The translations under genes and the position numbers were made by a program. A DNA stretch of 64,000 nucleotides from IMG/VR virus record IMGVR_UViG_3300020360_000085, positions 64,001-128,000 of that record, one strand, 5' to 3'. The notes below the pieces were generated by a model. It did no database searches. It was not told the DNA's origin and worked only from the letters and a program-made list of their open reading frames with translations. The DNA comes from a virus (Duplodnaviria > Caudoviricetes). Shown one piece after another: positions 1-64,000 of this stretch. How positions within the stretch are numbered: the first letter of the stretch is position 1; every line of letters starts with the position of its first letter.

Positions 1-883
1 GTAATTCGTCCATGCTGTCAGCATTTGCACTAACAGTTACACTTGAATCACCTTGTTTTTTAGTTTTACTATAACTTACTCTTTCTGATTCTTCATCTTC
101 ACTAGGCATAGCATATCCAAGGCTTTCATTCTTGATAAAATTAGCCATTTGTTGTTTTGAAGGTTTACCTTGTGGCACATTATCTGCTTGTTGTTTACTT
201 AATATGCGATCAACAACTCCGGGGAATTGTTTTTGTTTATCTAAGCCACCTGCTCTTTGTTGTTGCTTAACCATATCCTGCCCTCTTTTTGTTTGAGCAG
301 TACCTAGTTGTATTTGAATACCTATACTGTTTTGAATTAAATCATTTAATGCTGGAATTGTATCTGTTGGAGGATTTTTGCCTTGCTGTATTCTCTGCAT
401 GGCTCTAATTATGTCGTTTACCTTTTCATTGTCTGGAACAATTTGTTTTATTGCAACACGATCTTGTCCTGTAATTTCTTCCTGAATACTTTCTAAACCA
501 GCCGTTTTTGCTTGTTGTTTAGCCAAGTCTTGACCTCTTCTTGTTTGAGTAACACCTAGTTGTATTTGAATACCTATACTATTCATTATTAGTTTATTAA
601 GTGATTCGGCAAAATTTGCAGGTACACCTCTTTTTTCTTTTAAGAAACTCATTGCTCTAATTACTTCTGTAACTGCTTGTTGATCACCATCAAGTATTTG
701 TGCAAGAGCCACTCTGTTTTTAGAAGTAATTTCACCTTCTGGAGATTTATCTTGTTTACTTGCATCAGATCCTATAGGTCTATCATCTAATGCATCGCCC
801 ATTTCTGGTGATACATTTTGTCCACCGCCCATTGGGACTAAATTTTTATCTGGTGCTTCGCTAATGACATCATTGAGGTTCAT
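1..883 (-). CDS. Hypothetical (likely virion) protein, runs off the left edge; internal ~84-aa duplication
   Basis: Not in ORF track. ATG at 883-881 overlaps the TAA of the upstream gene; frame open to the edge (MNLNDVISEAPDK...); NSIGIQIQLG occurs twice. Confidence 0.8.
   Translation of the reverse strand, partial: MNLNDVISEAPDKNLVPMGGGQNVSPEMGDALDDRPIGSDASKQDKSPEGEITSKNRVALAQILDGDQQAVTEVIRAMSFLKEKRGVPANFAESLNKLIMNSIGIQIQLGVTQTRRGQDLAKQQAKTAGLESIQEEITGQDRVAIKQIVPDNEKVNDIIRAMQRIQQGKNPPTDTIPALNDLIQNSIGIQIQLGTAQTKRGQDMVKQQQRAGGLDKQKQFPGVVDRILSKQQADNVPQGKPSKQQMANFIKNESLGYAMPSEDEESERVSYSKTKKQGDSSVTVSANADSMDEL
302..580. repeat. 27-nt perfect direct repeat (302-328 and 554-580) within the left-edge ORF
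   Basis: acctagttgtatttgaatacctatact twice, 252 nt (84 codons) apart. Confidence 0.9.
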
Positions 884-1602
884 TATACAATTCCTCCAGC
901 ACCTCTTGATTGTGATACTCTGGAAACTTCTTTAGAACTTTCACTACCTTTACCCATATTAACACCTTTTGTAAGATCATCATATGTTGGTAGTAGATCG
1001 TTACCCATTAATTCATCTTTTGTAGGATATCTACGGAAGTAGTCTGCACCTTTTTCTGCTTTAATTTTTTGTAACTCATCTAAAAACTTTTTATTGTACT
1101 CTTCACCAAACAATGCTTCATTAAAATCAAGATCTTGATTTTCCATTTCATAATGTTCAAATGCATCGTCGCCATCTTTTAAATCCATATTTTCAGGATC
1201 TATATCAACAACTCTGTCTTCATTATTTGCCATTCTTTCTGCTTGGATATCTGCTTCTAATCTTCTAGGTTCTTTAACACCATAACATAAAACTCTTTCA
1301 TGATCTAAACCAAGATTAACTGCTAACCAAACTTCAAGTATTCTTTCATTGACTGGGTATTTTAAAACAACATCTGAACTGCATACTTCTGATGTAAATT
1401 GTACACCTTTAGCACGGTAAAATTCCATTGGATTTTCTTCTATTGGAGTTCTTTTAAAAGGTGTAGCACTAACTAAATTGTATTTTGCTAAACACTTCTC
1501 GATAATATCCATATGATCTGACCCACAGTCAGACGCAATTTTAACTCTGTATCCGTACTCTTTACTAAATGCTTCTGCGATGTATTGTTTTAATTCTGTC
1601 AT
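883..1602 (-). CDS. Hypothetical structural-region protein
   Basis: 239-aa ORF, GGAG SD, GATAAATA box at 1628-1635. Confidence 0.75.
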   Translation of the reverse strand: MTELKQYIAEAFSKEYGYRVKIASDCGSDHMDIIEKCLAKYNLVSATPFKRTPIEENPMEFYRAKGVQFTSEVCSSDVVLKYPVNERILEVWLAVNLGLDHERVLCYGVKEPRRLEADIQAERMANNEDRVVDIDPENMDLKDGDDAFEHYEMENQDLDFNEALFGEEYNKKFLDELQKIKAEKGADYFRRYPTKDELMGNDLLPTYDDLTKGVNMGKGSESSKEVSRVSQSRGAGGIV

Positions 1603-1633
1603 ATCGAAAACTCCAAATATACATTGTTATTTA

Positions 1634-2116
1634 TCATTTCTTGTCATTTTCACCTTTTATTATTTTTAAAAGATCGTTACGATCAAATACTGTAGCAGAA
1701 ACTCCCTCTGTTTCACCTGAACCTTTGTCACTAAATTTGTCTATTCTTGCTTTTTTAAGCATAAGATCTATTTGTTGTAACTTGGCTTTTGTTTTGGCAT
1801 CACTGGCATCTAAGGCGATTTTAAGCATATTACTTGCTTCTGCAAATACTTTGCCTGCCGCCATATCACTTACATTCATACCTAGTTGCATTAACTGTTC
1901 ATAACTTTCAACAGCCATTTTAGCAATATCATTCATTTCGCCTTCATGATCCTCTAGACCTTTTATTTCTTTAAAGGCGGCATTTATTTTTTCGCTAACA
2001 CTTAATGCGTTTTGAGTTTCTTCTATTTCTGCTTCTGTTTCAACAATGGTTGGTTCTGTTTTAGTAACTTCTTCTATAGGGGGCAGATTAAACTCTTCTT
2101 CTAGTTTCTTTGTCAT
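1634..2116 (-). CDS. Possible terminase small subunit (gp16-like)
   Basis: 160-aa helical protein; ESYEQLMQLG...GKVFAEASNMLKIALDA resembles the T4-like TerS core; next to gp4. Confidence 0.5.
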   Translation of the reverse strand: MTKKLEEEFNLPPIEEVTKTEPTIVETEAEIEETQNALSVSEKINAAFKEIKGLEDHEGEMNDIAKMAVESYEQLMQLGMNVSDMAAGKVFAEASNMLKIALDASDAKTKAKLQQIDLMLKKARIDKFSDKGSGETEGVSATVFDRNDLLKIIKGENDKK

Positions 2117-2127
2117 AATAGTATTTA

Positions 2128-2595
2128 TTACTTGCGTTTTCTAGCAACACGTTGTTTAGGCTTACGAGGTTTGTTGTTTTTAAATATTTGATCTTCGTTT
2201 ATAACTTTAAAGCGAATACCTTTACGTTGACACCATTCTTGAGCCGCTGTCCACTTTGCGGCATTTAAGGCCGTTTGCATAGCATCTCCACGGCTTCTGG
2301 CGTTTTTAAGGCTGGTTTGAGTACTGGGTTTTATCTCTATAAGTTCCACATGTTGAGAACCGTTTTTGTCTGTATATTGCACCATAAAATCAGGCACATA
2401 ATTATGATATTTTCCATCTAAAGGACTTCTGTAAGGTATTTTTACATTCTCACTTGCCCATTTAGTTATGTTAGGATGATTATCGCACATACGCATAAAT
2501 GCAAGTTCCCAACTGCTCCTGTATGTGGGCTCTTTTTTTCCTACGTATTTTGTTGCCTCTTTAACGACATACTTACCTTGCATAAACTTTTTCAT
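2128..2595 (-). CDS. gp4: Head completion protein, TnsA-like PD-(D/E)xK fold
   Basis: QGKY...KY.G....YRSSWE...W.SE...IPY......H.Y.PDF...ELIEIKP motifs. Confidence 0.9.
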   Translation of the reverse strand: MKKFMQGKYVVKEATKYVGKKEPTYRSSWELAFMRMCDNHPNITKWASENVKIPYRSPLDGKYHNYVPDFMVQYTDKNGSQHVELIEIKPSTQTSLKNARSRGDAMQTALNAAKWTAAQEWCQRKGIRFKVINEDQIFKNNKPRKPKQRVARKRK

Positions 2596-2596
2596 G

Positions 2597-3037
2597 TTAT
2601 GCCTTAATTATGTCTGTTAATCTGCTGTTAGAATTTTTTAATGGTGATACTAAATTGACTCTACTTCCTGTGGGTCTTAATGCGTTAATGGCATCATAGG
2701 CATCTTTGGTTATTTTAAGGGTATTTGTAGATAATTCAAAAAATTCAAATGGATGAACATTTTGTTTTTCTGCTACTTGATAAAGTACAATACTTAAAGC
2801 ATTTGCATTTGCTTGGCTAAAGCCTGAACTCAAAAGTCTCATTTTTATTTGTTCTAATAACGGACCATTAATATGCTCTAGTATATTTTCATCTGTAAAA
2901 CTACCAAGTATTTGTGAAGAAGCCTGAGGCACAGGAAAGTCTACTGTACTATTTTTTATAAAAATTGTAAGCATTTCATTTAGTAATGTAATGTCTTGTT
3001 CATTACCAAAAGTTTCATATAAACTTTGACTAGCCAT
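2597..3037 (-). CDS. Hypothetical protein
   Basis: 146-aa ORF coupled to neighbours in the tail operon. Confidence 0.7.
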   Translation of the reverse strand: MASQSLYETFGNEQDITLLNEMLTIFIKNSTVDFPVPQASSQILGSFTDENILEHINGPLLEQIKMRLLSSGFSQANANALSIVLYQVAEKQNVHPFEFFELSTNTLKITKDAYDAINALRPTGSRVNLVSPLKNSNSRLTDIIKA

Positions 3038-4295
3038 CTGGTGAATCTCCTAAATTACTATCAGAGCCTGTATCTATACGTTTTGCTTTTCCATCAAAGA
3101 TATCTCCCTCAACTGGGTTTTGTAATCCTTGAGTGATTTCGTTAAACAGTCCGCCTGTTAATGCATCTTTGATATCTCCACCATTAACTGCGGCACTAAG
3201 GCCTTTATCTAATATTCTGCCAAAAGGATTATCACTTAAGAAATCACTAGCCTTATCTAAAATACTTCCTTCATCAACTTCTCTGGATTCTGCAGGAGTA
3301 TAAGTTGGATTAGATGAGGTACCTAAATTAGAATCGCCTGTTACAAACTTGTTGTCTTTTCCTACATTTTCACCTGCATCGCCAAATTGGGTGTGTATTT
3401 GTGGATGACGTTCTCTGCCCATTACACTTCGCATAGTTGTAGGTTCTGTAATAGCAATTGGTTTTTTATCTCCAGCATATCTGCCTGGAAGATTAACATT
3501 ATCCATTCTTTCAAATCTGGATAAATCTTGCTCACTTAATTTGAAATTTAATTGATCATGTACTGTAAAATATTCATATGCTACTTGTATTTGAATATCT
3601 TTGAATCCACTGTCTGCATAGTCTATATCACCAAAATTAATACTGGTAATAATAGGATTCGCTAAACTGTACTGCACACCTGTATTACCATGATACATAA
3701 TCATATCGATTCTTTCAAAGAAGTAAGGTGTTTCTCTTTGGGTATAACCAAATGCATCTGGATTGTAACCTTTAGTACTGGAGTCAGTTCCAAATTTACT
3801 TTCGCTATTATACTTTTTAACATTTTCCAAAAGCATATCATGAGCTATGTCTCTTGTTTTAAACTTATCTGGATCGCTAGCCGATGTAAATTTACCACTT
3901 CCTTCTTCATGTTTACTTGTTGAATCAGCAAAACTATATGTGAAATATTTCATTAACATTACTAGCCATTCGTTCTGAATGGTATCAAATAATGTTATTC
4001 CAACTGGAGCATATTCTCTGCCACTTGTAACAATTCTTTTCTGATTAAATGCGTTTACTACTTGTGTTTGTATTTGCACTTCAGGTAACTGAGCCGTTCT
4101 AACAAGAGAACTTAATCTGGTTCGTAAATTTATATTATCCTCGAGGAATGTGCCTAACAATGCTCTGTTAGGTACAAAATTTATATATCCCTCAAACTTT
4201 TGTCGCGGGGGTGCGACATCTGGTCTAAAATGATAGGCGTTGCGGAAGTCCTTTAAATAGAAATTCCGCCCGCCTCCGAATTTAAGAAACTGCAT
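3030..4295 (-). CDS. Tail tube-fold protein (gp19/gp54-like paralog) with C-terminal extension
   Basis: LVRTAQLPEVQIQTQVVNAFNQKRIV..GREYAPVGITLFD and F..I.IQVAYEYF resemble the tube fold; downstream of gp19. Confidence 0.6.
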   Translation of the reverse strand: MQFLKFGGGRNFYLKDFRNAYHFRPDVAPPRQKFEGYINFVPNRALLGTFLEDNINLRTRLSSLVRTAQLPEVQIQTQVVNAFNQKRIVTSGREYAPVGITLFDTIQNEWLVMLMKYFTYSFADSTSKHEEGSGKFTSASDPDKFKTRDIAHDMLLENVKKYNSESKFGTDSSTKGYNPDAFGYTQRETPYFFERIDMIMYHGNTGVQYSLANPIITSINFGDIDYADSGFKDIQIQVAYEYFTVHDQLNFKLSEQDLSRFERMDNVNLPGRYAGDKKPIAITEPTTMRSVMGRERHPQIHTQFGDAGENVGKDNKFVTGDSNLGTSSNPTYTPAESREVDEGSILDKASDFLSDNPFGRILDKGLSAAVNGGDIKDALTGGLFNEITQGLQNPVEGDIFDGKAKRIDTGSDSNLGDSPDG

Positions 4296-4316
4296 CAGGC
4301 ACTCCTAAACCTTAGA

Positions 4317-4955
4317 TTAACCTAAAATTGTTGAGCCTACGTCTACTGTTTCTGGGAATGGGTTTCCGCCTACAGTTCTACCATTAACATCGTTATCACC
4401 TTCAAAGTGTACGGCGTTATCGTATCTGATCTGCATGATCACCTGTACTGGATCACTTGCTGAATAGTCTGAGTCACTGTAGTCAACGTTTGTTAAGAAA
4501 CAACCTTCAAGGAACCAAACTTCCGATGCACCTGCGTTGACACCATCTAAAACTTCGATTTGGCAATCGAATTTGTAATCACTACCTGAAGCAGGAGTTG
4601 ATTGTTGGAAATGGTTCAATTGTCTTTGGACTTGGGCACCAACAAGTTTTGTTACTTGGTTTTGTATATCATCCCTTACAGTAAGAGTAATTTGTTCCCA
4701 TGCATGTTTTCCTTGAACATAGATTCTGGAGTTGTAACTATCAATAATTTGCTCTTCGTAACTAATTTTTGGTCTACTTACGTTTTGCACATTTTGAGTA
4801 AGTACTTTAGTTTCATTACTTCCACCAAAGTTGTTAAGCAAACTCACACGGAATCTATATTTAAGTTTTGGCATAAGTACACCAGAACCAGTATTACCGG
4901 TTAAGGGTACACCAAATTTACTTTTAGTTTCTGTTGTTGCACTATCTACTGCCAT
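4317..4955 (-). CDS. gp19: Tail tube protein
   Basis: PKLKYRFRV, V.RPK...E, G...WE.ITLT.RDD, W.LEGCF, I.MQIRYDNA; directly after the sheath. Confidence 0.85.
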   Translation of the reverse strand: MAVDSATTETKSKFGVPLTGNTGSGVLMPKLKYRFRVSLLNNFGGSNETKVLTQNVQNVSRPKISYEEQIIDSYNSRIYVQGKHAWEQITLTVRDDIQNQVTKLVGAQVQRQLNHFQQSTPASGSDYKFDCQIEVLDGVNAGASEVWFLEGCFLTNVDYSDSDYSASDPVQVIMQIRYDNAVHFEGDNDVNGRTVGGNPFPETVDVGSTILG

Positions 4956-5004
4956 GTTGTTCTCCTAGAACTTAATTAATTAAAGTTCGACTTTAATATA
5001 CGAA

Positions 5005-5012
5005 TATTTATC
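5005..5012 (-). promoter_or_regulatory. Late promoter box GATAAATA for tail tube gene
   Basis: T4 late-box-like; lies between the sheath terminator and gp19. Confidence 0.7.
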
Positions 5013-5055
5013 TGATCTTAGTAAAAAATATTAACTATAGTTTTAATTCTCTCAC

Positions 5056-5080
5056 AAAAAAGGGCGGAAAAACCGCCCTT
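5056..5080 (-). terminator. Rho-independent terminator after tail sheath
   Basis: aagggcgg-aaaaa-ccgccctt stem with U-tract on the minus strand. Confidence 0.9.
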
Positions 5081-5100
5081 CTATGTATTTAAATTACTGC

Positions 5101-7905
5101 TTAACCAGTTTGTCCCAATGTGTTTTGGATTCTGATAGGTATGTAAATGAACTCAACTGCTTTGACTGGCTGTATCGCTATGTCAATGTGTAATTCATTT
5201 CTATCAATTCTTGCTGGTGTATTGTTTGTAGTATCACAAACTGTGATAAAGTCAAACAATCCTCTCTGAGCAACAAGTTCGCCAAGTAGTCTATCAACTA
5301 CTGTTTTTGCGTTTGCTCTTGTTACTTCGTCGTTTGGTTCAAACAAGAATGGTTTTACTGCGTCGTCTAATTGTTCACGTAGGTAAACTACTAGTCTTGC
5401 AACGTTTATTCTATCCAATGCACTTGATACAGGATTAAGTGTTTTCTGTCCAAATACTGCTAGTCCTCTTCCAGGGAAGTTTCCAATTGGATTTACTTTG
5501 TTGGAATATAAACTATCTCTTTGTCCTTCACTTAATGCTACTGGTTCAAATTCGCTAGTTGTTGCATTTAGGTAACCAACTGATGTTGCATTATTAACAA
5601 GTCCTCTTTGGAACCCTGCTGGTGCAAACCAAGGGAAAGCCACTTGGTCGTTAAATGCTAACGTTCTTAGTGCCATATGTGATGCTGGAACCATTACACT
5701 AGTACCATCAAGGTTTGTAGTCAAACCATGTGGGTAGTAAACAGCCGCATAAGAATCACTTGTTACTAATCCGTCTTCACCGTTTTCACCTGCATTATTG
5801 CTATTTGTTGCCCAATTTTGTGTACTTGTGGCATCTGGCGCCAATCTAAATGGAGCATCTATAACACTAAATACAGTATTTTTTCTATCTGTACCTACAG
5901 TTATCATTTCATCTGTTAGTTCAGGATATCCTGGAACTGCCATAATATTGAAACGATTTGTTTCATTTCTAATATCTTGATTACTTGAAATAACTGATGC
6001 TAATGCATTTACAATAACACGTCTTTGTGCTTTTCTAAGCATAAATGGTGAGCCATCTGTTTTTTGACCGCTCTCATCTTCCCATAAACCTGTTGTTGTA
6101 TTATATTTTTTAACATTACCTGAACTTAACAATTTGTTCCAACCTAAAATATTTGCTGGAAAACTTGTTGATGCCGGTGCGGCAGATATCAAAGTGTTAC
6201 TAGAACTTGAATTTCTAAAATCTGCAAACACAACACCATCTGGACTATGCTGGTCAGCATTGTCTAATAGTACCCAAGCACTAGAGGCTCTTTTGTAAAT
6301 TCTAGGATAATTTTCTAGATCACTACCATCTACCCAAATGTCACCGTCTACTAATGAACTTACGCCATCTGATTGTAAAGTTGGTGCTGAACCTTTAACT
6401 TGTACGTCCTTGTTGTAAGGTTCCCAACCTGTTGTAGGATGGTTATATAAAATATCAACGTTTTCTGTGCTTACAGTACTGTTGTACCATAATGTTCCGT
6501 CTGCTAAACTGCCTGTAATAGCATTTGCACTTGAAGTAAAACTTAATTTTTCAAAGTTACTGTAAGGTGCTGAACTATCTAAAGCAAGATTGGCCGCTGT
6601 GAAACCAGATACATTACCGTCTATAACTAAGACATCTGTACCTGCACTATTAACTAATTGAATTTTACCTGCATTGTTAGAAGCAACCACTGTATTTGCA
6701 AAAGTTAATGATGAGTTCGAAGCGGTTAAGGCCGCATTTATATCTTGAACCATGTCATCAACACTTGCATTACCGTCTGCATCACCGTCTGTAGTAAATG
6801 TAACATCTACATTTGAACCGCTATTGATTCTTAATGAGACACTAATTTTACCACTATGTGGTGCAACTGTTACTGCTGTATCACTAACTACTGCATTTCC
6901 TAATGCTGTAACACTTGATCCGCCATTATGACGTTTTGGTGTAACACTTGCTGTACCATCTTGCTCATTTGCACCTTCTCCAGAAACATCAAAATAAATG
7001 TCTCCAAGTACAGGATTAGCACCGTGTCTAGCAGGTGAAAATGCTGATGCCATTAACACACCTGATTCTACAGTTTGTGCTGTAAATTGTGCTGTTGAAC
7101 TGCTATACAGTTTTAATGAGAATGTAGATCCATTACTTAATGAATTTAATTGTAGGAATACATCTCCTGATTGTAAAGCACCACCACCTTGTCTTGTTGC
7201 TGGTAAATCTGCATTGGTACCTATTTGGAAATCTGCAGAAGATGTTCTTGTTGCCCATCCTGTGCTACCTATAACGTCCCAATTACTTGTTGTTGTTTTT
7301 TGATAAACTTTAAATGTTGCTAATGTGTTTCCTGAAACATCGAAATAAACAACAGCATAATCGCCGTTTTGTCCATAACCTGTTTTTGGTGTACCGTCAG
7401 ATGCTAAATCTGTACTTGCTGGAACTTTTACAGTTTGTCTAGCATAACTAGAGCCATCGTATTTTTTAATTCCAATTACTGTACTTGCAGTATCTAACCA
7501 ATATGATCCGTCTGCTGGAGCAGTTGTAGGTGCTGTTGCACTAGCCGTTAAGGCATTTAAATCTATATTTGCTCTTAAAACGTATGCACTATTGGCTACA
7601 CCAAGAAAACTATAAGCCGCAAGTAGTCCATATTCATTTTGCTCGTTACCATGTAACTGAGTTCCTCCACTTGTTTTAAATACAGGATTACCATACTGTT
7701 GTAATAGTTCTCTCTGACTTGAAATTTTGTAGAGTTTGTCTGCTTTTGCTAGAGATGTGTAACCTGCAGTACCTGAACCGTCTGGACTCGATTTGTCTTG
7801 AGCCGTTGCGATTACTATAAGGGGTACTGAACCTGCACCAGCCGGGGAATAAAAACTTTCGTCTGATACACTTACACTAACTCCAGGTGAAACTAATGTT
7901 GCCAT
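5101..7905 (-). CDS. gp18: Tail sheath protein with large insertion domains
   Basis: LVSPGVSV N-terminus; WFAPAGFQRG, LYSNKVNPI, GQKTL, RINVARL, FLFEPND, PVKAVEFIYIP C-terminal motifs. Confidence 0.97.
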   Translation of the reverse strand: MATLVSPGVSVSVSDESFYSPAGAGSVPLIVIATAQDKSSPDGSGTAGYTSLAKADKLYKISSQRELLQQYGNPVFKTSGGTQLHGNEQNEYGLLAAYSFLGVANSAYVLRANIDLNALTASATAPTTAPADGSYWLDTASTVIGIKKYDGSSYARQTVKVPASTDLASDGTPKTGYGQNGDYAVVYFDVSGNTLATFKVYQKTTTSNWDVIGSTGWATRTSSADFQIGTNADLPATRQGGGALQSGDVFLQLNSLSNGSTFSLKLYSSSTAQFTAQTVESGVLMASAFSPARHGANPVLGDIYFDVSGEGANEQDGTASVTPKRHNGGSSVTALGNAVVSDTAVTVAPHSGKISVSLRINSGSNVDVTFTTDGDADGNASVDDMVQDINAALTASNSSLTFANTVVASNNAGKIQLVNSAGTDVLVIDGNVSGFTAANLALDSSAPYSNFEKLSFTSSANAITGSLADGTLWYNSTVSTENVDILYNHPTTGWEPYNKDVQVKGSAPTLQSDGVSSLVDGDIWVDGSDLENYPRIYKRASSAWVLLDNADQHSPDGVVFADFRNSSSSNTLISAAPASTSFPANILGWNKLLSSGNVKKYNTTTGLWEDESGQKTDGSPFMLRKAQRRVIVNALASVISSNQDIRNETNRFNIMAVPGYPELTDEMITVGTDRKNTVFSVIDAPFRLAPDATSTQNWATNSNNAGENGEDGLVTSDSYAAVYYPHGLTTNLDGTSVMVPASHMALRTLAFNDQVAFPWFAPAGFQRGLVNNATSVGYLNATTSEFEPVALSEGQRDSLYSNKVNPIGNFPGRGLAVFGQKTLNPVSSALDRINVARLVVYLREQLDDAVKPFLFEPNDEVTRANAKTVVDRLLGELVAQRGLFDFITVCDTTNNTPARIDRNELHIDIAIQPVKAVEFIYIPIRIQNTLGQTG

Positions 7906-7939
7906 ATTTCTCTCCTATTAATAAAGATTTTCTTATATG

Positions 7940-7947
7940 TATTTATC
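7940..7947 (-). promoter_or_regulatory. Late promoter box GATAAATA for sheath gene
   Basis: Box 34 nt upstream of the ATG, followed by an AGGAG SD. Confidence 0.7.
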
Positions 7948-7997
7948 TTTTTTTAGGATTATTGGGTATTTAAGGAATTATAACGTATTAGGCAATA

Positions 7998-8660
7998 TTA
8001 TACAATTTTAAGATGTTCTTTAAATTTGCCTGTTTTCCAGTCTCTAATACTGTCTATTTGCTTAGAAAGATCTTCTAAAGTGCCATTATTATCAATTATA
8101 TAGTCTACAGGATATCCTGCCCAGTTCCATTCACTTTCATGAACATCTCTGTACTTGGTTTCCATGATTTTTCTGTTTACAACATTTTCATGAGCAGTTT
8201 TGGCTACTTCGAACCATTCAGGTAACTCTCCACGTTGTACCCAAATAACTACTCCGCCCATACTTTTTATAAGATCTAATTCATTTCTAAATCTTGCATC
8301 ACTTATAACAGTACAAGGTGCATTATTACTTTGTTTTCTAATTCTATATTCTAAACTATTAATCCAGATATCAGGTGCAAAATGATTACGCATTACTTCA
8401 GTACCCATTAATTGTAATGCTAACCTTGGAGTAAAATTAGGTACTCCTAATTTTTTAGTCCAAAACATATCTGGTATTTCACGGAAATCTCTGCTTTCAA
8501 CAGTATCTCCTTCAAGCATGTCTCTAGGCCATCCAAAAATACTAGCACATACATCTTTAACTGGAGAAGCAAAACTATCATGGGAACACCCACGTTCTAC
8601 AAACATATTGGCTACTGTATCTTTGCCACTGCCTATAAAACCCGTAATCCCTATTAGCAT
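7998..8660 (-). CDS. gp1: Deoxynucleoside monophosphate kinase
   Basis: IGITGFIGSGKDTVA P-loop, SFASPVKD, PR..LQ.MGTE, VISD.RF.NE, HESE. Confidence 0.9.
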   Translation of the reverse strand: MLIGITGFIGSGKDTVANMFVERGCSHDSFASPVKDVCASIFGWPRDMLEGDTVESRDFREIPDMFWTKKLGVPNFTPRLALQLMGTEVMRNHFAPDIWINSLEYRIRKQSNNAPCTVISDARFRNELDLIKSMGGVVIWVQRGELPEWFEVAKTAHENVVNRKIMETKYRDVHESEWNWAGYPVDYIIDNNGTLEDLSKQIDSIRDWKTGKFKEHLKIV

Positions 8661-8661
8661 A

Positions 8662-9423
8662 TTATCCTATAACGAAGTTAAGAGGAATATTACCCTCTTC
8701 CATATTGTGAATACTGTCTCTGAAACTTTGCATTTCAGTTTGTGCTTCTGATTTTAGTGCCTCACCATTTAACTGAATAGCACCTCCGGCTCCTGGTAAT
8801 CCTGATTGATACTTACTTCTTGCTTCTCCTAAAGTATATTTAGAAAGTGCTAATGAGTATCCTGATAACCAGTTTGCGGCATATACATCTTTAAGCAATA
8901 TAGACTCTGGAATAAACATATACACACCAACTGCTATATCTTCTTCATGCCTAACATTTCTTAAAATTTTAAGTTGTTTTGTGTTTCTATTCCATATAAA
9001 ATTGTATTCACTACCAAAAATTCTTCCTATTGTTTCCTTGTATTGTGCAAATGCATCAAACACCGCAAGACCTCCAATTTGTCCTGCTTGTAACATATAC
9101 ATATTATTAAATGCAACATCAAATGGATCAAAGTTAGTACCACCACCACTGTTGGTACCTATACCTCTTCTGTAAAGGCGCCTAACTTCCATAACCTCAT
9201 CTGGTAAAGTGTATTCTGTTACATCTGTTTTTGTTTGGAAAAAGATAACACTTTCCTCTACACTACCAGCACTCAACTGTCTGTAAAGGGCGATTGCTTT
9301 ATCTATCGCTACATCATAGTGTTCTCTATCCAATTCTACATCTATAATACCGTCGCCAAGACGAATTTGTAACTCTTTTATAAGTTCTTCTCGGCTGTTA
9401 TATCCTATCTGATCTTTTGGCAT
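8662..9423 (-). CDS. gp13: Neck protein / head-tail adaptor
   Basis: LGDGIIDVEL, LPDEVMEV, LGEARSKY, LPG.GG.IQLNG motifs. Confidence 0.85.
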   Translation of the reverse strand: MPKDQIGYNSREELIKELQIRLGDGIIDVELDREHYDVAIDKAIALYRQLSAGSVEESVIFFQTKTDVTEYTLPDEVMEVRRLYRRGIGTNSGGGTNFDPFDVAFNNMYMLQAGQIGGLAVFDAFAQYKETIGRIFGSEYNFIWNRNTKQLKILRNVRHEEDIAVGVYMFIPESILLKDVYAANWLSGYSLALSKYTLGEARSKYQSGLPGAGGAIQLNGEALKSEAQTEMQSFRDSIHNMEEGNIPLNFVIG

Positions 9424-9446
9424 ACTACTATTTATCGTTTTTTGTA

Positions 9447-10607
9447 TTAAAATGCTTTAAGAATGATAGTGTTATCATTTATTCTGCCGTTCATTTTAAT
9501 TGGTGTTGTTTTTAATTCATCAAACGATTTAGCAAATTTTGTTTTGGCTTTGCCTGTCCAATTAGTAATTTGCTCTTTAGGTTTACGCAAAGTTTTTTGT
9601 AAACTACTTTTAGTACAAAAATCTTGTATAGTAGTACCTTTTATCATTAATCCTGCACTAGGTCTAGAAAGTCCTCTTGGGTCTTTACTTAAAGCATGAT
9701 ATACACCTATCTTTCTAGTTTTAGTATTATACACCCATAACTCATTACAATTTACTATATCTGTAGGATGGATACTTGCTACTCCAAGTTCACTATCATT
9801 AATTTGATATTTTAATTTTTTAACGATTGTTTCTTTACTTCTTGCTCTTGGCTTACGAGACTTTCTTGTTGACTTTTTAGTTTCTATAATTGTATCACAT
9901 GCAGTATTAATTTTTTCAAAAAATGCTACAAAGTCTTTTCTCATTTTAGCAGACATATGACTATATGCTTCTTTAATTTGATCATCCTTCCATTCCTGAA
10001 CTTCTAATGCTTCATTATATTCATTTTCAAATTCTTCTTTTATAATTTTAGCATGATTGGCTTTTACTTCAGGTTGATAAACGAGCATGTCCTCGTAAGG
10101 TTTAAATTCTTTAAGTGTTAATTTTTCATCAGTTAATGAGTCTAATTTATATTCCCATTCTGCACACAAGGCCTCTACTTGTTGTTTCATTCTTTCCTGT
10201 ATGCTAATTACCTTTTTAGGTTTTTCTTCTGCTTTCTTTTGTTTTTCTTTAATAAATTCTTTACCACGTTTAAGCCATTCTTCTTTCCTTTTTTCATAAT
10301 GGCCTTTCGTACCCTCAGGCATATATCCTAATTTATATTCTACAAATAATGCAATACCAGAAGAAGCAAATGCCCAATCAGGGTTATTTAAAATAATTTT
10401 TATTTCTTCTTTAGTCCAACCTGATTTTTCTTTTACCCAATGCTTGGCCGCATTTACCATTTTCTTTCTGGATATTTCTGTTCTAACAAAATATTCACAA
10501 CTATTAAATGCTTGTATTTGTTTTTCAGGGTCAGTAATTTCCCGTAGAGTCTTCCAATCAGGCTCTTTTGTAATGTATATGCTTCTTTCTTTCTTTTTTC
10601 GTGGCAT
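9447..10607 (-). CDS. Hypothetical basic protein
   Basis: Long ORF; start moved to MPRKKK at 10607 to avoid overlap with the upstream gene. Confidence 0.7.
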   Translation of the reverse strand: MPRKKKERSIYITKEPDWKTLREITDPEKQIQAFNSCEYFVRTEISRKKMVNAAKHWVKEKSGWTKEEIKIILNNPDWAFASSGIALFVEYKLGYMPEGTKGHYEKRKEEWLKRGKEFIKEKQKKAEEKPKKVISIQERMKQQVEALCAEWEYKLDSLTDEKLTLKEFKPYEDMLVYQPEVKANHAKIIKEEFENEYNEALEVQEWKDDQIKEAYSHMSAKMRKDFVAFFEKINTACDTIIETKKSTRKSRKPRARSKETIVKKLKYQINDSELGVASIHPTDIVNCNELWVYNTKTRKIGVYHALSKDPRGLSRPSAGLMIKGTTIQDFCTKSSLQKTLRKPKEQITNWTGKAKTKFAKSFDELKTTPIKMNGRINDNTIILKAF

Positions 10608-10614
10608 CTGTGTC

Positions 10615-10845
10615 TCAGTCTTCAAACAGTTGTTCTGGATCTGGCGAATCATACATTAATTGTATAACTGTAGGCCAATTTTTAAATCCTAATATACTGT
10701 TTTTATCTTTTAAAGCATTTTTTTGCTTAAAGAACTGAGTAATACTTATCATTCCAGTAAATTTTCCTGCTCTTTCACCTGCTTTATACATAAAATATGA
10801 GTTTGCAAGTATAAAGATTAGAAAAAATAAAAACATTGAATCCAT
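10615..10845 (-). CDS. Small membrane protein
   Basis: N-terminal hydrophobic helix, GGAGG SD. Confidence 0.7.
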   Translation of the reverse strand: MDSMFLFFLIFILANSYFMYKAGERAGKFTGMISITQFFKQKNALKDKNSILGFKNWPTVIQLMYDSPDPEQLFED

Positions 10846-10864
10846 AATAATCCTCCAAAAATAG

Positions 10865-10892
10865 AGTATAACATCTATTTTATTTTTGTCAA
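10865..10892 (-). promoter_or_regulatory. Sigma70-type early promoter
   Basis: TTGACA-N16-TATACT with TGn extension, upstream of 10845. Confidence 0.65.
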
Positions 10893-10900
10893 TAAGATTA

Positions 10901-11857
10901 TTATTTACCTTTTGAGAATCTTTTATCTATATTATGAGGTAGATCGTTTTCCAAAATATTTTTCCAGGATTGTATTGTTTTGTCTAATCCATCACTAAGT
11001 TCAACTTTTGGAAACCAACCAAGTCTGGTTGTAATTTTATGATTTGTGCTGTTAAGTAAATATATTTCACCAGGACGTTTTGGTTTTGTGTTCCAATTAA
11101 CATGACCGTCCCAGCCTATTTTATCTGCAATAAGTTTAACATAATCCTTTATTTTAATTGCATTGTCAGGACCTATACAAAATATTTCTCCTGCACATTT
11201 GTCTGGATTGCTAATTACTGTTTCCCAAGCATCTAACAAATCATCAATGTAAATAAAGTTTCTATATGGCTCGCCATATCCTAAATTTATCTCTTTTGGA
11301 TTTTTTAACATTTGTGTTATAATTTGTTCTGTTACAAAAAAGTCATTGTCCTTTCTACCATAAGCATTTGTTTGACGAATTGCTGTAAATGGTAAACCAT
11401 AACTTCTGTGGGCATACTCTAAATATTTTTCACATCCGTATTTTGCAACGGCATAGGGGGCATTAGGATTTGGAGGTGTTGCTTCATTAAATGCAATTAT
11501 TCCTTCCTCTTTTCCATCTCTTATTAAATCACTTATTGGTTGCCAACCATAAACTTCCATTGTACTTGCAAACACAAAGTTTTTTAAGTTTTTAAGTTTA
11601 GAGGCTATTTCGATTAAATTAACTGTACCTGTATAATTTATATCACTAAAAGTGATTTGCTCATAAAAACTTTGCTCTACTTCAGTTCTAGCCGCCAAGT
11701 GTACAATTATTTCAGGATCAAATGTAGAAATTTGCATAGCAACTTTGGCATGGTCTCTTAAATCTTCTGTCAAAAATCCTAGTTCATGCTTGTCCTTTAA
11801 TCTTTGTACCATATGCTGACCTATAAAACCGTCTGCTCCTGTTATAAATATTCTCAT
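10901..11857 (-). CDS. NAD-dependent NDP-sugar epimerase/4,6-dehydratase (extended SDR)
   Basis: GADGFIG, HLAA, STMEVYG, PYAVAK (YxxxK), R.FIYIDD, RPGE. Confidence 0.92.
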   Translation of the reverse strand: MRIFITGADGFIGQHMVQRLKDKHELGFLTEDLRDHAKVAMQISTFDPEIIVHLAARTEVEQSFYEQITFSDINYTGTVNLIEIASKLKNLKNFVFASTMEVYGWQPISDLIRDGKEEGIIAFNEATPPNPNAPYAVAKYGCEKYLEYAHRSYGLPFTAIRQTNAYGRKDNDFFVTEQIITQMLKNPKEINLGYGEPYRNFIYIDDLLDAWETVISNPDKCAGEIFCIGPDNAIKIKDYVKLIADKIGWDGHVNWNTKPKRPGEIYLLNSTNHKITTRLGWFPKVELSDGLDKTIQSWKNILENDLPHNIDKRFSKGK

Positions 11858-12396
11858 GTTAAATCCTCTGTTTTTGCAAATCCTGTTACTTGTAAAGTAT
11901 ATCTGTTAATATTACTAACATTACTAAGACAATGTGCCTTGTCTTTTAAAATGTATGTGTAATCACCTTTTTTATAATCTGTAAACGAATAATCTTCTAT
12001 TTCTAAAAAATGTCCCATAATTTTATCTTGTAGGAAAACGTTTACTCTTACAGGCTCTTTATTTTCTATATCCCAATTATTTTGTTTTGCTAAATCGTAT
12101 AATCTAAAAAATTTATCTGTATGTGGTCCTGTAAATCTTCCAGGCTTTATACAATTTACAGTAACCATGGAATGGTTTACAAATGGAAACATTTCTTTAA
12201 TTTTATGAGCCCATCTAGGTGCAAACTCATCATATGTTTGTAAAACTATAGGACCGTCTTGAGGATAATCAGGAACAGGCATATTATTATCTTTCCAATA
12301 TCCTCCAGACCAAATACTATTTGTTTCCTCTACGAATTTTGTTATATAAAGTTCTCTTTCATCTAACCAGGAAAGATCTATATGTCCTCTAATCAT
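11854..12396 (-). CDS. Fe(II)/2OG-type dioxygenase (cupin fold)
   Basis: KPGRFTGPHTD (HxD), distal AH...N, RYTLQVTG; paralog of the next gene. Confidence 0.7.
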   Translation of the reverse strand: MIRGHIDLSWLDERELYITKFVEETNSIWSGGYWKDNNMPVPDYPQDGPIVLQTYDEFAPRWAHKIKEMFPFVNHSMVTVNCIKPGRFTGPHTDKFFRLYDLAKQNNWDIENKEPVRVNVFLQDKIMGHFLEIEDYSFTDYKKGDYTYILKDKAHCLSNVSNINRYTLQVTGFAKTEDLT

Positions 12397-12883
12397 TTTT
12401 TAATACTGTAACCTGTGCTGAATAAAAAGGTTCATCTCCCATGTTACCTGCTAAATGCCAATCATCTATTCCAAATTTTACCCAGTCTCCTCTTTTCCAT
12501 TTTACAAAAGGCTGATCATGTACTTCGTAATAATGCCCACGTTTCCAGTCCTCTAAAAAAATTAAGTAACGATAACTTTCGCCCTCACCAAACTCCTCTC
12601 TTAATTTAAAATGTTTATCTACATGATGTGGAATTGTTTGTCCTGGACAAATATTAATTACACTTACAACATGATGATCAAAATCTTGAGGTATCTTCAT
12701 TGCTAAATCATGTACCCATTGTGGAGAATCATCAAACATTTGCCATATACTACTATTATGCTTTGTGTAGTATTGCTCTATTTTATCGTACTGTTGATAA
12801 CATTGAAAATAATCATCAAAGTTTAACAAACTCATTTGTTCATTAGTTATACCACAGTTATCAATATGCCCGTATTTAATCAC
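12389..12883 (-). CDS. Fe(II)/2OG-type dioxygenase (cupin fold)
   Basis: PGQTIPHHVD (HxD), WHLAGNMG, FYSAQVT. Confidence 0.72.
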   Translation of the reverse strand: MIKYGHIDNCGITNEQMSLLNFDDYFQCYQQYDKIEQYYTKHNSSIWQMFDDSPQWVHDLAMKIPQDFDHHVVSVINICPGQTIPHHVDKHFKLREEFGEGESYRYLIFLEDWKRGHYYEVHDQPFVKWKRGDWVKFGIDDWHLAGNMGDEPFYSAQVTVLKND

Positions 12884-13937
12884 AATAACTCTCTAAAGTG
12901 CCTTTACGTCTAAGATCCAAAGTAGCACAATGTATGCCTCCAGACAACGTCATAGAGTGCCTAAACTGAACAGGTACACTATCTATACCGTATTTGTCTA
13001 GTTCTCGCATCAGAGGCTCTTGTGCTGAGTCTAATATAACAGTATTCTCATTTACACTTAATAAATTCATACCAATGTAAGGCGAACATGGTGCAATATA
13101 TCCTTGCTCTGAAAGTTTACTACCTTGTACTACGCAATCGTCAAACCATATCTTATCCCACTTTTTAAACATTTCTGGACAATTTTCAGGTGTAACTCTG
13201 CTACTGTTCATTAAAACTAAGCCTGGTCTTAGTGGTACAATAGTACTATCAAAATGTGCAAAACTATAAAGTTCACTATAATGTAATTTATATCCCATAG
13301 GTTCAAGTAGTCTTTTTAACCATTTGTAACCTTTCATGTTACCTGAATTACTTACTTGATATAATAAATCTTTTCCAACTCTAACAATATTAGGTGCATC
13401 AAAACATATTTCATGATCTAATAAAGTTGCTACATCTAGATTTTCAAACTGATACATTTCATCATGTAACTTTGGTTTAGGTGCTTCTAGCCATAAGGCA
13501 CCATCTTCAAATGCCTCATACATTATATCTTCATATAGATGTTTTGCTTCAAAATATCTTGCTCTCACAGGAGTAGGTGTTTCTATTAGCATATCGCCTA
13601 AAGGTAATATTAAATCACGTGGGCACCAACTATACCAGCCTTTTGTGTTCCAACCTTGGCCAATATCATAATTAATATTTTCCCAATCAACAATTTTAGG
13701 ACGGTGTACTATTACACCCATGTCTGCTAAAACTTTTGCTAGTCCATCTGCATCTTCATTCGCTTCATCTATAACCCATTGAGGATAAACTCCCTCTAAT
13801 GGTAAAATTTCATCTTCTGGATATGGTGCGTAACTAAAACTTCTTGCTGAAATGTCAGTTGCTATTCTGCTATGGTGGGCATGTCCAACGATTATTTCCT
13901 CTAGTTGGTCCCAATCGTTGTGGGAATTAACTATCAT
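12876..13937 (-). CDS. Amidinotransferase (glycine/inosamine-phosphate amidinotransferase family)
   Basis: NSHNDWDQLEEIIVG, CPRD, FDAPN, HFDST (His-Asp), GGIHCATLD (catalytic Cys). Confidence 0.92.
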   Translation of the reverse strand: MIVNSHNDWDQLEEIIVGHAHHSRIATDISARSFSYAPYPEDEILPLEGVYPQWVIDEANEDADGLAKVLADMGVIVHRPKIVDWENINYDIGQGWNTKGWYSWCPRDLILPLGDMLIETPTPVRARYFEAKHLYEDIMYEAFEDGALWLEAPKPKLHDEMYQFENLDVATLLDHEICFDAPNIVRVGKDLLYQVSNSGNMKGYKWLKRLLEPMGYKLHYSELYSFAHFDSTIVPLRPGLVLMNSSRVTPENCPEMFKKWDKIWFDDCVVQGSKLSEQGYIAPCSPYIGMNLLSVNENTVILDSAQEPLMRELDKYGIDSVPVQFRHSMTLSGGIHCATLDLRRKGTLESYCD

Positions 13938-13964
13938 TATGTCTCCTGTAAAATGTGTTTCTAC

Positions 13965-13972
13965 TATTTATA
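13965..13972 (-). promoter_or_regulatory. Late promoter box TATAAATA for amidinotransferase
   Basis: Exact T4 late consensus 27 nt upstream of the ATG, followed by an AGGAG SD. Confidence 0.7.
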
Positions 13973-13991
13973 AGTATTAAAAATTTTATTG

Positions 13992-14864
13992 TTAGCAATC
14001 TGATAGCCACTCACTAACACACACTCTGTAGTTACCACTAACTCCTCTATTAAATTCGTTATGTCGTATGTCATCTCCCAAGCCAAAAATAACTGTATCA
14101 CACCAAACAAGATCATGCTCATGACATACACTTTGATAAAGTTCTGTATATTTTTCCCAATTATAATCTGGTCCAAAATTTTTCATATATTCTACACCTA
14201 ATGCCATACTATAATTGTTTGCCATATTTACTTCATTTAGCATACTAACTCCGTCATCTACATAATCTTTAGTAAAGCGGATACCTACTCTATGATTTTC
14301 TAAAGTAAAAAATGGCTTGCTCAAACTACATGTAACTTCTTTTATACATGTAAAAGAATCTAAGTTTATATGAACATGCTTTGCAATCCCCCAATATGCT
14401 AAATCCAAACACACAGGTATATTATGTGCTTCACAAATACGCATTATATGTTCAAAGTCAGGATGGATACACCCATAATCACTAAATGGTGCACTTATAA
14501 GAAATGCATGTAGATCAGGTCCATTTAATATACTTTCAAAATGATGTGGATAATCTACATAATTAAATTCAACATGTTTACCTAAACAGGCATGATATTG
14601 AAAGTCGCCTTTTAAAACATTTATTTGTCTGTCTTTACAATGTCTTAAAATAAAATTATCAAATGCTTGGCTTGTGCCTTGTGTATAATCAGCAAAAGTA
14701 AAATTATCTAAACCTGTAAGGCTTTTTGTACTACTAAAATTGATCCAATTACGCCAAACTTTTGCATATTCTTCTATAGATATTTCTTTAGGCACACCTA
14801 TACCATTATGGAAATCTAGTATTTCCTTATTTCTTATAGGTCTTGCTCCTCTAACTGCCGGCAT
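13992..14864 (-). CDS. PLP-dependent enzyme (fold type I, aminotransferase-like)
   Basis: LDLAYWG (PLP Asp), SLSKPF (Schiff-base Lys), HRVGIR. Confidence 0.7.
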   Translation of the reverse strand: MPAVRGARPIRNKEILDFHNGIGVPKEISIEEYAKVWRNWINFSSTKSLTGLDNFTFADYTQGTSQAFDNFILRHCKDRQINVLKGDFQYHACLGKHVEFNYVDYPHHFESILNGPDLHAFLISAPFSDYGCIHPDFEHIMRICEAHNIPVCLDLAYWGIAKHVHINLDSFTCIKEVTCSLSKPFFTLENHRVGIRFTKDYVDDGVSMLNEVNMANNYSMALGVEYMKNFGPDYNWEKYTELYQSVCHEHDLVWCDTVIFGLGDDIRHNEFNRGVSGNYRVCVSEWLSDC

Positions 14865-14869
14865 GTGAC

Positions 14870-14920
14870 TATTTATAGTGATATATTTTAAATGAATATA
14901 AATTTAGAAGGTGATAAATA
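14870..14920. promoter_or_regulatory. Divergent late promoters: TATAAATA (-, 14870-14877) and GATAAATA (+, 14913-14920)
   Basis: Boxes 5 and 7 nt from the ATGs at 14864 and 14928. Confidence 0.75.
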
Positions 14921-14927
14921 GTATATT

Positions 14928-15998
14928 ATGCCAAGATTAAGTTTATGGAATCCAGTTAAAGGAAATGATTACAACTTCATAGATAGAGTTGTGGGCGAAC
15001 ATATCTTTGCAGGAGGTACCGGTGTTCATGTACACAAATATTTAGGAGTACATAGTGAGGACGATGGTAAAGATCCTACAAGACCTAATCCAAATGCAGG
15101 AACAAATGATGAAGTTTTTATACAAGATCTACTATTTCTAGAAAATAGAGATAGAAAGTATGATAAAAATATTTACGAATTAAGGGGTCAATATAACTTA
15201 GGCGATAACGATGCATTTGATCTTACACAATTTGGAATGTTTTTAGCAAACGATACGTTATTTTTTAACTTTCATATAGAAAGTATGGTAGAAGGATTAG
15301 GCAGAAGACTTATGCCTGGAGACGTATTAGAGATTCCACATTTAAGAGATGATTTATTATTAGGTAGCGACGATGCTGTAAATAGATTTTTTGTTGTTAC
15401 TGATGCAAGTAGGCCTGCAGAAGGATATGATCCTAGATGGTGGCCTCACTTGTGGAGAACTAAAGTAGGTCCTATAAGTGATTCACAAGAATACAGAGAT
15501 ATACTTGGTACTGGCGAAGAAGAAACTGATTTAAGAAATTTAATTAGCACTTATGCAAATGAAATAAATATTAATGACAAAATATTGGAACAAGCAGAAA
15601 GAGATGTTCCATATGATCCTCAATACAGAGATACAACACACTTGTATTTTGATGAGGAAGTGCCTGATAAACCTACTGTTGGATTAAATTTTGGTGGGAG
15701 TGACGGCCAGCCTATTAATGGATTAAGTATTGTTGGAAGTGGAGAAACATTCCCAACTAGTGGTACGTCTGATGGTGACTTTTTCCTACGTACTGACTTT
15801 AGTCCAAATAGATTATTTAAAAAGTCAGGTTCACGTTGGCTAAATGTAGGCACAGATGAAAGAGGTACTTGGTCAGCCGCAAATAGAATATTATCAACAT
15901 TTATTAACAATGATAATACCACAACAACAAGCGATGGCGAAGCAATGGAAGAAAGAGTAAATTTAAGTAAGGTTGTAAAACCACAAACGGATAATTAA
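14928..15998 (+). CDS. gp14: Neck protein / head closure
   Basis: IQDLLFLENRDRKYD, DLTQFGMFL, GRRLMPGDVLEIPHL; precedes gp15. Confidence 0.75.
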   Translation: MPRLSLWNPVKGNDYNFIDRVVGEHIFAGGTGVHVHKYLGVHSEDDGKDPTRPNPNAGTNDEVFIQDLLFLENRDRKYDKNIYELRGQYNLGDNDAFDLTQFGMFLANDTLFFNFHIESMVEGLGRRLMPGDVLEIPHLRDDLLLGSDDAVNRFFVVTDASRPAEGYDPRWWPHLWRTKVGPISDSQEYRDILGTGEEETDLRNLISTYANEININDKILEQAERDVPYDPQYRDTTHLYFDEEVPDKPTVGLNFGGSDGQPINGLSIVGSGETFPTSGTSDGDFFLRTDFSPNRLFKKSGSRWLNVGTDERGTWSAANRILSTFINNDNTTTTSDGEAMEERVNLSKVVKPQTDN

Positions 15999-15999
15999 A

Positions 16000-16338
16000 A
16001 TGAGATTGAAAGATATAACTCCAAAACGTATTATAAAAGAAAACGAAGAACTTATTTCTAAGTTAGAAGATAAAAAGTTTGATTTAGAAATGGCTTTAAG
16101 TCGTGCTAGAGAGGAAACCAAAAATATTAAGTATGCAGATATGCATATGGAAATAGTAAATGCAGTTTCTAATATTGCAGAAGATAATGGTATTGAAATG
16201 GACGAATACAACATTAACCAAGTTTACCAGGCAAAAAATAAATTGGAAAGTGCAATATATCAACTAGAGGAAGACTTTGAAGAAGCAATTAGAGATATCT
16301 CGAATAAAATAGACGAATTAGAATACGGCGAAGATTAA
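16000..16338 (+). CDS. Hypothetical acidic coiled-coil protein
   Basis: 112-aa ORF between gp14 and gp15. Confidence 0.7.
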   Translation: MRLKDITPKRIIKENEELISKLEDKKFDLEMALSRAREETKNIKYADMHMEIVNAVSNIAEDNGIEMDEYNINQVYQAKNKLESAIYQLEEDFEEAIRDISNKIDELEYGED

Positions 16339-16339
16339 A

Positions 16340-17692
16340 ATGGCAGGAAAAAATTTAGATTACTGGTATGATGAACAGATAAAAAGATATCTTATACAGA
16401 TAATCAGAATCTTTTCAAATTTTAAAGTAAGAGAATATACAGATAAAGGTGTAAACTATAATAGAGTACCCGCAAGATATGGAGATAGTAGTAGAATGGT
16501 TGCTAGTATTTTGCGTAATAATTCAGAAAATATAATTAATAGTTCGCCTTTTATTGCAGTAACTATACAAAGTATCCAACCAGCAAGAGATAGAACACAT
16601 GAACCATTCCTTGTTGATACTCAACAAGTAGCAGAAAGAGAATTTAATAAAGAAACAGGTGCTTATTCTACAGAGCAAGGTAATCTATACACCACTCAAA
16701 GATATATGCCAGTGCCATATAATATGACAATAAATGTAGATATATGGACTACAAATACAGATACAAAATTACAAATTTTAGAACAGATATTTGTTTTATT
16801 TAATCCTAGTATTCAATTACAATCTAATAGTAATCCGTTAGACTGGACTAGTGTTTTTGAGGTAGAGTTAGCAGATATTAATTGGAGTAGTAGAGCCGTA
16901 CCTGCAGGAGTAGATGAAACTTTAGACATATCTACTATGTCATTTACAAGTCCAATATGGATTAGTCCTCCTGCTAAAGTAAAAAGACAAGCAATTATAC
17001 AACGAATTATAAATGATATACATTCTACTCCTGATATAGGAGAATTAGGATATAGTGAAGACTATGCAGACTTTTTTGGTCCTACAGCAGAATTGGCAGA
17101 AGTTGTTGTTACACCTAACGATTTATATTTACAAATTACAGGCAGTACTGCAAAATTAGTTAATGCTAGTAATGTAGGCCAAAAATGGTCAGATATAATA
17201 GAAATGATGGGAGAATTAAGAACAACCAGTAAGTTAAAATTAAATATATCTGCTGATACAGATAATGAACTTAATATGCTTGTAGGAAGTGTTACTAAAA
17301 ATCCTGTAGATGATACTGCATTAATTTTTAATTTAGATACAGATACATTACCTGTTGATACATTATCAGATGTAGACAAGATTATTGACCCTACATCAAA
17401 TTATCCTGGAGACGGAACATTAGCGGCCGCAAGTACAGGACAACGATATTTAATAACAGAAGACATAGATGATTTAGGATTTCCTAATTGGGGGATAGAC
17501 GCACAGGAAAATGATATTATTTCATACGATGGTTCCAAATGGTCTGTAGTATTTGATGCAAGTGCAAATTCTGACTCAACACATTTTTTACACAATACTT
17601 TTACCTCCAAACAGTTCAAGTGGACAGGTGTAGGCTGGATAAGTAGTTATGAAGGCGAATATAGACCTGGCTACTGGAGATTAGTACTGTAA
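16340..17692 (+). CDS. gp15: Tail terminator / sheath stabiliser
   Basis: YWYDEQIKRY...IFSNF, RVPARYG, MPVPYNM, QILEQIFVLFNPS. Confidence 0.88.
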   Translation: MAGKNLDYWYDEQIKRYLIQIIRIFSNFKVREYTDKGVNYNRVPARYGDSSRMVASILRNNSENIINSSPFIAVTIQSIQPARDRTHEPFLVDTQQVAEREFNKETGAYSTEQGNLYTTQRYMPVPYNMTINVDIWTTNTDTKLQILEQIFVLFNPSIQLQSNSNPLDWTSVFEVELADINWSSRAVPAGVDETLDISTMSFTSPIWISPPAKVKRQAIIQRIINDIHSTPDIGELGYSEDYADFFGPTAELAEVVVTPNDLYLQITGSTAKLVNASNVGQKWSDIIEMMGELRTTSKLKLNISADTDNELNMLVGSVTKNPVDDTALIFNLDTDTLPVDTLSDVDKIIDPTSNYPGDGTLAAASTGQRYLITEDIDDLGFPNWGIDAQENDIISYDGSKWSVVFDASANSDSTHFLHNTFTSKQFKWTGVGWISSYEGEYRPGYWRLVL

Positions 17693-18123
17693 TGAAAACA
17701 ACGGCGGCAGGAGTTGTATTTCTTGCCAAAGATACTGGCAGATGCTTATTACAACTCAGAGAAGGAACAAAACGATTTAATCATACCTGGGGATTCTGGG
17801 GAGGTATAATTGAAAAAGGAGAAACTCCTTTTGAATGCATACAAAGAGAACTAGATGAAGAAATTGGATTTATTCCAGAACTTCAAAAACTTAATCCAAT
17901 AGACGTTTACCAAAGCAAAGATAAAAATTTTTATTACTACAGTTTTGTATATGTTGTAGATAATGAATTTATGCCCCCAAAACTAAATGGCGAAAGTGCC
18001 GGTTATGCCTGGGTAAACATAGGACAATGGCCTAAACCTCTTCATAATGGTTCTAAAATCACTCTTTTTAAAAATGGTGGAACAGAAAAACTGCACACTA
18101 TATTAGAAATCAATAAAGAATAA
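17692..18123 (+). CDS. Nudix hydrolase
   Basis: Nudix box GGIIEKGETPFECIQRELDEEIG. Confidence 0.93.
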   Translation: MKTTAAGVVFLAKDTGRCLLQLREGTKRFNHTWGFWGGIIEKGETPFECIQRELDEEIGFIPELQKLNPIDVYQSKDKNFYYYSFVYVVDNEFMPPKLNGESAGYAWVNIGQWPKPLHNGSKITLFKNGGTEKLHTILEINKE

Positions 18124-18131
18124 ATAATAGT

Positions 18132-18764
18132 ATGACCAAAGGCGAAATCATAGATTTTGAGGTCTTGCGAATACAAAATGATTTGGATAATTTTCAGCGA
18201 ACTAACACGATACCACATACTATATTAGAAGGCACATTTGATATAGAAGAAATAAAGGATGTTTTTTTAAATAAACTTCCTCCTAAGTATAAAAAAATAG
18301 GTAAAAGACTTGTAGATGAATACTACGAAAAAATAAATGAAAATTTAGAGTCTTTAAAAACTGCCATGAAAAGGGACTACGACAGAGTCTTTAAAAATAT
18401 GGCATCTGCTCATGAAAGTTTTAGATATAAGCAGACAATGAACCTATATAGACCTGGAATTAATCCAATTAGAGCATTGTATTATCAGACCCGTGACGTG
18501 AGCAGGAGATATAATCCTGAGCACCCTTACCACTACTGGTTAATAGACCTTGTTACAGATTTAGAATATAACAATATTATATTAGATGCTTTAAAAAAGG
18601 ACATAAGCAAACTTGAACGTATAATAAAAAGATATTATTACCCTATAACTAAAATTGATGATAATATTCCTTTAGAATTATTTCATGCTAAACAGCAACT
18701 AAAGGACTTTAAACATTATTACAAATATTTCAGAGATATAAAACATTGGAGACCAGACGAGTAA
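18132..18764 (+). CDS. Hypothetical protein
   Basis: 210-aa ORF; AATAAATA box 5 nt upstream. Confidence 0.7.
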   Translation: MTKGEIIDFEVLRIQNDLDNFQRTNTIPHTILEGTFDIEEIKDVFLNKLPPKYKKIGKRLVDEYYEKINENLESLKTAMKRDYDRVFKNMASAHESFRYKQTMNLYRPGINPIRALYYQTRDVSRRYNPEHPYHYWLIDLVTDLEYNNIILDALKKDISKLERIIKRYYYPITKIDDNIPLELFHAKQQLKDFKHYYKYFRDIKHWRPDE

Positions 18765-19346
18765 TTATTTAAATGTGGTTGCTTTCATGCTACAAACAAT
18801 TCTATTTTGCTTATTGTCAGAATTTACAGCACTATGCCAACTAGTTGGGCCTGTTCTAAATAAAAATAAACTTCCAGGATTTCCTCCAACAATTTTATAA
18901 GGTTTATCTGCATCTGGATTATCATATATTTCTGTGCCAAAAACATATTCAGGATTACAATAAATTACACCTCTTACAAAAGGATTATTTGGAGTTTCTT
19001 CGTCTCCATAATAGTCATTATGCATTTGTAATTTTTGATTTTTACTTATCATATTTTCTACACCATAAAAATATTTACAATTGATGTCCCAAACATTATT
19101 AATTGCTTCAACAATATCTTTATTTTTTTGTCTAATTTTTTCTATAATATCCAGATAAGCAGATACATGTTGGGGACCATCATTATTAAATTCTTTTTGA
19201 GATAAATTTTCCTGTAACTTAATATAATTATCAAATATATTTTTATTATCTAAACCTGTAATAAAATTTTCTATTACAATATATTCAAAAGGATATGTGT
19301 TTAAATTTTCCCTACAAATTTTATCAATATTTTGTACTTGAACCAT
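18765..19346 (-). CDS. Fe(II)/2OG oxygenase
   Basis: YPFEYIVIENF, MHND (HxD), SWHSAV, RIV; TAATG overlap with the cyclase gene. Confidence 0.8.
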   Translation of the reverse strand: MVQVQNIDKICRENLNTYPFEYIVIENFITGLDNKNIFDNYIKLQENLSQKEFNNDGPQHVSAYLDIIEKIRQKNKDIVEAINNVWDINCKYFYGVENMISKNQKLQMHNDYYGDEETPNNPFVRGVIYCNPEYVFGTEIYDNPDADKPYKIVGGNPGSLFLFRTGPTSWHSAVNSDNKQNRIVCSMKATTFK

Positions 19347-21415
19347 TATTTAGAAGTTTTCCTTTCAACACCGTCCCATTCTCCTGCAGGCATAGGTTGT
19401 TTTATTCTTTGTGCATATAAATTTGCAAGAGTATTATTCCAGTCATGTTCTTTTATTACTTCTATTTGATGAGCACATTCGGCCCATTCCCTATTTTGAT
19501 AAGCATCTACCATTCTGTTTATTACTCTAACCTCTTTTGTGTCTTTTAAAATTGTATAAATTGTTACAGGTGCAGTTTGGCCTTTTACTGCAATTTTATC
19601 TAACATTACAAGTCCTTGTGGTGAAACTATTTGTTTTAATGTATGTTCTGTAAACATAAAAAATACACCATACTCTTTGGTTTGTGCTTCTAAACGAGCC
19701 GCTAAATTTACACTATCTCCTAAAACTGTATAATCAAAACGTTGATTAGAGCCCATGTTACCTACTACGGCATCACCTGTGTTTATTCCTATACCAACAC
19801 CCAACTCCATTAATCCATCTTCTTTAAGTTCTTTATTAAGTTTTTTAAGTTCTACTTCCATTTCTTGTGCTGTCTCAATAGCCAATTGGGCATGATTATC
19901 TACATCAAGTGGAGCATTCCATATTGCCATTAAGGCATCTCCTATGTATTTGTCTATTGTGCCTTCTTTTTGCATAACAAGATCTGTCATAGGTGTCATA
20001 TATCTGTTAATTAATTTTCCTAAACCTTCAGGATCTGTTTTAAATTGTTCTGATATTGGAGTGAATCCACGAATATCTGAAAACAAATATGTCATTGTTC
20101 TTGTATCTCCGCCTAAACGTAATAGACTTGGATCTTTTTGTAACTTTTTAACCATTGCAGGTGCAAGATAATGTTCGAATTGTTTTTTAATTTGTTCACG
20201 TAATTTATATTGTTTGTAAAAGTTATTAAATGCCGCCTGTGTAAAAACTAAAAATCCACTTAGTACAGGGAAAGTAGCATCTAATAAAACTAAATCGCTT
20301 GTATATTTGTAAACACTATAATAGGATATTCCCCCTAATACTGCAAGTGATATAGGTGCAGTCCAAAGTAATGGCAGTTTATAAACTGCTAAAGCAATTA
20401 GAATCATAGTCAAGAAAGCAACGACCAACTCTGTGACAGCACTTAATTGGCTTCTTGTTATGTTACTGCCGTCTATAATGTTTTGTATCATATGAGCCTG
20501 TATATGTTGTGGATAAAGATTACCACGTGGTGTAGGTACAGGGTTTGCAACACCCTCAGCAGTAACACCTATGACTACCCATTTACCCATTAAATCTGGA
20601 ATACTATCAGCACCTTCATATTCTATTTCTTCAAAAGAATTATTAAAACGTATATAAGCAGTACCATCTGGTTGTGTAACTACAGGAGGAAAAGGAGGAA
20701 TAGCCACTTCTTGTATTCCTATTTCAGATGTTTTTATCATATAACTGGGTTTACCTGTGTGTACCCTTAACATCTCTACTGCAAAACTAGGATAAATTTT
20801 GTCTTCTACAGTAATAGCAAGAGGGTATGTTCTAGTTTGATTATCTGGTTGAGGGGCAGATGCTAAAACACCTTTACCATTACTTACAACTTCCAATATG
20901 GGAATATTAGTAACTAAATTAGGCCATTTAAGTAAATAATCTTTTGCTGGTACAGGACCTATTGTACCTGTACCTATATGAGGACCTGTACTTTTTATTC
21001 CTTTAACACTTGGCGTTTGACTTAAAACATTTACATTTACAGGATTTTTTCTAGCACCTGGAATGTTAATAACATTTTGTTGTAATATTCCTGCAAAACT
21101 TTCGTCTCCCTGAAATCTATCTGCTTCAGGAAACATAATTGTCCAACCTACGGGACCACTATTTTTCATAGCAACGTCTACTACAAGTTGTGCATAATAT
21201 TGCCTTGGAAATGGATACTGTCCGTATTTTGCTAAACTTTTTTCGCCAATGTTTATTAATACAACATTATCACTTTGTTTTACTTCATCTAATTGTTGAT
21301 AACTGTCAAAAACTTGACTTCTAAGACTTTGTAATGGTGTAGGATCTACTATTCTTAAGCCAAGTAAAAGTGCAATAGATAGGACCACTGCATAACCACT
21401 ATATAACCATTTCAT
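19346..21415 (-). CDS. Membrane-bound CHASE2-domain class III adenylate cyclase
   Basis: N-terminal TM, CHASE2 (GQYPFPRQYYA), three TMs, then FSDIRGFT, DKYIGDALM, GIGINTG, YTVLGDSVNLAARLE; the Lys points to ATP specificity. Confidence 0.93.
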   Translation of the reverse strand: MKWLYSGYAVVLSIALLLGLRIVDPTPLQSLRSQVFDSYQQLDEVKQSDNVVLINIGEKSLAKYGQYPFPRQYYAQLVVDVAMKNSGPVGWTIMFPEADRFQGDESFAGILQQNVINIPGARKNPVNVNVLSQTPSVKGIKSTGPHIGTGTIGPVPAKDYLLKWPNLVTNIPILEVVSNGKGVLASAPQPDNQTRTYPLAITVEDKIYPSFAVEMLRVHTGKPSYMIKTSEIGIQEVAIPPFPPVVTQPDGTAYIRFNNSFEEIEYEGADSIPDLMGKWVVIGVTAEGVANPVPTPRGNLYPQHIQAHMIQNIIDGSNITRSQLSAVTELVVAFLTMILIALAVYKLPLLWTAPISLAVLGGISYYSVYKYTSDLVLLDATFPVLSGFLVFTQAAFNNFYKQYKLREQIKKQFEHYLAPAMVKKLQKDPSLLRLGGDTRTMTYLFSDIRGFTPISEQFKTDPEGLGKLINRYMTPMTDLVMQKEGTIDKYIGDALMAIWNAPLDVDNHAQLAIETAQEMEVELKKLNKELKEDGLMELGVGIGINTGDAVVGNMGSNQRFDYTVLGDSVNLAARLEAQTKEYGVFFMFTEHTLKQIVSPQGLVMLDKIAVKGQTAPVTIYTILKDTKEVRVINRMVDAYQNREWAECAHQIEVIKEHDWNNTLANLYAQRIKQPMPAGEWDGVERKTSK

Positions 21416-21433
21416 ATCTATATTTATCGTAAG

Positions 21434-21468
21434 AAAAACCTCCCTATAATTAGATTATAGAGAGGTTT
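21434..21468 (-). terminator. Terminator hairpin upstream of the cyclase late promoter
   Basis: aaacctc-cctataat-tag-attataga-gaggttt stem with U-tract on the minus strand. Confidence 0.75.
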
Positions 21469-21573
21469 CATTCTAATCTAATAGTTTTAAAGACGTCTAT
21501 TAATCGTCTGGCAAATTGTGGCTTTTAGTTTTAAGAGTCTCTAAACCACCGGGCAATCCGGGAAATCGCTCTA

Positions 21574-22107
21574 TTAGTTATTAGCAAATTCTGATATTAA
21601 ACCATTTGCTAAATCATATTGGATAGCAAGACTTTCATATAGTTTGTAATATTCTTTATCACTATTAGGTCTATGTTCGCTACCATAAAGATCTGCATCT
21701 ACAAAGTTCCAGTCTATTGAACCGTCTCTGTTAGTATTACCTTCATCACTTACTGCTTTATTAAATGCTTTTGCAAATTCAGGTCTAAATTTAGCAACTC
21801 TGTAATTAACACTTTTAGTATAAAATCCTAAATTTTCAAGTTGTAAAACTAAACTGTTCATACCAGGAAATTTTCCTGTATCTTCATACTCACCTAAAGT
21901 AATTTGCATTGGATCATCAATAACATAGTATTCGTCATCTCCAAGTATAAAATCTAAATTAGCAATAAACTCTTCAACAAGTTTTTTACCTTTTTTGAAT
22001 GCTTCAGCATCTCTAGTTCTATATTGGAAGTCATGTATTTCATGACCTTTAAGTAAGCCTGTTGGCTCTGGTTGATCGCCTAAAATTCTGTAATTTAATG
22101 TTGACAT
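21574..22107 (-). CDS. Hypothetical early protein
   Basis: 177-aa ORF, AGGAG SD, own sigma70-type promoter. Confidence 0.75.
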   Translation of the reverse strand: MSTLNYRILGDQPEPTGLLKGHEIHDFQYRTRDAEAFKKGKKLVEEFIANLDFILGDDEYYVIDDPMQITLGEYEDTGKFPGMNSLVLQLENLGFYTKSVNYRVAKFRPEFAKAFNKAVSDEGNTNRDGSIDWNFVDADLYGSEHRPNSDKEYYKLYESLAIQYDLANGLISEFANN

Positions 22108-22139
22108 ATAACTCCTACCTTATTTGTTACTATATAAAT

Positions 22140-22167
22140 ATTATAGCAAAAAACTAGAAATTGTCAA
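22140..22167 (-). promoter_or_regulatory. Sigma70-type early promoter
   Basis: TTGACA-N16-TATAAT with TGn extension. Confidence 0.7.
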
Positions 22168-22184
22168 GCCTTTTTTATATATTT

Positions 22185-22898
22185 TTAACCTGCAAATGCA
22201 CGTTCTAACATAAAATCTCCAGACTCTCCTGTGTTGCCTTCGTGCCATCCTAAGTTTGTAAATAGTTCTCTGCAATCTTTATTCATTTCTGGAGAACCGC
22301 ATACCATAACTGCGTCTCTGGTTTTATCTAAATTACTGCCTAAAACATCTGGAATATAGTTCCAAAATCTACCAGGTCTTAAATATTTTTCTCTAGTTAC
22401 TGTTTCTATATAATTAAAGTTAGGATAATCTAAACTGTTTAGTTTTTGCTTATATGCTAGTTCATTTACATTTCTTACAGTATGAAACAAGTAAACATTA
22501 TTAAACTTTTCATAGGTCTCAAAATCATGTGCAATACTTATAAAAGGTGCGATACCTGTGCCAGTAGATAGCATTACTAAATTTTGTTTTTTATTTAAAT
22601 AATCTATAACTAGACTGCCAGTACATTTCGGATTTACAATAACCTCTTCTCCAATTTGTACATTTTGTAATTTTTCTGTAAGGGGACCATTTGGAACTTT
22701 GATACTTAAGAACTCTAAATGCTCGTCATAATTTGTACTTACAATACTATATGCTCTAAGTATTGGTCTAGGATCTACATCGAGACCCATCATACAAAAC
22801 TCTCCATTTTTAAATCTAAAACTTTTATCTCTTGTGGTTTTAAAACTGAAAAGTCTATCTGAATAATGTTTGACTTCTGTAACTGTCTCTTTGTGCAT
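22185..22898 (-). CDS. fpr: Ferredoxin-NADP+ reductase (bacterial type)
   Basis: RAYSIVS, GPLT, STGTGIAPF, CGSPEM, terminal ERAF. Confidence 0.92.
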   Translation of the reverse strand: MHKETVTEVKHYSDRLFSFKTTRDKSFRFKNGEFCMMGLDVDPRPILRAYSIVSTNYDEHLEFLSIKVPNGPLTEKLQNVQIGEEVIVNPKCTGSLVIDYLNKKQNLVMLSTGTGIAPFISIAHDFETYEKFNNVYLFHTVRNVNELAYKQKLNSLDYPNFNYIETVTREKYLRPGRFWNYIPDVLGSNLDKTRDAVMVCGSPEMNKDCRELFTNLGWHEGNTGESGDFMLERAFAG

Positions 22899-22974
22899 AC
22901 AGATATTTATTTTATAGATAAAATTTCCCCTGCCATTTCTGACAGAGGAAATGTGTTTTGTAAAAAGTTAAAAC

Positions 22975-23142
22975 TTATTCACATTCTTTAGGATTTTTAG
23001 AACAATACTCCATTACCTTATTAAGCAATTTTACTTGTTCAATAAGTTCTGAAATGTCCTCATCGTCCTGCTCACCCTCATCTGAGGATTTTTTGTCTTC
23101 CTTCTTAGGTAGGAAAACTTTTGCTAAGAATGAGCGTTCTAC
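22975..23142 (-). CDS. Start-less -1 frame extension of the upstream lipoprotein (55 aa)
   Basis: VERSFLAKVFLPKKEDKK...KVMEYCSKNPKECE* begins exactly at an A_AAA_AAG site; not in ORF track. Confidence 0.6.
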   Translation of the reverse strand, partial: VERSFLAKVFLPKKEDKKSSDEGEQDDEDISELIEQVKLLNKVMEYCSKNPKECE

Positions 23143-23438
23143 TTTTTTTCTTCTTCTGGTTTTTTATCTTTGGAATCTTCTTGAAGTTCATCAGTTTGTT
23201 CATCAATTTCATCTGAAACTGTTTTAACAACACCTGCTCCTACTTCTAAAGCAGTCGTAGAAATATCAGAAACATCTTCTGCTACTGATACTGCCACATC
23301 TGATGCAGTTCCAACTACCACGTCTACTGTGTTAGTTGCTAACTCTTTACCGCCCTCGATTACTGCTCCAACTGAGGCACAACCTTGTGCGAAAATTACA
23401 AAGAATAAACCTAAGAACATATTTTTTAGTCCTTCCAT
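23139..23438 (-). CDS. Lipoprotein
   Basis: Start MEGLKN after AAGGAG SD; lipobox FAQGC; GATAAATA box at 23489-23496. Confidence 0.8.
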   Translation of the reverse strand: MEGLKNMFLGLFFVIFAQGCASVGAVIEGGKELATNTVDVVVGTASDVAVSVAEDVSDISTTALEVGAGVVKTVSDEIDEQTDELQEDSKDKKPEEEKK

Positions 23439-23500
23439 TTTATTCTCCTTATATAAGGTGTAATAAGCCATCTGCTATATTACACTAATATTTATCGGAA

Positions 23501-24667
23501 TTAAAACATCATATTAAGTTTTTTGTAAAACTTATTGTAATGTTTAGACCCGTCTTTAAAATCATTATAATGATCTCGATTATATTCTAAAACATCATAC
23601 ATTTCGTATAACATTTCAGTCAACTCTTGATGTGATGTATTTGATAATTTTTGATATAGATTATATAATTTATTTTTTCTCGAGTTATGATCCTTGTCGT
23701 TATCATAACTTTCGTCCCACCATTTATAAAATGTTTTAAATCCACAATCTTTAAGATAGGATAATGCTCCAGGTTGTGCATGTAATATAAATGGATTTGC
23801 CATAACTATAGCCTTGGTACATTTATCTGTCATATCTAATTCATAATCGTTATAATCTTTACATGTATGTTCAAAATATGTTTCACTAACAAAATGTATA
23901 TAAGTATCTAAAAATGCTTGTCTTTCAGTATCACTTTTAAGTCTTGGTAAAAAAGGGTCGCTGGAATTTGTATTATGTAAGTCATATATCCATGGTAAAC
24001 TATTTAAAAGTTCATCACTTAAATTTAATTCGTCTTTATAACTTTCTATAGACATATCTTTAAATGGAGTATAACAAGAAACTAAATTTTGTTGCTTTAA
24101 ATTATTATCAAAAATAAATTTACATAACTCTGCTCTATGTTTATAAGGCTTACCCATAAAAGTTAATAATTTTTTAGGTCGCTGTATTTTATTTTTTATT
24201 TGCTCATATTGTTTATCTATAATATCCTCAGGCTGACATAATGGCATAAAGACTTGATATGGCAATGTAGCAACATTATACTCCTTGGGCTCAAAACTTT
24301 TTATGTTTCCTACTATAAGTATTACATCATTTTTATTTAAATTATATTTTAGCATGGTATTACAAATTATTTTATGTGTAAAATCTCTGTTACCAAAATA
24401 TCTATATGTAATATCATAACTTTCACTAGTAAAATCAAAAAGTAATTTACATTTGTTATCCTTTATGTCTTTTAAAATATCTTGTGGAATATTATAAAAG
24501 TATTCTTTTGCTTTTAATATTAATTGTTTATCTCGTTGAGGAGGACATGTGATTTGCATATCTATTTGAATAGGATACACATACTTTTGATTTGTATTAT
24601 TTTTAATGGGTAATCGTAGAAGATCTTCTACTGAAGAATTCATTTGACCTGTATGAGTAAACAACAT
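23501..24667 (-). CDS. Hypothetical protein, possibly glycosyltransferase-like
   Basis: Start refined to MLFTHT using the CATAAATA box 5 nt upstream; C-terminal HFVSETYF...TDKCTKAI....PFIL......L..GFKTF..WWDESYD block. Confidence 0.6.
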   Translation of the reverse strand: MLFTHTGQMNSSVEDLLRLPIKNNTNQKYVYPIQIDMQITCPPQRDKQLILKAKEYFYNIPQDILKDIKDNKCKLLFDFTSESYDITYRYFGNRDFTHKIICNTMLKYNLNKNDVILIVGNIKSFEPKEYNVATLPYQVFMPLCQPEDIIDKQYEQIKNKIQRPKKLLTFMGKPYKHRAELCKFIFDNNLKQQNLVSCYTPFKDMSIESYKDELNLSDELLNSLPWIYDLHNTNSSDPFLPRLKSDTERQAFLDTYIHFVSETYFEHTCKDYNDYELDMTDKCTKAIVMANPFILHAQPGALSYLKDCGFKTFYKWWDESYDNDKDHNSRKNKLYNLYQKLSNTSHQELTEMLYEMYDVLEYNRDHYNDFKDGSKHYNKFYKKLNMMF

Positions 24668-24693
24668 AATAATATTTATGTTGCATTGTAAAA

Positions 24694-25575
24694 CTAATCT
24701 TGTGTAACTGAAATAGAACAACCACCTAAGGTTGCACAGGTTTGTGTCAATGTATATGTTTGTCCTACGGAGTTGTGTGATTGATTTAGATATAAATCTG
24801 TTCCATAACTACCATATAAATTAATAGTTGCCGTATGAGCACCATTTTTTCTTTGTTTTATCCAAACATCATTATTATCATTATAGATATTTAGGTTTAA
24901 TGTTTTACTTCCATTTTGTAATTGTCCAGCATAAACTTCGTTACCGTCACCAAATATGTTTACATACATGTTGTGATTTATACTGCTACTATCTTGTTTT
25001 TGGCCTGCTTTAAAGTCATTGTTGTCGCCATGTATATCTAATCGCACAAGATTTCCACCTGGTTCATTATAATCATATGACCAAGAAGTGTTTCCGTTAC
25101 TAGAATTTTTATCTAAAAACCAACCTTGACCAACCATTACATCATTACTATTACCTTCTAAATGAAATTCTACTTTGCTTTCATTACAACTGTTGTAACT
25201 ACATTTTTGCCATATTTGTAATGTGTTACTATCTCCGTCTATATCTCCGCCTTGATCATGTCCTTGACCCCAAGCACTTGAATAACCTATATAAAAATTA
25301 TTACCTTCTTGTAATATTGCTATTTCGTTTGATTGTCCATCTAAACTAAAGTTAATGTCATTATCATATCCATCTTGTAATACTCTTAAAATATTATTAC
25401 TAGAATCTGCACTTACTATACCTAAATCTATATCAATAATATTATTATACCCTTCTTGATTGGCTTCAATAATTACATTATCTCCTGCTTGTTCAATTAA
25501 AACTTCCTGGTCATCTGCTAATAAAACAGATGGTATTAATAATAATCCTGCTAATATGTTTCTTAATATTTTCAT
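24694..25575 (-). CDS. Secreted curlin-repeat protein
   Basis: Signal peptide; repeated I.Q.G..N motifs (IEQAGDN, VLQDGYDN, ILQEGNN). Confidence 0.75.
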   Translation of the reverse strand: MKILRNILAGLLLIPSVLLADDQEVLIEQAGDNVIIEANQEGYNNIIDIDLGIVSADSSNNILRVLQDGYDNDINFSLDGQSNEIAILQEGNNFYIGYSSAWGQGHDQGGDIDGDSNTLQIWQKCSYNSCNESKVEFHLEGNSNDVMVGQGWFLDKNSSNGNTSWSYDYNEPGGNLVRLDIHGDNNDFKAGQKQDSSSINHNMYVNIFGDGNEVYAGQLQNGSKTLNLNIYNDNNDVWIKQRKNGAHTATINLYGSYGTDLYLNQSHNSVGQTYTLTQTCATLGGCSISVTQD

Positions 25576-26748
25576 CTAATTCTGTATAATTGTTATTACA
25601 CTTCCCTCACAACTGTTTAGGCACATTATTGTAGAACCTAAATCTTTATCTGTTACAAATATTTGTGCAGATGTACCCTTTTTAAACTTTAAACTAACGT
25701 AATTATTAGCCTGCCTTAAAAAGAACACTTTACCATCAACATCTGGTAAAATATTAAATTGGTTATCTGCTTGTAATCCAAAATTTCTATCTATTAATCT
25801 ATCACTAAAGTTTTGTTCCTGTTGGCCGTCCAAAGCATCTGCTTCTTCTATAATCTCCAACAAATCTCTCAAAAAGTCAACTTCTAAGAAATTAATATCT
25901 AATTCTGTAAATTCTAACTCCTGTTCGGCTTCTGCCGCCAAATCTTGTCCTTCTAAAAAGTCAATGTCTAAGTCTGAAAAGTCTAACAATCCACCATCTC
26001 CTTTAAGTGCTTCTTGTTGTTCTTCTTCTGCCTGTACAATCTCTTCAGGTTTACTCACAATAAACATATTGTCTATCATATTCAAATCCAGGTCTACTAA
26101 AACAACTGGATTTGTTGGAGGTGTTTCAAACGTACTAACCATTACAGCCTGAAATGCCTCTTCAAGTATTACTGTACCACCGTCATTAGTCACAGTTATA
26201 CTCCCTGAAGGTCTACAACCTTCTTCTAATTTTACCCTATCATTACAATTTGCATCTGGTAATAATATTACTAAACTTCTACCCAGTTCGTCAACTGTAG
26301 TGGTAAAATCAGTTCCCCTAATACCAATAGTTGCTGTAGGCGTTTCTATCATAATATTTTCTTTAGGAACAAGTCCTAAACCGCCTGTTGCAAATCGAGC
26401 CGTGCCTTGAACAAAGTTCATAGCCATTTTGCTCTTGCTTGGATCAGGATCATATACATACTCTGTAATCTCTACAACTGTATGTTCTGTCAAACTAATC
26501 TGTGTTTGGTCTACAAATTCGATTTTTAATCTACCGTTTTCGGTTTCTACATTATCATAACTTTGTACACCTGTGTCTAAAATAGCATCAAGTTGTTCTC
26601 CTGACGTCCTATAAATGGCGCCAGGAGTACCACTTTGCTCCGAAACGCCGCCAATCTCTTCAGCGGCGTTCAGAATAGGTGTTAGCAAAAATGCCAGAGC
26701 GAATAATAATTTAGTCGGTCTGTTTAATGCTAACTGATGCATTTTCAC
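25576..26748 (-). CDS. Secreted FecR-domain protein
   Basis: Signal peptide; FVDQTQISLTEHT, GTARFATG, IETPTATIGIRGTDF. Confidence 0.85.
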   Translation of the reverse strand: MKMHQLALNRPTKLLFALAFLLTPILNAAEEIGGVSEQSGTPGAIYRTSGEQLDAILDTGVQSYDNVETENGRLKIEFVDQTQISLTEHTVVEITEYVYDPDPSKSKMAMNFVQGTARFATGGLGLVPKENIMIETPTATIGIRGTDFTTTVDELGRSLVILLPDANCNDRVKLEEGCRPSGSITVTNDGGTVILEEAFQAVMVSTFETPPTNPVVLVDLDLNMIDNMFIVSKPEEIVQAEEEQQEALKGDGGLLDFSDLDIDFLEGQDLAAEAEQELEFTELDINFLEVDFLRDLLEIIEEADALDGQQEQNFSDRLIDRNFGLQADNQFNILPDVDGKVFFLRQANNYVSLKFKKGTSAQIFVTDKDLGSTIMCLNSCEGSVITIIQN

Positions 26749-27538
26749 TGTCTAAGTCTACGTTAATTACACCTTTACATGCTGGTGTACAGGTTGCTGT
26801 CATATCTTGAGTGAACTGAAAATCTCCATCACTACCGTTTAACACAACTGTTAAACTTTGACCGCTATTACCACTTTGCTTAGTAGCAAACTTGTTGTCG
26901 TCTCCTGTTATTTCCATATTCCATACAGCATTATCTGTATTTACTATGATGCCAGACATTGAACTTGTTCCAGTACAATTTGTACCACAACTTTCGCCTT
27001 GGCCTTGAGCCGCCCAAACGTTGCTATTTGTAAATGAACCATCGAAATCATTTCGATCGCCAAGTATTACTAAGTCAAAATTTAAATATTCAGCACTTGC
27101 AGAACTACCAATGTCAACATCAAAAAGGTTTGAATCACCTTGAATGTCAACAAGCATATCTGCTTCGTCACTGCTACCTGAACTACCAATATTCATGTCC
27201 CAGACATTACTATCACCTAAGAAGTAAAAATCTAAAACAGATGATCCACTACCATCAAGGACCCAACTACCAAACATGTCGTTATTATTACCGTCTTGTA
27301 TCAAGTCTAAAATTAAACTTGAACCAGTAAGAGTAAGATCACTGTTTTGTGATGCGTCACCTGATAAAGTGTTTCCATAGCCAGCCTGTAAGATGGTCAA
27401 TGTGAGGTTATCACCTTCTTGATCCAATAACACTTCGTTATCGTCTGCAAGAATTGGACCAGCCATAAGGCATGCAAAAGCGAAGACACTGACTGCTAAT
27501 TTACTTAAAAATTTACTTGTCTTCATTATTTTCTCCAA
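26711..27538 (-). CDS. Secreted curlin-repeat protein
   Basis: Signal peptide; LDQEGDN, ILQAGYGN, LIQDGNNN, IQGDSN repeats. Confidence 0.75.
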   Translation of the reverse strand: MEKIMKTSKFLSKLAVSVFAFACLMAGPILADDNEVLLDQEGDNLTLTILQAGYGNTLSGDASQNSDLTLTGSSLILDLIQDGNNNDMFGSWVLDGSGSSVLDFYFLGDSNVWDMNIGSSGSSDEADMLVDIQGDSNLFDVDIGSSASAEYLNFDLVILGDRNDFDGSFTNSNVWAAQGQGESCGTNCTGTSSMSGIIVNTDNAVWNMEITGDDNKFATKQSGNSGQSLTVVLNGSDGDFQFTQDMTATCTPACKGVINVDLDSENASVSIKQTD

Positions 27539-28550
27539 TATTGGTTATACTATCATTCTTTAATAGAATGCGTTTCCATAAAGGTATTGAACTAGGGTCT
27601 TTGGAAAATGCTTCGACATCCTCCGCGTCCGGAAGAACGCCTGAATCTTTGAGACTCATCCAGTATGCCTGCTCTTGAGCGGCTACTTGATCGTCCCAAT
27701 CTTCTGGATAAACAATCTTCCAATATCCTCTTTCATCACCTTGAGTAATAAGTTCTAACACCGCGGCCTCGATCGCTGATCGGACTGCGTATGTTACACT
27801 TTCATTCTGTGTCATTCCGCTCTCTAGTTCAAGTAATTTGGTATCCATATCTAAAAATCTAAATACATCTCCTGCTTGACCTGAACTTAATACGGTCTTG
27901 CTTGTTTGCACGTTGAGTATCACTTCGCCAGTGAGTGTGCTTACTGCACGAAGTGAAACCACAATGCTATCCCTACGATACTGGTTTGTTGTACCAATAC
28001 CGAGATATCTTGCCCCTGTACCTCCTGTTTCAATATTAGTGTCATATCCTACAATACCACCTTCTAATATCATACCAGCAAATAACATTGGCTGTAGTTC
28101 TTGAAACTCGTCTTTACCTGCCTGTTTGGCTTGCTCAGATCGAGTGCTTCGAACTATTTGTCTTTCTCTAACTAAGTTATCTAAACCTAGTCCTCTTTCA
28201 ACTACTCTAAACCAAGTTCCTTTTGGATTTTCTCCTGAACCTGCCGCCTTTAGAGCGTCTATTAATAAACTTTTTGCGTCTTGAGTAACTGCTGTACTAA
28301 AACTTGCAACATTATCTTGGCTTTTCCTTTGTCCTGTTCCATCTCCAAATTGATAAACAGCAACCACAGGCATGTTTTCTGCTGGAGGCAGATACCTTAA
28401 CTTCCTGTACGTAGGTAGTTCTACTTTTTTAGGCTCTTCAACACATTCTAAAAAATCTGTTTTACATGCCTGATCGCCTGGTATAGCGATACTGGCACAC
28501 CCGCTTAAATATAACACACCTATAAATGCTATTAATATTTTTTTATACAA
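27513..28550 (-). CDS. csgG: Curli secretion pore lipoprotein CsgG
   Basis: Lipobox LSGC; VAVYQF.D.TGQRK, FSTAVTQ, WFRVVER, LVRERQIVRS, EGGIVGYDTN, GGTGARYLGIG, QYRRD. Confidence 0.93.
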   Translation of the reverse strand: MYKKILIAFIGVLYLSGCASIAIPGDQACKTDFLECVEEPKKVELPTYRKLRYLPPAENMPVVAVYQFGDGTGQRKSQDNVASFSTAVTQDAKSLLIDALKAAGSGENPKGTWFRVVERGLGLDNLVRERQIVRSTRSEQAKQAGKDEFQELQPMLFAGMILEGGIVGYDTNIETGGTGARYLGIGTTNQYRRDSIVVSLRAVSTLTGEVILNVQTSKTVLSSGQAGDVFRFLDMDTKLLELESGMTQNESVTYAVRSAIEAAVLELITQGDERGYWKIVYPEDWDDQVAAQEQAYWMSLKDSGVLPDAEDVEAFSKDPSSIPLWKRILLKNDSITNIGENNEDK

Positions 28551-28551
28551 C

Positions 28552-29079
28552 TTATCCGCCTGATATTTGTCCTATCCCTATTGGAATCTCAATCGTTGTT
28601 ATTGTTCCATCAGGATCAACAATGGTTAAAACAATTACCTCTAATCCGTCTGCATTTGTAGTTACAGTATAAGAAACATTATTGCCTTCTATTGTAAATG
28701 CGCCACTTGTAGCACCTGTACATTGAACAACTGTTGCTGGATCACAAAACATACTATCTACTAAACCTTTAGAAATTTGAGAGTATATTCTACTTTCTAA
28801 GTTTCTAATAAATTTATTAATTGTACTGTTAGCATCTTCTCTTTCAGCACGTCTTAATGCTTCTTCTATATCACTTTTAATTTTATCTCTACGGCCTTTT
28901 TCCTGGTTTTCTATTGTTAGATAATGAGCACCAGTTCCTGAGCCACTAAAACTTGGATTTTTAAATTTGTGCTTTATTTCGTCTGCACTTAATTCTGCAA
29001 CAAACAAAACACCCATAATTATGAATAAACTTCCTATTATTGCATTTGAAAGTCTATTATTAATTTTTGCTTCATTCAT
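28552..29079 (-). CDS. csgF: Curli assembly protein CsgF-like
   Basis: KFKNPSFSG.G, FIRNLESRIYSQIS, TITTIEIP; adjacent to csgG. Confidence 0.85.
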   Translation of the reverse strand: MNEAKINNRLSNAIIGSLFIIMGVLFVAELSADEIKHKFKNPSFSGSGTGAHYLTIENQEKGRRDKIKSDIEEALRRAEREDANSTINKFIRNLESRIYSQISKGLVDSMFCDPATVVQCTGATSGAFTIEGNNVSYTVTTNADGLEVIVLTIVDPDGTITTIEIPIGIGQISGG

Positions 29080-29080
29080 T

Positions 29081-29374
29081 TTAATTTTCCTGCTCTTTTA
29101 TTTTTTCAAGAGCCTCCTTTTCCTCGGCATCTTTCAAGACTTCCTGTCTTGCTCTATATTCGAGAACAACATTTACTTTTTGTTGTAGCCTTATAAGATC
29201 TTGATCAAGCATTCTAAATTGATCAATAACTCTTATAAGTTCCATGTGCATTTTACTAAGTTCTGGTTTTATATCATTGTTGATATATTTCCATACATAG
29301 TAAATAAAATATCCTAATCCAACAACTGCAACCACAGGAAAGCCAAAGTCAGCAACTAATTTTGCTACATCCAT
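29081..29374 (-). CDS. Small single-TM coiled-coil protein
   Basis: ADFGFPVVAVVGLGYFIYYVW TM then heptads; paralog of the next gene. Confidence 0.75.
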   Translation of the reverse strand: MDVAKLVADFGFPVVAVVGLGYFIYYVWKYINNDIKPELSKMHMELIRVIDQFRMLDQDLIRLQQKVNVVLEYRARQEVLKDAEEKEALEKIKEQEN

Positions 29375-29676
29375 TAGTCTCTCCTTGCGTCTACTTTACC
29401 ATCCTCTACGAAATTTTCTGCTCTAGCAACTCTGTCTATATCTGGTCTTAAATCCAAGGCACTACTTACCAATAGATCTATTTTAACCATTTCGTTACTC
29501 ATGACTCGACCTCGAGTCTGAAGGGATTTGCAAAAACCAGTTAGGGTTTTCACTTGGCCAACGACGCCGGCCATTAATTGTTTTATAATTATAAAAATAA
29601 AGGCCCCCATTGCTAATGCTCCAGCAATAGGCAACCCTACTTCTGCAATTAATTGAAATATTTTTTCCATTTGCAC
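29374..29676 (-). CDS. Small single-TM coiled-coil protein
   Basis: AEVGLPIAGALAMGAFIFIII TM; TAATG overlap; first gene after the late box at 29725-29732. Confidence 0.75.
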   Translation of the reverse strand: MQMEKIFQLIAEVGLPIAGALAMGAFIFIIIKQLMAGVVGQVKTLTGFCKSLQTRGRVMSNEMVKIDLLVSSALDLRPDIDRVARAENFVEDGKVDARRD

Positions 29677-29761
29677 ACTCTGTTTGTTTGTTTTTTAGCG
29701 AGTGCTTTACTCACCTACCACATGTATTTATCTTGTTTGCATAAGAAAATTTGCTCATGAA

Positions 29762-29783
29762 AAAAGGAGCCAAGGCTCCTTTT
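29762..29783 (-). terminator. Rho-independent terminator after tail fibre gene
   Basis: aaaaggagcc-aa-ggctcctttt. Confidence 0.85.
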
Positions 29784-29801
29784 CTCTGAATTTGTTTTTT
29801 G

Positions 29802-32800
29802 TTACATCATGTTTACAAGAACTTCAATAACTGCTTCTCCGCCTTCACTAGAACCAATTGCTTTACCAATTATTCTTCCGGCTACTGCATTATTGTCTGC
29901 TTTTGCATGTCCTTTAACACTTGAACTAACCATTAAGTCACCTTTTGCAATAGGTCCTGTAACTTTACAAGGCACTCTTCCACATAATGCTACATAGTGT
30001 CCATCTGCTTCACTGTTCATCATATATGCTGGCTCTGTACTTATAACACCTGCAACTGCATGATGTGAATCATCTTCACATGCTATAACTTCTAGATCTC
30101 CACCAAAGCAAACAACATCGCCTGGTACTAAATCTTCTGGTCCTGAGTATTTCTCAGCCAAGTCCGCATATCTGGCCTGTGTTGCTGTACCTTGGAAAAG
30201 GTTTGCAAAAATATCACCACTACTGTCTCTAGCAACAACTTTACTTGCTGTTGCGGCCGTTGTTGCATCTACGGCTATATCATCTGCATTAACCGTAATG
30301 TACGAACCTGCACCAACATTGACTGTTACTCCACCTGATGATCCACCACCTGTAAGACCTGAACCTGCAGTTACTCCAGTAATATCACCAGTATTAGTTG
30401 TATATCCAAAACTTGTAATCTTGTCATTTACTGCGGCCGCAGTCATTAATACAGTATCTGAATCACTAAATGATTCTGAACCTGTTTGTATTGCGGCATC
30501 ACCAAAGTCACTAACTGCTAAATCAGGCAGTCTAGCACTTGCTAATGTTCCTGAACCAATATTACTTGCATTTGTTGTATCAGTTGTTGCTGAACTGGCC
30601 AAACCACTAACAGCACCACTGGCTATTGCTATATCTGTTGAACCTGCGGCTGTTAATTGACCCTGTGCATTAACTGTAAATGTTGCTACTGCTGATGCAT
30701 TACCATAACTTGCGGCTGTTACACCTGTGTTAGTAATACTAATAGCACCTGAACTTGATGTAATACCTGTAGATCCTGTAATAAGTGCTTGTACTTCACT
30801 GTTTGAAACTGCTACTGCATCTGCGGCTACGTCTATACCATAACCAGCAATAACATTAAGTGTAACTGCTCCAGAAGTTCCGCCACCTGTCATACCAGTA
30901 CCTGCTGTTACTGACTCTATATCACCTGCATCGTTTGTAAAACTAAATACACCTGTTGAACTATTATAACTTAAATCTCCACTAGCACTTACGGCCGCTC
31001 TGGCTCTTGCATCAGTAAAGTATAAATTAGTTGAACCTTCTGTTATTTCATCTGAGTTGTCTTTTGTTGCAATTTGAGCCGCGATATAGGCCTTAACTGA
31101 TTGCTGTGATGGTGCTCTTGTGGCACTATCTGTACCAAAGCCATCTTCATCAATAATATTATTTGCTATTCTGGCGTCTGCTCTAGCATCTGTATAGTAC
31201 AATGCTGAAGAATGTTCTGTTACATCTTCTGTTGTAATACTTGCATTAATGTAAGCATCTACTCTGGCATTTGTATAATATAAGTTTGTGCCTTCTGCAA
31301 GGTCTGAAGTGCTTGATGATAAATTAACATAAGTGGAACCATCGTTTGTAAATTGCCATTTATCAGATGTTTCGTTATATTGGAAAAATACATCATCACT
31401 TGAACCTCTGTTTACTTGTAAACCAGCATTTTCAGTAGGGGAGCCTGAAGCGTCACTGTTTAGTACCATAAGGTTATCTGCAATACTTAATGATGTTGTA
31501 TTAACAATAGTTTGTGTACCTGAAACTGTTAGGTTTCCGCTTACTACAACGTCTGCAAATGTTACATCACTTGAAGTAGCAACTGCCTGTCCTATTGCAA
31601 TTTCTCCTGAACTCACTGTAACACCTGTACCACCAGTTACTCTGGCATCTATGGCACTATTTGCTCTTGCTACAGTATAATATAAATTAGTCTGTTCTGG
31701 TACATCTGCTGTACTAACCTGATTAGTGCCTGTTCCAAAATCAATATGAGTATCATCTATACCGTCAGCCTTTAGGGTAACTGCGCCTGATGATACTGTA
31801 AAATGATCACTACTAAAAGAAGCAATACCTTTATTGGAATCTGTTGCATCTTCACCTGATACAACACCGGAAGATACATCTATACCTTCTCCTGCTGTTA
31901 TTAATGCCTGTACTTCACTATTTGTTAATTCTATATCATTTGCATTTGCAGTAATACCATAACCGCCCACAACGGTTACTGTAACTGTACCTGAAGTACC
32001 GCCACCAGTTAAACCGTCTCCGGCTGTAACACCTTCTATGTCACCTGCGTCATTAGTAAAACTAAATGCACCTGTACTACTGTTATAACTTAGGTCTCCA
32101 CCAGCACTAAAAAGTCCTCTAATTACTGAACTTGCTATGCCTAATGTTCCTGAACTTGCTGTTAAGTTAGTTCCAGCCATTCCTGAAACTAAATCAGCGA
32201 TACTTTCTTTCTTTGAACTATTATCACTTGCGTCTATGATTGGTATGCTGTCTGCATCTACGGCTACTGCGGCCGCACTTAATTCATTTAAGTCTAGTGC
32301 TAATGATACTGCACCACTTGAACCACCGCCACTAAGTCCGTCACCTGCTGTAACGGCACTAATGTCACCTGTTTCTGAAATACTTAAAACACCATTTGTT
32401 GCATCTAGTCCTGATCCTGCCATAAATGTTGCTAAAGCATCTACTGTTGTTCTTTGTTCTGTAGAGCCGTCTGAGTCTAGAGTTGCAAATGAATCTCCTG
32501 TTGCTGGAGTAACTGCGGAAAATTCTGAAAAGTCTACTGCTAGGGTAACAGTACCAGAAGTACCTCCTCCACTAAGTCCTACACCTGCAGTAACACCTTC
32601 TATGTCACCTGCGTCGTTTGTAAAACTGAATGCACCAGAAGTACTATTATATGACAAGTCTCCACTTGCACTAAATAATCCTCTAACTTCTGAATTACTT
32701 AATTCTATATCATTTGCATTTGCTGTAATACCATATCCACCAACTACGTTAAGTGTTGCGTCTCCATCTGTAGCACCACCGGTTAAACCTGCACCTGCTA

Positions 32801-32993
32801 CAATGGCTGTAATATCACCATCACCTAATGATGTAATTTCAGAATATTTTGCTAGTCTATGTCCACCTGCTGTTGATCCGTCATGAACTCTGACAGTATT
32901 GTTCGTTGTATCGATCGTAATCTCACCAGCCAGTCCAGTAAATGAACCATGTTGGGTGGCGGTACCACGTCTCCTTTGAATTGCTGTTGCCAT
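29802..32993 (-). CDS. Tail fibre-like protein with Gly/Thr repeats
   Basis: QRRRGT...GEITIDT...RVHDG N-domain; repeats [17 protein letters not shown]; C-terminal [10 protein letters not shown]...[11 protein letters not shown] domain. Confidence 0.8.
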
Positions 32994-33045
32994 TTTATTC
33001 CCCTAAATTAATAATAAAGCAATAATCTTTAATTGTATTTATCAT

Positions 33046-34416
33046 TTATCTTAATATCCAATGTTCTAACTCACTATTAATATTTCTTATTTTGAGCCAT
33101 CTTTCGTTTGCATATTGTCCTTTATACATAGCAACTGAACCTATCATTGCTACTCTTGTCCATCCTCTGTCTAAACGGTTAATATACTCTTGTTCAAGTT
33201 CATATCTTTCATAAAATTTACAAACTTCTATTTGTGAACCGTCCTCTAATGTTTCATAAATTGTTGCACTTTCTGGAAGTGCAAAAGTAGGATCTAAACT
33301 ATCAACATAATAACTGTGAAGTTTTCCTTCGTGGTCTGTCCATTCAACTACTTCTGTATTTTCCTTGACTGGATTACCATCTTCTCCTAATTTGTATTTT
33401 TCCTTCCAGGCATTCCAACCTGCATTACCTACTATTGCAGAATGTTGTACTACTACACCTACAACGTTTTCGTTACTGTCTGCAATATGTAATTTACCCT
33501 CTGTGTCTAGTGTAACAGCAACACCATATCTGTTTTCATTTTTAGTGTTACCGTCTGCCCATTCATATATTTCTGCGTAGGCTGTATGGTTACTTAAATA
33601 ACCTGTCTCAGTAAATACTGAGCCTTCTCCATCTATCCTAAATACATCTAATCCTCCAGGATCATTATTGTATTCATTATATACTTGAGCATTTAAAAAA
33701 TTAAAACTGCGCCTTGGTGCAGAACCACTTTGTAAATTTAAAAAGTTGCCCTCATAATGTTTGCTAGGTGCAAAACTATTAATCATATCTCCATGACATT
33801 GGGTACCTTTTATATATACTTTGCTTAATCTTTTATCCTCTACATCTCCAAAAATAAGTCTGCCATCACTTGTAATATTAAAACCTTGTCTGTTTTGTCT
33901 GCTTATTGCTCTTAAACTAAAAGTTTTTTCGTCGTCGCCATCGCCCTCTACAATTAATCCTCTAGTGCTGTTTAATCCACTAGATGGAATAGGTGCTTCA
34001 CTAGGATAATTGGATCTAATGTGTACACTTCCAGGACCATATGCCTTAGGTGCCCTTAAACCTATACCTATTGCTCCAGATCTATTAATAGTAAAATAAC
34101 TTTTACCTTCTGATGCTATTAAAAATCCATCAAGTTCTGAAGACAGTCTAAAATTTTTTTCACCTGTTAAATTTAATTCTGCTCTTTCCCATTTTAATTC
34201 TTTTGGAATAGATACATTTTTTATTTCTTTTAAACCTTGCTGTAATTTTTTTTCAATGTTTTTTTCTATGCTACTAATATCTACATCACTTTCAGAATTA
34301 TCAAATTCTATATTTAATAATGCTTCTTCCAGTTGCTTTTGAACCTCTTGCTTTACAAGTTGTTTTAGTGTTGGTTCTTTCTTTTTAGTAGTCTGTGTCT
34401 TTTTTGCTCTTGGCAT
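33046..34416 (-). CDS. Virion protein with peptidase G2-like autocleavage/chaperone domain
   Basis: YAEIYEWADGN, RYGVAVTL, VVGVV, YINRLDR.W..V..IG. Confidence 0.65.
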   Translation of the reverse strand: MPRAKKTQTTKKKEPTLKQLVKQEVQKQLEEALLNIEFDNSESDVDISSIEKNIEKKLQQGLKEIKNVSIPKELKWERAELNLTGEKNFRLSSELDGFLIASEGKSYFTINRSGAIGIGLRAPKAYGPGSVHIRSNYPSEAPIPSSGLNSTRGLIVEGDGDDEKTFSLRAISRQNRQGFNITSDGRLIFGDVEDKRLSKVYIKGTQCHGDMINSFAPSKHYEGNFLNLQSGSAPRRSFNFLNAQVYNEYNNDPGGLDVFRIDGEGSVFTETGYLSNHTAYAEIYEWADGNTKNENRYGVAVTLDTEGKLHIADSNENVVGVVVQHSAIVGNAGWNAWKEKYKLGEDGNPVKENTEVVEWTDHEGKLHSYYVDSLDPTFALPESATIYETLEDGSQIEVCKFYERYELEQEYINRLDRGWTRVAMIGSVAMYKGQYANERWLKIRNINSELEHWILR

Positions 34417-34423
34417 TTTTTAC

Positions 34424-35626
34424 CTAACTAATAACTGCTCTGTCTTGTACTCTTCTCCAATTGGAGCCATCATAAAAAGCCATTGTGGCACCACCTGTTT
34501 CATCACTTACAAATATCATATCACCAGCACTCATACCTGTGATACTACCTGCTTCACTAACAGTATAACTGTCGTGTGCTGTAGGCATTCTGTCATCTGT
34601 TGTAATAGGACCATAATCTACTGTTGTATTTGCGGCCTGTGTAACAAGTCCATAATCTTCTATATGACTAAAAACACCTGTTACGTCTAAATTTGTTACT
34701 GTTAAAGTATTATCAGATTTATCAAAAGTAAAATCTGAATCTCCTGCTAAATCTCCACTGTCATTAAACTGTACCTGCGTATTACTACCACTTGCAGGTA
34801 TGGCACCAAAACTAATTGTACCTGAGCCGTCTGTTTTTAATACTTGATTAGCAGAACCGTCTGCTGATGGTAAACTGTATTCACTGTTTACGTTTACTGT
34901 ACCTGTTACAGTTATACCTGTGGAACTTGTTGCCAATTTTTCACTATTGTTATGATATAATGTTTGAGCACCGCCTGAACTGAATACTGCTGACGTTTTA
35001 CTTCCTGCGGCATTAGTAATTGTTACTGTTCCTGATCTTACTCTTAAAGATCCAGTTCCAGCATCATCTATATAACTGTTATTTCCATCGTGATATATTT
35101 CTAAATCGCCGCCTGTACCAAATTTTGCTTTTACATTATCTGAATAAAGGACTTCATTACCTTCTATTTTAAAAACTTCTGATGTGTTATTAGCATTGTA
35201 AATTTTAAATATTGGATCACTACCACTACTGTTATCTCGTACTCTTAATTGTGTAGCCGTTCCATTTGCATGATGTACATCTAAGTAAGCACCTGCAAAT
35301 TGTAGACTAGGATTAGTGCCTAATCTTAAATTTCCATTTACAAATAATTTTTCGTTGCTCGAGGTCGAGCCAACGGAGACTGTGTCGTTAGAGGAATCAA
35401 CAAATAATGTTCCACTGTCGACATTCAATTCTGGCAAGGTACTTCCTATATTTTGCCAACTACTACCATTATAGACTTTAACCGTTGAATTAGAACTGTC
35501 TAAGAACAAGTCACCCGCAGATTGGTCGCTAGATGGCTCTGTACCGGTACTTAATTTATTACCCGTACTTTTACCGATCTTAAAATCAGATTGCGTGGTA
35601 CCTTTAAAATTTCCAAAAATTGCCAT
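34424..35626 (-). CDS. Tail fibre/adhesin-like virion protein
   Basis: S/T/G-rich beta repeats, GTGGDLEIYHDG, terminal GDMIFVSDETGGATMAFYDGSNWRR. Confidence 0.65.
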   Translation of the reverse strand: MAIFGNFKGTTQSDFKIGKSTGNKLSTGTEPSSDQSAGDLFLDSSNSTVKVYNGSSWQNIGSTLPELNVDSGTLFVDSSNDTVSVGSTSSNEKLFVNGNLRLGTNPSLQFAGAYLDVHHANGTATQLRVRDNSSGSDPIFKIYNANNTSEVFKIEGNEVLYSDNVKAKFGTGGDLEIYHDGNNSYIDDAGTGSLRVRSGTVTITNAAGSKTSAVFSSGGAQTLYHNNSEKLATSSTGITVTGTVNVNSEYSLPSADGSANQVLKTDGSGTISFGAIPASGSNTQVQFNDSGDLAGDSDFTFDKSDNTLTVTNLDVTGVFSHIEDYGLVTQAANTTVDYGPITTDDRMPTAHDSYTVSEAGSITGMSAGDMIFVSDETGGATMAFYDGSNWRRVQDRAVIS

Positions 35627-35713
35627 TCTTTTTTCCGTTCAGTTCAGTAATTGTAAAACTACTGTCTGTGTCAACTGTCGACACAGTCTTCCCGTTCAAT
35701 ACTATTTATCTTT

Positions 35714-36790
35714 TTAACTAGTTTTAAGTGGCTTAGATAATTCTTCCCAACTGGTCTCGTAATCACTGTCACCATCTGCGTAACCCATTACACCTAGTTT
35801 TTCATATTCAGGTATAAGTTCGTCTCTAAGTAGTCCTATCTTTTTAAGGTTGGGCATTATTCTGCTGAATAACACATCTTGAAATTGTGTTTGAAATATA
35901 TTCTCTTTTTGATATTCGTCTGTAAACTCTATATCCATACCATATTTTTCCCAAACATCGTATGCTCTTAATCTGTTTCTGCTTACAGTACATGCCTCTA
36001 AGGCAAATTGTGCTCTGTCTATCTGTTCTTCTTGTGTAAGTGTTTGTACATAATCTGTTAGGTAGTTTATACCAAATGTAACATGTCTGGCTTCGTCTCT
36101 GATAATGTAATCCAGCATTTGATATAACACAGGATCTTTTGTTGCATTTTTTGTAGCATTAAAGGCCGCAAGTGCTAGTCCTTCTATAACAACTTGCATA
36201 CCAATAAATTTTAAGTCCCAACGTGGATCTGTAAGTATTTTATCCAGTAATCCTTTTAGGGCTCTGCCTATGGGCCAAGTACGTTGTATTCTGGTTTGTA
36301 AATATTTGTTAAATGCTTCTACATGTCTGGCTTCGTCAAATGTCTGACTTGCCGCATACAGTTTAGCATTAAATGTAGGCGCACAACTGGCCAACTGACT
36401 TGCTACCAATAAAGCACCTTGTTCGCCATGTAAAAACTGACTGAGTGCCCAACTGTTTAAATCTGTAAGAAACTCCATTCTGGTTTCTTTATCCATTTTG
36501 TTGAACACAGGATGGTTATCCCATTGAGTATTTTCAAATTCAAACTCTTCTGGGTCCATGCCTTTGTATTCTGGAGACCAATCTACATCAACTTCCACAT
36601 TCCAGTTTAGTTTTTTACCTAGTTCATATAATTTTTTGATACGATTATCCTGAACTGTATAGTCCCAATTATAACTTCCTGTGAGGGGGGTTTCGAAAAT
36701 TTCTACGACATCTGTGGGTTCTAGATTGGCAGGATATTCACCATCATGTAACGTGATGTCTCGAGGAGTATCAGTCCTGAGAACTTTCAT
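35714..36790 (-). CDS. Ferritin-like di-iron enzyme (AurF/N-oxygenase-like)
   Basis: HGEQGAL, DEARH, IEGLAL, DEARH: two ExxH di-iron motifs. Confidence 0.75.
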   Translation of the reverse strand: MKVLRTDTPRDITLHDGEYPANLEPTDVVEIFETPLTGSYNWDYTVQDNRIKKLYELGKKLNWNVEVDVDWSPEYKGMDPEEFEFENTQWDNHPVFNKMDKETRMEFLTDLNSWALSQFLHGEQGALLVASQLASCAPTFNAKLYAASQTFDEARHVEAFNKYLQTRIQRTWPIGRALKGLLDKILTDPRWDLKFIGMQVVIEGLALAAFNATKNATKDPVLYQMLDYIIRDEARHVTFGINYLTDYVQTLTQEEQIDRAQFALEACTVSRNRLRAYDVWEKYGMDIEFTDEYQKENIFQTQFQDVLFSRIMPNLKKIGLLRDELIPEYEKLGVMGYADGDSDYETSWEELSKPLKTS

Positions 36791-36795
36791 GTGGG

Positions 36796-37620
36796 TTATC
36801 TACCTGATTTTTGACTGTTTTTGAGTTTTTCTATAGTTGCCATTACCATAGCATCTGCAGTTTTACCGTCGCCAGTTGGAGATCCAAAATTACCACCAAA
36901 TGCACCTTGTTGAGGATTGTCCATACCAGCAACTATACGATTTAATCTTTGTTCATTTTTTCTAATAAAGAATAACATATATGCTTCAAAGTCCCCGCCT
37001 TTCTGACCTAAAATTTTACCTTGTTTTTGTGCGGCATTTTCGGTTTCTCTTTTTGGTTTACCAAACTTTTCTCTTTCTGCTTCAATTTGTCCTAGTAAAT
37101 TATTATATAGTGCTACTTCTTTTTCAACTGCGTCATAATGCATTTTAGCATCTTTTAAAATAATATTTTGTAGATTTTTATCTATTCCTGGCATATTTTT
37201 AGTAATTGTAGTGTAATCATTTCGTGCAAAAGCGGATTGTCCTGACATATTACTACCAAAACTATTCCTTGAATAAGCCATTGCTTGAAAACCAAAAGCA
37301 TTTGGATATTTTGCCTGTACTTGATTAGCATGATTTTGATCAATCTGCTGTGCCTGAGGAGCATTTGCGTCTGCACCAGGATCTGCACTTACTGGTTCGT
37401 CAGCCATTGCTTGGCCTCCCATTGCCATAGCACCTGCTAATCCTAGTCCCATAGCACCTTTTTTAATTTTATCCACCATGCCAGGTGCTTCATACAACTC
37501 TGCTTCACTGATTATGCTGTTGTACTCTTCCTGAGTTTCTGCAACTTTAAGACGATCTAGATAAGAATTAATTTGTGCTTCTTCTACTAGGTTTATTAGA
37601 TTTCTCATTTCATTTGACAT
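36796..37620 (-). CDS. Hypothetical late protein
   Basis: 274-aa ORF; GATAAATA box 5 nt upstream. Confidence 0.7.
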   Translation of the reverse strand: MSNEMRNLINLVEEAQINSYLDRLKVAETQEEYNSIISEAELYEAPGMVDKIKKGAMGLGLAGAMAMGGQAMADEPVSADPGADANAPQAQQIDQNHANQVQAKYPNAFGFQAMAYSRNSFGSNMSGQSAFARNDYTTITKNMPGIDKNLQNIILKDAKMHYDAVEKEVALYNNLLGQIEAEREKFGKPKRETENAAQKQGKILGQKGGDFEAYMLFFIRKNEQRLNRIVAGMDNPQQGAFGGNFGSPTGDGKTADAMVMATIEKLKNSQKSGR

Positions 37621-37647
37621 AATGTTATTTATCCTTTTCCGACCATT

Positions 37648-40600
37648 TTATACTATTATTTCTACCAGTCCTGGAGCCGCTTCTGTTTTATGTTCTAATG
37701 CTCTACCAACAATTTGTAATGGACTTAACTTGTTTGGTGCTAATGCCACCATGGCATGTCCTGGTACATCACTTGTTATAAGTACATCACCTTTCTTACA
37801 TGTACCTGCAACTTTACATGGTATTCTTCCACGTAATGCTATTGCTACACCATCTGCCTCTGAATTCATTAAATATGCAGGATCTGTACTTACAACTCCT
37901 GCTACTGCATAACTGCCTGCATCGTCTGTTACGGTAACTTCTTTATCTCCACCAATTACTAAAACAGTACCTGGTTCATACTCTGCGTCTGCTTCATACT
38001 TCTCAGCCAAGTCAGCATATCTGGCCTGTGTTGCTGTACCCACAAAGAAGTTTGCATCAACATTTCCACTAAAGTCTGCTGATGTCATACCTGTTAATGC
38101 TGTATCTAAATTTACTGTTGCACTACCACTAGTTGCACCACCATTTAAATTTGTTCCTGCCACAACTGCTGTGATATCACCTACATTTGTAGTAAAGCCT
38201 GAATCGTTATCGAAATTACTTATTTTTATTTCACTTGCGGCTTTTCTGCTTTCAGTAGTTCCATTTTGTAAAATAAACTCTGTAGTGCCTGAAATATCTC
38301 CTGTCATGTCTGTAAGTTCACTGAAGTCAAGTGCTAAACTAACTGTACCTGAAGTACCACCGCCACTAAGTCCTACACCTGCTGTAACTCCTTCTATGTC
38401 ACCAGCATCGTTAGTAAAACTAAACACACCAGTACTAGAATTGTAACTGATATCTCCACTAGCACTAAACAACCCTCTTACGTCTGCATTTGCTAGTGCT
38501 AAACTTACTGTGCCTGAAGTACCGCCTCCACTTAATCCAAACCCTGCTGTAACACCTTCTATGTCACCTGCGTCATTTGTAAAACTGAAAACACCAGTAC
38601 TGGAATTGTAACTAATATCTCCACTTGCACTAAACAATGCTCTTACTTGTGAATTACTTAATTCTATATCAGTACTGTTTGCTGTAAGTCCATATCCAGC
38701 ACCTACATTAAGTGTTACTGCACCACTTACACCGCCACCTGTTAAACCATCTCCGGCTGTAACGGCTGATATATCTGCATCACTGTCTGTTGCAATAGTA
38801 ATTGTGCTACCACTATGTGTAACATCTATTCCTGATCCTGCTGTAAATGTCAGTAAACCACCACTTGTTATAGCCTGGTTACCAGCACTATCTGTTGTGA
38901 ATTGCCAGTTAGCAAAGTTATCTGCTGTTGTTGATATAACACCTGTGCTATTATCATAACTAATTAATCCTGTGCCACTTATTGCTCCTCTGTACTGAGT
39001 ATTACCTGGGCCTGTGTATGTAAATACACCATTATTATTATCATAACTTAAACTGCCATCTCCACTGCTACTAACAGAAAAGTGTGTTCTTATTGCTGGA
39101 ATATTTGCATCTATTGTTAATGCTGTTCCGCCATCTGTAATTAAAACATTACTACCTGCTTCTAAACCTTTTACAGCATGGAATGTGTCTGAACCTACAG
39201 TTCGTTGTCCTGCATAAAGTTCAAATGTACTAGTACCTGTTGTACCAGTATTTGTATAACTTAAACTACTATTGGCTTCTTCTACTGAGCCAACACTACT
39301 TGTTGGTGTAATTTGTTTTTTAGCACCATTTACATATACCCAGGCTTCATTACTGTCTGTAAATATTGCATTCTCTACTGCTACATCTGTTGTAGGTATT
39401 AATAAATTACCTGTAAATGTTTTTTGTCCTGCTAAACTTTGATTGCCTGTTGTTCTTATAACAGTATTATCAACATCAATAGTACCACTTGCATAAGTTA
39501 TACCATCGCCTCCATTTAAATAGGCATCCATGGCCGCATTAGAGGCCGCATCAAAATCTGTTATTTGAGAATGTGGTATTGCAATAGTTGAATTTGTTGC
39601 ACTTGTAATTTGTCCTTGTGCATTAATGGCAATTTGTGGGATTACTACTGGACTTCCATAAGTTGCGGCACTTACACCTGTATTTGTAATACTGATAGCA
39701 CCACTACTAAATGTTATTCCTGTTCCGCCACTAAAGTCTGAAAACAGTAACATATTTTCATCTGAACCTGCATTATTAAATTGCCATCTGTCTGCTGTAT
39801 CGTTCCATTTTAAATATCTTGTTCCACTAGAACGTACAACGTTTATATGTGCATCGCCATCGCTTACTGCACCTGATCTTAATGTTATGTTTGTATCTTC
39901 TACAAATAAATCCACCTGTGTAGCAGAGTTAATATTTGCTGTAACATTCAAGTTACCTTGTATTTCAACATCACTTGTAAATGTTTTAGCACCACTAATA
40001 CTTTGAGTATTGTCTGTTAATACTATATTTGTATTATTTCCTATTGCAATATTGGACTGTGCTTGTATTTCTGCATTAGTTGTTTCTATGACACCAGTAC
40101 CACTTGTATAAGTTATACCATATCCACCTGAAAAATGTGCTCGTACATTTGCGGCAGAATTATCTATTCTTGCTTGTACTTCTGCTAAATTAGGTCCTGT
40201 GTAAGTTACTACACCAGTGCTTGAATTGTATGACAGTGATCCGTCACCACCAGAATCAGTAACACTGATTTGATTTTTTATAAATGCTGTATTTACTTCT
40301 ACGTTATTTGCATTTACTAATATGCCAGGTCCTGCAACTACATCTACTGTTCTTGTTGCTGTAATATCACCACCGCCTGTAAGTCCAGCACCTGCAGTAA
40401 TCGTTACTGCACTATGGTCAACATGTTCGTTTGCAACAAAATTTGTTAATGCATCATGATCAATATTTACATTACTTGCACTTGTTATTCTACCTTTGCT
40501 GTTTACAGTAAATTGGCCTACTTCGTTTGCATCTCCGTAAACTCCTGCAGTAACTCCTGTTACAGTTAAATTACCTTCTAGGTTTACTGTATTACCTGAT

Positions 40601-40986
40601 CCTGTAAATGTGGCAGTATCGGCAACTAAATCTCCACTTGCACTATTTAAATTAACAGTAACAGCACTACTAAATGCATTTGCAAAATCGGCTGTACCAC
40701 TAACATTACCTGAAACACTACCTGTAAAGTTTGTTGCACTGATATCTTTATTAAAGGATATTACATTCGAACTATCTAAAAAAGATACCTCTGCAAGATT
40801 ACTATTACTGTTTAATTTTAATTTTGCTGTTACATTTTGGCCATCTGAATTTATAACTAATTCGTCTGATTGTAGATTATTAACTTTTACAGTATCCTCT
40901 TGCTGGACAACCTCGCCTTCAATGGTAAGTTTACCCTGGATAACCAGTTCTTGATCTGCATTAATGTAAGTCTTTTTTGTTGCCAT
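37648..40986 (-). CDS. Tail fibre-like protein, paralog of 29802-32993
   Basis: Same GDIEGVTAG repeats and [10 protein letters not shown]...ALRGRIPCKV C-terminal domain. Confidence 0.8.
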   Translation of the reverse strand: MATKKTYINADQELVIQGKLTIEGEVVQQEDTVKVNNLQSDELVINSDGQNVTAKLKLNSNSNLAEVSFLDSSNVISFNKDISATNFTGSVSGNVSGTADFANAFSSAVTVNLNSASGDLVADTATFTGSGNTVNLEGNLTVTGVTAGVYGDANEVGQFTVNSKGRITSASNVNIDHDALTNFVANEHVDHSAVTITAGAGLTGGGDITATRTVDVVAGPGILVNANNVEVNTAFIKNQISVTDSGGDGSLSYNSSTGVVTYTGPNLAEVQARIDNSAANVRAHFSGGYGITYTSGTGVIETTNAEIQAQSNIAIGNNTNIVLTDNTQSISGAKTFTSDVEIQGNLNVTANINSATQVDLFVEDTNITLRSGAVSDGDAHINVVRSSGTRYLKWNDTADRWQFNNAGSDENMLLFSDFSGGTGITFSSGAISITNTGVSAATYGSPVVIPQIAINAQGQITSATNSTIAIPHSQITDFDAASNAAMDAYLNGGDGITYASGTIDVDNTVIRTTGNQSLAGQKTFTGNLLIPTTDVAVENAIFTDSNEAWVYVNGAKKQITPTSSVGSVEEANSSLSYTNTGTTGTSTFELYAGQRTVGSDTFHAVKGLEAGSNVLITDGGTALTIDANIPAIRTHFSVSSSGDGSLSYDNNNGVFTYTGPGNTQYRGAISGTGLISYDNSTGVISTTADNFANWQFTTDSAGNQAITSGGLLTFTAGSGIDVTHSGSTITIATDSDADISAVTAGDGLTGGGVSGAVTLNVGAGYGLTANSTDIELSNSQVRALFSASGDISYNSSTGVFSFTNDAGDIEGVTAGFGLSGGGTSGTVSLALANADVRGLFSASGDISYNSSTGVFSFTNDAGDIEGVTAGVGLSGGGTSGTVSLALDFSELTDMTGDISGTTEFILQNGTTESRKAASEIKISNFDNDSGFTTNVGDITAVVAGTNLNGGATSGSATVNLDTALTGMTSADFSGNVDANFFVGTATQARYADLAEKYEADAEYEPGTVLVIGGDKEVTVTDDAGSYAVAGVVSTDPAYLMNSEADGVAIALRGRIPCKVAGTCKKGDVLITSDVPGHAMVALAPNKLSPLQIVGRALEHKTEAAPGLVEIIV

Positions 40987-41046
40987 CTAGAATATCCTAT
41001 ATTATAGAACTATTTATCAGATTTTGTGTTTTTGAAAACCAAGTCA

Positions 41047-41073
41047 AAAAAAGAGGCTCCTAAGAGCCTCTTT
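41047..41073 (-). terminator. Rho-independent terminator after major capsid gene
   Basis: aaagaggctc-ctaa-gagcctcttt with U-tract on the minus strand. Confidence 0.9.
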
Positions 41074-41096
41074 AATTCTTCCTGAAACGTTTCGGT

Positions 41097-42236
41097 TTAC
41101 TGGAATGCTACGTTTGATAACGTTACCGCATCAACATAGTCTGCCGCATTACCAAGAGATGAAGCAGTATTTGTAAGTTCTTTATAACCATATCTGGTCA
41201 TGAAACTTACTACTGGTTCAAAACTTGCTGGATCCATTACTGGGCCTGTGCTCATTAATGGAATGTAAGGGCAATAGAATGCTGGAGCATCAGTTTCGCT
41301 TGATCCTTTGTAACCAACTAGTACTTTTGTACCGTCAGCCGCATAGTTATCAGCAAATACTCTGATTGTTCCGTTTAATGTACCAACAAACTTAGTGTTT
41401 ACTGGTGCTTCAAATGAACCTTCAGTTGTTCTAGCAAATGTAGAAGTTGACGCACTTTGTAAGATTGTCAATGCTTCTGGAGATACAACAATGTAGTTAC
41501 CAGCACCACGTCTTGTTCTAGCCGCGATTCTGTTTGCACTTCTGTTAATCTCAATAGCCAATGCCGCATGTCTATCACCGACATAAATGCTTGTACCACT
41601 TAAAGAACCAAAGTCTAAAGTTGTACCTGCACCTGCTAGAGTTCTTAGTGAACCGATAATTTCTTGGTCGATTTCAACTACGATCTCTTGTGCTAATGCC
41701 TGCATGATTTCTGCTTCGACGTCTACGCCGTGCATCGCTTCTGCATCTTGAGCCGCCTCAAAAGTCCATCTTGCTGATAACCTTCTGGTTTTCGCTTCAA
41801 CGGTTTCTTTTAAGATTTGAATGCTCATTTTTCTACCAGGATTTCCTTCAGCCGCCGCTGTGGCGTCTGGGGAACCTGCGTATGAACTAGCAAGTTTAAA
41901 AGGACTTAATGCCTCGTCACCTGCTGTTGCTCCACCACCAGTTTCCGCATAACGTACTCTTAATGTATGGATTTGTCCTACTGGACCACTCATTGGTTGT
42001 ACACCAACGAGTTCGTTAGCGATAACAGAAGGCATAACCCTTCTAATTAACGGTAACATTACTTTGTTTAATGTTGCTACTGAACCTGCACCTGTGGCAC
42101 CTGCTGTTGCGGCCTCTGACAAATGTCTCTTTGTATTTTCGAGGACCACATCTAATGAGGATTTTCTGTTTCCATCTAACCCTTCAAGCAAGGCTTCCTT
42201 AGTTGCGGACCAGTTGCTTTCAAATAAATCTGCCAT
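41097..42236 (-). CDS. gp23: Major capsid protein
   Basis: LIRRVMPSVIANELVGVQPMSGPVGQI, KTRRLSARWTFEAAQD, FYCPYIPL, FMTRYG. Confidence 0.97.
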   Translation of the reverse strand: MADLFESNWSATKEALLEGLDGNRKSSLDVVLENTKRHLSEAATAGATGAGSVATLNKVMLPLIRRVMPSVIANELVGVQPMSGPVGQIHTLRVRYAETGGGATAGDEALSPFKLASSYAGSPDATAAAEGNPGRKMSIQILKETVEAKTRRLSARWTFEAAQDAEAMHGVDVEAEIMQALAQEIVVEIDQEIIGSLRTLAGAGTTLDFGSLSGTSIYVGDRHAALAIEINRSANRIAARTRRGAGNYIVVSPEALTILQSASTSTFARTTEGSFEAPVNTKFVGTLNGTIRVFADNYAADGTKVLVGYKGSSETDAPAFYCPYIPLMSTGPVMDPASFEPVVSFMTRYGYKELTNTASSLGNAADYVDAVTLSNVAFQ

Positions 42237-42250
42237 TTCTAACTCCTATT

Positions 42251-43363
42251 TTATTTTGAAAGTCCGGCTAATTTACGGATTACGTCGATTTCAACTACGT
42301 CTTCCGCTTTGTCATCGGCTTCTGCTGTAACAACAGCCGCCTTATTACCAGTATGTTCACTAGTAACTGATTCTGACAATGTCTGCTTTTCTCTTGGTGC
42401 TTCGCTGTCAAGTACTGAAGGCAAATACTTATTGAATTGCTCTTCTAACTTTTCAGTTTTAACACTTTCAAGTAAATCAGACATAATTTCTTTCTTCTCT
42501 TTGCCTAGTGGCGCCATAAGTTCGTTGAGTTTCTCTTTTCTTTCGAATCGATCTTCTGCAACTCTTAACTTAGATTCAGTTAATTTAACTGCATCTTCTT
42601 TCTCTTCAATTGCTTGTTGAGATTCGTTAAGTTTGGCTTCCATTTCGACGATTTGTTTTTGTACTTTCTTGATTTCTTTTGCTTCGTTTAGGTAACTAGT
42701 ACCATATTCGTTTGCAAATGCTTCAAAAATTCTTCGACCGAAGTCATTTTCACGAGCCTTAGTAATATCGTCTTTAAATGATCTAACTTCATTTGTAATA
42801 ACTTTGTTGACAACGTTTTCAACTTTGTCAGCCGCTTTACTAATGAAATCTTTCTTCGCTTCAGCAAGTTGTTTTTTGCCTTCACGGACCATTTTGACTT
42901 TTTGCTCCACAAGACCTTTTTTGTCTTCGTGGAATTCTGATAGTTCTCCAGCAAGTTGCTCCGCAACAAAATTATCTAATTTCGTTACATGATCACTTAC
43001 GTTGGCTCTATCTGCTCTAAGTTCTTTAACTTCCTTTGCAACCATTTCAGTTACAAATTTGTCAAGCACTTTGGCATGCTCACTAATGGCTTTGTGATAT
43101 TTGACACGATCTGTTGCTAGAACGTTTTTTTCTTCTGCAATCTCTTTGATCTCTGCCTCAACTTTTTCTGAGATGAACTTGTCCATTGCTTCAACAATCT
43201 GACCTTTGTCATGACTGTATCTTTGAGCAAACTCTTCTCTAAGTTCAGCAGTAATCTCGTCTCTTGCTTCAGAAACTTTATTGTTCCATGCTTCTTGAAG
43301 AGCGTCTTTAACTTCAGAAGTTAAATCTGCATTCTCAAGTAGATCTTTAAAATTCACTGCCAT
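42251..43363 (-). CDS. gp22: Prohead core scaffolding protein
   Basis: Coiled-coil, REELREEFAQRY, between protease and capsid genes. Confidence 0.85.
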   Translation of the reverse strand: MAVNFKDLLENADLTSEVKDALQEAWNNKVSEARDEITAELREEFAQRYSHDKGQIVEAMDKFISEKVEAEIKEIAEEKNVLATDRVKYHKAISEHAKVLDKFVTEMVAKEVKELRADRANVSDHVTKLDNFVAEQLAGELSEFHEDKKGLVEQKVKMVREGKKQLAEAKKDFISKAADKVENVVNKVITNEVRSFKDDITKARENDFGRRIFEAFANEYGTSYLNEAKEIKKVQKQIVEMEAKLNESQQAIEEKEDAVKLTESKLRVAEDRFERKEKLNELMAPLGKEKKEIMSDLLESVKTEKLEEQFNKYLPSVLDSEAPREKQTLSESVTSEHTGNKAAVVTAEADDKAEDVVEIDVIRKLAGLSK

Positions 43364-43372
43364 CGTAGTCTC

Positions 43373-43999
43373 CTACTTAATTTTTAATTCATTGATGAAG
43401 CCAGTGATAGCCTTCATCAAGTGGTTTTCTGCACTTTTATCGTGTGTTAATGCAGATGCGGTGTCAAATAATTGTGCACCGCCTCGCATATTAAATAAAC
43501 TTTCATAGATCGTTTTAGGGTAGGCATCTGGTGCACTTGGTTGTGCCACAATGTCTACTGTTACTATATCAAAATCGGATACACGTCCACTTTCGTTGAC
43601 ATTACCACTTCCCCGACTTGATACACCAAGTTTTGCTCCTGCCTTCAATAATGCTCTTGCAATATTTCCCATTGGTGTTTCTATGATTTTCAACTTTCCT
43701 AGACCATCGCTGTCTTCACAGTATAAGTCTGTAATAATATGACTTACTCGGTCTAGATTAATTTGTAGTTCTTCTGGATGGTCTAATTCGCCCATCACAG
43801 TTTCGCCTTTGGATAGTCTTTGTTTAACACTTTCACATGCTTTTTTAATTTCATCTTTGGGATATACTCTACCGTTTTGGTTTTTTACATCTCCTTGTAT
43901 GAAAAGTCCAGCCATAAACAAGTCCTTGCCATCACTGGATTCCATTATCTGGACTCCAGATTGCTCAGGACTCATGTATTCATATAGTTTATTGGCCAT
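43373..43999 (-). CDS. gp21: Prohead protease
   Basis: GLFIQGDVKNQNGRVYP, GELDHP, LGVSSRGSG, DIVAQPSAPDA. Confidence 0.96.
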   Translation of the reverse strand: MANKLYEYMSPEQSGVQIMESSDGKDLFMAGLFIQGDVKNQNGRVYPKDEIKKACESVKQRLSKGETVMGELDHPEELQINLDRVSHIITDLYCEDSDGLGKLKIIETPMGNIARALLKAGAKLGVSSRGSGNVNESGRVSDFDIVTVDIVAQPSAPDAYPKTIYESLFNMRGGAQLFDTASALTHDKSAENHLMKAITGFINELKIK

Positions 44000-44022
44000 T
44001 TGCTATCCTCTAAGTACCTAAA

Positions 44023-44808
44023 TTATACTTTTTTAGGTTCTACTTTAAGATTGTCTGAACCGCCGCTGTCGGAAGGCTTGTTTTCGCCCATGTTTCCTTC
44101 GCCGCCGTCATTAATCTTAATAGGTGATCCTGCATCTTCTACTTTTGATCCGCCACTTGGAAGTGGTGCATCATTGTTGTCCATGCCTGGATCTTTTGGA
44201 TCTGCTACTTTGTCTTGTAACTTAGTTGCTTCTTCAACAACTTCGTCTGACTCTTCAGCAACTTCTTCGTCAAGATCGTACTCAACACTTTCTAGGTCAA
44301 GTTCGTCTTCCATTTCTTCGGCATCCATTTCGGCTTCTTCACCGTCTTCCATACCGTCGTCATCGTTGTCTGCAAGTAGTTTTTCAAATTCTGCTTTAAG
44401 ATCGTCAAGTTCGTCTTCAAGTTCGTCAACTTTGTCCTCTAGGTCGCCGTCTTCTTCTTCCTTGTTTTCGTCCTCGTCTTCTTCGCCAATTTCGTCTGCT
44501 TCGATTTCTTCCTCATCAGCAAGAATGTCGTCTTCTAGATCATTACTTTGATCAACAACTTCATCTACTTCTGATTCTTCAACAGCCTCTTCCTCAGATT
44601 CCTCTGATTCTTCAACTGCTTCTTCTTCTGATTCTGTGGATTCTTCAACTTCTGCATCTTCTTCAGCAACGTCTTCGTCTAAAACTTTTTCATATTCTGC
44701 TCGTGCTTTCGCAACAACATACTCATGAAGTAGTTCTTCGGCTTTTTCGTTTTCTTCTGCAAGGAGAAGTTCAAGAATTTCTTCTAATTTACTTCTTGAT
44801 TCTGACAT
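44023..44808 (-). CDS. Highly acidic prohead core protein (gp67/68-like position)
   Basis: D/E-rich; start MSESRS after AAGGAGA SD; upstream of the protease. Confidence 0.65.
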   Translation of the reverse strand: MSESRSKLEEILELLLAEENEKAEELLHEYVVAKARAEYEKVLDEDVAEEDAEVEESTESEEEAVEESEESEEEAVEESEVDEVVDQSNDLEDDILADEEEIEADEIGEEDEDENKEEEDGDLEDKVDELEDELDDLKAEFEKLLADNDDDGMEDGEEAEMDAEEMEDELDLESVEYDLDEEVAEESDEVVEEATKLQDKVADPKDPGMDNNDAPLPSGGSKVEDAGSPIKINDGGEGNMGENKPSDSGGSDNLKVEPKKV

Positions 44809-44995
44809 TGTGGTCTCCTTAATGTTCAAATACCATTCAAGACACGAGTGTCACTAATGGTCTGTTTAATACTTATATAAAAAAGTGTTTTTATGTGCGA
44901 AAAGGTGTGAAATTGAGTGATTCTGAGTGATTTCTGTATATTATGTAAAATCCTAAATAATATTTATATAATAGGAATAAAAATTAAAAACTGTT

Positions 44996-45208
44996 TTATA
45001 TAATGCCACCAACACCTGCATCGGCACTAGGACTAGCATACATCACTTTCTGAAACTTACCATGCTCTATTTCTTCGGCTCTTTTTATTTCTCTTGCTTT
45101 ACGCAATTTACTTAAAGTTTCCAAAGTCATTTTAGGCTTCCTGCTATCTTCTTTATTTCTTCGCTGAAATTCATCAAATTCAGGATTGTAAAATTCTATA
45201 AGTCTCAT
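44996..45208 (-). CDS. Small hypothetical head-region protein
   Basis: 70-aa ORF overlapping the portal stop. Confidence 0.7.
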   Translation of the reverse strand: MRLIEFYNPEFDEFQRRNKEDSRKPKMTLETLSKLRKAREIKRAEEIEHGKFQKVMYASPSADAGVGGII

Positions 45209-46920
45209 TATAATGGCTCTCCAGCATCTAAATCAGTACCGCCTTCTGGTGGTATATCAGTATTTATCTCTGGTGTATCTGGTTCTGGAACTATGTCTTG
45301 TGGTATCTCTGTGTTTGGATCTACATTTACATCAGGTTCTGGTCTTACACCAATATTTCTGAGGTCCATATTTTTATCACCATCTGCAAATTTTTCGTAT
45401 CCGTTTTCTTTACGCCATAATGCTTCGTTGTCTTTCATTTCATCTTCAGTAAGTCCAAGATATTTTTTCATTTTAAACTGATTACTTAGGAACTGTGTAG
45501 GAGCAAGTGTATTAAATAGGTTTGCTCTTTCCTGATCTAATTGTAGTTCTCTGTAACTACTGAAGTTCATTGGCTTGTTAAATGTAATATAAAAGTCGCC
45601 GTTATCTATTTCGATGCCTCTGTGTTTGAGGAACATTTTAAACTCATCGTCCATGTCCTCTTGTATTTGCTTTTGTAGTCTTTCCACATACTTTGCAAAT
45701 CTGTATTCCTGAATAAAAGCAATACCCACTTTACCGTCGTTGTAAACACTACTTCCATCTTCTGGTCCTGTTGGCAAATAACTGCTAGGTACTCTTAAAC
45801 CTCTTAAAAGTTTATTGTTAAAGTATCTTAAGTCATCTATTTGTCCCAAGTTTTCTCCACCTGGTAATGTATCAACTTTTGAGCCTCTGCCTTCTGCTGT
45901 TGTGGCAAAGAAGTAATCTTCCAACATACTCATTGGATTATAGGCACTATCGGCAACACTTGTGCCATCTGACTTTTTGTTTGGTACACGTTTTTGTTGT
46001 ACTTCGTATTTTACTTGCTCTAAATACTGCCTTGCTTTGTGTGGAGGCATATTACCTACATCAATAAAGAACACACGTCTTTCTGGTGCTCTGTGTACCC
46101 TGTATATAATAATTGAATCTTCTAATAGTTCTTTTTGTTTGAAAACTTTAAAAACAGGTTCTAAAATACTAACACCAAAAGGCCAACTGTGATCCATGCC
46201 TTCTGTTAAACTAACATGAACAATATGTTTTGCATCTACAGGCACACCCTGGTCAACTCCATCCATTGCACCTGTCATATAATTGTTAGATTTACTGTTT
46301 ACTGTACTATACCCACTTGCAAGTCCACCACCTGCACCATAAGGTCTGCTATGTAATGGTGCTACATCTGTGGCAACCAGATCTTCAAAGTTTGGCTGTA
46401 AATTTTTAATAAAGTATGTCTGTATCTTTTTGCCCTGACTTTCATTTACAATAACTTTTTCTATATTTGCAGGATCTATCCAATACAGTTTATAACTTTG
46501 TGGGTCTCTAATAAAAAATTGGTCTCCGTATTTAATTGTGCTACGGAATATTCTGTATGCTCTTTTGTGCATTTCATTTAGTCTGCACCACTGAGTAAGA
46601 GATTTGTTAAGGATCTGATTTTCTGTATCAGAAGGATCTGTATTATAATTTATTGCAAATGGCAAACCAGTATAATCATCTTCCTGTGTGCCAAATTCAG
46701 ACATAGTGTCCAATGCAGAGTTAATTTCCAGGTCAGTATCCATTTGATCATACTGAATATATCGCATAAGTCTGTTAGGACTTCCTGCATATACCTCAGG
46801 TAACCAACTTGCATATCTACTAGTAGCCGCACCAGGACCGCCTTCGCTGTTGCGTTGACCTGTTACGTTTAATGGTAGACCGCTGTTGTCTACTGATGAA
46901 AAGTATTTTCTCCAACTCAT
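45208..46920 (-). CDS. gp20: Portal protein
   Basis: LLEDSIIIYRVHRAPERRVFFIDVGNMP, EDYFF...EGRGSKVDTLPGG, LRVPSSYL, EYRFAKYV.RLQ. Confidence 0.97.
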   Translation of the reverse strand: MSWRKYFSSVDNSGLPLNVTGQRNSEGGPGAATSRYASWLPEVYAGSPNRLMRYIQYDQMDTDLEINSALDTMSEFGTQEDDYTGLPFAINYNTDPSDTENQILNKSLTQWCRLNEMHKRAYRIFRSTIKYGDQFFIRDPQSYKLYWIDPANIEKVIVNESQGKKIQTYFIKNLQPNFEDLVATDVAPLHSRPYGAGGGLASGYSTVNSKSNNYMTGAMDGVDQGVPVDAKHIVHVSLTEGMDHSWPFGVSILEPVFKVFKQKELLEDSIIIYRVHRAPERRVFFIDVGNMPPHKARQYLEQVKYEVQQKRVPNKKSDGTSVADSAYNPMSMLEDYFFATTAEGRGSKVDTLPGGENLGQIDDLRYFNNKLLRGLRVPSSYLPTGPEDGSSVYNDGKVGIAFIQEYRFAKYVERLQKQIQEDMDDEFKMFLKHRGIEIDNGDFYITFNKPMNFSSYRELQLDQERANLFNTLAPTQFLSNQFKMKKYLGLTEDEMKDNEALWRKENGYEKFADGDKNMDLRNIGVRPEPDVNVDPNTEIPQDIVPEPDTPEINTDIPPEGGTDLDAGEPL

Positions 46921-46987
46921 ATAGAATCCTTTAACATATTATTTTATACTATTTATCGGATACTGTCAAGTATTTTTGGATTACTGA

Positions 46988-49570
46988 TTAGATCTGTTTA
47001 ATTGAACTATCTAGAGTATCTAGTTTTTTATTTGATGTTTTTAGTTCTGCAAGTGCTAATGTTAATATTTTGGCTTCACTAGATAATTCGTCTATTTCTC
47101 TTGCTTCACCAACAGTCATACCGCCCATGGATTCTGCACCTGCGGCGGCACCTAAGAAACTGAGACTTAAACCGCCTCTATTACGTTGTTGTTGTACCTG
47201 TGCATATTGCAGTTGTTGTTGCTGTTTTTCTGCAACTTCTAATTGTTTTTCCTGTGTTTTCTTTTTATTAATACTGGCTATTCCATCATCGTCAAAAAAG
47301 ATATCTTTTAAAAGACCAAGACCTCCACCTATTGCGGCACCTACGGCTGTGCCTATCACAGGTATTACACTACCTATAGCCGCACCATAAAGAGCACCTT
47401 GACCTACATCACCTAACGTATCCACTACACGTCCACCTGTTGTAGTCTCTCCAAGTGCATTACTTCCAGCATTGGAGACCGCTCCAACAGCCATTCCTCC
47501 TAAGGCAAATGCGCCTCCTTTCATCAATCGACCGCCCATTCCTTTGCCAAAAATTCCTCCGCCGGCGGCCATGCCTCTTGCGGCCATTTTTGTCATTAAG
47601 AGATTCCAGGATGTCAACATACCTGGGCCTACACTCATCCATAATGCCAACATGGCTGTTGAAATAGCGGCATAAATTGCCGAGGCACCTAATAAGACCC
47701 CAAATGCAACTACAAGACCGCCAATTACTTGAGGATTAGAAAATAATGCACCAAAGAATGCCGGAATTGCTACAACAAGAGCCTCCATGAGTATTGCAAA
47801 TGCGGCACTTAAAGCCGTTACTAAATAATTTGTTAGTCCACCTACTAGATCAAATTGTCCTTTACTATCGAAAAACCCTTCCATGACATCTTCCACAAAA
47901 TTAATAAGTTTATCTCCAAACTTATTGAGTCCGTTTACAATGTTATTAAGAGTGGCATCAAAATTATTTACAAAATTACCGCCAAATATTCTCTGTACAA
48001 ATCTATTAAAAATACTACCTAATGTTTCACCAACTCTACTGGCAATTTGTGAAAGCCTGGAATTTGCATCACTGGCTGAGCCTAATGCATCTGCAAATTG
48101 TTTTAAGCCACTTTCAGCACCTAGTACTAAAGAATTTTTAAACGTACTTAAAGCACCTTGTCCTAATTTAAGAACATTTTCAAAGTTTGTCATTGCACGT
48201 TGTATGTCACTAAATCTACCTGCAACTTCTCCCATTCTGAAGTTTTCTCTGGCATTAGCGGCATCTACTGAGAAACCAATTAATTGCTGTACAACCTGTT
48301 GAAGATCATTTGGTAGGGCGGCAACCAACTGTTTTAAATTACCAGTGTCTGTGGTTTCTACTGCATTAAGAACTCCTAACACCCTGCTTTGTACCTGATC
48401 CATTGTAATGGAACCATTTCTGATAGCCATTCCCAATCCAGTTAATTCATCTCTGAGTTCAGGAGCAAAAGGACCTAATGCATTAATAAAATCACTGGCC
48501 GCTTCTGAACCAATTGTAGCAACTTCTAAAATACCGCCTAGAACTTCATCTGGTATGTTTGCGGCTTTAAGACCCTGGAATAAACTGTCTGTGGCATTTA
48601 CAACATCCTCTCCCAGAGGTCCTAGTGTAACCAGTAACTGCTGAAATGCTTTGTCATTGTCTATAATAGATCTGGATTCGTTTCGTAAATCATCAGCACT
48701 TCTTCCCAAAAGTGTTGAAAACATTCTGAGATTTTTTATACTCTGTTCAGATGCTCTGGCAGTTTCAAACTGATTAATTCTGTCTCTTAATAATATGCTT
48801 GTCCTAAATGCCAAGTCCTCTTGGAAAAACTGTGTTGCATCATCTAGTGCTACACCTAACTCAGTACCAAATTCTGTAAGTTTTAAAAACTGTTGATTTA
48901 ATCTGGGTATTGCACTTTGTCCAAGAACTGCGGCTGTTTGTGAAAAGTTTGCCAATAATGAAACTGCTTGATCAGTTGTTAAACCCAATTGGTTTAATTT
49001 TGTAATATTTTCAACAGTGGATATTGTACCTTGTCTTTGTACATCTCCAAAAGCACCACCAACATCAGTAAGTGTTTTTAGACCGTTACCTAAATTTTGT
49101 ATAGAAGAAAAGAATACTCCAACACCAGTAACACCTACAGCAAATAAGCCAGTAACTAATTTTTGTAACAGACTTCCAAAAAATGAAAAACTGTCTCCCA
49201 TACTTCTTTGAAAATTGGAGGCAAGTTTTTTAGCATCCTGTTGAGCCTTAATTTGTGCTTTTCTTTGCCTGTTTGCCTCAGCCTGAGCCTTATTAAAGGC
49301 ATTAACTGTTGTTTCTGTATTTTTATTATCGTTTTCTGTTTGTTCTTCAATTACCTGAACAACTTTTTTAGGATCATTATCATCTATAGCCTTTTTAATT
49401 TCTTCATCGTTTTTGCCAGACTGTTTCATGAGGTCTCTCATAACACCCTTTATAGTGTTGCCAAGACCATCCATGTTTTTTGCAAGTTGGGTTAAAGTTC
49501 TTTCTGTTGCTACATCATTTTCAATTAATAGCCTTTCACCGTCCCCATATTCTACTTCTATCTGCGCCAT
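46988..49570 (-). CDS. Probable tape measure protein
   Basis: 860-aa helical protein with hydrophobic Gly/Ala-rich segments; divergent from gp26. Confidence 0.7.
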   Translation of the reverse strand: MAQIEVEYGDGERLLIENDVATERTLTQLAKNMDGLGNTIKGVMRDLMKQSGKNDEEIKKAIDDNDPKKVVQVIEEQTENDNKNTETTVNAFNKAQAEANRQRKAQIKAQQDAKKLASNFQRSMGDSFSFFGSLLQKLVTGLFAVGVTGVGVFFSSIQNLGNGLKTLTDVGGAFGDVQRQGTISTVENITKLNQLGLTTDQAVSLLANFSQTAAVLGQSAIPRLNQQFLKLTEFGTELGVALDDATQFFQEDLAFRTSILLRDRINQFETARASEQSIKNLRMFSTLLGRSADDLRNESRSIIDNDKAFQQLLVTLGPLGEDVVNATDSLFQGLKAANIPDEVLGGILEVATIGSEAASDFINALGPFAPELRDELTGLGMAIRNGSITMDQVQSRVLGVLNAVETTDTGNLKQLVAALPNDLQQVVQQLIGFSVDAANARENFRMGEVAGRFSDIQRAMTNFENVLKLGQGALSTFKNSLVLGAESGLKQFADALGSASDANSRLSQIASRVGETLGSIFNRFVQRIFGGNFVNNFDATLNNIVNGLNKFGDKLINFVEDVMEGFFDSKGQFDLVGGLTNYLVTALSAAFAILMEALVVAIPAFFGALFSNPQVIGGLVVAFGVLLGASAIYAAISTAMLALWMSVGPGMLTSWNLLMTKMAARGMAAGGGIFGKGMGGRLMKGGAFALGGMAVGAVSNAGSNALGETTTGGRVVDTLGDVGQGALYGAAIGSVIPVIGTAVGAAIGGGLGLLKDIFFDDDGIASINKKKTQEKQLEVAEKQQQQLQYAQVQQQRNRGGLSLSFLGAAAGAESMGGMTVGEAREIDELSSEAKILTLALAELKTSNKKLDTLDSSIKQI

Positions 49571-49603
49571 TCCGTAAATTCCATAAACAACGTATTTTAC
49601 TGT

Positions 49604-49644
49604 GATAAATAGTTGTTGATAATTGTTTTATAAAACTATTTATC
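49604..49644. promoter_or_regulatory. Face-to-face late boxes GATAAATA (+, 49604-49611; -, 49637-49644)
   Basis: Between the divergent tape measure and gp26 genes. Confidence 0.65.
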
Positions 49645-49668
49645 AGATTTATTAACAGGAGTTTTAAT

Positions 49669-57441: not shown

Positions 57442-60400
57442 ATGGCTGATGATACTACCACCTATGTTCCTGGAAAGGCTTTTACTGGTACAAAAACCAA
57501 AAAAATCCGTATGTCGACTTATCGACCATTTACTGAAGAATACAAGACATGGCTGGCTAGTAAAAATGCTTACTACAATACAGAGCAACCATTTTTAGGT
57601 ACAGGAGAAGTATCAGGCGGTGGAAATTCATATAGTGTAGGTTTATTTGATGCAACATTAAATGAGCGAGATAATTTAGTAGGTGATATGGTTTTATCTG
57701 AGGCATCTGCACAGTCCTTGGTTGCAGATGCACAGGCGCAGACCAGTTTAGAAGACTATCAGACATGGTTCAACGATAATGCTGAAGTATTAAAATTTAT
57801 AGACGAGGAAGATTACGCAAAAATACAAAAAGATTTTGATTCTAAAAAATCTGGTTTCACAGAAGAGTTTCTTGAAGAACAACTAAAAGGCGACAATGCA
57901 GATCATTACAAAGATAATGTTTTACATGAGGCAGTACAACAGGGAAAATATTTACCAAACAGAGTAGTAGGTAATGTAATGGACAGTTATCAAGTTCCAA
58001 TGTATTACTTAAGACTGTTTGTAATGAAAAAAGACGCAGTAGCAAGAATGCATGCCAATATAGACGAAACTGCTGTTGAAAAAATTGCATATAAAATTGA
58101 AAGACCAGATCCTAATGACATAGTTGTTATTGCAGAAACTGGTGCAACTGATTTAACTATAGATGATTTAGAAATAGAACATTTTGCAGATGGAGAAGAC
58201 ACTTTTGCCACAACAAGTTTTAATTGGACTATTACTGAACCAGGAAGTATTACATTATTAGACAGATTGGCGGCCGCAAGAAATTTTTGTGGATTTGTAT
58301 CTGAGGGTGCCGCAAGTGGCGAAACATTTGGCAATAGACCTGCGGCAAATGGCATACCTTATTTTCTGGAAATAAGTTTAAAAGGTTACAAAGACGATGT
58401 GGAAAATATAGACAATGGAGGAGGTACTGCAGAACATATTATTGGGCCTTATATACATGAATTAGCATATTTAAAATTTGATATGAATATAGGTCCTGAA
58501 GGTGCTGTTTATAATTTTAGTGCCCACCCTAAAGACAATATAGGCAGATTTAGTACATTTAATAGAATCAAAGAGCACATTAAAATTACAGGGGAAAGCA
58601 TTACAGAACTACTGGATGCATTAGAAGAAAAATTAGAACAAAGTAATAAACATGCTTACAGGAATAGTGTTGAAAAAGAAGAAAACATTCCCACATATCT
58701 TATAAACTTTGATGGTTTAGTAAATAACCCTTATCAAAAAAATGATCAGTTAAGAGGCGGCGACAGAGGTGCTGATGGCACTTACGAGGGCAGGATAGAT
58801 GAATTTGAAGATTCAGGATATAGAGACAGTTTTGACGATGCAATGGATAGAGGTGCCGCAAATGCAGGATCATACGATCCTGCGTATGCACCTGATGGTA
58901 TAGATAATTTTCTGTATGTTGATCCTACCAGAGTCAATGCTGGAACAACAACATATGATCCTGGTACATTTGGCTCTAGGGGAACATTAGAATCATCATA
59001 TCAAAATGAATATGGAGTAGGAGTTACAGCAGGAACAGGAGGAACAGTTAGTGATTTACTGGGTGAAAACGACGATGCAATATCAATTATTAAAGATTTC
59101 AATAAAGACGTAAATACAGACCCAGATCATGTGCTAACAGAAGAAGAACTAGCAGAAGTAAGAGCAGTTTTAAGCACTCCATCATACGTTACTATAGATG
59201 CAACTGCAGGAACGGCCATAGGAGATATTATAGAGTCTATAATGAGTCTCAGTTATGATTTAATTAATGTTGCCACAAGAATGAGAGATGCAGAAAACCC
59301 AGAGGGAGAAGTTGATAAAACAAAAACTTTTGTAAACTGGTTTAAGGTTACAGAAACTGTGAACTACGATTATGAAAAATATGACAACAAAATGCAAACG
59401 TATATTCCTACTATAGAATACAGAGTAAGACTTACTAAAGAAGCCAGAACAGATGTGGGTATATCTACAAAAGAATTAAGTATGACCCTTACACATGAAG
59501 AGATTGCCTCCAGAATAGAGGAACTTGGAATAGCAAAAGAATACCTGTATTACTTTACAGGACTTAATGATCAAATTATGACATTAGATATGTCTTTTAA
59601 TGAAGCATTTGCCTTAAAGGCTCCACTTTATGGTTCAGATAATTATAGGGAACAATTGGCTTTTGCAAGTGCTAGAGAAGTCAATCAAGATGAAACAGAA
59701 ATGCTAGGATTAGTTCCTGGTATTATGGCAGAAGCAGATGCATCAAATAAAGAAGAAAAAGCAAACAAATTTTTATCTGACATAGAAAATTTATTTAAAA
59801 CAGGTGGAGATGTTGCAGACAGTTTGGGTCAATCTATTAAAACCATTGCAAATGAAATGTATTTGGGAGGTGCATATGATAATGGAGATGCAGTAGTAGA
59901 AGCAATTAAAGGCGGTAACCAGGCTTTAAAAAATGAGTTTGCTGAACAATTGGCTAGATCAGAAATAGGACAACAAGTTGTAAATGCTACTTTAGTAAAA
60001 TCTCAAATTTCACCACAGGACGGATCATCAACTTCATCAGACGGAAATGCAAGTGTAGACAACACCACTATTACTAGCAACGTGCCTTTATTTGCATCTG
60101 AAATTTTTCCTGGATTAGAAGGTAAATCTGATGATCCTAGAATAGAAGCAGAATATGAAAGACAACTGGACGATTTTATAGAACAAAAAATGCAGGTTGT
60201 TGTAGATGCTGGACCTTTAAAATACAGAGAGGGTCCTATTGCAGAAGTAGAAAGAGGATCTGTAAGAGCAACAACGTTTGCACATTTAATGAATTCTTAT
60301 AAAACTGGTGCTGTATCAAATATGAAAATAGACATGGAAATCAGAGGAGATCCATGGTACATGGGTAAAGGCAATTTTTATGATAGCAACAACGACGAAG

Positions 60401-60819
60401 GTGCTGAATCAGATACGCCTGTAGCAGACTTTACAGACTTGAGCGGTATTGCATACAGCAGTGGAAGTAATCAGTTTTTGTTAATGATAGAATCTCCAAG
60501 AAAGTTAGATTTTGATATTAGCGACGAGGACCAGAATACTGGCTTTTATAATTACGGACACCTTAACTATACTATGAGTGGAATATTTATGGTAACAAAA
60601 GTAATATCAAAATTTAGCGGTGGCATGTACACAAATGATGTACAGGCTGTCAGAATGCCTCAATACGAAACTGCAAAAATAGAACAAGTCAGAAAAATTG
60701 TAGATGGAAGAATGAAAAGTAAGACATCAGGCGTTGGTGAAAAAATAGGTGTAGGCACAGGCACAAGTGCAGATTTACCAGGAAATGTTCCTGCAACAGA
60801 TAATGGAGGCACTGATTAA
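57442..60819 (+). CDS. Large baseplate hub protein (gp27-like)
   Basis: Between gp53 and gp5; C-terminal DMEIRGDPW, G.FMVTKVISKFSGG.YT. Confidence 0.6.
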   Translation: MADDTTTYVPGKAFTGTKTKKIRMSTYRPFTEEYKTWLASKNAYYNTEQPFLGTGEVSGGGNSYSVGLFDATLNERDNLVGDMVLSEASAQSLVADAQAQTSLEDYQTWFNDNAEVLKFIDEEDYAKIQKDFDSKKSGFTEEFLEEQLKGDNADHYKDNVLHEAVQQGKYLPNRVVGNVMDSYQVPMYYLRLFVMKKDAVARMHANIDETAVEKIAYKIERPDPNDIVVIAETGATDLTIDDLEIEHFADGEDTFATTSFNWTITEPGSITLLDRLAAARNFCGFVSEGAASGETFGNRPAANGIPYFLEISLKGYKDDVENIDNGGGTAEHIIGPYIHELAYLKFDMNIGPEGAVYNFSAHPKDNIGRFSTFNRIKEHIKITGESITELLDALEEKLEQSNKHAYRNSVEKEENIPTYLINFDGLVNNPYQKNDQLRGGDRGADGTYEGRIDEFEDSGYRDSFDDAMDRGAANAGSYDPAYAPDGIDNFLYVDPTRVNAGTTTYDPGTFGSRGTLESSYQNEYGVGVTAGTGGTVSDLLGENDDAISIIKDFNKDVNTDPDHVLTEEELAEVRAVLSTPSYVTIDATAGTAIGDIIESIMSLSYDLINVATRMRDAENPEGEVDKTKTFVNWFKVTETVNYDYEKYDNKMQTYIPTIEYRVRLTKEARTDVGISTKELSMTLTHEEIASRIEELGIAKEYLYYFTGLNDQIMTLDMSFNEAFALKAPLYGSDNYREQLAFASAREVNQDETEMLGLVPGIMAEADASNKEEKANKFLSDIENLFKTGGDVADSLGQSIKTIANEMYLGGAYDNGDAVVEAIKGGNQALKNEFAEQLARSEIGQQVVNATLVKSQISPQDGSSTSSDGNASVDNTTITSNVPLFASEIFPGLEGKSDDPRIEAEYERQLDDFIEQKMQVVVDAGPLKYREGPIAEVERGSVRATTFAHLMNSYKTGAVSNMKIDMEIRGDPWYMGKGNFYDSNNDEGAESDTPVADFTDLSGIAYSSGSNQFLLMIESPRKLDFDISDEDQNTGFYNYGHLNYTMSGIFMVTKVISKFSGGMYTNDVQAVRMPQYETAKIEQVRKIVDGRMKSKTSGVGEKIGVGTGTSADLPGNVPATDNGGTD

Positions 60820-63140
60820 TGGGTGTTGGAGCAGAAATAGATCAAGATGCCAAAAATAAAGGTGGACTATCTGATGCTGTAGGATCACTTAAATTAACAG
60901 GCATCCATTTGGGTGTTGTAAGATCTACAAAAAGTTATAGTCGTGATGGAAAAATAGTTGTTTATATGTCTGTTTTAGGTGGAACAGGAGATATTAATGA
61001 AGAACCTGATCCAAAGACAAAATTAAGAGTAGGAGAAATAGAAGTACGATGGACTTCTCCATTTGCAGGTATTACAAATGCCGCAGAAAACAATCTGGAA
61101 GATGCAGACCCTAGAGATTACAAACTAGCACAACAGAGTTATGGTTTCTGGATGCAACCACCTGATAGAAATAATATAGTATTGGTATGTTTTGCTAGTG
61201 GTAATATATCTGATGCATACATTGTGTCTTGTGTGCCAGGGCCTTTAGGAAAACAAGCAATGATGCCTGCATGTACAGGTAGCGATTTTACCTATTCTAG
61301 TGGCGCAGGTTACCGTTTGCCTACAACAGAAAAATCTTTAATAGATCCAGTTGCACAGGAAGGCACAGACCAACCTAGACCTGTATATTTAGATGCCGCA
61401 GAAGCACTTGTAAAACAAGGCTTAGTAAATGATGGTGTAAGAGGAACTACAAAGCATGGAATAAAATCTGCAGACACACCTCAAGTTTATGGAATACTTA
61501 CACCTGGCCCACAATCTCCAGATAAAAATGATCCTGAAAGTTACAGATTACCAGGACATAGTTTTGTTATGGACGACACACCAGAAAACAGGCACATCAG
61601 ATTGCGTACTGGAGGTGGTAATCAAATATTAATGAACGATGCTGAAGGCATAATTTACTTGATTAATAAAGAAGGTACAGCATGGGTAGAATTATCTAAA
61701 GATGGCAGTATTAACCTATTTGGTGAAGGCTCAATTAACATGAGAGCAAAAGGCAGTTTTAACATTAGAGCAGATAAAGATGTTAATATAGAAGCAGGTA
61801 AAAATTTAAAACTTAAAGCCGCAGGAGATATGCTAAAAGGAGAGTATGTTGGTATGCCTCCTGGCTATGACATGAAAACACATACTGGAGCAATAGGTTC
61901 TGGAGGTTCTATACATATAGAATCTGTGAGTGGTACAACAATACAAGCAGGAACAAATGCAGTATTAGACGCACATACAGGAGATTTAAGTTTAAAAGCG
62001 GCTAACAGATTAGCCGCAGATGGTAGAAAAATTGATATAATTAGTACTATAAAAAATCCTCCTGCAGGAGATACAGATGCTGTAGGTGGTATTAATATTA
62101 GTTCAGCAGGAGGTCCTGTAGGAATATTAGGAACAACAGGACTTAATTTAGTTGGTACAGCAGGAATAGGATTAGCAGGTGTGCCAATTTTACTTAACTC
62201 GCCACCAGGTGCCGCTGGAATTGTACCACAAATAGGACTACCTGGAAAAGGTGCCAAAAGTATGAGTATGATAGATCATCCAGATTACAGTTCTGAACCA
62301 CCTCCTTTTGATAGAGATAACATAGAAAATTTAATGCCTACAGATGGTGAAAGAGAAGAACTTGATGGTGTACAAAGTATTGTAAGTGTTATGCCTACTG
62401 CAGAGCCTTATGCAGGGCATTATGTTTCTTCAGCAATAGCAGACTCCAATAGTGGAATGATGACTGAAACCACAGACGGAAGTGCTGATGTTGATGATGA
62501 AACTACTACAAGTAATGATCCATTTATAGGCTATAAAACAGAAATTAAAAAAGTTATAGAAGAAGTTAAAAAGAAAAGAAAAGAAGAAGATATGTCAAAC
62601 TTCTTAAAAAATATATCTAAAATTAATATACCTGGGATAGATTTGTTATCTTCAATAGACCCAAATGATCCTAGTTCATTAGCAAATTTAAGTAATTTTA
62701 ATCTTGGTCCATTACAAGGTGAACTAGATGCATTAATGAATTATGAAGGATATTTACAAGGACTTTTGGGTGTAGAATTTCCAATTAACATACCTACTGT
62801 AAATTCTTTAATTGGTGATTATGTAATAGGATATGGTATTAACTTAGATCAATATATGTTTGATTTACAACAATTACAAATAGACTTTAATGGAATTATG
62901 GCAGAAGCAAATAGTTTGATGGATATGGCAAATAACCCTATGGGAATGATTAACGATTTAGCAAATAGCACAATTGGAGATGTTACTAAAAGTTTAGGAA
63001 TAGACAATATTAAAAATGTTACAGATGTAAGTAATTTATCAAGTAGTTTAATGGCAAAAACAAACATGTCATCAGATGATTTAAATGGCATGGTTAATGA
63101 TGTTACTAATGCACTTGCATTGGGAGGTGGAGATGGCTAA
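60819..63140 (+). CDS. gp5: Baseplate central spike (gp5/VgrG-like) without internal lysozyme
   Basis: OB-fold YGFWMQPPD.N..VLVCF; beta-helix GHSFVMDD...IRLRTGGG.QILM; acidic C-terminal extension. Confidence 0.8.
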   Translation: MGVGAEIDQDAKNKGGLSDAVGSLKLTGIHLGVVRSTKSYSRDGKIVVYMSVLGGTGDINEEPDPKTKLRVGEIEVRWTSPFAGITNAAENNLEDADPRDYKLAQQSYGFWMQPPDRNNIVLVCFASGNISDAYIVSCVPGPLGKQAMMPACTGSDFTYSSGAGYRLPTTEKSLIDPVAQEGTDQPRPVYLDAAEALVKQGLVNDGVRGTTKHGIKSADTPQVYGILTPGPQSPDKNDPESYRLPGHSFVMDDTPENRHIRLRTGGGNQILMNDAEGIIYLINKEGTAWVELSKDGSINLFGEGSINMRAKGSFNIRADKDVNIEAGKNLKLKAAGDMLKGEYVGMPPGYDMKTHTGAIGSGGSIHIESVSGTTIQAGTNAVLDAHTGDLSLKAANRLAADGRKIDIISTIKNPPAGDTDAVGGINISSAGGPVGILGTTGLNLVGTAGIGLAGVPILLNSPPGAAGIVPQIGLPGKGAKSMSMIDHPDYSSEPPPFDRDNIENLMPTDGEREELDGVQSIVSVMPTAEPYAGHYVSSAIADSNSGMMTETTDGSADVDDETTTSNDPFIGYKTEIKKVIEEVKKKRKEEDMSNFLKNISKINIPGIDLLSSIDPNDPSSLANLSNFNLGPLQGELDALMNYEGYLQGLLGVEFPINIPTVNSLIGDYVIGYGINLDQYMFDLQQLQIDFNGIMAEANSLMDMANNPMGMINDLANSTIGDVTKSLGIDNIKNVTDVSNLSSSLMAKTNMSSDDLNGMVNDVTNALALGGGDG

Positions 63141-63858
63141 ACCCAGCGAAATGGAAGTATTACGATCAGTAGTAGAAGGTCTTGTCAAAGAAGGAATTAC
63201 ACCTATATTTGATGGACCAAGTATTATTTTAATGGATAAAAAAGGCAATAAAGTGATAAATTTTGCTAATGGATTAGGACCTATTGGTTTAAATTTAACA
63301 ATGATGACTAAACTACAATCTGGTTCAAGAACTGTAAAACAATATGTAAAAGTACCTATATGCGAAAATCAATTATTGGCATTATCTAGTTTTTGTAGCC
63401 ATATTGGTCCTAGTAATTTTATTAGAAGTGGGGTACTAAGAGAACTTAATAATAAACGTTATAATATTATACCTCAAATGCTACAAAGATGGAAAACAGG
63501 TCAAGTGGGCGAATCTAAAACACCAAAAGTAAGACAAGATTTTATACACAGACGTCAATTCGAAGCGGAACTTTTTACTACACCTGATATTGTTAAAATT
63601 GAATTCAATATAGATGATATGAACAGTAAAGTAACTTGGAAACAATTAACTGCTAAATTAAGACGTTTAACAAGAGAAGCATTACAAGAATTAAAAACAA
63701 GACAAGCAAGAGGTGAACTTTTGGAATTTGGCGATATATCAAATATGATAAGACTAAATGATAGATTAAACAATCCGTTAGACGAAATAGTTATAGGTGG
63801 TCCTGTAGATCCAGGATACACACCCCCAGAAGTTCCTATGCCAGGTTTAAAATATTAA
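63133..63858 (+). CDS. GH24 lysozyme-like protein, apparently lacking the N-terminal catalytic region
   Basis: Start after GGAGG; NQLLALSSFCSHIG..NF..S.VLR.LN, RRQFEAELF match the C-lobe of phage lysozymes. Confidence 0.65.
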   Translation: MAKPSEMEVLRSVVEGLVKEGITPIFDGPSIILMDKKGNKVINFANGLGPIGLNLTMMTKLQSGSRTVKQYVKVPICENQLLALSSFCSHIGPSNFIRSGVLRELNNKRYNIIPQMLQRWKTGQVGESKTPKVRQDFIHRRQFEAELFTTPDIVKIEFNIDDMNSKVTWKQLTAKLRRLTREALQELKTRQARGELLEFGDISNMIRLNDRLNNPLDEIVIGGPVDPGYTPPEVPMPGLKY

Positions 63859-64000
63859 GACTGTTTTTTAAGTTCGTCTTGTAAGTCTTGAATTTTTACA
63901 TAAGCACGATATTTCATATCCTGCTCATCTTTAATATTTTTTTCCAGCAATTTAATATGATTTTTTAGAACCTGACATTCGTTATTTTTTTCAACTAACA
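63855..64000 (-). CDS. 3' end of a coiled-coil protein entering from the right edge
   Basis: ...LVEKNNECQVLKNHIKLLEKNIKDEQDMKYRAYVKIQDLQDELKKQS*. Confidence 0.7.
   Translation of the reverse strand, partial: LVEKNNECQVLKNHIKLLEKNIKDEQDMKYRAYVKIQDLQDELKKQS

Follow-up and report, generated by a model that had tools for sequence, protein, structure and literature searches.

A gene cluster that combines a T8SS with a FecR-domain gene and a cyclase gene has already been reported in podo- and myo-pelagiphages, with a proposed regulatory role (Wittmers et al., 2022, PMC9599517). Among cellular systems, a FecR gene lies beside a CHASE2 histidine kinase gene in Burkholderia and Pseudomonas (PMC5192318), and the FecR-domain gene smc02177 (SMc02177) of S. 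meliloti adjoins cyaD1 but was not needed to perceive the only plant signal examined (PMC5498481). [quoted passage not shown]

The locus described here lies in a 64,000-nucleotide stretch of DNA (the window) from a large marine jumbo T4-like phage, represented by a 250-kb record that is 66% complete. Its gene set and order were those of HTVC008M, Melnitz and the HTVC023P-type podophages (PMC7029224, PMC9004378, PMC9599517), and its CsgG was 43–46% identical to that of the pelagiphage systems; the type of carrier differs. The module is the pelagiphage-type "viral T8SS" ("phage curli") of the existing literature and not a new one, so that the novelty implied by the first-pass annotation, which had called it a candidate signaling system, was overstated (Wittmers et al., 2022, PMC9599517). 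New here are the parallel with bacterial units of FecR protein, barrel and CHASE2 sensor, the curlin-like tail of the FecR protein, and the finding that the published "histidine kinase" label of the small proteins is unsupported.

On the minus strand, the genes were arranged in the order of two small membrane proteins, CsgF, CsgG, curlin-like protein 1, the FecR-domain protein, curlin-like protein 2, a four-gene insertion and the cyclase. All of the genes named in the first-pass annotation were present on this strand with correct coordinates, and the gap of about 3 kb that it gave between cassette and cyclase measured 3.3 kb. The neighbors in the window were tail-fiber and neck genes, with no endolysin gene adjacent. 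The insertion (21574–24721, minus strand) encoded a 406-aa ORF, a 110-aa lipoprotein, an FNR-like flavin reductase and a 177-aa ORF. It was missing from loci L029, L030 and L040, as well as from Pelagibacter phage HTVC008M and Methylophilales phage Melnitz, in which the cyclase immediately follows the second curlin gene. This variable insertion is probably outside the core of the module, although its lipoprotein was found again at the same position in other loci.

The outer-membrane lipoprotein channel CsgG (27513–28550, minus strand; Pfam 4.1e-48; LSGC lipobox) matched E. coli CsgG structures over residues 8–281 at 1e-45 and, compared with the pelagiphage systems, carried a clade-specific C-terminal tail of ∼65 aa. 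The CsgF homolog (28552–29079, minus strand; Pfam CsgF 2.9e-11) had a signal peptide and an extra C-terminal Ig-like part (Big_9, 7.5e-4), and its mature N-terminus, KFKNPSFSG, was judged by eye to resemble the peptide that E. coli CsgF inserts into the pore. Two curlin-like proteins were encoded at 26711–27538 (a beta-solenoid protein ending in SVSIKQTD) and 24694–25575 (ending in SISVTQD), both on the minus strand. Their Pfam curlin scores of 16.3 and 7.9 bits were below the cut-off of 20.7, yet the calls were upheld by profile, predicted-fold and repeat evidence: the family profile matched 8C50, a curlin subunit of Pontibacter (E 1.5e-5), and, at E 0.028, CsgA of E. coli, the top exhaustive structure match of the predicted fold was again 8C50 (Z 17.2, 22% identity), and an invariant Q-x-G-x-x-N recurred through the family alignment. 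The HMM of the second protein cross-matched the family of the first, and its position was conserved across loci. The two genes are therefore CsgA/B equivalents, although csgA and csgB had initially been listed as absent; the reported absence of csgE and of an ECF sigma factor was borne out, as neither CsgE nor ECF sigma region 2 was found in the 250-kb record (66% complete).

The secreted FecR-domain protein (25576–26748, minus strand; Pfam FecR 9.7e-11; ending in VITIIQN) consisted of a signal peptide, a FecR head (residues 29–227), an acidic low-confidence linker (∼235–315) and a six-strand curlin-like tail (331–389). In the AF2 model (pLDDT 80) the tail formed six strands of 7 residues with a period of ∼20 aa, and the top structural match of the FecR fold was PupR (6OVK, Z 14.8). 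The tail aligned with that of curlin-like protein 1 at E 2.7e-4 and a probability of 42% (hhalign), and the motif [IVL]x[IVL]xQ was terminal in 62/81 phage FecR proteins and 75/147 curlin-like ORFs, against 8/1664 other ORFs and none of 60 bacterial FecR relatives. The likeness to curlin is modest and depends on this short motif. The curlin-like tail suggests that the pore exports or tethers the FecR protein, which would then not be a free go-between in the periplasm. The periplasmic FecR relay put forward in the first-pass annotation is not a classical one, because the signal peptide is cleavable and the protein has neither an anti-sigma part nor a membrane anchor.

The cyclase (19346–21415, minus strand) was a class IIIb CHASE2 receptor adenylate cyclase (Pfam 1.8e-31 for CHASE2, 4.4e-19 for the class III cyclase), with a TM helix at residues 4–23, a periplasmic CHASE2 domain at 24–322, three TM helices within 324–397 and the catalytic domain at 440–620. 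Residues D447, K489, D493, T563, N570 and R574 were all retained, in line with the earlier prediction of a catalytically intact enzyme. It was the sole cyclase found in the 250-kb record, no cNMP-binding or GAF domain was detected in that record (66% complete), and a search of a partial SAR11 genome revealed no cAMP receptor.

Upstream of csgF were genes for two small, single-pass membrane proteins of 100 aa (29374–29676) and 97 aa (29081–29374), both on the minus strand and both matching phrog_18771 (5e-23 and 4e-27), which makes them paralogs. The first comprised an N-terminal TM helix, the single TM segment by hydropathy, and a helical tail, and had no Pfam match even at E 10. The language-model neighbors of the second were all viral hypothetical proteins, the nearest named clusters being holin-like at 0.85, a lead only. 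The first protein accompanied the module in 37/38 loci, and the pair is part of it.

ATAAATA late-promoter-like boxes were located 45 nt upstream of the first cassette gene (29725–29731) and 5 nt upstream of the cyclase start codon (21421–21427), each just after a terminator-like hairpin read from the sequence: one with a T run at 29761–29783, which ends the upstream Mtd_N tail-fiber-like gene, and one at 21434–21469 (all on the minus strand). The late boxes reported previously were thus present as ATAAATA before the first gene and the cyclase, whereas the full TATAAATA was not. The genes of the insertion also carried late-type boxes (ATAAATA at 24673, 23489 and 22904); the ATAAATA count across the whole window was not above chance, and only its placement upstream of gene starts is suggestive. 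With its own promoter-like box preceded by a terminator, the cyclase of this phage is transcribed separately from the cassette.

Cyclase relatives occurred on at least 588 viral contigs. Among viral loci anchored on the cyclase and extending at least 6 kb upstream of it, 37/38 contained both csgG and fecR; among those anchored on CsgG and extending at least 9 kb downstream, 26/27 contained the cyclase. Gene order was kept in phage contigs with a FecR identity of merely 25–40%, and fecR abutted or overlapped the cyclase gene in six loci. One viral locus, L197, combined the cyclase with the small membrane pair, and no cassette lay within 10 kb. Cassette and cyclase are one conserved phage unit, and the independent distribution that would have spoken against the link suggested by the first-pass annotation was not observed.

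The FecR head also retrieved 69 bacterial loci. In 48 of them the FecR relative adjoined a Slam/type XI-like outer-membrane barrel (TPR plus beta-barrel), and in 19 a full-length CHASE2 cyclase, all 19 of which had the barrel; csgG, csgF or a curlin gene was found in none. Units of barrel, FecR-headed protein and CHASE2 sensor came from Alphaproteobacteria, Myxococcota and Omnitrophota, among others. Single members of the barrel family matched Pfam SlipAM in 7/37 cases (best 5.9e-11), and TPR_Slam was also matched. In a Pelagibacteraceae single-cell genome, FecR stood beside a CHASE2 sensor with a PP2C phosphatase output. A combination of FecR, CHASE2 and an outer-membrane component, as annotated in the phage, hence recurs in bacteria (19/69 loci) and has a precedent in S. 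meliloti (PMC7529298, PMC13001267), but no paper describing these Slam/DUF560-like units was found. In the cyclase tree, one 100/100 branch divided the phage from the bacterial sequences.

Judging from gene content, the phage set probably couples cell-surface export to cAMP, and an exporter, a FecR-headed protein and a CHASE2 sensor together look like a modular envelope-signaling design. We give a slightly better than even chance to a CsgG/F export module whose FecR-headed protein signals to the CHASE2 cyclase, the FecR/cyclase half being related to the bacterial unit. By homology, the CsgG–CsgF channel would be placed in the host outer membrane late in infection, and the two curlin-like solenoid proteins would be exported through it and could polymerize extracellularly. 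The architecture of the FecR-headed protein suggests that it is handled by the same channel, with the tail exported or joined to the fiber base and the folded head near the periplasmic side. Given the pairing of the two genes in phages and bacteria, the head may act on the periplasmic CHASE2 domain of the inner-membrane cyclase, so that cAMP synthesis would report the state of export, the fiber or the cell surface. Superinfection and lysis timing, given in the first-pass annotation as examples of the external cue, are speculative. The FecR/cyclase half may descend from, or share a common origin with, a bacterial Slam/type XI-like barrel, FecR-headed cargo and CHASE2 sensor, with CsgG/F in place of the barrel and curlin-like repeats in place of the cargo tail. 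The dispensability of smc02177, the modest tail match, the lack of a cAMP receptor among the sequences searched, the separate transcription of the cyclase and locus L197 count against this model, as does, for export via the tail, the fact that E. coli CsgG substrates are targeted by an N-terminal segment and not a C-terminal motif. By gene neighborhood alone, signaling is indistinguishable from shared regulation or shared localization.

The published interpretation is that curli-type fibers on the infected cell serve aggregation ("sibling capture"), the blocking of other phages, or uptake, while the small "kinase" proteins, together with FecR and the cyclase, only adjust via cAMP how the secretion system is expressed or how active it is (Wittmers et al., 2022). 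It accommodates the conserved pore, CsgF and two curlin-like proteins, and is accompanied by metatranscriptome detection (PMC9599517); contigs from the RNA libraries of four marine studies also matched the cassette and cyclase genes exactly, which shows presence only. We nevertheless consider it unlikely, as a cassette behind a phage late-type box has no obvious need of cAMP control of transcription, the "kinase" proteins of 97–100 aa lack HisKA and HATPase domains, and the occurrence of the FecR–CHASE2 pair in bacteria without curli genes indicates that it did not originate as a curli regulator. Moreover, infected OM43 cultures showed no clumping (Buchholz et al., PMC9004378).

The missing CsgE (in a record 66% complete), the classical binding of FecR domains to periplasmic domains of outer-membrane proteins (PupR–PupB 6OVK, the top structural match) and the separate transcription of the cyclase in this phage would suit a FecR head that caps or feeds CsgG as a CsgE-like adaptor, with the cyclase gene serving to manipulate the host separately and having only a mobile region in common with the cassette. 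This appears improbable, since FecR and cyclase genes abut or overlap in several phages, are paired in bacteria without CsgG, and the cassette is kept in 37/38 cyclase loci. A gated outer-membrane pore or pinholin-like device derived from CsgG/F, with the small membrane proteins as holin-like partners and the cyclase setting the timing of lysis (Buchholz et al., 2022, PMC9004378), seems very improbable: the small proteins are holin-like in build, but the module lies beside structural genes rather than an endolysin, an outer-membrane channel of such size would not depolarize the inner membrane, and two conserved curlin-like cargo proteins and a curlin-tailed FecR protein are left unexplained.

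The favored export-and-signaling module shares with the E. coli curli system (CsgBAC–CsgDEFG) the CsgG channel, CsgF and Q-x-G-x-x-N repeat subunits, while lacking CsgE, CsgD and CsgC, having a partly altered constriction loop in CsgG, and adding FecR and the cyclase; its subunits and FecR protein share a C-terminal motif, in place of the N-terminal targeting segment of E. coli curli. With FecA–FecR–FecI it has in common the FecR fold and the idea of signaling from the outer to the inner membrane, but it has no anti-sigma N-domain, membrane anchor or ECF sigma factor (in the record), and its output domain, a cyclase, is carried by another protein. The NsrA–CyaD1/CyaD2/CyaK–Clr cascade of S. 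meliloti similarly has CHASE2 cyclases and a FecR-domain gene adjoining one of them (cyaD1), although it is cellular, has a known cAMP receptor (Clr), responds to a plant protein and contains no curli parts. The bacterial Slam/DUF560 units have a TPR plus beta-barrel protein where the phage has CsgG/F, and are without the fiber subunits and small membrane pair of the phage; their FecR tails are not curlin-like, matching TbpB_B_D/FHBP_C by Pfam in 2/60 proteins, and a profile from 31 such tails weakly matched fHbp barrels. Their FecR heads (phage HMM, E 1e-15 to 1e-30) and full-length CHASE2 cyclases (E 1e-103 to 1e-147) are nonetheless homologous to those of the phage, and both have a common three-compartment logic of an outer-membrane protein, a secreted protein and an inner-membrane sensor.

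The cassette and the cyclase lay together on one strand. All genes named in the first-pass annotation were present, all on the minus strand, according to gene calls and Pfam searches within the window: a small membrane pair, CsgF, CsgG, a first curlin-like protein (curlin 1), a FecR-domain protein, a second curlin-like protein (curlin 2) and a CHASE2 cyclase. The neighbouring genes were of T4 type (gp15 tail sheath stabiliser and an Mtd_N fibre-like protein), and the cyclase end of the region was flanked by a NUDIX hydrolase (17692–18123, plus strand) and a weak 2OG-Fe(II) oxygenase-like gene (18765–19346, minus strand). A homologue of the latter came after the cyclase in three related loci (L005, L032, and L039). 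The virus record containing the window is 250 kb long and was rated 66% complete by CheckV.

CsgG (28550–27513, minus strand) was identified by Pfam (4.1e-48), by the E. coli CsgG structures (1e-45 across 274 residues) and by a lipobox, LSGC. Compared with E. coli CsgG, the FSTAV part of the constriction loop was kept and the Tyr and Asn positions were changed, while a C-terminal extension ran about 65 residues past the E. coli fold (residues ~282–345; window 27513–27705, minus strand). CsgF (29079–28552, minus strand) was over the Pfam CsgF cut-off (2.9e-11), with no match at E ≤ 1 in a phmmer search of PDB sequences. The two repeat proteins on either side of the FecR gene, curlin 1 (275 aa; 27538–26711, minus strand) and curlin 2 (293 aa; 25575–24694, minus strand), were singly under the Pfam curlin cut-off. 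The curlin-1 family alignment contained invariant repeated Q-x-G-x-x-N columns, and its profile, searched against structures, found the Pontibacter curlin subunit 8C50 (E 1.5e-5) and, more weakly, E. coli CsgA (E 0.028). Foldseek returned nothing at E ≤ 0.001 for the curlin-1 model against the PDB; an exhaustive aligner afterwards ranked the CsgA structure 8C50 first (Z 17.2, rmsd 8.9, 194 aligned, 22% identity), tied with SufD-type helices and other beta-helices. The profile, repeat-column and fold matches point to secreted subunits with curlin repeats and a predicted beta-solenoid fold, and thus to CsgA/B equivalents, for which fibre formation is predicted. This contradicts the first-pass annotation, which had recognised no csgA/B. 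Its remark that CsgE and an ECF sigma gene were missing held, as CsgE (PF10627) and Sigma70_r2 gave no match in the 250-kb record, although at 66% completeness absence is not proven. CsgE is reported to be missing from the published phage modules too (PMC9599517).

The FecR-domain protein (390 aa; 26748–25576, minus strand) was assigned by Pfam (9.7e-11) and by its predicted structure (mean pLDDT 80), in which the head (residues 29–227) matched PupR 6OVK (Z 14.8, rmsd 2.6, 135 aligned), an acidic, low-confidence linker spanned residues ~235–315, and the confidently modelled tail was made up of six strands, each 7 residues long and repeating every ~20 residues. The N-terminus was a cleavable-type signal peptide, with the sole hydrophobic segment at 14–32 and the head starting at residue ~29; neither an N-terminal cytoplasmic anti-sigma domain nor a membrane anchor was found in sequence or model. 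The protein is not a classical FecR, and its features suit a component that is exported or tethered better than one acting as a free relay. Residues 29–126 (window ~26371–26664, minus strand) also superposed on 5IX9 (Z 10.5, rmsd 2.3, 74 of 76 residues, 20% identity), the retention (cell-surface anchoring) domain of MpIBP, the Marinomonas ice-binding adhesin. In LapA-type adhesins the retention domain acts as a periplasmic-side plug of a TolC-like pore, and the likeness of the modelled head to 5IX9 offers a possible "plug in the pore" reading, as a lead only.

The tail of this protein was related to its neighbours by a C-terminal motif, [IV]-x-[IV]-x-Q, common to the FecR tail and both curlin-like proteins. 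Of 81 distinct phage FecR proteins, 62 ended in the motif, as did 75 of 147 curlin-like ORFs, compared to 8 of 1664 other ORFs of the same loci and none of 60 bacterial FecR relatives. In a profile comparison, the FecR tail could be aligned to the 42 C-terminal residues of curlin 1 (E 2.7e-4), with a probability of only 42%.

The cyclase (689 aa; 21415–19346, minus strand) combined a CHASE2 domain (Pfam 1.8e-31, residues 16–341) with a class III cyclase domain. By its hydropathy segments (4–28, 322–357, and 373–393), CHASE2 is periplasmic and flanked by TM1 and a three-helix bundle. The metal-binding D447 and D493, the adenine-specifying K489 and T563, and the transition-state N570 and R574 were all present, so the earlier description of the cyclase as catalytically intact was borne out. 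D447, K489, D493, and R574 were invariant among 34 phage and bacterial homologues, and the Lys aligned with a Glu of the Synechocystis guanylate cyclase Cya2, a position that is Lys in the engineered adenylate cyclase form of Cya2. The catalytic site, of class IIIb, is intact, and cAMP synthesis is predicted. No cNMP-binding or GAF domain was found in the 250-kb record (66% complete; absence not proven). In the cyclase tree, one fully supported branch split phage from bacterial cyclases. CHASE2 is a widespread sensor domain, with no ligand known to our knowledge.

Small membrane proteins 1 (100 aa; 29676–29374, minus strand) and 2 (97 aa; 29374–29081, minus strand) are paralogues of each other. 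They had no Pfam match even at E 10, and their sole match was phrog_18771, a family with no function assigned. The published histidine kinase label was rejected for these two proteins of 97 and 100 aa, in which the HisKA/DHp plus HATPase_c combination was absent. Their build is holin-like, which is a lead only. The pair accompanied the module even where it was relocated to the opposite side or inverted. A 120-kb viral contig (L197) carried the cyclase and the small membrane pair at 9995–13534; the 10 kb flanking them on each side contained no csgG, csgF, fecR, or curlin gene. As L197 lacks the cassette yet keeps the pair with the cyclase, it hints at a closer tie of these proteins to the cyclase than to the pore.

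Between curlin 2 and the cyclase, four inserted genes were found on the minus strand, encoding a 406-aa ORF, a 110-aa lipoprotein, an FNR-like reductase and a 177-aa ORF. The 406-aa ORF, without Pfam or PHROG matches, was called from a TTG start; its start region (24643–24721, minus strand) holds an ATAAATA box at 24673–24679, within the first 16 codons, and translation probably begins further downstream, at an ATG near residue 19 or 27. The Ala/Val/Glu-rich lipoprotein (23139–23471, minus strand; lipobox FAQGC) recurred in ~20 related viral loci, again between curlin 2 and the cyclase, and may therefore be a clade-specific accessory of the module. The FNR-like flavin reductase (22185–22898, minus strand), with FAD_binding_6 and NAD_binding_1 domains and its own late-type box, was found again in several related phages, its distance from the cyclase varying. 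Among the viral loci compared, this slot was variable, from 0 to 5 kb, and in the clade of the window it usually contained the small lipoprotein and often the FNR-like gene.

A terminator-like hairpin after the upstream fibre gene was followed by an ATAAATA box 45 nt before the first cassette gene. Within the cassette there was no further box; the inserted genes each had one of their own, as did the cyclase, which was also preceded by a hairpin. The full T4 late box, TATAAATA, was absent near the cassette, where the 7-mer ATAAATA alone was present. The placement of the boxes alone is suggestive, their total count in the window being not above chance. Short RNA-library contigs from four marine studies matched the cassette, insert, and cyclase genes without mismatch and left several bins of the region uncovered. 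Such contigs cannot give transcript ends, strand or level and may stem from DNA carry-over, and the matches show presence in RNA libraries, not proof of transcription.

Cassette and cyclase were very strongly linked in phages. Among CsgG-found viral contigs reaching 9 kb downstream, 26 of 27 had a same-strand cyclase, and the one exception probably ends too early, because a sibling contig has its cyclase at 10.2 kb. Conversely, csgG and fecR were found in 37 of the 38 cyclase-found viral contigs with 6 kb upstream, as was the small membrane pair (also 37 of 38), with L197 being the only contig without the cassette. The co-occurrence of cyclase, FecR, and CsgG across phages, proposed earlier as a check, was thus observed from both directions. 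In six loci, fecR abutted or overlapped the cyclase with no second curlin gene between them. Gene order was kept in phage-like contigs, freshwater ones included, whose FecR was only 25–40% identical. At least 588 viral contigs contained relatives of the cyclase, and the FecR protein had thousands of near-identical database relatives.

Related genes were also encoded by bacteria. The 25-sequence FecR alignment (A1) was too diverse for a genome scan, and a tighter alignment (A2) was used instead; the scan for the FecR head, with one genome per species, gave 80 loci, comprising 11 phage-type contigs and 69 others. The 11 phage-type contigs (L047–L057) carried the complete phage module in MAGs assigned to unrelated phyla (Rhodobacteraceae, Flavobacteriaceae, Luteolibacter, Legionellales, Pirellulales, and an actinobacterium), and are probably phage contigs mis-binned into these genomes. 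None of the 69 bacterial loci contained csgG, csgF, or curlin genes. Instead, 48 of the 69 encoded a protein of ~480 aa with an N-terminal TPR region and a beta-barrel, usually immediately upstream of the FecR gene. Of 37 members of this Slam-like family, 7 matched Pfam SlipAM (best 5.9e-11) and 7 TPR_Slam; individual members also matched further families of outer-membrane barrels. The association of FecR, CHASE2 and an outer-membrane barrel was recurrent, as a full-length CHASE2 cyclase adjoined in 19 of the 69 loci (E as low as 1e-147 against the profile built from phages), and each of these 19 had the Slam-like gene too. Phage-built HMMs matched the bacterial FecR head and CHASE2 cyclase homologues over their full length.

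The Slam-like profile, run over the ORFs of a set of loci that included ~55 phage-type ones (L001–L057) but neither the window itself nor the cyclase-found viral loci, matched the bacterial loci alone (L060–L125). Beside the FecR gene of the window, no TPR plus DUF560/SlipAM barrel was found, the six proteins there being otherwise identified, and the outer-membrane role would be held by CsgG/F. The TbpB/fHbp-type barrel is a mark of Slam cargo (Grossman et al., bioRxiv 10.1101/2020.01.20.912956). Such a C-terminal barrel was absent from the phage FecR protein, the tail of which is a six-strand curlin-like unit, whereas 2 of 60 bacterial FecR relatives ended in one by Pfam directly. A profile of 31 of the 60 bacterial tails, recruited by an iterative local profile in which drift is possible, matched fHbp barrels in the PDB weakly (E 0.009–0.07). 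With a curlin-like tail in phages and a TbpB/fHbp barrel in some bacteria, the FecR head is conserved and the tail appears to be fitted to the exporter encoded alongside.

The output of such units also varied. A Pelagibacteraceae single-cell genome contained a Slam-like and FecR pair (L087) and, on another contig (L217, 94–3321), a FecR gene followed immediately by one for a CHASE2-SpoIIE protein (PP2C phosphatase), so that SAR11-type cells have a FecR/CHASE2 system of their own with a different output. In Burkholderia and Pseudomonas, a CHASE2 histidine kinase adjoins a LysM-FecR protein (PMC5192318), and in S. meliloti the CyaD1 gene adjoins the FecR-domain gene smc02177 (PMC5498481). Taken together, the cyclase, phosphatase and kinase cases indicate, at the level of gene neighbourhoods, that FecR-domain proteins accompany CHASE2 sensors regardless of the output domain.

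The first-pass annotation had proposed that the CsgG/CsgF/curlin/FecR cassette and the CHASE2 cyclase form a trans-envelope signalling system. This idea is partly supported, because the comparative evidence backs the unit and its logic; nothing was found in support of the specific cues suggested. In such a unit the CsgG/F pore would handle the FecR protein, the FecR head would contact CHASE2, and cAMP would report the export or surface state. A broader reading is that an outer-membrane exporter, an exported protein with a FecR head and a CHASE2 sensor constitute a general, modular form of envelope signalling, in which the exporter (in bacteria a Slam-like barrel of type XI, in phages CsgG/F of type VIII), the matching tail and the output (cyclase, kinase or phosphatase) would be swappable, and FecR would be the missing partner or ligand of the orphan CHASE2 domain. 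Abundant marine phages would then install a copy of their own and so convert the surface or export state of the infected cell into cAMP. We put this broader reading forward tentatively, considering it possible but somewhat more likely to be wrong than right. A complex prediction with alignments for the FecR head (28–245) and the periplasmic CHASE2 domain (24–322) gave a score of 0.00, which, having been obtained with no controls, carries no weight on binding either way. Should the FecR-headed protein prove to be a CHASE2 partner fed by outer-membrane exporters, phage and bacterial systems could be studied jointly. What merits pursuit is the link to bacterial units of Slam type, together with the tail swap; the module sits in very abundant ocean phages.

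A megablast search of the whole region against phage records gave no match, relatives there being at the protein level only. The papers by Zaragoza-Solas et al. (PMC7029224) and by Buchholz et al. (PMC9004378) discussed no more than the CsgG/F part. The complete series, labelled "histidine kinase," CsgF, CsgG, CsgA/B, FecR, CsgA/B, and adenylate cyclase, was reported from podo- and myo-pelagiphages by Wittmers et al. (PMC9599517), who documented its worldwide distribution and suggested that FecR and the cyclase have a regulatory role; the function of the module was called a mystery in three papers. The Pelagibacter phage HTVC008M and the Methylophilales phage Melnitz have the same genes in the same order, but with the cyclase immediately after the second curlin gene, and their CsgG, like most other phage CsgG, is ~270 aa long, in contrast to the extended CsgG in the clade of the window. 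The window mostly confirms the module published in 2022, of which it is a further member, with a variant gene arrangement and in a new, larger phage.
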